From positions 15,934,001 to 15,998,000 of the forward strand of contig NW_025963891.1 in assembly GCF_023055435.1 (NCBI RefSeq): a stretch of 64,000 nt of DNA, written 5' to 3'. The DNA comes from Haliotis rufescens (Eukaryota). Each line of letters starts with the position of its first letter. Position 1 is the first letter of the stretch. The notes beneath the pieces were generated by a model. That model was given only the letters and a program-made list of their open reading frames with translations. It was not told the origin of the DNA and did not search any database. A program made the position numbers and the translations under genes. This document shows positions 1 to 64,000 of this stretch, in pieces.

Positions 1-1084
1 GACTGCGCTAAATTTAAAATGTGAGAAACTTTTGATGTGATTACAGTGTGCGTAACGTTGCCTTGTTGTAATCCTCTATCCCACCCGCTGTCAAAACTCG
101 TCCATAGTGGAATAACTGCTCACCAGGGAGACCTTAAACCGACATATTCTCCTGAGCGGCGTCTCTAACTCAGTTAAAGTTTGATCGTGAACCAATCCAA
201 TTAAACATATACTTTTAAGTCGAGCAAAAATCGAACATGAGTTGTTTTACTCAAACAGTGCACTTCCGACCACAAGTTTACTCATTGGGAAAACAATCAT
301 CGAATTCGTTTGATTGCTAGACGGGTTTTCATTTCACCCACGGCCTAGGACAACCAGTCATTGGTCCCTAAAGGGATTACGATGTCCGAGAGAAATCGTT
401 GATTTTTCAAGACGTGTCACGTAGCTAATTTGCTCGCCAGCCCATGCAATTACACACAATGAACTGTCTAGATTTAGCGGGGCACCGCTTATGCTTTACG
501 TGCAGACGGTATAACAGCATCAGCGTTCATCTTCAGCCGTCATGTATGAGTTTATGCACTATACCTACAGCTGAAACCAGCCTGAAGGTTAATATTTCAG
601 GAACGAAAAGAATAAGTGGCGCTGCTTTTGCATCAGCAATGAATTACACAAACACGTACACCGTTCTTCGTTGATTGCTCTGCGCTGTAACCATCCATTG
701 CGTTCTGCGGAGGAGAACAAAACAACATATCATAACATCACGAGCCGAAGTTCTTCAAACGGGTCCTCGTCGAGCTTATTACCGTTGACAAACATGAAAT
801 ATTCGACTGAAGGGTGATATCAAGTTATTATTGCTTTGTCCCAAGAATTTCCTTATATGTGGAGCATACTATAGATTTCAACATAATATCTGGAGATTAT
901 TAAAAAAAATCTTTATATATTGAGAATAATATAGATTTAATCACCCTATCAGGAGAATGCTATAAATTGAAAAATTATATTTGGTGACAACTATACGGAG
1001 AATACAGTAAATTGAATCATTATATCTGGAGAATATTGTATATTGAAAAATTGTACTTTGAGAATACTGTAAATATTGAATACT

Positions 1085-1792
1085 AAACGAGCTCCCGTGT
1101 AATACCAATTTTATAAAACGAGTGAATAGTTCTGGTATCTGACGAGCATTAAATTGATATTACACGGGGGCGAGTTTGATATTTTATTTATTACTTGCCG
1201 TTTATAACTTTTTTTTAGAATTTCAATGTGTGAATATAGGCAGACATCTACGCGACCCACAACATAATCCAATTGATTTTAACAAAACAATCCTTCAAAC
1301 ACGTCAAAAGTTGACACGTCTTAATTTAATACCATGCAAAGGCCCACCTTAAGAATTCTGGTTCCTTTCCAGAAAGTTATCGTAACGCTAAGGTTATCAA
1401 TAAGTCCCATATACCTAGACGTACAAGTGTCGTGGCGCTACGATCGCTTTGTGGAACGGGGTCCTGCATCACAAAGTTTACAATCACGTCACAATACCCG
1501 ATGACGTAATTTGTGAAATTTTTGTTGCAAGATCCATCGGCAAAACAATGCCATGTGACGTCAGCCTAGCAACAGGGTTGTTGGGGTCATCGAGTGTGCA
1601 TAATCTCCTTTCAGTAATCTATCACTACTATACGCAATGTCGTTGAATAAGCCCAGGGATGTTGAGAGTTTTCAATATCTGTTCGTGAAACTTGTTCCCG
1701 CAGTACATTAACACGCGTCTTGGTATTACACAATGTGTAATACAGCTGTATGTTTATCAAACGGGTGATCTCTTCACGGGCAAGTAATAAAT
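1085..1792. mobile_element. Non-autonomous DNA element with inverted repeats (superfamily uncertain)
   Basis: tttattacttgcc (~1187-1199) is inverted to ggcaagtaataaa (~1779-1791); the block interrupts the minisatellite. Confidence 0.45.
1358..1466. mobile_element. Short palindromic MITE (PIF/Harbinger-like ends)
   Basis: ggttcctttccagaaagttatcgtaacgcta is an imperfect inverted repeat of tggcgctacgatcgctttgtggaacggggtcc. Confidence 0.55.
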
Positions 1793-2058
1793 TGCGCCAT
1801 CTGGTATGGATATGGAGAATAATATGTAATGAATCGCCATATATGGATAATACTTTAAATTGCTTCATTATATATGGAGAATACTGTAGACTGGATCATG
1901 ATATATGTAGAATAGATTGAATCATTATATATGGATAATACTATGAATTGAATCATTATATTTGGGGAACACTATAGATTGAATCGTTATATTTGGAGAA
2001 TATTATAGATTGAATCATTGTACTTGGAGAATACTATAGATTGAATCATTGTATTTAG

Positions 2059-2219
2059 TGAGTGAGTATGGTTTTACGCCGCTTTTGGCAATATTCCGGC
2101 AACATCACGGCGGGGGACACCAGAAATGGGCTTCACACATTGTACCCATGTCGGAAATGGAACCCGGGTCTTCGGCGTGACGAGCGAACGCTTTAACCAC
2201 CAGGCTACCCGTTCGCCCC
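2059..2219 (-). mobile_element. tRNA-derived SINE, family A (~160 bp)
   Basis: Minus-strand A/B boxes (tagcctggtgg / ggttccatttcc), (ACTC)n tail, 11-bp TSD attgtatttag. Confidence 0.92.
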
Positions 2220-2622
2220 TATTGTATTTAGAGAATACTATAGATTGAATCATAATATTTTGATAGAGCACAAATGCAATTCGGGATATGAAGGTACAGT
2301 TGCGAGAAGAACTGTTGCTTTGTATCCTTATAAAAACGGCCATGAGTCGCCTGACTATCTTTGAGCACGGCATATCCTTGTATATATGGTTCGCGCACTT
2401 TCCCCTTTCCTCTCATACCCATACCTCAGGCGTTTGTGTTAATCTCGAGGTACACCCAGCTCGTACCGTTGTAAAAAGAATGATTGTTTTATTATATTAT
2501 CGGAATACAGACACACTACACATGCCCCAGTCGAAGAACACTTATTGGAAAAAAGCCTTCAACAGTGCTCGAAATATGTAGGTAACCACACGAAATATAA
2601 CTCCGTTCGTTTTATCTTGCAG

Positions 2623-2853
2623 GCGGATCTGAGGACTCTTGTGCATTCTTGTCCGTGCTGGAAGCATAAAATTACGTACCGTCCCGGTGCACGCCGCTGG
2701 AAACTTGGCAACAACGTCGGTGACATCGCGTACACCACGGGTGACGTCACAGCTGCTCGCGGCCTTCTTACCCTCAAAGATGGCAGGGATTGCTGGCACA
2801 ACGGAAATCTCTACGATCATACAAGTGTCTTGTACCTTACAAAAAGTTGTTAA
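2623..2853 (+). CDS. Candidate exon of unknown gene (alternatively a minus-strand exon at 2680-2835)
   Basis: GC-rich island; + strand acceptor tttatcttgcag followed by an open frame to TAA; - strand 156-nt phase 0/0 exon with AG and gtacgt sites also possible; no recognised homology. Confidence 0.25.
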   Translation, partial: ADLRTLVHSCPCWKHKITYRPGARRWKLGNNVGDIAYTTGDVTAARGLLTLKDGRDCWHNGNLYDHTSVLYLTKSC

Positions 2854-4818
2854 TGACTTTGTTGTTCAATTGTGCGTTTCGAAATGGACCTACCTTGTAC
2901 GTCGTCGTGTCGTTGCATCAATGTGAATATCCAGCGCGAATGTGATTTACTTTGAAAAGCGGGCACTTGGGGACAGAAATGCTCAAGCCATTTCAAGGGA
3001 TCAAATCATTTTATTTCATACAACATTGAATTAAGATTACTCAAATTGAACACAAAATTAAATTTTCTAACATGCACCTCTCATCTTGATATTGTTGGTC
3101 TGCGGGGTTCACCGAACTGTTTAAAGTTACTTCTTTGTCCAGACAGACATACAGAACTAATCATAAAGCACACTCTTCATTCGTGTTAGGAATCCAATGG
3201 GACTTTCATGGCATTCACAGCTGATCACGTCACGAAGTATGATCGCTTTGTCTAGAGAGCCAAGACCACTTTGATGTCAGTGAAAGGCACAGCCAGACCG
3301 GAGACCCGCTAAGTGACGGCCTCCCAAAAGACATAGAGTCATGATCTATATCACTGAACATGTTAAATTCGTGGTGATGAAAGAAGAACTGAAGAACTGA
3401 TGTACAATACATATAACGTCAGATACGTGCATTTTTATCACTTATTAAAGGAATTCATGTTACACATTGTCGTGAATATCCGTTCTGGAACATGAAGGAA
3501 CCGGCCTTGTGAGCAAAACTACGAAGGGGAAATATTCTAATTGAACTAGTTTTGTGTTTTGTTCAATTATCCAAACACATTGAGCAATGTTAATAAGGAT
3601 AAAGACTCTTGAAGAGCTGGGTAGTTTCAATATATGTGAACGGTTCCTTCTAAAATATTTTTGAGAAAGTGTTTGTTTGTACATTATCAACGTGGATATT
3701 GCATCGAAAAACTGAACCAGTAACTTTCTGGTGTTTAGTCTGGCCATATTATTGTTTTAAATGACTTGAAAGACCGGGATTGGACTTTTTGGTGCTTTAT
3801 ATGTCGCCAGTATGGAAGTATGGAAACATGGCTATTGCTGTGTGGAGAAAATACTCCATGCTTATGCCAACAAAACAACTGGTTCTGGATAAACGAGTTC
3901 ATCTGTGTGTTTTGTTTCAGGCCTCAAGGACAAATGAAACCAGATTTTGTTAAACTGCTAAAAATGAAAGAGATAATCATTTCATTCGAGATATGTTGAT
4001 TAGGCATGAAGATGATGACCACTTGACCTTTCCTTGAATTAGTAGCCTCTCAGGGTTGATTTGTAGTCTGAGTACTCGCATTCCTGCTTCGCGATATAAT
4101 TCAATTTGGATAGATGTTAGTTATGCCGAAATAGCTGAAAGTGAAGTGTAAATAACATGAACGTGGTGTGTTCAATATTTGATGTATTAAGATATTCTTA
4201 TGTGGCGTCTCAGGAAAATAAAGCATGCCACTGTATTACTTTTGTTATCCCATTTTGTGGTTTACTTTCCGACAGGGCTTTGAACAAAGTGTAGTAGAAA
4301 TGTTACAGTCGGTTTCAATAATATTTTGTATTTAAAGAAATTTTCGTTTATATATAAAGATAAAACGGCAATAAAAAGTATTCGACTGGATACGAAATTA
4401 GCAAATGAATCATAGGTTCAAACGTGCCAGTTGCAAATGTGTCATCATTCTTGAAAGACACATCTTCAATTATCCAGTGTTTCATATTTTCATTTCATTA
4501 TGATGAATACCCTGGATCCATTCGATACAACTGCTTCGTTTCCATCCCCATTAGAATGGCACGAGGATATAAATAGGCGTCCAATCCAGCAACTTGGATT
4601 AGCAAGAGAAATCCCGTGCTTAGTGAAACGGTGACGTCATCGCTCGGTGCTCGGGTCGAAGGTATTTATTGCATTTCAAATGCTGGTATAATTCACAGAA
4701 TGATCGAAGATATGAAAGACATGAAACATACATTCGTACATGTTCATATTGCTGATGTATATGGACGTTGTCTCAGTGAATAATTAGAAGATGAACGCAC
4801 TGTGTCTTTTATTGAATA

Positions 4819-5094
4819 CTACAAGGGACAGTGTCGCATTGTCGCGCATTTGAAGGCCTTTTTACACATTCTTGATGGGGCGACAATGCGACAACGCGAC
4901 ATATTTAGACCTTGAAAAATGTCACGTTGTCGCATTGTCGCGCTTTGGTAAAATAAAAAAGATTTCTCTAAGCGCGACAATGCGACAATGCGACAAATGG
5001 CCAAAATGTCGCTTTGGCTAATTTTGACACTCTTTGCTTGTTTTTGGAAGGGCGACAATGCGACGATGCGACAACGCAACAATGTCCCTTGTAG
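4819..5094. mobile_element. Tc1/mariner-type MITE with internal (GCGACAAT)n motifs
   Basis: TIR ctacaagggaca...tgtcccttgtag with TA TSDs; inverted tgtcgc/gcgaca repeats inside. Confidence 0.85.
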
Positions 5095-5574
5095 TATTCC
5101 ATTTTTTAATGTAAAGCTACATGTAAACAAAAGTCGGTAACCTGTAGATTTAACTGCGAATTAGAAACCGTTCACGCGTTATCAACTGCTAAATTTAGCG
5201 CGGTTAAATGTAAGTTAACCTAGTATACGTTGAAAAGATGACAAGATTCAAAACAAACTCAAGATACTGAGGTAAGGCGGCATGGGTTGAGACCAACGTT
5301 CAGTAGATCATTGTTCTGAAGGGCGGTCGGGTAGCCTAATTGTATAAATATTCTTAGTCCATTTCTGACATGTTTTCTGCCCAATTTATTGCCACATATA
5401 CTTTAAATATTATAGTAACTGCAACTCTGAATTTTGCAACGTATACCTGTACATGTCATAATTTCAAAAATGACCACGGACGAGGATTGAAAAGGAAGCA
5501 CTTTTCTAGAAATAGCTTACGCGGTGATGCGGCCGCCATATCAGCTGTTCCAGTGTGAAGTGGTTATTGTGACA

Positions 5575-5735
5575 TGAAACTACACAATTTCAGTTATATA
5601 ACGGCATGTCAGCTGAATTGGGAGGAAATCCGAGTTCGTAGAAGTTTAACACGGACGGCGAAATCTTAAAGCTAAGCTTAAACCTAATTACAGGCCATAA
5701 TCAGGGCGGATCGGGGACGGAACCAATGATCACGC
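5575..5735 (-). mobile_element. Degenerate SINE fragment related to family C
   Basis: ttcagttatataacggcatgtcagct...gggaggaaa matches the family C 3' part. Confidence 0.45.
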
Positions 5736-6130
5736 ATCCCGGGACGACTGGCCAAGAACACGATGCCGAGATGCAGAGAAAGACAACGAAAGAATTTGTT
5801 TATCCATTGCACAGCTGTATCACACTTTTATTAAAGTTTTATCACAGCTAAGCAATCCTCCCGATCTTACCCTTCAGCTAAAGCGCTATGTAGTCTAAAC
5901 CAGGCTTTCACATATTAACCACATTACTCAATAGTCCCTCTTGTACAGCCCTTTTCTCCAGGATGTATGACAAACGTGGAACGCAGCTCGTGTACGGTCA
6001 AAGTCGCTATATAATCACATTAATCTTGTGTGCGACGTCCGTATATTTAAAGTATAGTAGTAAATAAGACACGTTTGTTATTGACAATATACGTTCTGAA
6101 TCACAACACGATTTCTGATTGAAAACAAAA

Positions 6131-7496
6131 TACATGGGTAAGAATAAAGATGCAGAAAAAGTTCTGGACCTAACTATCAAGGGTGTTTTGCAAACCTTTA
6201 ACAGTATGATTGCATTAAGTATAATTGCATTTCCATACTCACAGGCTGCATTTCAATCAAATACAGAACTATGCAGCATTTTTCATCAGGTATCAAAGTG
6301 ACTAGGTATTCTCTATGGATGTAAATGGACAAAAGTGGATGCCTCTCTGTCATGAAGTATTTCCAACTTAACGGGCTTAAACTTAAACTCCAGCAGCCAG
6401 CAATGCGCACAGGGTGTCATCTGAAGGGTATGATACACCTTCCTTTGCCACTGGTAATATTTGGACAGTGTTCAATACAGGAAGAGAGAACATAGATGAT
6501 ACAAGATCAGGAACAAGACAGTAGGCATCTTACCGTAGGCATCTTACATGAGTGAGTGAGTGAGTGAGTGAGTGAGTGAGTGAGTTACAATGTAAAGTCA
6601 CATCGGCAATATTTCAGCCATATCGTGACTATTAAGGGTTAAACATATAAATTCATGGTGACTAACATAAAAACCTGCCAACGAGGCACAGTAAAATAAC
6701 TAGACTTATCACAATTAGCAACTGAAGGTAGATCACCATACTAGCGACCTATGGGACTTACAGTACCTTTGCAACCTGCATGGACCCTAGCAGGATTTAC
6801 ATCATCCCTTCAGTCGCTGGCGATTGTACATAATTTTAGCCACAATTAAAATGACAGATATTCTACGTTTAAAGGCGCAGTAAATGTAAATATTCTTTGA
6901 ATGACAGTGACTTTCGATACCTCTCAGGGGCATCTTACATCAGAGAGATGAGAACATTCTGAGTAATGTACATGACAAAGGTTTCAGCACTCTGAAATCC
7001 ATGATCAGAAACGCTCCAAGTTCTAAATCATTTGGAATAACGTCATTTTGAAGCAGATCTAGCCGTTTGAAAGCACTGAGGTCCCTTGAGTTCACCACTA
7101 TCACCAGAGTCCAAACAACAGTCAAAGCAGTCAAATCCAGCGTCTCCTCCAAAGAAGCCAAAGTCTGTTGGTCCTATTGGTAGACTACCTCCCGAAAGGC
7201 CAACATGTTGCTAATCTGATTAGGCAACTGCGTGAGATTTGAGGGGCTAAACGTCATGGACAACTCACAAAAGGCGTGTTGATGCCTTATGCATTATGCA
7301 AATTATGGATCAATCTGTTTTGCTGTGGAGGACTTTGTACACCACCAGGGTAACGCCTTCACCATGGGGACACTCAAGTATCGTTGGCAGAAGTGTGCAC
7401 ATGAACCTCAAAATTGATTATGTTATGTTAACAAACCATTAGCGACATCATCGCAGTCCATCGTAGTTAGGCTAAGAACTTTTCATCATCCCCTCG
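6131..7496 (+). mobile_element. Decayed mariner (DD34D-type) transposon, interrupted by a LINE tail
   Basis: TIR remnants gaaaaagttctggacctaact and agttaggctaagaacttttcatcatcccctcg+TA; transposase remnants MDK..VMKYFQL, DD.RSG, MTKVSA, HHY..ESKQQS, PPKK, VDYLPKG, RWQKC; similar to 59781-60916. Confidence 0.8.
6550..6928 (-). mobile_element. 5'-truncated non-LTR retrotransposon 3' end with (ACTC)n tail
   Basis: (GAGT)n at 6550-6585; TSD ggcatcttacat on both sides; terminal cacgatatggctgaaatattgccg resembles the SINE tails. Confidence 0.75.
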
Positions 7497-7543
7497 TACT
7501 GTAGATATTTGTATGCAGGCACAACTATATTTTGTTCTAAATC

Positions 7544-7819
7544 GATCGCCTCCGTGGTCTAGGGGTAAAGCGGAGGGTCGGGGTTCGATCTCCGGCCGCG
7601 TCACACCAAAAAGACGTTAACAGATGCTACTTGTTGTTTCCCTCGGCACTGAGGGACTTCAACAAGGTCTGGTCGGCTCGGAGTCGGCATCAGTCCAGAC
7701 TAGTACAAGCAGCCACACGCGCTCGCAAGCACGCAAGCACGCACGCACGCTCGTGCATGCACGTCGCTATACAAGTGCAATAATCTTGGACGCCACGTTA
7801 AACCCCATTTCATCTAACC
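7544..7819 (+). mobile_element. Meta-domain-like tRNA SINE, family B (internally deleted)
   Basis: tRNA head, ccaaaaagacgtt...ctggtcggctcggagtc core, 12-bp TSD ttgttctaaatc. Confidence 0.85.
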
Positions 7820-7833
7820 TTGTTCTAAATCGT

Positions 7834-7975
7834 GGCGGCCAGGGTGTCTTGTGCTTAAATCGTTCGCTCTTTCCGTATACGAACCGGGTTCGAATCCCCA
7901 CATGGAAACATTGTGCGAAGCCGGCATTAATCTGTTCCCCGTGATACTGAGTGAGTATTGCGGCGTAAAAGAATG
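7834..7975 (+). mobile_element. Degenerate family A SINE
   Basis: ccgggttcgaatcccc B box, ccccgtgatactg and gcggcgtaaaa tail. Confidence 0.6.
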
Positions 7976-8559
7976 CGCATTTACTTTAAATCATTATGGG
8001 TGTGTAATTTAAATCCTTAAGCTTCATGTAAATACTGTGTTCGATACAAACACGAAATTGATTTATTTTTATCTGCAACTGATGCATACACGTGTACGTA
8101 ACACCAGGAAGGGTATGTGATTCTACTGACAAAATACAATTTAGAAGTTATTTGTGACTTGAAGTATTCTTTGAAGGAGACGGGTATAGATTTTGAGGGA
8201 AAGCAGGCAGTGTGATTTCCCCTTGGAACATCTTGAAGCTCGCGTGTGTTACTCAGGTAGAGGTTTAATAACTCCTTGCAGCTGAATCTGATGGTAAATA
8301 AAACACTCAAACGCCAACGACTGATTTGGATATAATTGTGTTCAATACTTCCCAGTTTGCTTCGGCTGTCAAACGATAAAACTGCGACCGAACATTTGAT
8401 ATTGACTTAACTATTTCTACCCATTCTCAAATTCACATTTTCCATGTATGATATATCATTTAAGGAGACAAATGTCATAACTGAAAAAAGGTTCATCACA
8501 ATTGAGAATACCTCAGGTTTTGATATCTTGTAAGAAGCTCATGGAAATATAATTACGGG

Positions 8560-8830
8560 GGTCAAATATTAGGAGAGTCAAAATCAGTTATGACAAATAG
8601 AGTGGTCTTAGTAGTAGATCCAACAGCTATCACTGCCCTTACTTGATCAAAGTCAAGGGGAAAATCTTTGATTCCTTGATGGCATTCACAGTTATCCCTG
8701 AGCTAAAATGTTTTAATAGACTTGGACGGTAGAAGAAAAACTCTAATATGACTTCTTATGCATCTGTACTGTCGCATGATTATGTCATTGAAATACTTCA
8801 AAGAATGGTTTTTGAAAAAGTAATAGCTTT
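8560..8830 (+). mobile_element. Possible pogo/Tigger transposase relic
   Basis: Broken motifs resembling LD..(S)H (cttgatggcattcacagt) and PN.TS..QPLD..I.SLK; heavily frameshifted. Confidence 0.25.
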
Positions 8831-10974
8831 TTCAAAACGACACTATACATGGAACCACCATCAACTTTTTTGTAGGAAGTAGGACAAAACAAGTCTTACT
8901 GATTGAGTTAATGACATTTCACTCAACTGACTTGACTTTTTTTTCAAATAAGCATTGATTTATTTCCACATTGTCAGAGGTCATTAGACGCACGGCAACA
9001 GAAGGAAATGTCATTACGTACATTATACTACTGTGTTAAAGATGTTCTTTCGTCAAAAGTCAAATTGGTCGACCGTTAAAGAGAAGAGATTCTATTCCCT
9101 ATCTTTCTACATCTCAACATGACAAGAACTGTGAGGGTAGATGTAATCAAAATGCAATAATGTGGAATCTCCCGGGTCCTTAAATAGTCCCCAATCTGTG
9201 CTAACTAAAATTGACCATTTACCACTGTTTAAACACACCGTACTCTAGGCCTCGTATACAAACGCTGAGAAGACTACGTCAGTCCAAATCAGCATCACGA
9301 TGAAGACTCGGCCAATACCGCCTGTATTGATTGTATGCTAGATGTCTGTGGGGTATTTGGTCATAAACCTGGCGAACAACTCATCATTGTTTTTATTGTT
9401 TGTGATCATGTCCAGTCCAAAGGTTTCCTTGTTTCATTGGCGAGTGTATGTAAGTAGGATATAAATTTGCTTAGCTCCCAATATACAATGTGTGATTTCC
9501 TTAATTCATTGGCGTATGAATGTAAGTGGGATATAGATTTGCTTAGCAGTCCATATACTATGTGTGTGAATAAGTAACCGATTTTAGTTCGGTGAGTGGC
9601 GCAGCTAATTAGCGATTGTTCCTATGCCAGATCTTTGACATATATACTCAATGGCTTCATTAACCTGGTAACGTATCAGTACTTGCTCAGTTTGCCATCA
9701 TCAGCGGATGTACCATAAACAAACACATTGAAGTAGAAACGACAGGTTCTCTTTTTATCGTTCATGTCGACATTGTTTCTCTGACACATTCATTCACCAT
9801 CAACTGTAAGACTGCGTGTGGTGTGCTGATTTCGTGATTGGGATATATAATCATTTCCTCGGTGCACCGAGTTAGGTGGTTACTAGAGCAGTGAGTCAGT
9901 GTGTTCCTTCCCACAATACGGCCACCTTGTGTCATGGCGATTCTAGGAATTCTGGCAAGAGATAAATCGTTTAGCATTCTCAAGCAGGTATCACTTCTGG
10001 CCCAGTGGTCTTTATTGCCAAAAGGCTTTGCTGTTCAGAGTTACGTCGATTAGCTAACAGGTTCCAGCTGAATGGTGGGTTCGAAACCATGTTTGGTTTG
10101 TCAGTGTAATAACTTTAGTCGTAGGGATCAGGTAAACGGCTAAGACCTTCGACATACATTAACATAGACGTTACCAGTGCAGCCTCCAGGAATCCCCATC
10201 CCTCTGAAACTGCGGAAGTAGCTGTGCCAGAGATCACGTCCACTTCTCACGTTTGCCTGGAGCTACAATTGATATGTTGTGTGCTACAAAAGGATGGGGT
10301 TGATATGAGCGCGACGTGTCTACCTGGTTAGACTTCACCTAGCCCCGCCAGTCGGAGACGATGATGGCGTTTGATCAATGAATTGTCCATTTTTTAAATT
10401 GAATCGTGATCGAGTTGATGATCCTGGCTGCGACAGTATCTACTTCGAAAAACGTTTTTTCGAAATACCCCAGGCAAGAACTTTATATACTAATAAAGCA
10501 TGATTTGCTCTGCGAAGTACTGCACTGCGTTTTTTAAGAACAATAATTTATATGATGTCGAGGTTGCATGATTCGCCCTATTTTCGATAAGATATATTCT
10601 GTAAACCTAAAACTTCCAGCTCGCGTCGTTATTTACATATCTCGAAGCTATTGCCCTAATGAATATCTTGAAACCACAGGACATTTTCCTCTTAATTTCA
10701 TCATTTATTAAGGCAATATTAATGAAAACATTATTAATGACATCTTGTGGATTTCTTTTGGATGGGGACACAGGTGATCTACGCATTTCGCGGTGCTACA
10801 GTTGCGCCCCTTAGGCGTGCAGGATGGTAGGTTCGAAATCCAGGTAAACCCTGATAATCATCCCCGTTTGTCAGCATTGTACCTGTGCTTTTGGGTGTCA
10901 TCAAAATGAAAAATTATCTAATCAGGGGATTCCGGTTAAGAATATTGCACGGGTCGATGTCACTATGTCCATCA

Positions 10975-12330
10975 TCGGGTTGTAGATATACGCACCTCAT
11001 GTGTGGTATAATATATCATGGGATATTAGTTGTAAGCACCTTGGAAGGTATAGTACTATATAACGTAGGATTGTAGATGTAAGCTCCGTGGCGTGTATAG
11101 TATTTGCGATTTTAGATGTAAGCACCTTGGAAGGTATAGTACTATATAACGTAGGATTGTTGATGTAAGCTCCGTGGCGTGTATAGTATTTGCGATTTTA
11201 GATGTAAGCACCTTGGAAGGTATAGTACAATAACTATATAACGTAGGATTGTTGATGTAAGCTCCGTGGCGTGTATAGTATTTGCGATTTTAGATGTAAG
11301 CACCTTGGAAGGTATAGTACTATATAACGTAGGAGTGTAGATGTAAGCTCCGTGGTGTGTATAGTATTTGCGATTTTAGATGTAAGCACCTTGGAAGGTA
11401 TAGTACAATAACTATATAACGTAGGATTGTTGATGTAAGCTCCGTGGCGTGTATAGTATTTGCGATTTTAGATGTAAGCACCTTGGAAGGTATAGTACTA
11501 TATAACGTAGGATTGTAGATGTAAGCTCCGTGACGTGTATAGTACATGCGATATTAGATGTAAGCACCTTGGAAGGTATAGTACTATATAACGTAGGATT
11601 GTTGATGTAAGCTCCGTGGCGTGTCTAGTACATGCGATATTAGATGTAAGCACCTTGGAAGGTATAGTACTATATAACGTAGGATTGTAGATGTAAGCTC
11701 TGTGACGTGTATAGTACATGCGATATTAGATGTAAGCACCTTGGAAGGTATAGTACTATATAACGTAGGATTGTTGATGTAAGCTCCGTGGCGTGTATAG
11801 TACATGCGATATTAGATGTAAGCACCTTGGAAGGTATAGTACTATATAACGTAGGATTGTTGATGTAAGCTCCTCGGCGTGTATAGTACATGCGATATTA
11901 GATGTAAGCACCTTGGAAGGTATAGTACTATATAACGTAGGATTGTTGATGTAAGCTCCGTGGCGTGTATAATATACGTACATGCGATATTAGATGTAAG
12001 CACCTTGGAAGGTATAGTACTATATAACGTAGGATTGTTGATGTAAGCTCCGTGGCGTGTATAGTACATGCGATATTAGATGTAAGCACCTGAGAAAGGT
12101 ATAGTATATACTATCATTGGATTGTTTTTGTAAGTACCGTGGCATGTATAGTACAATTTATTGTGGGATTGTAGATTTAAGTATCTTTACACATATAGAA
12201 CAAAATATCATGGGATTGTAGATGGAGGTACCGTTACATATTATAGTACAAAATATCGTGGAATTGTAGATTTTAGTATCTTGACATATATAGTTATTGT
12301 ACAATATATCGTGGGATTATCGATATACCG
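10975..12330. repeat. 86-bp tandem satellite (dimer of related ~40/46-bp subunits), about 12 clean copies plus degenerate flanks
   Basis: Unit gtaggattgttgatgtaagctccgtggcgtgtatagtacatgcgatattagatgtaagcaccttggaaggtatagtactatataac; further degenerate units at 12640-12800. Confidence 0.97.
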
Positions 12331-12560
12331 TATTCGACGTAATAAGCGACCCACTGTAATAAGCGCCCACGGCGATATTTGCTAATATATTAGCTAGTGA
12401 ACATCCCCAATTAGCACCCTTCCGATTGATCAATGTACACACGACATATTTATTCGTGTATAATACGCACTCTTGTGTTATATGCACCCTTAATTAAATT
12501 CCTGTAAAATGTATATCTGTCGTGTATAATACGCAACAGACTTTTCTTTTGAATCATTTC
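12326..12560. mobile_element. pogo/Tigger-like MITE end inserted in the satellite flank
   Basis: TA+ccgtattcgacgtaataagcg terminus with repeated taataagcgccc and tataatacgca motifs. Confidence 0.5.
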
Positions 12561-13725
12561 AGGCTGTAGACATAAACCACGAAATGTACGATCTTTCAAC
12601 TCATCAAAATTACAATCTGAAAAGATAGAACAAAATATCGTGAGATTGCAGTTGTAGGCACCGTGGCATATATAGTACAATATATCGGGGATTGCCGATG
12701 TAAGCACTGTGACATGTATTGTACAATATATAGTAGGATGATAGATGTAAGTACCACGACATATATGAAAAAATATCGTGGTAATGTTAATGTTAGTAAA
12801 GTGATATATTTACGTATTATAGCTGGTGTAATTTGAGAAGGTTCTCAGAAGAATACCAGGACAACAAGAAAGCGCTTTAACCCAACTAACCCACTAGGAA
12901 ACAAATAGGCCAATACTTACCTTCATTTTACATTTCAACCACAAATACATTGTGGTAAACTCTTCACGTTCTGAACCAGTTACATTAGCAAACCATTTGG
13001 AACACCAATTCACGATCTCACGGTTTTGCAATATCGTTTAGTAGGGTAAGGCTTAACCACATTGCAGAGCTGTGTAAAACGATTTCATCCCTCAATAATC
13101 ACCAAGGAGTACAAACGCGTTGTACGAATTCTCGATGAGCAAGTATTTTGCTCCACAATCTCTGCGTATGCCCGCGGTTGTGATAATGTGGTCTAATTGT
13201 GAAGGAAGAAGTACATTAAAGAGAATATCATGAACTGGCTCATCAAAACAATACACGCTGTCAAATTAGGAATATTTCTTTTGCAAGAGAATATCCCCAC
13301 CACGCTCCTATCCTTTGTACTGATTGTAATTAACGATTAGCCTTTATTGTAAGTGATCCCCTAAATGAGTTCATATAAGCTTGTAAATTCCTAAAAGAAG
13401 CAGCCGTCTGTAAATAATACGCTTCTTGCGGCTAAACGTGACCTGGTTTTTCGCCAATTCTCTTTGAAAGGGAATGAAAAGGTTTTAATGTGGTATTCAA
13501 TGATGTTTAACTGTTCCACGGCCACGTCCAAGCAGTTATTTATCTCGAAGTAGAAAAAGCCAATTTGGGATCGATCCACGCCGATGTGGGAGGACGTCCT
13601 ACTGTTTCAGCCAGGTCAACATGACGTGTGGTAGCTGCAGGAACTTCCGACCATTCTCTTTTCAACACCAGATCTATATCATATATATGTAGTTTATTAT
13701 ATCAAAGTGTCACACCCATCAAACC

Positions 13726-13907
13726 NNNNNNNNNNNNNNNNNNNNNNNNNNNNNNNNNNNNNNNNNNNNNNNNNNNNNNNNNNNNNNNNNNNNNNNNNNN
13801 NNNNNNNNNNNNNNNNNNNNNNNNNNNNNNNNNNNNNNNNNNNNNNNNNNNNNNNNNNNNNNNNNNNNNNNNNNNNNNNNNNNNNNNNNNNNNNNNNNNN
13901 NNNNNNA
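13726..13907. other. Assembly gap (N run)
   Basis: Ns in sequence. Confidence 1.
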
Positions 13908-14428
13908 CGACCAAATGCAAATGAACAATATAATCAACTTCAGACAAAAATATATATTTCTTGAAAATTAACGATGTTATCACCCATTCTTCTGCATTAA
14001 CATATTGTCTTTCACTGTCTGGGGTATTTACCCTTACATGCATGCATGTATACTCCAAAGTTCATGAATGCATATCCCTTTATCGAGTAAACACGACAAA
14101 ACGCGACTAAACGGTGCAAATGAATGTTCATAACAAAATACATATCTTCATGAACATGGTCGATGTCATCACGCATTCTTCAGAATCTATATTAACGTGC
14201 GAAAATGTTTAATCTTTTGCCAGCAACTGTTGTCAAGACACGTGTAAACACACCGTGGCATATACTATTGGCTAGCATGAATTACGACATTGGTTGAGCC
14301 CTTACAATCGTCTTCTCTTGCAACAGATGCATGGATAGTTATGTACACGAAACATGTACAGTAATGACCCCACAAGGAGTTGCTCTTGCTGTCGGATGGA
14401 TTACTGTCGTCTTGATAACAATTGTGTT

Positions 14429-14573
14429 GAGTGAGAGAGGGAATATGGTTTTACGCCCCTTTTAGCAATATTCCAGCAATATCGCAGCGGGGGACACCAG
14501 AAATGGGCTTCACACATGGTCTTCGGCGTGACCAGCGAACGCTTCAACCACTAGGCTTAACCACCCGACCGTC
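14429..14573 (-). mobile_element. Family A SINE (internal deletion)
   Basis: ggggacaccagaaatgggcttcacaca core and tail. Confidence 0.85.
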
Positions 14574-15604
14574 CAACACTTGTGTTTACAACTACGATAT
14601 TTACCTTTACAATAATAACAAAATATGGTTGTAGAAATAAAGAAAATTCCACAATGAAGGGAACATTGCAAAGGTAATGAGGGCGCCGACTGTCATTAAA
14701 TAATCTAATTTTTACGACCTGCTAAGTTATATTTGCTGCCATTGAGGTGTTTAACAAATGTTTCTGAAACCAGTCAGTATTTCAGCTCGCTTTAAAATAC
14801 ATCATTGATGCATTGATGACACGCCTTTAAGTTCCATACCTTGTTCTGATTGCTGTACCGCTGAAATTAAACACTGCCAATAACATGGGGTTTGTTGTTT
14901 CTTGAAAGATCCAGAAAACCCCCTGAATATGCCAACTTTATGTAAGGTAACAATACCCACTTCTCTTGGCGTTTCTTAAAGAAATGGGGACATCGATATA
15001 TCTGAAACTGAGGTTGGGCCACCTTTTGGCAAAGTGTCCTTTCTTTGATTTAAGTAATGTAGTCAATAATCCGATACGTATGCAAAGAGAAAGTGATCAG
15101 CTTGGAAGTGGGCTCAGTTTCCTTGGACATATATACCTACTGCTTGTTAAAATGTTCTACTCCTAAATTTGACAAATCTATTGTCAGCTAAGAAAGGGCA
15201 AATGGGTACGAAATGTTGAAAATATTCGTGTATGTTTCTTTTGAATAGTTCTTAAATGTTACCGTTACTGAAGTTACGATGAATGGAAAGTTCAAAGGCA
15301 TGCATACCTTTTTTGCATATCTATATATTTCACAAAAAATACAGTTACACATAGTTTCATTATTAGTAGCATCATTTTCTTGAAGCTCAGTTACCACACA
15401 ATCGCACGTCCTTCTCCGTCTCACTCAGCCTTGTGCAGGTCAAGGCTCACATCTGCAAGTCAGTCTGAGTGCTAATGTTCTTACTTTCTGCACATAGACC
15501 TGCATTGTTGTCGGTGTTACGAGAAACGTTTCCTTCAGTACACAAAAACACATTCACCAACAACGCTGCCTGGTTACGTATGACACGTGCAGATCCTGGT
15601 TAGA

Positions 15605-15765
15605 NNNNNNNNNNNNNNNNNNNNNNNNNNNNNNNNNNNNNNNNNNNNNNNNNNNNNNNNNNNNNNNNNNNNNNNNNNNNNNNNNNNNNNNNNNNNNNNN
15701 NNNNNNNNNNNNNNNNNNNNNNNNNNNNNNNNNNNNNNNNNNNNNNNNNNNNNNNNNNNNNNNNN
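15605..15765. other. Assembly gap (N run)
   Basis: Ns in sequence. Confidence 1.
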
Positions 15766-17612
15766 GGGATGGGAAAGGGGGCGTTCTGTCATGATAATTA
15801 ATATGATATGCTGTAGAAAGTCTGTTTCATACAGTAATACGGCGAGAGCGCGTAAAGAAACGCGAAACTTCTCTGTTCAATGTGCCAAAACATTCATCTG
15901 TGTGTGTTTTGCGACCCCTGGGACACTCTTACACTCATTATAATTAGTTTTACCTCCAAATATACGAAAATAACGAAATGACACTTCCATGATCACATGT
16001 ACTAATATAGTTCCACACATCATTCGAGAGTTCTTTTTAATCCTACGATACATGTAAATTTATTAATTGCAACAACTTTTAGTACTGTTCTTATTGTCGT
16101 GATTCCTTTGAAACGTGTCCAATTCATCTCTTCAGTCGTTTGGGAAAAATCGAAAGTAAACGGACGACGGACCCGGGGACAGTCGTTAATTCTGGTTTCA
16201 AAGAACATCGTCTTGATACCCATGATTGAAGGATTATTATAACGTATTAAAGATTTACAGAAAGTAGAACCACTATGGTGATAAAATTGCTCTTGAATGC
16301 AGCAGCCCGAGGGGCGACATTTCCCTCAAAGATATTTACATGACTTCATACTGCAGATACACCAATGTCAATAACTACCGTGCTCGTCCCTTAACAACAA
16401 CCGTTAATCAATGTACAAGATGAAATCATTTACGTTAAAGATAAAATGCGATCGTCGTAAGCAATCGTTGTGTGCATTCAAGTTTTTCTTTCGTCATCTT
16501 ATCTTGTGTCAGTCAACAATTAGGAAATTAACTCTTAACTACGTTTTTTTTCTGTATAGGTAGGTTACCTGTATATTTAACAGCGCTTAAATTAATTGTA
16601 GCCGAAAGTTCAGCTTTTCCAAATGTCAGAACAAAGTACTTTTCAATAAGTAGTAGCTTCCATGGCGACGCGTTCGTCGGGCTGTTTCATTCAGGTATGG
16701 TTAACTTGTTGTATTTGAAACATTCACGATATATCTATTCTGCGTTTGCTGAAAACGAGGTTTAACAATAGAAGGACATGTAACAATTTGCTTACGACGT
16801 ATGTCATTTGTTGTACAATATGGTTTGTCTTAGTAATAACACGGAATTCAGCGACAGTCTTATCCCATTAAATATGTATCAATCTTTGTGTTTAATACCT
16901 GTTTAAACTCCATGTGGATTTTCCTATTTTGGGCCTTAGTGTTCTCATTGTAATTAATACATGCAATGGTTGAAAGGATAAATCTGAAAATAACTCGTAC
17001 AAAAACAGAAAAGCTTGATTAAGAACGATTACTCAGATAGGGAGTTTTTACCTTATGAGCTATTCATCTTCATAATGTTATAACAAATGAAGGAGTGAGA
17101 TGCTGAGTTTTTCATCTTTTTAATGAAAAATAGGGCAAGCTGAATTGACGAACGATATACGGACCGTTTATTATTTACGTCTTTGTCTGCAACAGAAGCT
17201 GAGGACTCCTGGCGACTTAATCGACCGTTTGATCACCTGAATTGGCATTTTATCACATGCTGAGGTGTTATAAAAAGATGTTGTTATGAGCTATGTGTAA
17301 CCATACATAGCGATCTATATTAGTTAGAAGAGGCTATTATTTATAAAGCCATCGGTTGGCAGTGCAAAGGAGTTCCCCAGAGATGTGTGAGGCTAAATGA
17401 AACGCTGAAGTCTACTTAAGTTTAGTGGCATTCCATGGAATGCTTGACATTGGACATGCTGAACGCTCCAACCTTTTTACGAAACGCGACAAACACTTTC
17501 CATCATCATAAATTATAAGCACGTATTCATGAGCCATTATCAAAGCGTGATTATACCATTTCTTCGCGAAAAGGTGAGCGTATCCTGCCTTATAAGTGAC
17601 ATGAGTGTTTGC

Positions 17613-17884
17613 GACCCGTGAACATCCGGGGTAGAATAGGTCTTCAGCAACCCATGCTTGTCGTAAAAGGCGATTAAGCTTGTCGTAAGAGGCGACTGAC
17701 GGGATCTGGTGGTCAGGCTCGTTGACTTGGTTGATGCATGTCATCGTATCCCATTTAGGTGGATCGATGCTTATGATGTAAATCACTGGAATGTCTTGTC
17801 CAGACTCGTTTATATACAGATCGGCGTCATATAGCTGGAATATTGCTGACAGCAGCGTTAAACAACAAAAAAACAAACAAAAAA
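17613..17884 (+). mobile_element. SINE-like family D (no tRNA head; starts GACCCGTGAAGATCC)
   Basis: Six or more copies in the window; gtcgtaagaggcgac hairpin; tail atatagctggaatattgct...gcgttaaac+(AAAC)n. Confidence 0.85.
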
Positions 17885-18689
17885 CATTTCTTCGCGAAAA
17901 GGGGAGCGTATTCTGCATTACAAGTGAAGAGCGCAGTTTTCGACAGGAGTGTTTGCATGACATAGTTTAAATGAAGTAAACGATATTCACTTATTTTCAG
18001 GGTGCTTCTATTAACCAACCCCTCAGTGCGTGCAACAAGCAGCCAAACCTGACATATATAAACATTGCTGTGTTCGTTATGGATGGAGTACAGCGCATTC
18101 ATAGTCATCATTAATTTTCAAGTGAAATTCAAAATATTTAATACGGCAATGACAAGGATCAAAAGATCCTGTAGTATGACTGTCTGTATAACTGTCAAGT
18201 ATTGGGCGTATCTTACCATGCATTGTAAATGTTACAACAGTATATTACCTGAGATAATAGTGATTATTACCAAGCTTAGTGTATGACTGCATTATGAAGG
18301 ACAAGTAAAATCAGTTTGTTTTCTTAAATTGCATAACACTTACGAGTTCATGTACACGTACATTTGTATCTTGAATATTAGTCAAAAAGTTGGGATATAA
18401 AATGAAGGGCTAGTAAAATCGTCCGAGTCGCGTCGAAGCAATGCCTTCGTCGTGCGTATTAAACATTTTAATATCCAGGATACGATTGTTGCAGTCTAAG
18501 ACTCGTTGAAATATACTGAACATGAACATGAGGCGATCAGTTACAAATACCTGAACCATGTTAAGTAATAATCCGAAGAGCCTATCTCTGCATTTGGATG
18601 TTTTTATATTCAAAATATTCTTTCGCGACAGCATATCAACGAAACTGCCAGTGTTGGAAATTCCATCCCTGGCTCAAATCACTCAGGAG

Positions 18690-19495
18690 TGACCTGAGGC
18701 AAGGCTGTGATTACTCTAGAGTGATTTGGGCCAAGACTGAGATTACTCTACAGTGATTTGTGCTAAGGTTGAGATTACTTTAGAGTGGTTTAGACCAAGG
18801 CTGAAATTACTCTAGAGTGACATGAGCCTAGGCTGAGATTACTCTAGAGTGACCTGGGCCTAGGCTGAGATAACTCTAGAGTGATTTGGGCCAATACTGA
18901 GATTACTCTACAGTGATTTTGGGCTAAGGTTGAGATTACTTTAGAGTGGTTTAGACCAAGGCTGAAATTACTCTAGAGTGACATGGGCCTAGGCTGAGAT
19001 TACTCTAGAGTGACCTGGGCCTACGGCTGAGATTACTCTAGAGTGACCTGGGCCTAGGCTGAGATAACTCTAGAGTGATTTGGGCCAATACTGAGATTAC
19101 TCTACAGTGATTTTGGGCTAAGGTTGAGATTACTTTAGAGTGGTTTAGACCAAGGCTGAAATTACTCTAGAGTGACCTGGGCCTAGGCTGAGGTTACTCT
19201 AGTATGTCTTGGGCCTTGGCTGAGATTACTTTAGTATGTCTTGGGCCTAGGATGAGATTACTTTAGTATGTCTTGGGCCTAGGATGAGATTACTTTAGTA
19301 TGTCTTGGGCCTAGGCTGAGATTACTTTAGTATGTCTTGGGCCTAGGATGAGATTACTCTAGGGTGACTTGGGCCGAGGTTGATATTACTTTAGGGTGGT
19401 TTAGGCCAAGGCTGAGATTACTCCAGAATGATTTGGGCTAAGGCTGAGATTACTCAAGATTTCTTTTGGCCAATGCTGAGATCAGGCTGGAGTGT
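18690..19495. repeat. 32-bp minisatellite (~25 copies) with 5-6-mer higher-order repeats
   Basis: Unit ggctgagattactctagagtgacctgggccta; HOR starts near 18721, 18881 and 19075. Confidence 0.95.
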
Positions 19496-19649
19496 TTTAA
19501 GCCTTGGCTCAGTTTTTAACTTTAATAATTATTGTGTTTCTTCGGACTTATGTTACTGCGCCATATATCAATACAAATTGTTGTTGCATCACTTTCTCAA
19601 ACATCCTGAACCGCGCTGTAAATGTGGTCACGACATTGATGTTCCGTTT

Positions 19650-19868
19650 CACTACACAGCCATCATGGACTCGGATATGTTTATTGTAGATGTAATGCGT
19701 ATACACCATAGGCATCACTAGTTTATATGGGTATCTCTTTACTTGTCCACGTGATACTCTAGTATCACTACACAGCTATCATGGACTCGGATATGTTTAT
19801 TGTAGATGTAATGCGTATACACCATAGACATCACTAGTTTATATGGGTATCTCTTTACTTGTCCACGC
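19650..19868. repeat. Direct duplication of ~102 bp
   Basis: cactacacagc...acttgtccacg at 19650-19751 and 19766-19868, near identical. Confidence 0.95.
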
Positions 19869-21294
19869 TTTACATCAGACATATCTCAAATCGGAATATA
19901 CTCTTCTGTAATGTTCGAATTTTTTCAAGAAAGGCTTAATTTATTTTATATAGCCACCGCAAAAGAAAGTACACAGCCATGTGTGATGGCGGATTAATAT
20001 ACACTTGAAACAAGCAGGAAACTGTCATTCGACGGTGCTGTATTTAATAGGAGTATTAACGTTGTGGTTTGGACCTTAAGTTTGCAGTATTACGGCGACA
20101 CTAGTGTGTGCTTTATTTTCTTGCCCGGCAAGTTATAATTCCTCGACAAAATTCAGATGGAATTACCGGAATAACGAAACACATGAATTTTTTATCAAAC
20201 ATGAATTGACTTAGAGTATTGTACGTGTAAAGTAGTCATGGGGAACAACTGGTTTCAATGGTCTTTAATGGCAAATAATTCAAGCACGAGGACACACACA
20301 TTTATCAGCGTTGTTTGTTAAGTGTAGCTTTATCTAAAGAGCTGAAAAATGCATTCACACAGAAACTAAATGTTTGAAACAGCCACTTATTGTGAGAATG
20401 TATTATATATGACGTCACCAATTTTAAACAAAATGCCAAATCGGCATGTATGCTGTTACATTGCAGTGTAAGGTATTGTTAAACAATGTTGTAATTGTAT
20501 AACATTGTTTATATTGATATTTAGTTGAAGTTCATAGCAGTGTGTTTTAACAATTATTAGTTTTCAGGAATGTAGTTCTAACTTCAGTAAGCAGTGGTGT
20601 GGCAGTTACTATATAAGATGCTTCTGGAGTCAAGTGTAATCTGAAATCTTCCAGAACAGCTATAGGCTAATCCAACATGGTATGGATCTTTCTGGGAGGG
20701 ATTTAGGCTATATGAATGGGCGAAAACATGCATCTCACATTACATCAAGACCAGCGGTTGTGTGAAGATCACGTTTTCTCCTTGGATATCCAGCCTTGGC
20801 CTATTTTTGAAGCTTGACCACTGTTGCTGCGAGGTGAATATCATTATCCCTGACTTTATTGATTTTACCACTGCTTTTTGTTTTATACTGCCATTGTAAT
20901 TGAACTGTCATTGAACTTTGTACTGCCACTCTATTGTGAACTGCCATTGTAATTACTTTGCAGTAGTTTATATTGATTTGTGAACCGAGATTAGTTTTTA
21001 ATACAACTGTTAATAGTATCACATTTCTTTGTTGGTTGTTTGTTTCACATTGAATTCGTTTACGTATAGATTTCGGAGTTAACTTATTCTTTCATTATAG
21101 TCGACATGTCACAATGTTTGAACTTATTGAAACTAATTGTCACAGCGCTAAATGCGATCATCATCCTTGGTCAGCGTTGGTAACGTCGACTTGCAACACT
21201 GTGGACTTCTCCAACACAAACTGACACGCCGGGATACAAATGACATGATGTTCAAAACCGCGTTACCCAACTCAATCACTCGCAAAATATGCAG

Positions 21295-21648
21295 AGGTGA
21301 GGTGAAGTGGGCTTCAACGTCGCGTCTAAGATTATAAGACTTATATAGCGACGTGCATGCACGTGTATCTGTGTGTGTGGCAGCTTTTACTTGTCCGGAC
21401 TGATGCCGATTTATAGTGCCAGCTCACTGAGATACCATGCCGCAGTTTAACATGAATACCCCACTCAGACACAGTATACTGACTCCGAGTCGACCAGTCC
21501 TTGTTTTAGCCCCTTAATGCCGAGCGCCAGACAGGGTAACAACAAGTTCCATCTTTTAACGTCTTTTGGTTTGACGCGGCCGGGTATCGAACCCCGGACC
21601 TTCCGCTCTCGGGGCGAACGCTCTACCACTAGACCACGGAGGCGGTCT
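21295..21648 (-). mobile_element. Family B (Meta-domain-like) SINE, full length
   Basis: tRNA head, Meta-like core, (ACCTC)n tail, TSD caaa(a/t)tatgcaga. Confidence 0.93.
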
Positions 21649-21784
21649 CAAATTATGCAGAACATGCACTGTATAATATATAGAAGTCTTGACATATGAT
21701 CCGAAGTACACTATTCTAATAACCTCAATCCATACATGCATGATAAGGTCGAATTACAGTAGATGAGTGGACTGTAGGTAGGTA

Positions 21785-21907
21785 TTAGCACGTCATCAAC
21801 AACGAGAACGGCACAGCAGGTTTCACAGTGGCGCAGTAACTAGGATCATGTGGACGACCGCAGCTGTCTGCGTGATGACCCTCTGGCGCACAGTAGCATT
21901 GCAATGT
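21785..21907 (-). CDS. Candidate terminal exon encoding a Cys-rich peptide (TLQCYCAPEGHHADSCGRPHDPSYCATVKPAVPFSLLMTC*)
   Basis: Acceptor ccccgtatcttccag, open frame to TAA, locally raised GC; no homology recognised. Confidence 0.25.
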   Translation of the reverse strand, partial: TLQCYCAPEGHHADSCGRPHDPSYCATVKPAVPFSLLMTC

Positions 21908-22342
21908 CTGGAAGATACGGGGCAATCTCGGGAAGATTAGGTCGCAACAAAGCACGGATGACATTGTCATAAAATGGGTCAGCTAATACATATGGCCCTG
22001 GATACTAATATGGGGCTCGGTGTTGAATCCTTGAACTTCTTTTCACCATCACGCTCAGACGTGTTCTATAACGGTGCGACGACATTCCCAGATTACACTC
22101 AGACGGGCCAACCATCTCGCCATTGAATTACAACGTTAAACAGGGTCTTCGTTTTGTGGGGCAAATGCCTGTTTTATACTATACATAAGTGTATACAGGA
22201 GTGAGAGCGGCGTTTAACTCCGTTTTGATCAGTAAATTTATACCAGGGAACGTCAACCTCGTGTGTGAGGTCCAAAGTGAAGTATAGACGCTCATTATTG
22301 TCGTGAAAAGGATTGAAATCGGGAACAATTTGGTGTTTTTGT

Positions 22343-22476
22343 GAATGAGTGTTGTACGCCGCTTTTAGGCAATATTCCAGCAATATCACGGCGGGGGACA
22401 CCAGAAATGGGCTTCACATATTGTACCCATATCGCTAACGAACGAACGCTTTAACCACAAGGCTACCCGACCGCCC
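22343..22476 (-). mobile_element. Family A SINE (deleted)
   Basis: Family A core and tail. Confidence 0.85.
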
Positions 22477-23085
22477 ATCTAGAGTTTAGAGACAGGCGGA
22501 ATGAAATGTACTTTTGTGGCTGATTGCATGGACCAAAGATGTATGCCTGCTGGTGATCTTCCTGCGTCTGATGGTATCACACTTTGGTAATAACCTACCG
22601 CTATCACACTGGAACACAGAGTTGCCTCGCCACAAGTGTGAACCTGAGAGTCACTTCTGAGATCAGTTTTGATCTACTTTGTCCGAATGGATACGTCGGG
22701 TCATCATTACTGAAGATGGTCACGGAGAGCCATGCCTAAATCCGATCTGTATACATCTGCCGGAGGTTGTATGCCTCAAGTGGCCTTTCTGAAACTTGGT
22801 AGCCATAAATGCGCTCGGCACGTCGTAACCTTACAAAATGTAATCGGAGTTAATACTCTGTGCTTGTGAGTTGCAACCTACATCTTGTACACACACCCTT
22901 TCAGATCTCCAGTTGAATCGAAATATAACATATTCATAGAATAATTCAGCAGAGCATTTCTAATTACATCCGTTCAAAGCAAAAGTCGTTTAAAAATTGT
23001 CTTTACCAAAGTCTATATTTCGTAGTCAATTAAGTTCCAGTGTAAACTAATGAAAGCGTATTTGCCTTGACACTTTTCCTCATAC

Positions 23086-23165
23086 CTTGACAGGAACGTG
23101 AAAAAGACTGAGCTGTTTCATGTCTGTTTCGTCATCTGGATCCTGTGCATTTACATTTGAAACAT
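23086..23165 (-). CDS. Candidate 80-nt internal exon (DVSNVNAQDPDDETDMKQLSLFHVPVK)
   Basis: atacag acceptor (weak pyrimidine tract) and AAG|gtatga donor; phase-compatible with 21785-21907. Confidence 0.2.
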
Positions 23166-23218
23166 CTGTATAGTGATTACCTTGTATATGCATCACCATG
23201 CCATATCGTCTTGGGGAC

Positions 23219-23568
23219 GACCGCCTCCGTGGTCTAGTGGTAGAGCGTCCGCCCGGAGAGCGGAAGGTCCGGGGTTCGATCCCCGGCCGCGTCATACAAA
23301 AAGACGTTAAAAGATGGTACTTGTTGTCTGGAGCTCGGCATTAAGGGACTAAAACAAGGACTGGTCGGCTCGGAGTCAGTATACTGTGTCTGAGTGGGAT
23401 ATTCATGTTAAGCTGCGGCATGGTATCTCAGTGAGCTAGCACTATAAATCGGCATCAGTCCGGACAAGTACAAGCAGCCACACACACACACACACACACA
23501 CGTACATGCACGTCGCTATATAAGCGCAATAATCTTTGACGCGACGTTTAACCCCATTTCACCTCACC
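23219..23568 (+). mobile_element. Family B SINE
   Basis: A box tggtctagtgg, B box ggttcgatccc, internal (CA)n, TSD tcgtcttgg(g/a)gac. Confidence 0.93.
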
Positions 23569-23634
23569 TCGTCTTGGAGACCGATCATTAGGTTTGTAGG
23601 TAGATTGTTTTGTTTGTTTGTTTTTTGCCATACA

Positions 23635-23901
23635 TTGGGTTTAACGCCGCTTTTAACATTATTCCAGTTATATCACGGCGTGTCAGCTTATTGTGGGAGG
23701 AAAGCCCGAAGTTATGCAGGTCTCAGACGTTTACCACTTTGGTGAAACCCACGAGCACGGGTATGGTGCTGGCAAACGTAGAAACATAATCGGGGCGAAC
23801 CGGGATTCGAACCCATAATCATAGGTTCCTGGCATACCAAAGGGACGCAACTCTGCACAGCGAATCGCGGCGCCTTAGGCGACTGGGCCACCAGTGCCCC
23901 C
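23635..23901 (-). mobile_element. Family C SINE (long tRNA-Leu-like head plus V-domain-like core)
   Basis: Reverse complement of 40183-40459. Confidence 0.9.
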
Positions 23902-25365
23902 TATCAATTGAAACTCATTAATTGGCACTCAGTACCGCGTCTACATCGGCAGTGTATAGCATAGCAACAAATGTGAAAAGAGAGTCGCTTTCAACAGTAT
24001 TTCAGTTATAAGTCTGTCAAGCCCAAAGTGAAAGTAGGTCGTAAAAGTGTAGCATTCTGATGAAACCACCAGCAGTTTGAAGTCACTTACGTGAACTATA
24101 CATAAAGTATACTTCTAATTCAATATCTCCACCAGATACAGTCTGGTAATGTCACACCATATGTGAAAATGAACCCATGGTACAACTTTCATCAGTTTAA
24201 TGCATGTGGTCTTTAGTCGCTGTCAAGATTTTCATGTCTTTTGGTGCCAAGGAAATATATTATTATTGATCATGAGAAGCTCATTACTGGCACAATGCAA
24301 CGTTGTGCAAAGGAGTCCCCCGCGGCTATCAAGAAACGACGACTGGGTTCGAATCCTAGATACACTCCGAGTATGATCCCTTATCTGCAAGTATCAGGTT
24401 GTTCTTATTGGGTTCACAATGCAATAAACGTCGACAACCTGTGTCACTTTGTACTTTCGTCTCATATTAATATGATCATGACCGTTGTGGTCCATTACGA
24501 CTTATCTTACCTCATTATAGGCTCATGGTACATACATACACAATGACTCTGCTATTAGAACTTTTAACGCACATGCTTTACATTTGTGCCTACACTGTTG
24601 TATGCTTCATTTGATGGAGATAAGAATATGAATAGATCTTCTGCGTTGCTGTTTAAATATAGAATTCTTGCTTTAGAGTATTAACAATTATTCCTTTCAT
24701 TATGAGATTATATCATTCAATTCTAAAGGTGAAATCAACAAGACCGAAACTTTGAAATGTTTGCTTTCCGGATACCCCACTACACATCATCCTTGTGTCC
24801 TTGCTATTTAAATGACGCATCTTCTCGTGAATTGTAATATTTGTTTCATCTCAGGCGCCATAAAATGTTCTTGGAATTCTTGGAACACTGTATTCTTCTT
24901 TGATACTGGTCCATTTTGGGTGCTTGTTAACAGCTGATTAGACGTTCAACAAAGTGTGTATATTGTTAAACGGTTTACGTTTTAATTTTAAAGAACTAGA
25001 AACGTGACAGGACAGATTGTGTTTAAATGATACGCATTTCTATGGACCTACTGTGTTTGAAAGAGGATCATTATAACGATATCAAACCACAACCCTTGAG
25101 ACTGAAACCATATATTTGCTTAACACTATCGTTTATACCTCCTTATCACTTATACATACATAATTAAAGTTATTTAAGTTTGAAGTTTTGAAGTATGGAA
25201 TATTGTTTCTTGTGTTCAGTCACACAATCACCCATTACATGCTTGGGACTCCGACTGACATCTTATGACATAGGGGCAATGCAGGTCGCTGTGCTGTGTT
25301 GCCTCCCTTTGGCATGCCAGGATCCAGTGATTGTGCATTTGGAATGAACATTATTATGATCCTTA

Positions 25366-25581
25366 AATCTGTTTACTAAATTCAAAAAGAAATACTTCGA
25401 TATTATGAAATTACAAAATGTATTGCATATTCAAATTGTAATTATGTATGTTTCCATGCCTTCTGGTCTTCTCTACATGTATTATTTAGAAACTCTGTAT
25501 AACTATGATATATGATCTGTCGATATATTGTAATGTAAAATATGATGGAAAAAGGAATAAATATTTTTGTTTTTTGTTTTT
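25366..25581 (+). mobile_element. Truncated LINE-like 3' end
   Basis: 12-bp TSD ttatgatcctta (25354-25365 and 25582-25593); AATAAA followed by a T-rich (TTTTTG)n tail. Confidence 0.65.
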
Positions 25582-26926
25582 TTATGATCCTTAGCCGGTC
25601 CTACCCATGTTCTTTTGTTTCACGAAATGGATATACATCATTTCAGGCTTCCTTCAACACTTAGCTGACACGCCATGATATAACTGAAATACATTCAAAG
25701 GCGGTGTAAACCCAAATAACTCCCTCACTGATACTAACCTTCAAAAAGGAGGTTAGCCAACAAGGTGGTCTTGAGTGATTGTTACTCCATTTGTTGTTCA
25801 CAATTAATCTCTGGACTGTCATGTTTTTTTTCACGAGAATGGTAGACATTTCTGGTTAGTGATGGTTTGTAACCTTTCAGCACCCGAACGATACAGTATC
25901 GTTCTTCATTGTCAAGACCGCGATACAGATTATGTTGTTTTGTTAACATTACGTTTTCTTGACGAACACTGACGCTGATTGAGTTAAGCATGATTGTTAT
26001 GCAGTAAATATTGTCATTCTTGTATATACGGAACATGTGTTACCTAGTTTGAATTAAGTACCATTTAACATACCATGGAAGTTAGCACTCATAACTTTAC
26101 CCGAACTTCACAACTGCTAAGTCTTATAAGGAATCACTCTTTCCCTTACACATATGCAATGTTTATGATTTTGCGCTGAGTTCATGCCTTTTGGTGAAAG
26201 AAAAGCTGTATGTTGATTAGTTGCGACAGGTTCAGATTCAATATACATGTAGTACTAAAACATCGGGCTAGAATCTTTTTTAAAAAAGACGTTTAATTTT
26301 TGTTTGTTTATTTGTCAAAGAGTTATTTATTTGCAGTTTAACCTTTGTTCAACATTTGTGGTGAACTCGTAAGTTCGGCGGAATAATAAGAATTTTGTTT
26401 TCCAGATTTCATATTCCAGTCTTTTATCGTTGCGGAATCCATACAATAATATTCGCCTCAGTAACAGAAGTAATTATGATATCTGATTGGGTATTCTAAT
26501 AAAGGCGACGGTTTCTTTAATTGTGTCTTCCTTGTCGTCAAACCTATCGCACTGTCGATGCTAAAACTCAAATGATAACTTAAAATATGCCAAGGGGAGA
26601 GTTAACATTCCTACACATCTCAGTCATGCAATGATCCCCGCATCGTGAGTTGTAGTGGTAAACGTGAAGGCAATTTGCAAATCTCTGACATACGTAAATG
26701 CTGCTATTTCCCACGAAAATACCATTGGAAAGTGTGGAATTTAGTTTTGGTAAACACTGTAACCATCATGATAGCAATTGGACACAATAATGATAATATC
26801 GGTTGATAGTAACTGTAATTCAGTACAATCGTTTAATAAATGATTAATCGATAAAGAACCATAGCCTCCAGAAGTATTGTTTGGGACACATTATACTCTT
26901 CAAATAGGATATTACTTGAAGACAGC

Positions 26927-27078
26927 GAGTGAGTGAGTATGGTTTTAGCAATATTCTAGCAATATCACGGCAGGGGACACCAGAAATGGGCTTCACACAT
27001 TGTACACATGTCGGGAATCGAACCCGGGTCTTCGGCGTGACGAGCGAACTCTTTAACCACTTGGGTACCCTACCGCCC
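26927..27078 (-). mobile_element. Family A SINE
   Basis: Full head, core and tail; TSD aagacag. Confidence 0.9.
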
Positions 27079-27223
27079 GTAAGACAGTAGATGATGTAGG
27101 AACAATTATAGACTATTATCAACACTGCTAAATAAAAGTATTATGATGTGGTTTCATTTTAATTATTAATGACCATCAGCTTTTAAAAGGGGGACTAGGT
27201 TGGGGTCAGGTGGCAGTGCTAGG

Positions 27224-27495
27224 TTGGTTGGTTGGTTGGTTGGTTGTTTTACGTCGCACGCAGAAATATTCCAGCTATATGACGGCAGTCTGTAAATAAT
27301 CGAGTCTGGACAAGTCAATCGAGTGATAAAATCACGAGCATCGATCCACGCAATTGGAATCGATGACATGCGTCAACCAGGTCAGCAAGCCTGACCACCC
27401 GATCCCGTTAGTCGCCTCTTACGACGAGCATAGTGGCCTTTTAGGACAAGCATAGGTTCTGAAGACCTATTCTACCCCGGATCTTCACGGGTCTA
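27224..27495 (-). mobile_element. Family D SINE-like element
   Basis: (GGTT)n tail; 10-bp TSD cagtgctagg. Confidence 0.9.
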
Positions 27496-28149
27496 CAGTG
27501 CTAGGAAGTAATCGATCTAGTATGACTATATCATTACCTGGAGACAGTACCTAATATCACACATGTAACGGAACGCTAAGACTGGAAACCTTGACTGGAT
27601 AGGACCAAACCATGAAACATTCATGGAGACTCTTTCTAAACCTTCAACATATGGCAAACTAAGCAACATGTTACATCAACGCGTGACTAACAATATGATT
27701 CGCTTAAAAGCGCGTTTAAATTTCAAGCTAGGAAATCTAAACGATGTAAAACGTCAACGCCATTATTATTGTTATTATTGATTACCCCCGAAATAGATTC
27801 CAGAAGGCTTAAAATGCGAAATAGCGGCTAAAATTATATGATAGGATCACTGAAAATCGGTGATGACACCAGGTGTTCGCGAAAAGGGTAAGCATGTCTC
27901 CTACGACGTAAAGAGATAAACGATATATTTTTATCACTAACTTTTCAGCAATCATATACTTGACAATACATAGTTGCATCCCATTTAATGGCAGATCTCC
28001 ACTGCGGGTGTTATGGAATATTTTACGCCTGGGCTTTTTGTCGCCCCATTTGGAAGTTCCGACGAATTGCTTTGTACAATTTCCTTGAAACAGCATCAGC
28101 AATGTATATATGCTTTTGATAAGGCTAAATCAAATGCCATCTGGACTAG

Positions 28150-28540
28150 AAGTTGTCGGACGATTAGGTGTCTCTCTTTGGCAGAGTGAATCCGGATGGG
28201 ACTCAACCCAAAAATGATCTAGAATATGTACTTCTCTAAGAAGAGTTATCCCAAATATGCCTGGTTCATTTGTTACATTTGACCACTTTCTAAATGGCAT
28301 TGAGTATCCATAGTTTTCGGCCATGGGTGCCGTACCAATTGACACTTGTCAGAGGGGTACTCAAAGTACGTGATCAAGACTACCAGTTGTCGGACTTTCA
28401 TTTGGAAGGCTCGGTGGCTGAGTGGGAGGCGATTAGATGCCTCACTTTGGCAGTGTGTGTTCGAATCCCGGTTGGGACTCCAAACAGTACTAGAGTTTGT
28501 ACTTTACTAAGAGAGTGTTATCCCAAATATAACATTAATT
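28150..28540. mobile_element. tRNA-headed, hammerhead-like-bearing ~270-bp repeat (about 1.4 tandem units)
   Basis: gttatcccaaatat recurs about 272 bp apart; tRNA-like boxes on +; CTGACAA...GAAA fold on - at 28300-28364; homologous to 41841-42379. Confidence 0.75.
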
Positions 28541-28639
28541 TGTTATTAAGGTGGAAGTTAGATTCACTGCGACAATTTGGTCTTCTTAGTCACTTTTTAT
28601 GAGAACGCATACGATCATGAGACAGGCGTAAAAGATATG

Positions 28640-29760
28640 TGTTAACAGGGAAACTGACAGGACATGGACAATGCAAATATGCCACAAATACAGTTAGGTA
28701 GCTCTCAGAAGAGGCTATATTCTGGGACTCGAATCTCATTACAAAACCATTTATGACAAACGGTTAACACTGAAGACCTGTTTGAGGTTTTTACCTGTTC
28801 ACGTACAGGAGCCACATTACATTTCGGTCCACAGTTGACATATAAATACAAATATAACTGGTGGTTAGGCTATTATATATAACGTTCCAGGATTATGGTG
28901 AAATTTGCTCGGACTAAAGCTCTGTCGCTTTATATGAAAGTTGCGATCGCGAAATGAGCCAAAAATTCAATTTGTGAACAGTACGAGCAGAAAGGAGATG
29001 CTTGATAGCAGTCTGCCACAAGATCAACAAAGGGTTTACAGACAATACAACGGCTATAGCTAGCTTCTACCTCAAGTCTGCCAGGAAACTGTCCATAAGA
29101 GACAACAACCCGCGGCCCCGACATTCAGCGTCTGAGCGTGGACACGTAATTATGACAGAAGGTAATGCACCAGACGAGAGCTAGACAGACATTTCACGGT
29201 ACGTATTTAGGGGTCCATGAGGTTAGGCGTTATCCTACTCGTTAAGACCAACATAGATGTACCCTACCTCATCAAGTTCCCGCTGCGTTAGGGGAGACAA
29301 ATACGCTATTTAAGGGACATTCAGCACCGCGGTTCAGCGAAAAAGAACAAAGACCTATGAGTAAACTTCATTACATGCAATACACTCTACAAACGCGCTA
29401 TCAGTAGTCGTGGACAAGAAATGTCGGGATAGGAGCTAGGAAGAGAATCTACTTCCAAACACTTAGGGTCATGGTCTTCAAGGAAATACATGTGCACGTT
29501 ATTGATCTAAGTATGTTTCGATTAGCGAAAATAAGTATGACAAGGACACAGCTATTTTGGTTTTCATACTGAGGGCCCATACATAAATGCTCGTTATGAA
29601 GCATGATCAAGAAGATGGCGACGTTATAACATTTATACGATATGAAACACCAACTATACCAACCAATACAAGATATATAAGAACGGTCTGAGATGGTATA
29701 ATGCTTATTACCAGGGCAGATCAGGTAAACTTTAAATTGGAGTATTCCGTGATCTGTTTA
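28640..29760 (+). repeat. Segmental-duplication block A, copy 1
   Basis: Colinear similarity with 36440-37330 and 49800-51000 (aaagaacaaagacc, gctattttgg, aagcatgatcaag, acgttataac). Confidence 0.8.
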
Positions 29761-29790
29761 TCAACTTTACAAGTGTTTACACGATAATAT

Positions 29791-31632
29791 ACTACTCAAA
29801 GTTTGCTAAGGATCACATCTTCAATGCAGCATGCAATTATGATATGAAGTCACATTGGAATAAAACACTTGTATACAATGATTAGGTAACCCCTCTGGAG
29901 CCACACTACCCCACTCAGAAGGTAAAGGCATGCTGTGACGGACACCATATGCACGTGACGCATGATAACCACAGTTGCCACCGCTGTGATTCGTTGTCAT
30001 TAGAACCTTGCACTCCGTTGTTTGAAAGCCTGACAAGCGTTGATTGCAGTTACTGAAAACAGAAATGCCCAATCAACGTCATTGACGTCGTTGGACAGTC
30101 GAGGATTTAGCCAGATGCGTAGGGAGGCTTGAAACTAGGGCAACACAACGCCAAGTTGCCAACGTCCTTGGTGTGAGTCAACGCCCGGTCTGCAGAGTAT
30201 GGAATCGGTATCAGACTCATGGTTCAGCTACCCAGCGACAAGGTGAGGTGAGGTGAAATGGGGTTTAACGTCGCGTCCAAGATTATTGCACTTATATAGC
30301 GACGTGCATGCACGTGTGTGTGTGTGTGTGGCTGCTTGTACTAGTCCTGACTGATGCCGATTTATAGTGCTAGCTCACTGAGATACCATGCCGCAGTTCA
30401 ACATGAATACACCACTCAGACACAGTATACTGACTCCGAGCCGACCAGTCCTTGTTTTAGCCCCTTAATGCCGATCGCCAGACAGGGTAACAACAAGTAC
30501 CATCTTTTAACGTCTTTTGGTATGACGCGGTCGGGGATCGAACCCCGGACCTTTCGCTCTCCAGGCGGACGCTCTACCACTAGACCACGGAGGCGGTCCC
30601 CCAGCGTCAAGGAGGTAGTCGTGAACGCTCCACCACACAGCGAGATGACCGGTTTCTCTTGCTCTCAGCAAGACGTCATCCCTTTGTGACGGCCACCGCG
30701 CTCAGAAATGAACAGTGGAACGCCACTTGAGTAAACATTGCAACTCAGACAGTCTGTAATCGCCTGCGGGAGGCTGGCCTTCGGTCAAGAAGAGCACGCA
30801 TTCGCATCCCTCTTACCTAGCGTAATAGGCAAGCACTTTTGGATTGGACGAGAGATCATGTCAAATTGACAATCAATGATCGGACATCCGTACTTTTCAC
30901 AGACGAGTCAAGGAACTGTTTAGACTTCACTGATCGCCGTGCTCGGGTGTGGCGTAGTGCAGGAGAGCGATTTCAGGATGCTAACGTATCCGAAAATGAC
31001 ATACGGGATTTGGCTCATTAATGGTTTGGGGTGGAATCAGCAGGGCTGGGAGACCCGATCTGAATGTGTTAGTGAGGGGCACGATGACAGGTGTGCGTTT
31101 CAGGGATGAGATCTTGGATGTTTACGTGAGACCGTATGCTGTTGCATATGGTCCTAACTTCATTCTCACCCAATCGTGCCAGAGTGGTTGATGCTTACCC
31201 TGAGCAAGAGAATCGTCCGTATGGAGTGGCCAACCTGATCGAACACCTTTGGAACATGCTTTAGGTGTCCATCTCACGTCGTCCTGTGTATCCAGGTTCT
31301 CTCCAAGAACTCGTAATTGCTCTCACCAAAGAGTGGATCAATTCCCCTTGGCATCCATCCAAACGCTTATTGGAAGCATGAGACGAAGGTGCCAGGCTGT
31401 CATCGCAAATGGTGGATCACATACCAGCTATCGACAGTTGTGTAATGCTCAATGATTTGTTGGCTGCTGTCATGATTACCTTACCGGTCGATTACGTGTT
31501 GCTTTGGCATTTTCAGCAACACATTCCAATCATTTCCTTTAAATTAAGCATATATCTACACAATTTTGTTATTTGTAGGTGTCATTGGCAATACTTTTTT
31601 TCATATTCGCAAAATGTTATCCTTAGAAAACT
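29791..31632 (+). mobile_element. Decayed Tc1-like transposon
   Basis: Transposase remnants (~30065-31430): HTH QRQVANVLGVSQ, VLFTDESR, VWR..GER, MVWGGIS, IEHLW, SMRRRCQAVI; TIR remnants agtttgctaaggat and atccttagaaaact; stops and frameshifts. Confidence 0.9.
30244..30598 (-). mobile_element. Family B SINE nested in the Tc1 transposase
   Basis: 13-bp TSD cccagcg(a/t)caagg. Confidence 0.95.
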
Positions 31633-32189
31633 AAATTAGGACGGAAACAAATGCTTTGTTCCTTGTTGAAAAAATGAGGAAACGGCGATCGAGTGTTATA
31701 TTTGAAGTGACAACATGTGTCTCGCGTTTTCGCGAACACTTGGTATCATCCCTTAGTAATTTGGGATTCACAAACACATGCTCATGATATAGTCGGAATA
31801 GTACAATCGACTCTGCTTTTGGCAGAGATTTCTATTGAATATGGAAAGGGCACGTGTTCGCAAAAGACATGGGACAAATCTTTATCTCGATAAAACTCAT
31901 TGTTCCATGAAACTATATATTTTTATACAATAAAAATCATAATAATGTCCACGAAAAACATTGAACGATTCCGACTATATCATAAGCACGAGTTCATGAA
32001 TTATTATTAAGTAGCTATGATACACAGTGTTAGCAAAACAATGTGAGTGTATCCTGCCCCACCGATCACAAACACGTGCAAAGGCAAATAATCTTGCAAT
32101 GACAAAATAACATGTACACAAACTTGACGTTTTGAGATACAGTACACAGTATATTTGCATAGTTACATATTGGCTTGTCATACCAATCC

Positions 32190-33200
32190 CATCTAAATGT
32201 TTAAATTCTGAGGCAAAGATAGCATTGTTATTCATTTATGACGAACGCAAATGGTTTGGTTGAACATTCCCTGAAGGGGAGGAAAGCTGCAAATCATGTG
32301 TTCAAAGAGACAATTTAAATATTTTACCTTTTTGACCACGAGCTTGTATGAAATGCGGCTGTTTCAATATTCCAGGTATATGAAGACTGTCCGTAAATAA
32401 ACGAGTTTGGACAAGACAATCCAGTGATTTATATCTTGAGCATCGATCTACATAGCTGAGATACGATGACATGCATCAACCAAGTCAGCGAGCCTGACCA
32501 CCCGATCCCGTTAGTCGTCTCTTACGACAAGCATGGGTTGCATTCTAAGCCTGATCTTCACGGGTCACAGTATGCCATGAGAGTATAAAAATCAAAATAG
32601 GTTTGGCAGGCTGATAATATCGGAATGATAGGGGTTTTTAAGTATCACATCTTTCAGAGCAAGACAGCAAGTAATCCTCATTAAGAAGATGATAAACAAC
32701 TTCAAAGTCTAACAAAGATAAAAACAAATGTTTTGTATACAACAGTTGATCACATTCAAATGTAAGGCTCGCTCTTTGATTACAGCACGAATGTGATTCT
32801 TCACTACAGGGTTTCCCTTTTGTCACGAAAATGTACTTGGTTGGAAACATTGTTAGCATTAATGGATTCTTTCCACACCAGTGTATTAGAGTGTGATAGG
32901 ATCCATGAGCGGTAGAGCAAAACTCATCAAGCAATGTGCTTTATGTTCTGTGTGGCCCTGAGAAACGGTAATAGAGAGCGAAGTACATTGTACACACTGG
33001 ACGTAGTTTCTCATCTATGACCTCACACGTAGACCTTGTACGTAGGCTTTCTCGAGTAACTTGGTATCCGCTTATGGTATGCATGTAGACAGAGAAATCT
33101 GTGCAGGCTTGACTTCGCCGGGGCTACCAGGTTTCTGGGAGAAGGAAACACTTTGTCCCTGTTTTATTTCGGGAAGAAATATCCGGATAAATAGATTCAG
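32190..33200 (+). repeat. Segmental-duplication block C-B, copy 1
   Basis: Similar to 38700-39260, 43800-46270 and 53880-54700 (caacttcaaagtctaacaaa, aacagttgatca). Confidence 0.75.
32350..32566 (-). mobile_element. Family D SINE-like element
   Basis: Ends in gatcttcacgggtc; family core present. Confidence 0.85.
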
Positions 33201-33383
33201 GTTAAGAAAAGGCGAAGAAAGGGAACTAAAAAAGAGCTGAGGAATGATGATATCAGCTTTATTCAAACAGGAAATGGAATATATAAACTGATATAATCAC
33301 AGAAGCTGGCATATTTCTGCGAAAAAGACATATGAGAGACAGATGGAGAGAGAGATTTATAGCGTTGGAGAGAGATGCAGCTG

Positions 33384-33385
<2 letters not shown>

Positions 33386-33427
<42 letters not shown>
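33386..33427. repeat. (GA)n microsatellite in a purine-rich tract
   Basis: Direct observation. Confidence 0.95.
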
Positions 33428-33430
<3 letters not shown>

Positions 33431-33920
33431 TGTAAAAGTGAGATGAAATGATCCTGAGCTAAAGAGAGACAGAGACAAACAAACAGGCGAAGGAAAGGAG
33501 AATCAGATAGTGAGACACAGCTGTAGAGAGAGGCGCTGTAGAGGAGAACTTACATTAAATGCCAAACTGACAAATACTATAAATACTATGGACAGCTGAA
33601 GGAAGCTACCAAACTGAAAGTGAACTGGCCAAATGACCGTGACTTCATGTTGGCTGCAATAATATTGGGTCACTGGGGAGCCGACAGATTCTCTGTTCCC
33701 AAAAGGGCGATTCTGAATGCACATATCAGATGAAAGACAGCGGATGTGTTCCTTCAGGAGTGAAAGTACGGCACGTTGCTGCAGGGAGGAGTTCCCACTG
33801 TTTGGAGGTGTTGTCATGGATATCCACGATGAGGGTGCCCTGAAGAGTTTTTCATTACCATAGCGTGTCATGTCGACCTCAAAACATCATTGGCATTTGT
33901 TTCCCATGACCTTATCAATT

Positions 33921-34209
33921 GAGTGTGTGTGAGTGATTTGGGGTTAACGCCGCTTTTACAGTATTCCAGTTATATCGCGGCGTGTCAGCTTAATATGGGA
34001 GGAAAGCCCGAAGCCCGACTGATGCAGGTCTCAGACATTTACCACTTCGGTGAAACCCACGAGCACGGGTATGGTGCTGACAAACGTAGAAACATAATCG
34101 GGGCGAACCGGGATTCGAACCGACAATCATAGGTTTCACGCGTCCCCAAGGGACGCAAATCTGCACAGCGAATCGCGGCGCCTTAGACGACTGGGACACC
34201 TGTGCCCCC
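33921..34209 (-). mobile_element. Family C SINE
   Basis: Reverse complement of 40183-40459; imperfect TSD tatcaattgag/tattaactgag. Confidence 0.9.
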
Positions 34210-35891
34210 TATTAACTGAGACTCATTAATTGGCACTCAGTACCGCGTCTACATCGGCAGTGTATAGCATAGCAACAAATGTGAAAAGAGAGTCGCTTTC
34301 AACAGTATTTCAGTTATAAGTCTGGCCACCAGTTCCCCCCTGTTCAAAAAGACTATGACGTAGCCTTGAGCATGACGATTCCAATTCAGATTTCTACTTG
34401 AATGCACACATTGTCCATTGACGTGTTTGTGCATTTGCCTTGTGTACATTGGAGAGTGACTCCTTTGAGAAAGAATTTTACTGCACAATACCGCTGAATG
34501 AAGGAAAAACAATTTTATTTAACGCAAGATTGAGCTTTATTTCTCAAATGGACACCCCGGACGACAGTCAACGACAAAGAACAAAGTTTAACGCAAAGGA
34601 AACAAAATGATTTTGATGAAATGTTAGTAGGCTTCAGGGAAAGATGATGATTACTTCACGCCGTGGAAGTGTGAAATTAACTTGTATTATTTGGCCTTAT
34701 TCAAGTAACACCTGAGTAGCTTAATGATTTAGATACCTTATATTCTTCTTATACGAAGTTTTGGTACAGTCACTTGAACCACGTTCAGGCGTCCTGTAAA
34801 ATGATTACTTGTATCAACCAATATTACATTAGGATAATATTGCTGACTAGGTATCAGTAGTTATGTTGTCTTTGCTCGCATATAAAAAAAGCACCACACA
34901 AATAAAAAATAACAAAACAAAAGTTGATAACATAATGTCCGGCTGAAAAGAATAGTTTAATATCCTACCGATTTTCACATATATCCATCGAGAAACACAA
35001 TGAATGAGACGGTTTGGCTGATAGAACAATGGTGTGTTTGAGGATAACTGTATCTGTCAGTGTAACTTGTATCGCTAAATTACACTGCCGTGTAACATGC
35101 TGTTAGGGCATGTTTAATTGTGTTTATATGCTATTATATCAAACATATCATTCATTCCAGGTAGATAATGGTGCTCTATTGCATATATACTTCCGTATTT
35201 TACAACACAAGTCTGTCCATGGGTCCACAACATATATTCCATGATATTATGCAACTAAACAGAATAATTTATTTAAAATTTATATAAATAATAAAAAAAA
35301 TTATACTATTTAAATTTCATAAATATATGGTCTCCAGTTAGCAACTCCCAGGCCCAGGTCGGCCAACCTCTCTGGATGCTGTTCGAGGGTCAACTCCCGG
35401 CCAATACTAAGCTTTGTCCATTGATCTCTAGGGGGCAAATCACGGTCACACTGCCAGGTGCCACATACGCGACACATGTATGGTCAGCCTGCAATATCCC
35501 GCACCTCATCCACAATGTCACGTTCCAGTGATCAACCCGCCTTTGTCTAATTTTAAATATTGGCAGCTGACCAATCCTTGACATGTTGGCCATGGTACTA
35601 ATAGTCAAGCTGATGTTACCTGATTTGTATTGACGACGCTGTGAAAATTAAGATTGATATATTTAACTTACTTAACACAGGGGATAGATAAAACATATAC
35701 ATTCTCTGATAAAACCTAAACCCCGCCAAACTGCCTACGATACATTGGAATGATCAAATACCGCTTGTGTGGTCTTGTATTCAACGTTCCCGAATGTAAG
35801 TCGATGTATGTTTTAGATATATGTTATAAATTTAGCTAATATGTCTAGCGTCCTATGCCACAGTGTAATCTATCATATTTAAACAGTACAA

Positions 35892-36053
35892 GGGGCGGTC
35901 GGGTAGCCTAATGGTTAAACCGTTCGCTCGTCACGCCGAAGACCCGGGTTCGATTCCCGACATGGGTACAATGTGTGAAGCCCATTTCCGGTGTCCCCCG
36001 CCGTGATATTGCATGACCATTGCTAAAAGCGGCGTAAAACCAAACTCACTCAC
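35892..36053 (+). mobile_element. Family A SINE, full length
   Basis: ggggcggtcgggtagcctaatgg A box, ggttcgattccc B box, tail aaactcactc. Confidence 0.93.
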
Positions 36054-36439
36054 AAATATTCATTCCATCGGCACAGATGAATAGTATCTCTGATAAAAGG
36101 ATTAATTGACCAAATAACTCCATGTTATGTTAGAGTTTTGTTCTAAAAGGCATCATTACCAAGTACATGACCTAATTGGTTTAACTTCTCGTCTAATACT
36201 GAAAATAACTCTGCATTCAGCTTCCTGATGAACAAAGAGTATGAATCCGACTGCATGCTATTCCATAGATGAGTGAGTGAGTTAATATTTAACGTAGCTG
36301 CAGTTCGCACAATACTATGTGGTTAACATTATAAACGCGAATCTGAAATAAACTTAATTAGAATTTGCTATTATAACATTATGGATCAAAAGGGCGTTAT
36401 ATCAAATTAGACACCAAACTATTTGGTATCTCTCGGAGG

Positions 36440-37330
36440 AGGTTACAATCTCTGTGGTAGCATATCTGCGCTAATAAGCAATGAAGTAGGTAGCTCTCTG
36501 AGGAGGTTATAATCTCGGGTTTAGAGACGGCACGAAGGTAAGCTTCTACCGGCCTCATATTCAGAAAGTCTGCTAGGAGAATGACCACAACAGACAACTT
36601 TGATTCATGGTCTCGAGAGTCCCACAAGTGTCCAGGACCTGGCCAGACATTCAGCAAGTGAGCGTAGACGTGTAATTGTGACTGTCTTCGGAAAGTACTA
36701 CACCAGAAGAGAGCCAGACAGGACATTTTACGGTGTGCAGTTTAAGGGTTGATGAGGTTAAGTATCATTCTCCTCGTTAAGTCCGATAAAGATGTAACCT
36801 TCCTCATCATGTGCCCTCTGTGTTTGAGATGCGTGGTTGTGGTGGTTGGGTGTGCGACAAGTACGTTATTTATGGAGCATCTAGCACCACTGTCCTTTGT
36901 AAAAGAACAAAGACCCATGGATGAGCTTCTTTCCCGACAATACAATCTAAGGAGACGTTATCACATTTATAGCATAACTACTGTTGGAATTAGAGCTGAG
37001 AAGACAATATCTACTCGAAGTCACTTAGCATCATGCAAGTCAAGAAAAGACAAGCACGTGATTCATCTTAATTTGGTCTTGGACCAGGATAAAGATATTA
37101 ACTATGAGAAGGGCATAGCTATTTTGGCTTTCATTATTCGTGGCTCTATAAAACGTACCATAAAGCATGATCAAGGAGGTATTAGGAAAAACGTTATAAC
37201 CTTTACACTATATGAGACTCTTTGGCGACAGCTATTGGGGAATACAAGATGGTTAATAAGAACGGCCTCAGCCAGTTTTTATGAGGTATTAATTGAAAGT
37301 TTATTTAAACAATTCAGTTAGCCTATTAAA
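36440..37330 (+). repeat. Segmental-duplication block A, copy 2 (contains the 190-codon ORF 36749-37321)
   Basis: Colinear with 28640-29760 and 49800-51000. Confidence 0.8.
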
Positions 37331-37459
37331 TAGTACATTCCACGACCTATGCCATTAGTTGTACTGGTGTTAATAATATACACGTATGACAAGTCTAAAG
37401 AAATATATTGTTTCTTGGTCAATATTAAAATATGGAAAACTGGAAAAGACGGCGATCGG

Positions 37460-37705
37460 GTTTATGTTTGTTTGTATGTTATTTAACGCCACACTCAGCA
37501 ATATTCAAGCTACATGTACATGTATATGACGGCGGTCTGTAAATAATCGAGTCTGGACAAGACAATCCAGTGATTGACGTCATGAGCATCGATCCATCCA
37601 ATTGGGATACGATGACATGCATCAAGGAAGTCAGCGAGCCTGACCACCCGATCTTACGACAAGCACAGTCGCTTTTTATTGCAAGCATGGGTTGCTGAAG
37701 ACCTT
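37460..37705 (-). mobile_element. Family D SINE-like element
   Basis: Family core; (GTTT)n tail. Confidence 0.85.
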
Positions 37706-38699
37706 AAATGTCGGGACGAGACAACATGGTGTCTGCATTGTACTGCATCCGAGAGCTGTTGACAACAAACAACAAACAAAGTCAACAACATCTATTTATG
37801 AATGAGGTTTTAAGCAAAATAACGGTGATGTTGACAGAAAGAACAGTTTTCACACACTGTACCCATTTTGGGGAAAGGAAACACGAACTGAGCTACACCA
37901 CAAACAATATATACTCAACATGGATAATACGATCACAATTTTTTAACCAGTAGTGATCCAAAAAGCCAAAAATGTAGACGAGTGGACTTTCAGAAAATGA
38001 TCTATGGTTGAATAACGCTGTTAGCGATACTCCAACAATCCAGAGATTGATATTTTCAGTGACAAAAACAACGATTATCTATTTTTGACTTTTACGATAT
38101 GTTCCCGTGTTTTTTTCAGGTGAACAATTGACTTGCCTTTGTAAGTGTTTGTGACGGGTGCCACCGATTGGACATGGCACGCTCATCGTTTCGCAAACAA
38201 TTAGTACCATCACTGTTAGATAGCGATTCATAAACAGATTCACTTTATTTATTATTAGGGAATGAATTTTGACGCATACGATATCCACGCAGTCGGGCTA
38301 TGATATCATGCAAGCTGCCAAGTCACTAAACCACATGCATGATCCATTAGATTGGGTGGCCAATTCTAATCCTGAATCCGCCCGGAGAGAGAAACGTGTG
38401 GTGATATCAATTCAATCGATACGAGAGTCATCATGGCGATGTTCTGTCATATTTTGACATGATTTTATGGACGCTGAATATACCATTGGTAAAACAAAAC
38501 ATAAAATGAATGAAAAAAGGGTTTTCTACCCGGGGTAACAATAAATGAGTCTGAATAATCATTAGTCTAAACCTAACGAAATTGTTGTCTTTTTACAAAT
38601 ATTTTGTGTCAGTTAATTACGAAAATACATGTAAACAAACAAAACTCAGTTCAGAGTTGTAACATACTGAGAAACTGGCGTCGTGATCCAATACCAACC

Positions 38700-39260
38700 A
38701 AATGTTTCTGTGTGGGGCAAACGTGACACCGGTTATGCTTTCTGATAAAAGTAGAACAACGTATGCCCTAAAAAGAGAGAACAGACAATTTTACATATTT
38801 TAGCTTCACAAATTGACTGTGACATTGTGTGAAAGGCGTCTATTTTAAACAGTTGCCCCGCTGCTTGAGTTATTCACCTCTCCCAATACCACAGCCGCCA
38901 TCATACCAGATTAGTTGAGACAAGTGTGCAGCATGCAGGAGCAAATGTCGATTTTTTGCAAAAAGCGTAATTGAATAAAAGCTAGTTTTGTGGTTGCACA
39001 GATTGATCAATATGTTCTCGCAGTCCATAACTTTGATTTTCTTTTTGGCGAGGATTGAAATTTTAAAGGCTGTTAGAAATTGCTGTAGGCTACTTTTTTT
39101 CGTTTTCAGAACCACACAAAGTATATTATTTTGCCTTTTCATCTCAAGGCAAAAAGGAAATATTGTGCCATTAGTGTATTTGTCAAAAGCGTTTGAAAAG
39201 GTGATAAAAGCCGTAAGATCTCACATCCTTCAGGGAGAGAAAAACAATTGAATCATCATA
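38700..39260 (+). repeat. Segmental-duplication block C, copy 2
   Basis: acaattttacatattttagc, ttattcacct...accacagccgcca shared with 53980-54300. Confidence 0.85.
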
Positions 39261-39793
39261 CTAAAAATATGTTTGCGACACTAGAAGGCGGAAGTAAAGA
39301 GCAATGTACATTACACAATGGAAGTAATTTCGTCTTGTTACATACCATTGACCTCATATTATTTTATGAACTGAACATTATTTGTGTAACGTTGTATCTG
39401 CTCTCATTATCCGCAGTGGGATCTCTTCAGGTTGAACATTCGGTAAGGTTTCTGAAAGAATTATTTTAAAGAAATTCTTTTTTCCTTATGTTTAAATTTT
39501 GAAAGTGATGTCCTGATTAACAGAGTTTGTGTATACTACTGACATTATGCAGACATAAACAGGGAGATATCTGAGATACATTTCAGGGAATAGGCCATAT
39601 GAGAGACATGTGTAGTAAATAGGATTCCACAAGGAATGTCAGATAGTGAAGGAGAAACGCAGATGGACAGATGCACGTTCAGAGAAAAGAGGATAAAGAT
39701 GGGATGGAAAGAACGGGAAAGAGACCTAAGGAAAGAAGAGATAATCTAACAGAAATAAACAAATATACACACAAACACATGCACAGGGACATC

Positions 39794-39951
39794 GAGTGAG
39801 TGAGTTTGGTTGTACGCCGCTTTGAGTAATATTCCAGCAATAGGCGGGGCACCAAAACTAGGCTTCACATATTGTACCCATGTCGGGAATCGAACCCGGG
39901 TCTTCGGCGTGACGAGCGAAAGCTTTAACCACTGGGCTACCCGACCGCCCC
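39794..39951 (-). mobile_element. Family A SINE
   Basis: TSD cacagggacat. Confidence 0.9.
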
Positions 39952-40182
39952 CACAGGGACATTGAGAGAGTTAGTTAGAGAAACAGAAAGATAGAGCCAT
40001 CTGATGTCTGAGAGTCGAGCCAAAGTTCACAGTCAAAGCTCTGCTCAACAAACTGAGTCCCCCTTGGCCACCATTAGACATAGCAATACATAGACATTAT
40101 CAGTCGAGTGTGTTCCCCTATCGTAAATATCATATATAACTAATACAAATTATATAATATAATTTTTCTTTCTGGTATATGA

Positions 40183-40459
40183 GGGGGCACGGGTGGCCTA
40201 GTCGTCTAAGGCAGCGCGATTCGCTGTGCAGAGTCGCGTCCCTTGGGCACGCCAGAAACCTATGATTGTGGGTTCAAATCCCGGTTCGCCCCGATTATGT
40301 TTCTAGATTTGTCAGCACCATACCCGTGCTCGTGGGTTTCACCGAAGTGGTAAACGTCTCATACCTGAATCACTTCGGTCTTTCCTCCCACATTAAGCTG
40401 ACACGCTGCGATATATTTGGAATACTGTTAAAAGTGGCGTTAAACCCAACTCACTCAAC
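40183..40459 (+). mobile_element. Family C SINE, full length
   Basis: A box gtggcctagtcgtctaaggc, B box ggttcaaatccc, gtgggtttc...tttcctcccac core, TSD tctg(g/a)tatat. Confidence 0.92.
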
Positions 40460-40590
40460 TCTGATATATATTTACGATACGGAAACACACGGCGGTAATA
40501 ATCTCATACAATGTCAATCTTAATATAATGGAGGTTTAAGACGTAATTTTACTCAATGAAGAGGCTACAGAATACTGTATGAATATAATT

Positions 40591-40613
40591 TGAGAGAGAG
40601 AGAGAGACAGAGA

Positions 40614-40647
<34 letters not shown>
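40591..40647. repeat. (GA)n microsatellite
   Basis: Direct observation. Confidence 0.95.
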
Positions 40648-40989
40648 TTTGTGCACTCATGTCCAAATAGGAATGGTATATTGTAGGTAGAAAGTGATGA
40701 CATCACAAGGCATTAATTTGGTCTCAATAACGTATGCCTGACACTAATTACTTCGTGTGAAACATACATCACCTCATGTCAAAAGCGACAGGATTGAATG
40801 TACCTACGGTTTCAACATAACAATATGTTAAAACACTTTTTGATCGTTAGATCTCCACTTGACTACAAACATGTCCGTATCCCTTGCGGGTCAATTCATT
40901 CGCTGTGGTTTTAAAATCATGTGGCGCGTGCCGTGCTGCACAACATCAGCAAACTGAAGCCCAAGCACAAACACGTATTTTAAACAAAA

Positions 40990-41330
40990 GATGGAAGTCA
41001 TCGGAGCAGTTTTTTCTTGTTTCGTATTGACCGTTGTTTCTCAAATAGTCATCCAGGGATAGCTGTTGAAGAAACAGTACAAACACGAAGGGTCGTAATT
41101 GATTTCCGATAAAACATCAGTAGGTATCAGGACAATCTAAGGATTACTTCCTGGACACTTCGTCCACTTAGACTGCGAAACGCTGTATCACACCGGGGAA
41201 GTGTAAAATTGTCTTGTATTATTAGAGCTTGATCCTACTCAATTTTATTCAGGGTGCAATCAAGCAAAATGGCATTTGAAACAAACATCTACTTCAGCGC
41301 GAACTTAGTTCATTCAGACGTTGATCACCG
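40990..41330 (+). repeat. Segmental-duplication block E, copy 1
   Basis: gtattgaccgttgtttctcaaatagtcatcc and downstream sequence shared with 58455-58800. Confidence 0.85.
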
Positions 41331-41497
41331 TCATGTCAGTGCTTTCATTTTCTGCTGAAGGTGAATAAGTCCATACAATTATGATATAATCGCCAATTTT
41401 TATTTCATACCATTTCCGGAAATAACACCTCTTTTCACATTCTATTTCAATGCTTTTGAAAACTGTTTACCGTTGATTGCAAAATCATTGCAAGAAT

Positions 41498-41722
41498 ATA
41501 GCGACGTGGCTGCTTGTTCTAGTCCGGACTAAAGTCCATTTTTATAAGGCTAGCCCACTTCATGCAGCACTCCGAAACGACTTGAGTTATCCTGTTAATG
41601 CCGAACTCTAGGCAGGGTAACAACAAATGCCATATGTTAACAACTGTTGGTATGACGCGGCTGGGGATCAAACCGCCAACCTTTCTCTCTCCCGCGGGCA
41701 GTCGCTCCAACGCACCAGACCA
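41498..41722 (-). mobile_element. Degenerate family B SINE
   Basis: cagggtaacaacaa, ggtatgacgcgg motifs. Confidence 0.75.
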
Positions 41723-41840
41723 GCGAAACGGGGAGTTTTCATTATCCTGCATTCCTGTTGTGTCCACATGTCAGCATAACTGTCGACATAATTGTAAGTG
41801 AAACTGTTGTTACGAGGTGATTTCCAAACTAAACGTGAAG

Positions 41841-42379
41841 TGTAACGAATGTTATATTTGGGATAACACTTTCTGAGTGAAGTACAGATTTGCGTACCTT
41901 TCTGGGTTGAGTCCTGTCTGGGATTCGAACCCACACTGCCAGAATGAGGCACCTAATCGCCAGCACACAAAGTCAGCGATATAACCCACTCAGCCACCGA
42001 GGCTTCCACAAAAATGAAAGTCCGACGACTGGTAGTCTAGATCACATACTTTGTATACCCCTCTGACAAGTGTAAATTGGCACGGCTCCCATGGCCGAAA
42101 GCTATAAACACGCAGTGCCATTTAGAAAGTGGTCAAATGTAACAAATGTTCTATTTGGGATAACACTTTCTCAGTAAAGTATAGATACTTTATAAGGTTG
42201 AGTCCCGTCCGGTGTCAGATCGCTGACTTAGTGTGCTGGCGATTAGGTGACTCACTCTGGCAGTGTTGGTTCGAATACCGGACGTGACTCAACCCAAAAA
42301 CAAAAAAAGTACTAGAATCTGTACTTTACTCAGAAAGTGTTATCCCAAATATAACATTTGTTACATTTGGCCACTTTTT
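41841..42379. mobile_element. tRNA-headed, hammerhead-like-bearing 297-bp repeat: partial tandem plus inverted segment
   Basis: tgtaac.aatgtt.tatttgggataacac at 41841 and 42138; inverted copy 42218-42379; CTGACAA at 42063 and GAAA at 42097. Confidence 0.8.
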
Positions 42380-43019
42380 GTATGTTCTGAATTGTGTATT
42401 TAAAACGTGGTCAACCCAGAAATCGTGAAATCAGTGAACAGCCACACAAGATCAATGAATAAATGACAACCAATATTGAAACACAAAGGTTTAGGTTCAC
42501 CCACGATGCAATACAATGGGTCACATACATGTGTCAGCAGCAATAAATAACAGATCCTATAACAAATCTCAGTGCACTCACGAATGTCTAGAATAAAATC
42601 ACTGTTGCATGCATTGAAATAGGTACATTAATCCGGAAGCTGGCGGTTAGTGGGTGTTGTCAGTTCGGTATCCCGTCAGCACTCGGCAAGTCGGGTCGTA
42701 AAAGCCATCTCGCTCTTACATATAGGCACAGACAGCCTTCTAGAAACGGTCACCTTTTGAAACTGCTTGAGCGAGCGAACTGAAGGGAGGTAACTCTCAA
42801 CTGCCGTTGGAATGCCACTAAAAGGAAAACAACTAGCCACATGTTATGAGTGTTTCATTGCCTCCACCAACAATCATAAAAAACAACGTTTAATATCTTC
42901 TGCTACAAAAGAATGTTTACGGCATAATGCTAACAGACTGATCTACAGCTAGTCAAATGATATGTGGTTATATTGTTTAAAAGAAACACACACGGTTGAA
43001 TATGTGAATGTTGTTGATC

Positions 43020-43205
43020 ACCGCAGTCAGAAATATGTTGCTATTTTCACGGCGACCAAAAATTATCAAATTTGGACAAGGTAAGCCATTGAGAGAAAAC
43101 ACGACAAATTATCCACGCGATTACTCAAGTTAAAACCAAATTACTCATCTTTATGACAATCAGTGGGGTTGTGGGAACCTATTACAAGCCAGGTCCAAAC
43201 GGGGT
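43020..43205 (-). mobile_element. Old, degenerate family D copy
   Basis: Remnant tttggacaag...ttatgacaa...gggttg...acgggg colinear with family D. Confidence 0.45.
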
Positions 43206-44318
43206 AAAAGTATTATATGTGTAATATGTACGAATGAAGAGCCAAAATACACAAATTGCCTGAACATCCATTATTTGGGGAAAGAAGAGGAAACGGTTTT
43301 GTATGATAATGTACTTCATGCAGTAACATGCAGCCTGATGCGTACGTCCAGATTTTTAACAGGATATCTGGAGGTATTTCAACGAAGGAGTTGCGATAAG
43401 AACTCATTAATGGGTTATAATGTAGGTAGGCAGCAAAAACAGAGATTTGTTTGCAACAGAACTGAACATTTTACTTACATGTACATTCGATACCCACAGT
43501 ATGGTAACAGTGACAATTATGTGCATGTATCTGAAAGTTGATGGTTGATATCACTTTAGGAAATTTAAATGTTATCATGGGCCACTATTTTAACATAAGT
43601 ATATGATGGACAATAAATAACCTATAGCTCAAAACAAAACTTGCAAGTGTTTCTGTCGACAGCTGGATAAACAACGCCATTGGAACAATTTAAAAACACA
43701 AACTCTGCAGTGTAACGAAACAGTGTTGTTGTTCAAATTTGTAATGTGTCAAATTTAGACAAAGATACAGCACAAGAGCTCATTTGCAGTTTGTATGCTG
43801 GCAAACCGGCTTACCATCCAATAGCATCCAAATGTTTCTGTTCGAGGCAAAGGAAACAACGTTAATCTTTTATGATAAAGGGGCGAGATCTGATGGCATA
43901 CAACGTATGCCCCGAGAGAGGGTAGCAACAAATCAAATTTTCAAATACACAATTTTACATATTTTAGCTTCGCGATTTGACTGTGATGACTGTCGTCCAT
44001 CAAGACCACTCCGATTCCCACGATCGCCAGCACAGATTAGATGACACAAATGTGAAGGATGCAGCAGAAAATGTCTATTTTTGCAACAGAGGTCTTGAGG
44101 TTGTACAGACTGATCAATATCTTTCCGGTGTCTAAGGCTCTTCTGTTCTTATTGGGTGACATTCTGGAGACCAATTAATGTGGACCAATGAATTCAGTTT
44201 TCAGATCTACACAAAGCATTTTTAATGTGCCATTTCCCCGCAATGATATTGTGCCGTGGGAGAAGTTATCTAAACCTATTTTAAAGGCCGATGAAAGAGG
44301 TAAGATTGAAGGTACATA

Positions 44319-45710
44319 CACTCTTCAAAAAAAAGAAAAGAGACGCACAGGTAGTATGCAGTTCATTGAACCTGACTACACGAAAAGTCCGGTATATAAG
44401 TTGGATATATGTTATTGGAAAATTTTGATGGCCTGATATTCGTCAAAACGCAGCCATTGTCGATGTCTCAAACGGCGTTGTTTTCACACTTGTCCAAAAA
44501 TGTCATGGAGGATAACAAAAAAGCACAATGCACGTGCACGTTATGGCATTCGTAAGTCGTGGTAGTGGCTATAAAAAGGCAAGCATAAGCCAATTATTTG
44601 TCATTCAATTGTCAACATTTTCAAGTTAAAAAATGCCGAGACTCAGCGCTGCCGATCGGAACATCGCCATTGGACGTCTCCAAAGAGGGGAATCGCAGTC
44701 TTCTGTTGCACGCCACTTCAACGTCCACAGTTCAATTCCACTGCAGACCGTCTGAGAATCGGCTGACCAAGAGTTACCACTCCTGCACTGGATCGCTACA
44801 TTCGACTGTTCCACTTACGTCATAGCAATGCCACAGCTACGGAGAGGAGGCTGAGGAGGATATCGGACCAGACTGTCAGGTACCATTTTCGCGAGGCTCG
44901 CGACCCAGAAGACCAGTTATCGTCACTGTTTTGCAAAAGATCCATCGACAGCGACGCTTGCGTTGGTGCCATACCTTACAGCCTTGGCATTTGAGAAACT
45001 GGAGACGAGGGTGGTTTAGCGTTGAATCACGATTTCTTCTTCACCGGTTAGATGGAAGACAACGTGTTTATCGTCGTCGAAATGAGCGTTTTGCCACACA
45101 CTGTGTACGTCAATTCGACAATTTCGGTGGCGGTAATGTCATGGTGTGGGGGCCATATCCTTCACAACGCGATTGGACTTGATTGTGGTTTAGAGAAATT
45201 TGACAGCAAATCGCTACTTGAATCAAATTCTTCAACCTCACCTTCTTCCAATCATTGACCGCCAGAGGGAGCTGTTTCAACAGGACAACGCTCCACCGCA
45301 CACAGCTCGTGTCACGGTAGACTACCATAATGCCAATCTTCAGATCTCAACCCAAACGAACATCTCTGGGATGAACTCGATCAACGTGTACGTCAACGTC
45401 AGAACACGCCACATACAGTCCCACAACTGTCCAGCGCGTTACCAGCAGAATGGCGCAGATTTCCGCAGGAGATGCAGAGCCGTGATTGCTGCAAGGGCGG
45501 TCACACGAGATACTGAGTTCAGCGCAACCTTGTAGCCTTATGTGACAAGACAATGAACAGTTTTCATTGCCTTTGGACAACGACAATATGTGACTATAGA
45601 GCTCCTAAATTTCATATTTGTATCTATGATATTGAATTAAATATAGCGACTTTATAAGGTACAATAAATTTACTAAAAGTCTAGCTGTGCGTTTCTTATT
45701 TTGAAGAGTG
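44319..45710 (+). mobile_element. Tc1-like transposon, both ends present, transposase decayed
   Basis: TIRs cactcttcaaaa..acgcac and gtgcgtttcttattttgaagagtg with TA TSDs; transposase ~44633-45515 (MPRLSAADRNIAIGRLQ, WFS.ESRF, GGG.VMVWG, FQQDNAPPH); splits duplication block C-B. Confidence 0.93.
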
Positions 45711-46577
45711 TAATGCCATATCTTTCCAAGAAAAAAAACAAGGGAATCTTAATGAAGAAAAAGATCAATCAACTTCAAAGTCTAACAAATATATGATCAT
45801 GAAACACACATATATCTACAACAGTTGATCACATGCACAAGTAAGGTGAGCTCCCTTCAACTGATTACAGCACTGAGTCAAAAGTGATTCGTCACTCTTT
45901 TGTCTCGAAAATGTGTTTTGTTGGAACCATTTGTAGCAATAATGAGTTCCTTTCATACCAATGTATCAGGGTGTGAGGGGAACCATGAGTGAGTGAGCTA
46001 TCACTCATCAGGCGAGGGACTTTATGTTCTAAGTGGGTCTAGAAGACGGCAGCAAAGAGTAGTGTTCACTGGAAGTAATATATCTCCTTGTTACAAATCA
46101 ATTCCCACACACGATTGCACGAACGTGGCCTTTCTTGAGTATTTTGGTGTCAGCTCTCATATGAATGTAAACAGTAGAGTCTGTTCGCCGGGACTACCAG
46201 TAAGAATCCGTAGGAATGAAACGCTTTAGACCTGTTCTATTTCAGAAAACGATAACCGGATTAAAACATTACATAGTGAAGAAAAGTTATGTAATGGTGT
46301 TGCCATTTCACAGATAGAAACCGGGAAATATAATTAACAACTGAACTTCATGGAGTAAGGGCCAAACTGCATGAACGTCAGAGCGTGCAAGGAAAAAGTT
46401 ACCATGAGTTTTACACCACAAGCAGGTACCTCGTGGGACGTTTCTTCGATAGGTGTGATGTAGTGATTGTGTACACAGTCGAATAACTACCACCCAAATC
46501 GCAGACAAAAACAGATTCGCAAAACAAACTCAAGTCCCTCAGTCACAGTGATAGTGTGACTTTAAGTACATGGAATA

Positions 46578-46720
46578 GGGGCGGTCGGTAACCTGGTGGT
46601 TAAAGCGTTCGCTCGTCACGCCGAAGACGTGGTTCGATTCACAACATGGGCACAATGTGTGCAGCCAATTTCTGGTGTCCCCCGCCGTGATATTGCTAAA
46701 AGCGGCGTAAAACCAAATTC
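46578..46720 (+). mobile_element. Family A SINE
   Basis: Head, core and tail. Confidence 0.88.
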
Positions 46721-47353
46721 ATCTGCCCATTCAATAGAGCTGACACGTTCAACGCTATCGCAGAACGTGTTGTAACTGAACGTGTGACGATTAGGTGTTT
46801 GTCATCATTGCTGAACTTTTCGGCCATTTAAAAGTGATTATAAGTATGCATGAAAAAGGTTCTAAGGTAAATCTATAGATAACTTGCAGAGTGCATAAAG
46901 TGTTCGTTTATTATCGTTTTTCTTCTGTTCACTTGGTTCGGGCAAAGCGGGGATATTCTTAAATCACGACCGAGCGAAAGAAACTCTTTGACGTTTTTTC
47001 ATTGTAAATATAATTGTAAACATATTTGTTCAAGATAAGCGTGATCAGGTAATCAAATAAAAGCGTCAAAACCCATTCCATCTTAAAAAAAGAGTAATAT
47101 TTGTGAATCACTATCAAATAGTAATGACACCAGGTGGTCGGGAAACGGTACAAGTATCCTTCCCCATCGCTGACACCTGCAACAAACACGCACAAAGGAG
47201 AGTCAAATGATTAAACACGGGAACATGTGGTCCAAGTCAAAATAGGGAGTCGTAACTGACTCCACTATTAAAGCTGTTGAGATGAATTGAAAGACATATC
47301 AGATAACGTCTTTAAACCAGATAATGAACCACAGAAACAGTCTCTTGTGCCTG

Positions 47354-47596
47354 GACCCGTGGGGACTGGTAAGGGTCTCCAGTAACCCTTGTTTGTCATA
47401 AGACGAGACGAAATGGATAGGATGGACAGACTTGGTAATTTGGTTGATTTCAAACCATCGTACCCAATTACATCGATCGATTTTCGTGATGTTAATCACT
47501 GGATTTGTCTGGTCCAGACCCGATTACATAGAGTTCGCCGTCATGTCAAACTGCGTGAAAATTGTTGAGTGTGGCTTCATACAAGAAACAAACAAA
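47354..47596 (+). mobile_element. Diverged family D element
   Basis: Starts gacccgtg; atcactggatttgtctggtccagac core. Confidence 0.7.
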
Positions 47597-48289
47597 TATG
47601 CATCTGTACCTAAATAATGATGGAGTTCACCGAAACTACTTCCCCAGCAAAATACACATAGCGATTATTAGACGAGCATGTATGTCATACGAAACGAGAG
47701 TCAGAATTCTTGTATTTCCGAGGGTAATACTTGAATTTTTACACGAATTTATTATAATGCATAGTAAATTGAAAATAAAAGCGACTAGACATTTCCCATG
47801 ATCATAGGAAATATCTGCAAAGATCAGTGTCCATTGTACGATTCTACCAATATCTTAAGCATGTAGGATCATGTACCCGAAGGGCAGGACATGCTTACCC
47901 GTTTCGCGAACACCCGTTATCATCACCTATTTCCAATGATCCATTCAAGTATTTTTCACCGCTAGTTTGCCTTTCATACTCGATTGAATCTGTTTCGATG
48001 GGTGATCTGACTGGATAATGTGATACTTGTTATTCTCTGGCGTTGATGTTTAACATTTTGTGAATCATTTTTTAATAGTAGTAATATCAGGTGTACGCAA
48101 AAAGGTGAGCGGGTCAGTTCAGTCAATGCAAATGTCATCATGGCGATTTTCCACCACTTTAACGTAAATTTATGTTGGGATAAACAAAACTTGAATCAAA
48201 CGAAATGATTTCTGCCAATAACGAGATAGAACCGTCAAGGGTGGAATAATTTTGATAATTGATTTATAATTTAACACCATAGTTATTTC

Positions 48290-48830
48290 TGTTTACGAAA
48301 AGGTAAGCGTACAAGGGAGCATATGATACAAACCAAAATAGGTAATGGCATCGGACACCAATTTGGATATTTTGAAAGCCTCCCTAATGCCCTGAATGTT
48401 ATAACCCTGATCAAACAACTTTTCGGCAAGAGGCGTGCGACGTTCTTTAACTTCTGTGTAGAAAGAACTCGCTCAAGTTCAGACTGAGCTGTCTGAAATA
48501 TTGCTCTATATAAAGGTCAAATTCACTGTTGGAAAGTGAAATCATTCCTCTTGTCATACAATCTTCGGGAGAGGTTTTGGTCACGCTGAATCTCTGATAT
48601 TTCTAGTTAGGGTGGGTAGATCATTGGAAAGGAATTGAGTATTTGACCAATGTTGAATGATATCATCGATACACCTGAAACCAAAGGTAAACGTTTTGGC
48701 CCAAGTCCCTTGTTTTACCTTAGCCAGTCTGAGCTGAAACTCCGATTCATAGATATATGCATAAAGCAACTGATAAACAAGGATGGAAGCACAATTGGTG
48801 CCTATGCGGATGCCTACTTCCTGCCAGAAC
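48290..48830 (-). mobile_element. Penelope-like (Naiad/Chlamys-type) reverse transcriptase relic
   Basis: Minus-strand GIRIGTNCA (cf. GIPMGTNCA), LYAYIYESEF, FGFRCIDD (cf. FRYIDD), LYDKRNDF, KLFDQGY; followed by a cgcttaccttttcg 3' motif. Confidence 0.85.
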
Positions 48831-49054
48831 CTCCTGTTTTTCTAAGTCCCGGCGAACACACATCGACTTCTATTCGTTCAGTGTGACGTTTTGGTGTAGT
48901 TACTTTATCCTTCGTCACACAATGTAAAAATGAGATATATGTATCAATCCCTGTTAAATGATAATCAGTATCAACATTAGTAGTGTCAACATTACGAAAA
49001 CACAACCCATACAAACGTTGCAATAAACTATTATAATGTGATAAAAAATATTTG

Positions 49055-49203
49055 TCTGATTTGGGAGGAAAGTGATACAGGTCTCAGGAGGTTTACCAAT
49101 TTGGTGAAACCCACGATCACGGAAATAGTGCTGTAAAAATAATCAGGGCCAACCGGGATTCGACAGGTTCATGACAAGCCTAAGCGACGCAACTCTGCAC
49201 AGA
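49055..49203 (-). mobile_element. Partial family C SINE
   Basis: gggaggaaag...ggtgaaacccacg...gacgcaactctgcacag. Confidence 0.75.
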
Positions 49204-49799
49204 TGGATAATATGTTATAAAACATTTTGGAAAAGAAATGACATGGGCTGATGCTTAGTTTTGTGTAGAAGGGTAGGTGTGTTGTCACGCCACAAAGACG
49301 TCATGCTGATTTTCTAAAGAGGTTAACCTTTTTTCTAAAACTGAAAAACCCCATTCCACCTCCTGTTTAGGTCTTTGGTTCAAAGTCCACCATATGACAT
49401 TTGATAAAAAAGTTCGTTCGAGGGACATTTCCAAATTTGACACATCAGTGACAAAACATTCGTTAGTTTCACTTATACCATATGTTTATTTGTGCCGTGT
49501 TTATGTCAGATGGACAACTCACTTTCCTATACGCTCCCTTTATCACGAACACAACAATAATCAAATTTGAAAGTGATTCCTAAACACATGCTTATACTCA
49601 ATTGTTGAATGGAAACAATAGAACCATACTATAAGTATTGCAGTAGTGACTGTAGTATATTGACAGTTCCATTATATAAACTGATATCTGTATAATTATA
49701 TACTAGTTTTCAGATAAAACAAACATCACCGAAAACACACGGGATCGCGAAATAAGCTTAAATGAAATTTGCTTACAGTATGGACCAAAAGATTATTCG

Positions 49800-51000
49800 T
49801 GACAGCAAATGTGCCACTTAAGCAATTAGGTTGCTGTCGGAGGAGGCTATAGTCTTAGTGCTGCAGATTACTTGGAGGATAGCCTCTGCCCCCATATTCA
49901 GGAAGACTGCTAGGAGACTGTCCACTGCAGACAACATTAACATGCGGTCTCGAGGGTCCCGCTAGTGTCCAAAAACTGGACATTCAGATATTATCTTGAC
50001 GTCTAATTGTGACTGTCTTCGAAAGGTACGACACCAGAAGAGAGCCATACAGGACATTTTACGGTATGCAGTTTGAGGGTTGATGGTCTTTAGCATTATT
50101 TTCGTCGTTAAGTCTGATACAAATGCAACCCCACTCATCATATGCCCTCGGATTTGAGAAGAGTGGTTGTGGTGGTTGGCTGTGTGACAAATACCTTATT
50201 CAAAGGGCATACATTGTCACGGTCCTCAGGTTCAGCAGCTCAGTGTGGACATCTATTTATACTGTCTTCGTAATGAACTACACCAGAAGAGAGCAAGAAG
50301 ACAGCCATTTTGCACTGTCCAGTTGGCGGATTGATGGGTTTTCATTGGAAATGGCTTATGATTATGGAATGGTCTTTGTTTAAATAGTATCCTCCTCGTT
50401 GAGTCTGATATAGGCATAGCTTGCCTCATTAAGTCTTCTCCACGTGGGGTAGACGAAGGTAAAGGTATTTATTGGACATCCAGCATCATTGTCCAATATA
50501 AGCTTCATTGCATACAATACACATTAAGAAACGGTATCATATGTAGAGGACACTTTCAACTGTCGGATTGAGAAGATGTTTCAGGTATCTTAGGATCTGA
50601 TTTTCAAGAAATTTGTTAAGGTAAACCAATTACAGATTACTTGTAGTCACATAAAAATCGGATGTCTTTTACCTTATTTGAGTTGTATACAGAACACAAG
50701 ATTATTTTCATATGCCTTGACAGAACTATAGTTATATGAAAATAATCAGGTTTTTCTTTAACGTCTATTGAGTAGTATACTTGCGTGAGATTGATCAAAG
50801 TTTGTTATCGAATAGTAAAGATAGTGAGAAGGAAACATCTATTTTGGTTATCGTCCTACTGTCCCCCTGTGTAAATCCTCTTCCAATATGATGTAAGGTA
50901 TAATAATAACGTTATTCTTTACATGCAGTGAGATACCATGGTGACAACTGTGTGGGAGTGCAAGCTGATTATGAACCGTCTGAGGAGGTATTTATGTGAT
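49800..51000 (+). repeat. Segmental-duplication block A, copy 3 (with internal re-duplication)
   Basis: Colinear with 36470-37290. Confidence 0.8.
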
Positions 51001-51849
51001 AACAATCATTTAATGTTTCTTAACAGGGCAGTTCAAGGAACCTTTCGATTATTGCATTAATGTTTAAGATGTTTATAGGCATAACAAGAAAAACCCATTT
51101 GCATCTTCGCTGAAAAGGAGCGCAAACAAAACTGAGTGATTTGCTTTTAAAGTTTGGACTCGTGGATATATATATATTTAATACCATATAATTTCTGTAT
51201 TTTAGTTTGCAACAATCAACTGTCAACGAAATATTTCCAAGAATAGACAAAAGTATCAAAAGAGATTAGTTTCTGCTTCCAAAGAATGCATTTCTTCCAC
51301 GCAACAGCTGGTTGCGTAATGTTCAAAGGTGTTTAAATGATATGAACAATTCGTTTTTAGGCTGATGTAATTCAACTTCTTTATGGTGGGAAGATATGAT
51401 TGAGATCATATCACTTCAATCCGAGTACAATTTGGTCAAAGGACCTTCACTCTATACTGTTTCACGAATGTTCATTACAATCTACGAGTAATGTCGTATG
51501 TCGCTTAGGATGATTTTATGAATAGAAGATAATGTAAACAGCTCTGAACTAGACCTTGATACAAGACCCAAAATGAACTGAACAAGCATGAAATACTCAT
51601 ATCCCCCGCCAATATGACATGTCCGGTTGTGTGCATGGCATTTGCTCCTGTGAACTATGTTCACTCGACCTTTTTTTAAAATGGCCTCATTGCAAGCACT
51701 AAAACAGTTATTACTGGTGTTATTTTGCCATCTGTAGTTTATGACAGAATACGTAACTGTATTTGTAATGAGTTGTTTTAATACTTAAACAATAATCAGA
51801 GAAGTAAGAGAGTCCTTACTTTACTGTTCTCTAACAGTGTGTGTCCAGT

Positions 51850-53037
51850 TGGACAGCACTGCGAGGAAATAGGCTGGTTTGGGTACCACTGTTCATGTTA
51901 ACGGCATGCACTGCGAGGAAGTACCCTGGTTCGGGTGACACTATCAATGTTACCGGTACCCAGGTGCAGGTACCACTATTCATGTTACCGGCAAGCACTG
52001 CGAGGAGGTAGGCTCGTTCTGGTGACACTATCAATGTTACCGGTACCCTGGTTCGGCTGCCCCTGTTCAAGTTATCAGCATCCACTGCGAGGAAGTACCC
52101 TGGTTCTGGTGACATTATCCATGTTACCGGTACTCAGGTGCAGGTACCACAATTTATGTTACCGGCAAGCACTGCGAGGAGGTAGGCTCGTTCTGGTGAC
52201 ACTATCAATGTTACCGGTACCCTGGTTCGGCTGCCCCTGTTCAAGTTACCAGCATCCACTGCGAGGAAATACCCTGGTTCGGCTGCCCCTGTTCAAGTTA
52301 CCAGCATCCACTGCGAGGAAGTACCCTGGTTCGGGTGCCCCTGTTCAAGTTACCAGCATCCACTGCGAGGAACTAGGCTGGTTCGGGTGCCGCAATTCAT
52401 GTTACCGGCATGCACTGCGAGGAGGTAGGCTCGTTCTGGTGACACTATCAATGTTACCGGTACCCTGGTTCGGCTGCCCCTGTTCAAGTTACCAGCATCC
52501 ACTGCGAGGAAGTACCCTGGTTCTGGTGACATTATCCATGTTACCGGTACTCAGGTGCAGGTACCACAATTTATGTTACCGGCAAGCACTGTGAGGAGGT
52601 AGGCTCGTTCTGGTGACACTATCAATGTTACCGGTACCCTGGTTCGGCTGCCCCTGTTCAAGTTACCAGCATCCACTGCGAGGAAGTACCCTGGTTCGGG
52701 TGCCCCTGTTCAAGTTACCAGCATCCACTGCGAGGAAGTACCCTGGTTCGGTCGCCTCTGTTCAAGTTACCAGCATCCACTGCGAGGAAGTACCCTGGTT
52801 CGGGTGCCCCTGTTCAAGTTACCAGCATCCACTGTGAGGAAGTACCCTGGTTCGGGTGCCCCTGTTCAAGTTACCAGTATCCACTGTGAGGAAGTACCCT
52901 GGTTCGGGTGCCCCTGTTCAAGTAACCAGCATCCACTGCGAGGAACTAGGCTGGTTCGGGTGCCGCAATTCATGTTACCGGCATGCACTGCGAGGAAGTA
53001 GGCTGGCTCGGGTGCCACTGTTCATGTAACCGGTACC
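51850..53037. repeat. Complex 52-bp minisatellite with 174-bp higher-order units
   Basis: Unit cactgcgaggaagtaccctggttcgggtgcccctgttcaagttaccagcatc (52257, 52309, 52361); HOR at 51996/52170 and 52414/52588. Confidence 0.95.
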
Positions 53038-53039
53038 CT

Positions 53040-53372
53040 ACCGTACAAAATCCCAAACTATAAATAGGCATCAATTTACCACTAGACCTATTTATGTGCG
53101 AGTGAGAAATTTAAGTTTGGTGAGAAATATTCTACGGTTCTCAAGATCTGCTCCGGAAACGAGGACCACCGCCATTTTCAGTCTAAGTCAAAGTCGTTGC
53201 CAGGTAATTTTCAAAAATCCCAAACTATCAAAAGGCACCTGTTCTGCCAGGTTTGGTTATGATATCTCTCATCGTTTTTTAGTTCTGCTCCGGAAACAAA
53301 CGTGTAGGACGGACGGAAAGACGGCACCCATTCCTATATGCCCATTCCACTTCGTGGCGGGGGATAAAAACA
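53040..53372 (+). mobile_element. HINE/DINE-1-like non-autonomous Helentron 3' part
   Basis: Two ~167-bp internal repeats (aaaatcccaaactat, ctgctccggaaac), ggacggacgga microsatellite, terminal hairpin ccacttcgtgg followed by gggataaaaa. Confidence 0.7.
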
Positions 53373-53879
53373 TACTCGTATCGTATGGTTGTTCAGGTCA
53401 ACAGGGCATTTGCCTGCTTATGATATCGTTTGACTCTAATGTGGACTCTTATGATGGAGATTTCTTTTGATTATAGAAATGTTTGCTTTTCGTTTTTATT
53501 TGGTTCTTCGGACTCGCTAAGCAATTATTACCCAAGTGCCTCATGAAATTCAGTAGTCTGATACAAAAATGGCCTATGATTGAATAACGCTGTTGAGTGC
53601 TCTTCAGGCACATGAATGATGGTATTGCTTCTTCCAATGCAAATGCCATTAAGGCGATCACCCACCACTTAAAATTAATAATATGGATAATGAATTAGTC
53701 ATGGCTTAAACAATACTTGATTCAAATAAGTGTTTTCTGTTGGTAGTCGAGGAAACAAAGTCAATAAATGCGATGGAATGACAATTAATCACAACGTAAC
53801 GAAATGGGTTTTCTTTCTGCAATGTGTTATCGTTGATTAAAAAACATGTAAAATTACGTTTCTGTAAACGCCATGTTGC

Positions 53880-54700
53880 ATACATAGCTTTGTTATCCAG
53901 CACCATCAGAAGTTCTGTGTGAGGCAAAGGACCAAACTTTCACCCTTTATGATAAACGAGAGAGATATGTAATTTTCCAAAAGACAATTTTACATATCTT
54001 AGCGCGACTTCATAGTGACGGTGTATAAAAGAGGGCAGCTATTTCAGACAATCGCCTTGTTATTTAAGTTATTCACCTATCCGAATACCACAGCCGCCAG
54101 CGCGGAAGATTAGAGGAGACAAGTGTGCAGGATGTAGTAGAAAATGTCGATTTTTTGCTTCGCGTGCAAAAATAGTAATTGAATAAAAGCGAATTTTGTG
54201 GTTGTACAGATTGATCAATATGCTACAATGGAGCATAACTTTGATTTTTTGTGGGTTGAGGATTGAACTTCGGGATAATGTTAGAACTGGTTGTAGACTA
54301 ATTAATTCAGCTTTCATGACAAAACTACGTTATTTCACTGACTGTCACAACTGGGCACAAAGACTGCGAGATGATGTGTAGAGGCGACAAGAGCAGTACG
54401 ATAAGGGGGGTTTATAATCTCACATTTTTCAAAGGGAGAAAACAGTTGAATCTGTATGTGGAACATGATGTATCAATTTCATTGTCTCACAAAGATAAAT
54501 ACATAATGTTTTCTCTAGAACAGTTGATCAAATATAAAAGTTGGAAACATTTGTAGCATCAACGAGTTCATTTCATGCCTATGTATCAGTGTGTGATGAG
54601 TGGAAATGCTATGTTCTGTATGTCTCCAGGGGACGGCACTAAAGCATCCTGTACGCTTGAAGTAATATTTCTCTTTGTTTCGCATCTGTGATCATACGAT
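53880..54700 (+). repeat. Segmental-duplication block C-B, copy 4
   Basis: Similar to 38700-39260 and 32620-32970. Confidence 0.8.
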
Positions 54701-54989
54701 TTAACAAACCAGGCAGGAGTACTGATGTACGGTGTCAGGTAACAAAGACATGCTTTCTTATGCAAATTGTGTCGGGGGCGTGTGCTACTGTTAGGACATG
54801 CTTACACTTAACGTGCACGCCGTGTGTCATTACTGATTTTCGGTCACCCACTCATATAATTTTCGCCGTTATTTTGGCTTTTACACCCAATGGAATGTCC
54901 TACGGATAATAGAGACTGGTGTTTACGTTTAATGCTTTTGGGATAACTCTCATATGCAAAGGATTATTATCATACAGTAATATAAATAC

Positions 54990-55683
54990 ATAAATGCAGC
55001 AAAAAGTGTTTGGGTGATCCTGGCTCAGTCAGGCTGGTTAGGCTCATCATCAGCTCAAGGCCCTTGCTCTCTCTACACGCAGCTCAGACAGCGAACAGCT
55101 AGAAGACACTGCGAACTTTTCGGAGAATGTGAAGACTACTCAACTCCTGCCTTCTGCATTACCCAGATTGTTAGAAGGGCTGTATTCCTGGTAGCAAACC
55201 CGGGTACTCTCCCAATGCCAATCAACAGCTTGGGAGGTACCAAACCTAAGCCATCGAGAACAATGGGGAGTCGGACAACTTGGTACTTGGGATGCAAGCG
55301 AGGCCCGCATATGTGCCATGTTTTCATGAATATTGTCAATCACATAAGTGTTAAGAGGGACAGAGAATACAATGTCATCAGTAATTTCATTGGATCCATC
55401 GAAAAAGGCAAGACCAGGCTTGTTGGCCTGGATAGGTCTGAGGCTGTATGCGGACCGATTCCAAGGGTGTATGTATTTACCCTTTCCCATGACGCCCTAA
55501 ACATATTCTGGTTAATGCCATGGATGGACCTCTGTGTCAAAACCACAAGCATGGCGAAGACGGTAATAAAAGGATCGAACCATTCCATCATGTCGCTCAA
55601 GATACCGTGTTTGTGCCAAAGCTGGGCATCCCCTGACAATGTGTTGGACAGTCTCATTAAATTCATTGCATATTCTACATTTC
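54990..55683 (-). mobile_element. 3' relic of an RLE-type (R4/Dong-like) non-LTR retrotransposon
   Basis: CCHC knuckle CRICNEFNETVQHIVRGC, then YLERHD, ANKP(G), FSVP, LPIVLDGLG and MQKA..SSLHILRKV (frameshifted); in-frame stops. Confidence 0.85.
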
Positions 55684-56340
55684 TTCTTCTTCTTCTTCTT
55701 CCTCCGTTTTGGGTAAGAACTAAAACTGAAGAACCAGTCGACCGATTCTGTCCAAAAAGTTCACCAGCAGTAGACGCACTAAGGGACTAAGGGCAAGATA
55801 ATTAAAAAGTAATTCATTTAGAATGACCCCCAATTTACCTTATTGTGCCCCAGGAGCTCATCCGATAACTTTCAAACTTGCCAAACGTTTTAATTGCTGG
55901 TCAATTTATTTATTTGCCATAGGTCATGCACTATGGTAACAATATTGGATTTAAGGCGTTCAACGTTTATTGTGAGCTATTTTATGGTACATGTCTTCCA
56001 AATTCTCCTCCTGTAAAAATCCAAGTAAAAATACTTCCTATTTCTTTGTAAAATCTACACCAAAGATATCGTTTAACATGTTTGAAAATATCTCTTTCAG
56101 TCAGCCTTACAGGATTCGACCTCTAATCTCTCTTTCTAAGATTTCCATCGTTCGCTTGTACACGGAACGGTTTAGGAGAAAATGACAAGTTTTAGTTGTA
56201 TAAATCCGTAGGGGGATTGACGGGTGGACATTTTGACCATTTTGACGTAAGTATCATTTAACCCTGACCCGGGCAATGCCAAAACAGAGGAACAAAGGAG
56301 CTAAATCCCGCCAAAAGAGAGGACTCTCTCTCTCACATGA
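55681..56340. repeat. Probable non-autonomous DNA element beginning with (TTC)n
   Basis: (TTC)n followed by gaccgattct and ttcaaacttg motifs typical of HINE-like repeats; ends not defined. Confidence 0.3.
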
Positions 56341-57329
56341 TGCACAACTTAAAAGACACTTGTACGTGACCCGAGGACACTTGTGACCTATAAACCTCGG
56401 AAGGATGTTGAGTTAATGCAACTGTTCAGAGCTTGAAACGGTTTCTTGGGCTCAAAACGGTCGAAGTGAGGTATTTGTTGTTTCCTCTGAAACTTCTTTT
56501 CTGAAATACTTCAAGATTCAAGACATACTGCAAAGATATTAGAAATGTTGCATGGAGCCTAGTATATTGCAACTTTTACAGTTGTATTTCAACTTATTAT
56601 AGTTAGGGTAGCGACATGCAGAGTACAAGCTGGAGGTTACGAAATGGCAAGGCCAGGGTACACAAATCTGTACAAAAAAAACCTTTGTCCACACGTGATT
56701 GATAAGGAAAAGTATACCTCAACAATAAACTAGTAGGGTATCTGACATTAGCAGGATATCTGTCTCAATAATTTAAATCTGGTACAAATTACTTAGTGTT
56801 AGAAATTTTATCTCCTCAAGTCACGATAAAGCAGGGAGGCAGACTAATCACGTAATAAAAAGCACGCCTCCCGACATATTCTGAAGCCCAGACGAAATCA
56901 TTTGGCAGCATCTTCAGAATAAGCTCATCAATATATTTGTAAACATGGGACGATAAGTTATTTTAAGATATAATACAACCATCATACCATTAAGTTGGAA
57001 AACCAACCCAATTAATGATTATCCACTGGCAACAACTGCAGCTATAGTTAGAGAAACAAAGCCATACATTTCTCTTACTTCAGGCCGACAGCCATCCCTA
57101 GATGACTATTTGAGAAACCAAGGTTACCATTAAACAAGAACAGCAGTACCGATTGCTTCAGTCTTGTGTTAAAAATATGAGTTAATGCTTTGGGGCTCAG
57201 TAAGCTGGAACTGTTTTGCAAAATTTGTGTCTAACAATAAAAGGTTCAGAGGGAAAGGTATACATACATTTGTGTAATGTTCTGAACGAAAAAAAAAACC
57301 TTTCTAATAACAATGGCAATACTAGTGGG

Positions 57330-57491
57330 GTGAGTGAGTATGGTTTTACGCCGCTTTTAGCAATATCCCAGCAATATCAGGGCGGGGGACACTAGAAATG
57401 GGCTTCACACAATGTACCCATGTCAGGAATCGAACCCAGGTCTTCGGCGTGACAAGCGAACGCTTCAACTACTAGGCTACCCGACCGCCCC
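57330..57491 (-). mobile_element. Family A SINE
   Basis: TSD aatggcaatac. Confidence 0.92.
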
Positions 57492-57632
57492 AATGGCAAT
57501 ACGAATGATTCGTGGGTATAAATATACCGCTGATAACGTGGAAGCGTTAGAGAACATTTTGTGTGTATGTAATATTAGTTGTGAAGTTGAGTGTGTATAC
57601 TTAATACATTCTATATGAACACTTAGCTTATC

Positions 57633-57983
57633 GACCGCCTCTGTGGTCTACTGGTAGAGCGTCCGCCCGGAGAGCGGAAGGTCCGGGGTTCGGTCCCCGA
57701 CCGCGTCATACCAAAAGACGTTAAAAGATGGTACTTGTTGTTACCCTGTCAGGCGCTCGGCATTAAGGGGCTAAAACAAGGACTGGTCGGCTCGGAGTCA
57801 GTATACTGTGTCTGAGTGGGATATTCATGTAAAACTGCGGCATGGTATCTGAGTGTGCTAGCACTATAAATAGGCATCAGTCCGGACTAGTACAAGCAGC
57901 CACACACACATACGCGTGCATGCACGTCGCTATATAAGTGCAATAATCGTGGACGCGACGTTTCACCTCACCTCACCTCACCT
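57633..57983 (+). mobile_element. Family B SINE, full length
   Basis: 13-bp TSD cacttagcttatc; (CACCT)n tail. Confidence 0.95.
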
Positions 57984-58005
57984 CACTTAGCTTATCATGG
58001 TCATG

Positions 58006-58268
58006 GACCCGCGAAGATCTGGGTTAGAATAGATCTTCAGCAACCCATGCTTGCCGTAAAATGCGACTATGCTTGTCGTAAGAGGCGACTAACTGGATCG
58101 GATGTACAGACTTGCTAACTTGGTTGATGCATGTCATCGTATCCCAACTGCGTTGATGGATGCTCATAATGTCAATCACTGGGTTGTCCTGTCCAGACGC
58201 GATTATTTACAGACCGCCGTCATATAGCTGGAATATTGCTGAGTACGGCGTTAAACAACAAACAAACA
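58006..58268 (+). mobile_element. Family D SINE-like element
   Basis: gacccgcgaagatct 5' end; (AAAC)n tail. Confidence 0.88.
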
Positions 58269-58454
58269 ATATAATAGTCTTGACAGTAACAATTTAACGT
58301 TTGATCGCTACATGTATCCACATATAGTCCAGTGCCCGCACCCTTTGATGGATCTATACATTTGCTCTCTGTAAACCTTGTGGCTTGCATGACACCAAGT
58401 TTGCTACACAATACCAGCCTACCGAAGCCGAACGAGGGTTTTACACTCTGGACA

Positions 58455-58800
58455 GAAGTCATCGGAACAGCTCTCCTGGTTTGGTATTGACCGTTGTTTC
58501 TCAAATAGTCATCCTGGGGTGGCAGTCGAAGAAAATGTACAAACACAAAGGGCAATAATTGATTTACTATGAAATATCAATAAGTATCAGGGCAATAATA
58601 ATGTAAGGATTACATACCAGAGACTTCTTGCACTCTATAGATACTCTAAATCGCACAGTGGAAGTGTGAAATTGTCTTGTATTGTTTGGACTTGAGGCTA
58701 CTTAACCTGGTTAAGAAGGGTGTTATTGAGCGGAATATCATTTGAAATAAACACTGTATAGCTTCGAACGCAGGCCATTCAGACATTGAACTTCCATTTG
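58455..58800 (+). repeat. Segmental-duplication block E, copy 2
   Basis: Similar to 40990-41330. Confidence 0.85.
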
Positions 58801-59780
58801 TCCATGGCGAGTAATACAATTGGTAAAGGATTGCACAAAGATCATATAGATCCAGAATCGCTTTCATATTCCTAATATTTCCGATTTCTCTCTTTCGTGA
58901 AAAAAACACTCGCATATAATACTCTCTTTATGTATAAAACCGACCCTGCATGAGGGACCGGATGAACATTGCTAACTTAAGACTAAAATAGCAACAAAAC
59001 TGCACCAGAACCTCAAGCTGTTTCAATATTCTCCAGGGCATATTCAGCTGAGAACACAATGCTAACGTGTATCAGTCAAACAATCGCGAACATTTTATAC
59101 CTCAGGATAATTTCATTCAAAGATACACAATTTCAGGGAACGTGCAAATACACTCGACAAAACCCTTCCCATAATAATAAGAATATCTTATTCCATTTTA
59201 CAATTCCGAATATATATGGAACATGTGTTATATCAAATAGCGATGATAGCAGTTGTTTGCGAAAAGGTGAGCGTATCCCGGCTCTCCGGTGGCAACCGTG
59301 ACAAACTCATGCAAAGAAAAGTCAACTTTCATCTGAAAAAGAACAACACGGGAACACATGATACACGTCAAAACAGGGAATTGCATCAGACATACATTTG
59401 GTCACTGATGCGTCAAATGTGGGAATGTCCTCCATGTGTCTACCATAAAACCTTTTGAAAGCTTTGTGGGGGCATTGACTGTTTTAACCTTGATTCCGTT
59501 TGAGCACGAGACGCACAAAGTTATTTGAAATATTAGAAGAAAAATGCTCTCTCGATTGTACCTCGATCGAAATGTAGATTATTGCTCTAAAACATTAGGT
59601 AATCGGAATTAGCATTCAAAGACAGCAAGCTCGTTTTATAATCCGATATCAATAAAAAAGAACAAGTTGACTTAATGTCATGTAGCAGTGCAACATGAAA
59701 GACTTTCCACCCACGGAATTTACTTTTTGAAAATATTGGTTCCACCTATGCGTTTCCTGTTTGGTCGGAAGTTGGGGGGA

Positions 59781-60916
59781 CGAAGTGTAACTGAAAAGTT
59801 ATGAGCCAAACACTGACGGATGTATAGCACACTCTTAACAGCTTGCATGTATTAAGTACAATACACATGACATGGACACAGTCTGCATTTAAACCAAATA
59901 CACACTCAGGCAACATATTGTTGATTAAATTGGACGCAATTGCTACCGTGCTGTCATCATGTAGCTCCAAAGCCACCCATGCGAACATGGTGTTAACTTT
60001 AGGTGATGGTTCAGTAGAGTTCAAGAGGGGAAGAGTGAGCCTCAAAGATGATTCAAAATCAACTGCTATCACTTAGGAAAAAGGTTGATATCATACTCGA
60101 TACATGTACAAATGATATGATTGTGGATGATCAACCACTCACCACACGCCACATATCTATTTAGTGGGCATCTCTCGAGGGAGAATTGACGACATTCCGA
60201 GGAATGAACTTGTTATGACAAAGGTTTCAGCACGTTGGGTTCCAGGGGTTCTGCCTCGCCAGGTTCATCATCTCTCGCGAAATATGTCGTTTTGAAGCTG
60301 ACCCAGCTGATGCTGATGAGCAATTTGCAGTCATGGATGAGCTTAGGCTCACCACCATCAGTTAGACACTAAACAACAGTCAACAGAAGACACATCTAAG
60401 ATCTCCTCCCCCAAAGAAGGCAATGTCTCTTCCAACAGCTGGAAAGGTGATGGCTTCGGTTTTCTGGAATTCAAAGGGAATCCGATTGGTGGACTACCTC
60501 TCGAAAGACAGACTATTAAGGGCCAATGTTATGCTGATCTGCAAAGGCTACTGCGTGAGAATATGAAGGCTAAACGTCGTGAAAAACTCGCTAAAGTTAT
60601 GTTATACCACCAGAACAATGCGCTTGTGAACAAGTCTGAAATCGCCATGGTTGCAATGCATGACTGTTGCTTCAATTTGGTACGGTCCATTTCCATCTCT
60701 TCTCAAACTTAAAATTGAATCGTCTGGGAAAGTATGTAACTATGCAATTGACGATGTTGTCAATTCTGTTGCAGAGGACTTTAAACACCACCAGGAGGAA
60801 GCCTTCTACTCCAGTGGGATGAAAGTGTGTGGACCTCGGTTGGGATTGTGAAAACATATTAGAAACTATCTCCATTAACACAGTTCATCCTAGATGAACT
60901 TTTCAGCCACCCCGCG
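59781..60916 (+). mobile_element. Decayed mariner transposon
   Basis: TIR remnants cgaagtgtaactgaaaagtt and aacttttcagccaccccgcg+TA; motifs EFKRGR.SLKDD, KVSARWVP, SPPPKKA, AGKVMASVFW, HQNNA. Confidence 0.88.
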
Positions 60917-60931
60917 TATATTTAACAACTG

Positions 60932-61216
60932 ACTGAGTGAGTGAGTTGGGTTTAACGCCGTTTTTAACAGTATTCCAGTTATATCACGGCGCGTCAGCTT
61001 AATGTGGGAGGAAAGCCCCAAGTGATGCAGGTCTCTGATGTTTACCACTTCGGTGAAACCCACGAGCACGGGTATGGTGCTGACAAACCAAGAAACATAA
61101 TCGGGTTGAACCGGGATTTGATGCCACAATCATAGGTTTCTGGCGTGCCCAAGGGACGCAACACTGCACAGCGAATCGCGGCACCGTAAACGACTAAGAC
61201 GGCCACCCGTGCCCCC
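60932..61216 (-). mobile_element. Family C SINE
   Basis: Full length; TSD about tta(a)caactga. Confidence 0.9.
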
Positions 61217-61514
61217 TTTACAACTGAGAATCGCAGTAAATGTTTTTAAGGCGACATATGTGTTAGAGTATAGTTGACATTGCTATATCACATAACGACA
61301 GTTTCTGGACAAGCAGTGACGTTTTTACGGTAACCTAAATCGCTCCTCTCTAAACACCTACCTCGACAGACAATAAAAAGCGCCCCTGGATGTAATTGTA
61401 AGAACGACAATACTCATTTCATATATACTGATATCGGTACATAATAATCCTTTGTCTATACAGTTTCAAAAAGCTATTTTCATTTTTTTTATGCAACGTA
61501 TCTGTCTAGTTAAT

Positions 61515-61640
61515 AGGGCTATAGGATGTTCTCATGGTTAAATCGTTCCCACGTCACGACGAGAGGAAATTTTTAGTGTCCCCGACGCATATTTCTGGAA
61601 ATATACTTAAAGCGGCAAAAACCTTTTTTCACTCACTCAT
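61515..61640 (+). mobile_element. Degenerate family A SINE
   Basis: tggttaaatcgttc..cgtcacg, gtgtcccc, aaagcggc..actcactc. Confidence 0.55.
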
Positions 61641-62399
61641 TCTGCCTATTTAGTAGCTAACATGATTCAACAGATTAAAATAATTTGCGTTTTATTTCTA
61701 TTTTTCTCATTTCTAATATTTTAGTTACATTTTAATTTCTCTTGAGAGTAGCTTGTGCAACGCAACGAAACAATTCTACTTAAAATAGTTCCCGTAATTA
61801 TCCTATGCTTATTCGTAGAGAAATAAAAATTAAACGGCATCACGTTGCGACTCATGTATTTAAAAGCTCATCAAAACTGTTTTAAAAACACATTAGATTT
61901 ACATGATGTCCATATAATGACATACCAAGAGACTTGAACCTCATTTGGACATTTGAATTTCTTCTGTATATTAAGTCGGAACTAGCCGAACGGTGACCAG
62001 GCTTTATCTTCGGCATTGACTCTCATTTATATTTATAACACGGATATACATCCAACCATGCATTAGGGCAATACAACACAACCCGTTTCTCTGTGTTGGT
62101 GTTTTGTGAGAAAATAGAAAACCTCCCCTGAAATGTGTTTCTTTTGGAAACGATTGAACACTGAAGCTGTTGAAACAAAGATGTAGCCATGTTGCTTGCT
62201 TTGAAACATAGCACGGGCCGATGCATTTAATGTGTTTTAATGTGCTATGCGGTACATCTGTACACTTCGAGGTGAGTTCCTATCACATATTTGCCCTAAG
62301 TATGATCTTTGGCCTGCAAGTGCGCTGGCGTACTCGTGAAATAGGTTCTGAACATCCACGATCTACATCACGGAAGACTCCATGTCACATGTGGCCATA

Positions 62400-63200
62400 A
62401 AATGATGTTAAACCTAATTTTCTCAGCCACCTCTCCTTTAACAACGTTATTGATTATTTTGACAATAGCAGTGGTACACATGCACATATCAATATTTGAT
62501 GTCAGTCTTTCCACTGGTCCTTCCATCCGACCTTTCATCAATTCATCGACATCTCAATAACTAGTGATATCCTCGTCACGCGATCCTTCATATGATCATA
62601 CTTTGTGTAGGAGTGCAAAGTATGATGTGTAAACGTCCTCTAGTTTATGGTTTCATAATGAAATTTGGATATTCTAAGCTGTTTTTTCTTGCCTATATCG
62701 ACTTCATCATAATCATTTATTACATCCTTACGAATACAAACTTGGATGTTAAAGAAATATTTCAATAAAAATGATCCGTCCACGCTTTCAGAAAATGAAC
62801 AAGAATATTGGACTAAAACCCTCTGTGTAAATAACATCGACCTATGGAAAACTCAAACAGCTGGACTATAAGTGACTCATACTTCATATGTAAAGGATGC
62901 TGTCACTTTTGCACAGACTAAACCAAATTACGTTCCGAAAATATCACCAGATATTTAATTTTCGATTCATATTTCTTTTCCTAAGATCACATGTTCTTCC
63001 CTTAACTATGACCAGGCGTTTGTAAAGTTCTTAATCTATTGTATCCCGGGTGAAGGCCATGCCAGTCGTCCTCTTGAAGCCTCCGATGACAACTTCAATC
63101 ACCAATTACACAGCTGTATAAGGTAACCTCTATATATCAATCTCACTACGCAGTCCACTGTTGAATAGTTCAATGTATTGGCGAATACGTCGATAATTTC
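62400..63200 (-). mobile_element. Possible CR1-like LINE relic
   Basis: Weak minus-strand motifs ERWLRKLGLTS and IYR...VVIGGF; highly fragmented. Confidence 0.25.
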
Positions 63201-63642
63201 TGTTGTAAGTATGTGTGCCTTTTGACGTCTAACTGAGAAGCAGGGACCTTTTCTGGCCTTTTTGGAACTTTCTGACAGTTAGTGTCACCTTTGATCGACT
63301 CACGAAAACATTGAGAACTATGGGATGATTTGTTCCTCTGCAGTCTAACCCTACTATCAATATGTTATACGATGCCTGGCAGGAGAGCCATCAAACGTTT
63401 TTCACAGAGCCACAAGTATTGGCATTTGTACAGAGAAACCTTATTTGATTTATACGACGCTATAGCAGATAGGATTCCTTCCTCTTTTCTTACCGATATG
63501 ACAATCAAACCTTCAATAAAGCGAGTCTTTAGGAAGTTATCTCTAGATCGTTGATAGTAACGGTATTTACTGACTTTTCAATCATACTCCGAGTGCGGAT
63601 GCCAGTGTTCAAACATGTGAACTGTCCCAACATGCCGCAGCG

Positions 63643-63698
63643 CTACTACTACTACTTCTACTACTACTACTACCACCACCGCCGCCACCACCACCACC

Positions 63699-63739
<41 letters not shown>

Positions 63740-63790
63740 TACTGTTACTACAACTACTGCTTCTACGACTAATACAACAACTGCTATTAT
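63643..63790. repeat. Compound (CTA)n/(CCA)n microsatellite
   Basis: Direct observation. Confidence 0.97.
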
Positions 63791-64000
63791 TTTAAATAAG
63801 ACTACCAGCACTACTAATTCGACCGATACTTATACCACTACGCATACAAACGATAAGACCACTAGCTGATATAGAGATTAATACACGAGTTGTCTGTCAG
63901 ATAACATTAATATTACGAGTTGTAAGATAAATGGTTTCTGACAGGCACGAGTGCAGTAATCTGTTTCTTACACACCCTAAAATCTCACCTTTTTAGCATC

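Follow-up and report, generated by a model that had tools for sequence, protein, structure and literature searches.

What kind of element carries a tRNA-like head on one strand and a hammerhead-like motif on the other, and leaves its copies as a partial tandem beside an inverted segment? The question is raised by a 297-bp repeat in the stretch of Haliotis rufescens DNA analyzed here (64,000 nucleotides; the window). The original prediction had described a non-autonomous RNA element mobilized by Penelope-like elements (PLEs), transcribed by RNA polymerase III (Pol III) in one polarity and possibly cleaving itself in the other.

Anatomy of the insertion

Self-comparison of the window returned both repeats on which that description was built: a direct repeat with a spacing of 297 nt (41835-41889 against 42132-42186, 87%), and an inverted partial copy with arms at 41838-41980 and 42219-42368 (85%, E 7e-44). 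The left end of the element was refined to 41838, and the tail of the inverted copy extends to 42400. The parts of this insertion (locus A) and of a second copy in the window (locus B) are as follows.

41838-42400, locus A, one insertion: full unit, 5'-truncated tandem, inverted copy and one-sided tail
41830-41837, no strand, left copy of a probable 9-bp target-site duplication (TSD), one A short in the window
41838-42134, minus, A1, complete unit of 297 bp, bounded on the left by the family's main fixed end, the 3' end in tRNA sense
42135-42212, minus, A2, 5'-truncated upstream copy, a pLTR-like partial tandem
42217-42368, plus, A3, inverted 5'-truncated copy, head-to-head with A2 and beginning within the tRNA head
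42369-42400, plus, tail of 32 nt, at one end only, matching family positions about 42107-42134
42401-42409, no strand, right copy of the probable TSD
42124-42171, both strands, somewhat better on plus, stem-loop across the unit junction; the main fixed end lies in the apical portion
28140-28546, plus (tRNA sense), locus B: full unit (B1) with 22-nt and 4-nt deletions, plus a direct partial tandem (B2)

The state of the family was read from sequencing runs. Fourteen DNA-type or untyped runs, labeled as three organisms, contain 43-60% of the sampled words. Contigs matched to the stretch at 80% likeness numbered at least 20,001 in run X6, 13,261 in X12, which bears another organism label, and 809 in X17; this last run is RNA by guess only, and its 809 contigs, being without strand information, give no evidence on expression. 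In the small-RNA run X21 no reads matched the stretch, which likewise gives no evidence on expression.

On the minus strand, locus A reads as inverted truncated copy, truncated tandem, full copy and fixed end at 41838, and a single probable TSD encloses all three copies. Its flanks (41830-41837 and 42401-42409) share seven contiguous matches, a result equaled by 237 of 200,000 random pairs. One X6 contig has an extra A after 41830 (depth 57.4 of 57.4), which makes the duplication 9/9, and one X12 contig has the same extra A at a depth of 9.75 of 33.9. The 32-nt tail is the family sequence that follows the fixed end, including a 10-nt exact match to family positions 42107-42116; A1 and B1 end without it. 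In three runs, loose ends cluster at 42363-42368, the equivalent of the fixed end, and a second time just before 42116, where family sequence is kept to about 42103-42106 (18 of 1,537 rows).

By self-comparison, a single unit has no terminal inverted repeats, and an inverted adjoining copy was found at one of the two loci in the window. The AT content of three flanks is 0.57-0.60, against 0.60 for the window, and the consensus letters at loose ends are AT-rich. The hairpin at the fixed end folds at -14.6 (z -3.9) on the plus strand and at -10.1 (z -1.9) on the minus strand. The target site (41830-41840 and 42401-42414) resembles the element's own junction around 42126-42137, a likeness of letters that suggests microhomology-aided priming at the fixed end. 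At the junction between A2 and A3 (42210-42217), one possible interpretation is 3 nt of microhomology to the beginning of the tRNA head and, after it, a short deletion, in which case the start of A3 would be close to the predicted 5' end of the RNA.

A tRNA-derived promoter with an adjoining predicted terminator

The predicted transcription signals all lie on the minus strand.

41909-42003, minus, tRNA-derived head with a long variable arm; A box 41986-41996, B box 41921-41931
42004-42009, minus, predicted Pol III leader of 6 nt, with the start placed at about 42009 by its distance from the A box
42010-42014, minus, T5 run that forms the apex of the rod described below and is a predicted Pol III terminator

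The tRNA-like head that had been recognized on this strand was called by ARAGORN at a relaxed score (41909-42004); at default settings the program called no tRNA in the window. Rfam, run on both loci in their genomic arrangement, gave only chance-level matches at E<=10, neither tRNA nor hammerhead. Both boxes are intact in the majority state across run contigs, and this type-2 promoter is consistent with the predicted Pol III transcription of one polarity.

The T5 run is the unit's sole run of four or more T on the minus strand and stands directly upstream of the leader and the first base of the tRNA; a lone T-run at that place occurred in about 2.4% of shuffles. Across the start site, summed depth falls to 0.56 (X6), 0.49 (X12) and 0.35 (X17), and 4 of 24 joint ends fall within 42003-42012, where 0.37 would be expected (12 rows of 363), with the caveat that the A run may itself attract alignment ends. 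The junction of T5 and leader shows no indel at 10% or more and no local dip in depth in the run contigs. At both loci the head is internal to the genomic copy, and neither locus has an A tail or a simple-repeat tail.

A predicted panhandle on the tRNA-sense strand

The sequence beyond the T5 run mirrors the head.

42014-42075, minus, mirror arm, a diverged inverted copy of the tRNA head; predicted pairing with 41931-42009 through 55 long-range pairs

With majority letters from run contigs applied, the 60 bases upstream of the head align with it at 46 identities in 65 columns, which none of 2,000 shuffles equaled. When the real sequence of locus A was folded (41930-42075), the minus strand gave -63.5 kcal/mol (z -5.94, 0 of 200 shuffles) and the plus strand -30.2 kcal/mol (z -1.70, 12 of 200). 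Of the 19 mismatches between arm and head, 13 are G-U on the minus strand and 1 on the plus strand (p 0.002), an asymmetry that argues for RNA pairing being maintained. In the unit opened at 42009, the first base is paired, four U residues overhang and the rod pairs have probabilities of 0.97-1.0. Pol III RNAs typically have a terminal stem and a U tail, and on these predicted folds the unit resembles a complete Pol III transcript closed by a terminal panhandle and present in the genome in circularly permuted form.

Relative to the majority state, locus A keeps 54 of the 55 rod pairs; in locus B 31 are intact, 2 are broken and 22 are lost to gaps. At the pair 41943/42062 both sides are altered in X12 (20% and 33%) compared with about 1.3% and 1.6% in X6, and the double change yields G-C, the two changes being unphased. 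Taken singly, alternative letters at paired rod positions keep the pair in four of eight cases and break it in the other four.

Locus B and the abundance of the family

Locus B lies in the opposite orientation to locus A, and no TSD was seen there. B1 lacks 4 nt exactly at the join of T5 and leader. At locus B the tandem runs on beyond the start site and enters the arm across a deletion of about 61 nt, so that its template exceeded a single pass from one start; the start site is crossed twice in this locus. A full copy preceded by a 5'-truncated tandem thus occurs as A1 with A2 and as B1 with B2, and the junction has about 6 x 10^5 summed depth in X6. Both loci have in common the 130 bp upstream of the head together with the tandem junction (5-6 x 10^5 summed depth).

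In X6 the summed depth is 0.5-1.6 million over the unit, compared with 57 in unique flank, a ratio that suggests copies on the order of 10^4, summed contig depth being no copy count. Variants at 41943, 42054, 42062 and 42144 are skewed between X12 and X6, which suggests subfamilies. Pattern scans, with two patterns each, had no matches in metagenome, genome and viral collections. Pfam, applied to 7 of the 41 open reading frames, returned a single match, below threshold, and neither an RT nor a GIY-YIG domain.

The hammerhead-like motif

On the plus strand, the parts of a type-I hammerhead stand in the order and at the places that the original prediction had named.

42052-42115, plus, hammerhead-like motif; distal helix 42052-58/42109-15, predicted cut 42104/42105
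42063-42069, plus, hammerhead-like core with C3 and A8 (42068)
42070-42083, plus, extra hairpin, a 14-nt insert between A9 and stem II
42084-42096, plus, stem II of 4 bp, with G10.1-C11.1 directly before GAAA
42097-42100, plus, GAAA, followed by a palindromic minimal stem III

The 3' half is close to the known form: G12 A13 A14 A15.1, U16.1, H17 and a short palindromic stem III are present at 42097-42104, the palindrome being lost in locus B. Elsewhere the motif departs from it. C3 faces A8 at both loci and in at least 90% of X6 depth, so the expected 3-8 base pair is absent, and the A that had been noticed at the G8 position is the state of the family in X6, not decay. All four A>G places reported for X6 lie outside A8; X12 and X17 each have one further such place, reported without its location. 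Two hairpins in the stem II region (42070-42083 and 42084-42096) had also been correctly described, and the first of these, the 14-nt insert, keeps stem II from closing directly after A9. Positions N1.1-N2.1 are U-U, mispairs follow, and only the distal 7-bp helix of stem I is formed; in folds of the whole plus-strand unit, stem I and the extra hairpin have a pair probability of about 0 and stem II has 0.76-1.0. Lunse et al. are said to have described dimeric PLE hammerhead variants, which could include variants with A8.

A palindromic minimal stem III is reported for PLE and metazoan type-I hammerheads in the accessible text of PMC4209133 and PMC6765202. According to the available sections of these two sources and of PMC3088659, the natural change at the 3-8 pair is U3-A8, in which both sides are altered, and an excerpt of PMC11167929 reports that single changes of C3 or G8 abolish the anole ribozyme. 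Candidates with a core change or a mispair beside the core are discarded in the part of PMC3088659 at hand, with tested exceptions kept; since the motif has U-U at N1.1-N2.1 and mispairs in proximal stem I, it would fail those filters.

Much of the core can be accounted for from the other strand. Six of its seven bases pair there with the variable arm of the tRNA, the core being the mirror of that arm, and 42068 (A8) is a bulged base in the rod, where nothing prevents a G. A descriptor fitted after the motif had been seen matches locus B but not locus A, whose own stem I has decayed, and matched none of 40 shuffles of the window; the hammerhead-like order is therefore more than plain chance, its 5' half being otherwise explained as a tRNA-arm mirror. 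With the core held fixed, the remaining features arose in 446-2,303 of 200,000 shuffles (0.2-1.2%). A relaxed descriptor matched three places in the window, namely locus A, locus B and an unrelated place at 27850, and on the tRNA-sense strand neither the fitted nor the relaxed descriptor found a hammerhead in either locus. Distal stem I forms 7 bp when the majority letters are used, and its pairing survives a double change in locus B; at 42112 the compensating letter of locus B makes up at most 1-2.5% of aligned depth, a figure that may miss such copies if they fail to align. The tail ends within about 2 nt of the predicted cut site, and hairpins outside the rod lean to the plus strand. Special conservation of the motif was considered as evidence and rejected, equally long variant-free stretches being found elsewhere in the unit.

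The working variant hammerhead that had been proposed thus fares less well than the parts list. The C3/A8 core, the U-U positions, the stem I probability of about 0 and the mirrored tRNA arm speak against it; in its favor are the shuffles with a fixed core and the position of the tail end, close to the predicted cut. Judged by its letters and predicted folds, the motif is doubtful as an active ribozyme; it could perhaps be a real but dead relic, a reading we hold only tentatively. Probably it is inactive or a relic, and it is not needed for the mechanism proposed below. The case is also a caution for ribozyme mining: a tRNA arm, mirrored, can give rise to a hammerhead core.

Proposed mechanism

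We favor, at a probability of roughly 0.6, a high-copy non-coding repeat that is transcribed by Pol III from the minus strand and copied by a Penelope-like RT across joined RNA ends. The insertion has three anatomical features of PLEs: the pLTR tandem, the inverted 5'-truncated copy and the 30-40-bp one-sided tail. Together with the probable TSD, these agree with the earlier proposal of a non-autonomous, PLE-mobilized RNA element, a dependence that is read here from anatomy. From the polarity of PLE insertions, the likely template is the minus (tRNA-sense) strand, not the hammerhead strand; this polarity, the rod and the terminator beside the start site had all been missed by the original prediction. 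The available part of PMC3846280 itself raises antisense templates for PLEs.

The transcript would begin near 42009 in an upstream copy and end at the next T5 run, and would then be exactly one unit long, with its first base paired, a U overhang, and its 5' and 3' ends joined in the long stem. By analogy with anole Poseidon, the PLE enzyme may start at either of two internal sites about 30-35 nt apart, which would give copies with and without the tail. Of the copies extended as far as the tRNA head, about half would stop at the 5' end of the RNA. The others would go on into the arm, either by a template jump or on a ligated circle, helped by the panhandle, or on a multimer made by read-through of the terminator. 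We weigh the panhandle jump or circle and the read-through multimer about equally, the evidence not separating them. The faithful T5 junction argues against sloppy end-jumping, from which ragged joints would be expected, and favors either an exact circle or read-through of the terminator. A transcribable gene would be restored in copies whose tandem is at least about 170 bp long. The plus strand would be the first cDNA strand, and it is on this strand that the fixed-end hairpin folds better. This mechanism leaves two things unexplained, the hammerhead-like features and the ending of the tail so close to the cut site.

A more ambitious version, which we offer tentatively, is that PLE tandems can form here in the absence of a ribozyme: the 55-bp, G-U-rich panhandle would let the join be crossed and would yield circularly permuted, self-regenerating copies, a SINE that is permuted with respect to its own RNA. 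Bolder still, and in our judgment very unlikely, the opposite strand would also keep a non-canonical hammerhead that sets the end of the tail. The ribozyme claim is the weakest part of the whole; what merits testing is the permuted Pol III panhandle.

Alternative explanations

An active variant hammerhead on the plus strand, dimeric or protein-assisted, could itself cut plus-strand multimers into 297-nt monomers or circles, the opposite strand being the product of Pol III. Such a two-polarity retrozyme would account for the correct order of parts, the G-C-closed 4-bp stem II and palindromic minimal stem III, the 7-bp distal stem I kept by the double change in locus B, the non-core features found in just 446-2,303 of 200,000 shuffles, the tail end about 2 nt from the cut and the hairpins that favor the plus strand outside the rod. 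A need for protein has a parallel in the anole PLE hammerhead, which requires one to cleave (PMC11167929, in the portion available). We nevertheless consider it unlikely. A8 with C3 is the family state in X6, leaving room for other letters in X12 and X17; in the accessible text of the sources cited above, the known natural variant is U3-A8, single changes abolish the anole ribozyme, and that ribozyme is dispensable for insertion in vitro. In addition, stem I, with U-U at N1.1-N2.1 and further mispairs, has a probability of about 0, six of the seven core bases are explained by their pairing, on the other strand, with the tRNA arm, locus B's compensating letter at 42112 is rare, and the descriptor was fitted post hoc.

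Two other explanations dispense with Pol III or with PLEs. The element could be PLE-mobilized and expressed as multimers by host or tandem read-through (Pol II), with a vestigial tRNA promoter and a rod that is an old fold-back hairpin. PLEs are indeed described as transcribed in tandem multimers (excerpts of PMC11167929 and of PMC4209133/PMC6765202), palindromes are described at PLE 5' junctions in the accessible part of PMC3846280, and the T5 junction is faithfully copied in most matched contigs. A vestigial promoter and an old hairpin are hard to square, however, with A and B boxes that the majority state keeps intact, a rod that opens exactly at leader and terminator, a depth step and breakpoints at the predicted start, and a G-U asymmetry that argues for maintained RNA pairing; we regard read-through expression as quite unlikely. 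Highly improbable, to our mind, is an ordinary LINE-dependent tRNA SINE of about 170 bp that was nested or rearranged, or else a DNA-mobilized (MITE or Helitron-type) repeat. The tRNA head, the fixed 3' end and the 5' truncation resemble those of a SINE, roughly half of the depth ends at the head, and several ordinary tRNA SINE families share the window. Yet both loci share, at 5-6 x 10^5 depth, the tandem junction and the 130 bp that precede the head, there is no simple-repeat or A tail, one probable TSD surrounds three copies with a one-sided tail and a head-to-head inversion, and the single unit has none of the terminal inverted repeats of a MITE-type repeat. Classification of the element as a hammerhead, a retrozyme or a classical SINE was rejected, the defining features of each failing.

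Comparison with known systems

The closest parallels are among PLEs. In the accessible text of PMC8557442 and its preprint, PLE insertions have a truncated copy before the full copy, an inverted truncated copy on the 5' side and, at one end, a tail of 30-40 bp; examples from Adineta in an excerpt of PMC3846280 have a 31-bp tail and TSDs of 8-10 bp; and the tail of anole Poseidon corresponds to the interval separating two internal sites where reverse transcription starts (PMC11167929, available part). PLEs and their non-autonomous derivatives, such as the Chlamys-dependent MRC1, have the same pLTR, inverted 5'-truncated copy, one-sided tail and fixed 3' end, and pLTR-forming non-autonomous elements are already known from Chlamydomonas (PMC8557442, same portion). 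Unlike PLEs, the present 297-bp unit has no open reading frame and contains a tRNA-derived Pol III promoter and terminator. Its hammerhead-like motif lies opposite to the inferred template and overlaps the tail end, whereas that of anole Poseidon is in sense, about 85-90 nt upstream of the first start site, as far as the available text of PMC11167929 describes it.

Schistosoma SM-alpha, as summarized in the accessible part of a review (PMC6765202), is likewise a short repeat with a Pol III promoter, a tandem arrangement in which the upstream promoter transcribes the next copy, and a hammerhead motif. In Schistosoma a single transcript carries promoter and ribozyme, and cleavage is established; the present motif is antisense and non-canonical, and what appears to define the unit is its start site, terminator and panhandle. 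Metazoan non-LTR retrozymes, in the excerpts of PMC7229834 and PMC7761336, are also non-coding, 170-400 nt long, self-paired as RNA, proposed to be mobilized by PLEs and found in molluscs, with self-paired circles known from mussels. Retrozymes have an active type-I hammerhead and circular RNA of the same polarity, whereas here the core is C3/A8 and the best fold is on the other strand; the same excerpts describe no tRNA-derived promoter for them. The mollusc tRNA SINEs MESC, V, Nin and LP (PMC4758252, in part) share the tRNA head with A and B boxes and the high copy number. Compared by description only, the present element differs from them in its internal head, its lack of a simple-repeat tail and its PLE-type anatomy; the available text of PMC4758252 mentions neither Penelope nor inversion nor hammerhead.

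In the accessible portions of PMC7151607, PMC8490949, PMC10294476 and PMC11203168 there is nothing on the element. Across the titles, abstract openings and excerpts covered, no tRNA-derived permuted panhandle element with PLE anatomy was found; supplements and repeat databases, where the family may be deposited under a neutral name, lie beyond that search. The element also suggests a class of tRNA-derived repeats that SINE annotation would mis-trim, the head being internal. How PLEs make partial tandems and tails is still open, and the first in vitro system leaves those steps unvalidated, according to the available text of PMC11167929. A 297-nt, high-copy passenger with no open reading frame, for which start, terminator and end-pairing stem are predicted and two end sites are mapped, is a minimal substrate, which makes end-jumping, circular template and read-through directly testable.

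Other repeats in the window

A tRNA-headed SINE family of about 360 bp occurs at 21294-21647, 23212-23576, 30239-30603 and 57632-57986, and a decayed copy of it (41581-41722) lies about 115 bp to the left of the element. A second tRNA-like SINE family is present at 23635-24016, 33926-34324, 40182-40457 and 60934-61232; in two of its copies the similarity continues for about 100 bp beyond the head, which may thus be internal in this family as well. Further SINE-like families were seen at 2048-2246, 26921-27081, 35867-36058, 39788-39951, 46574-46721 and 57330-57494 (the third) and at 17613-17883, 27228-27493, 37461-37704 and 58006-58269 (the fourth). These two have short simple-repeat tails and a similar 3' end, and the third presumably resembles abalone SINEs. 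The broken frames at 44826-45535 and 60347-60712 have motifs that we take to be like those of Tc1/mariner transposase; Pfam gave no match for either at E<=0.01. Three minisatellite arrays (10977-12250, 18671-19527 and 51857-53039) have self-match offsets of 86, 96/160 and 174 bp, respectively, and an imperfect 160-bp palindrome (71%) spans 4829-4990.
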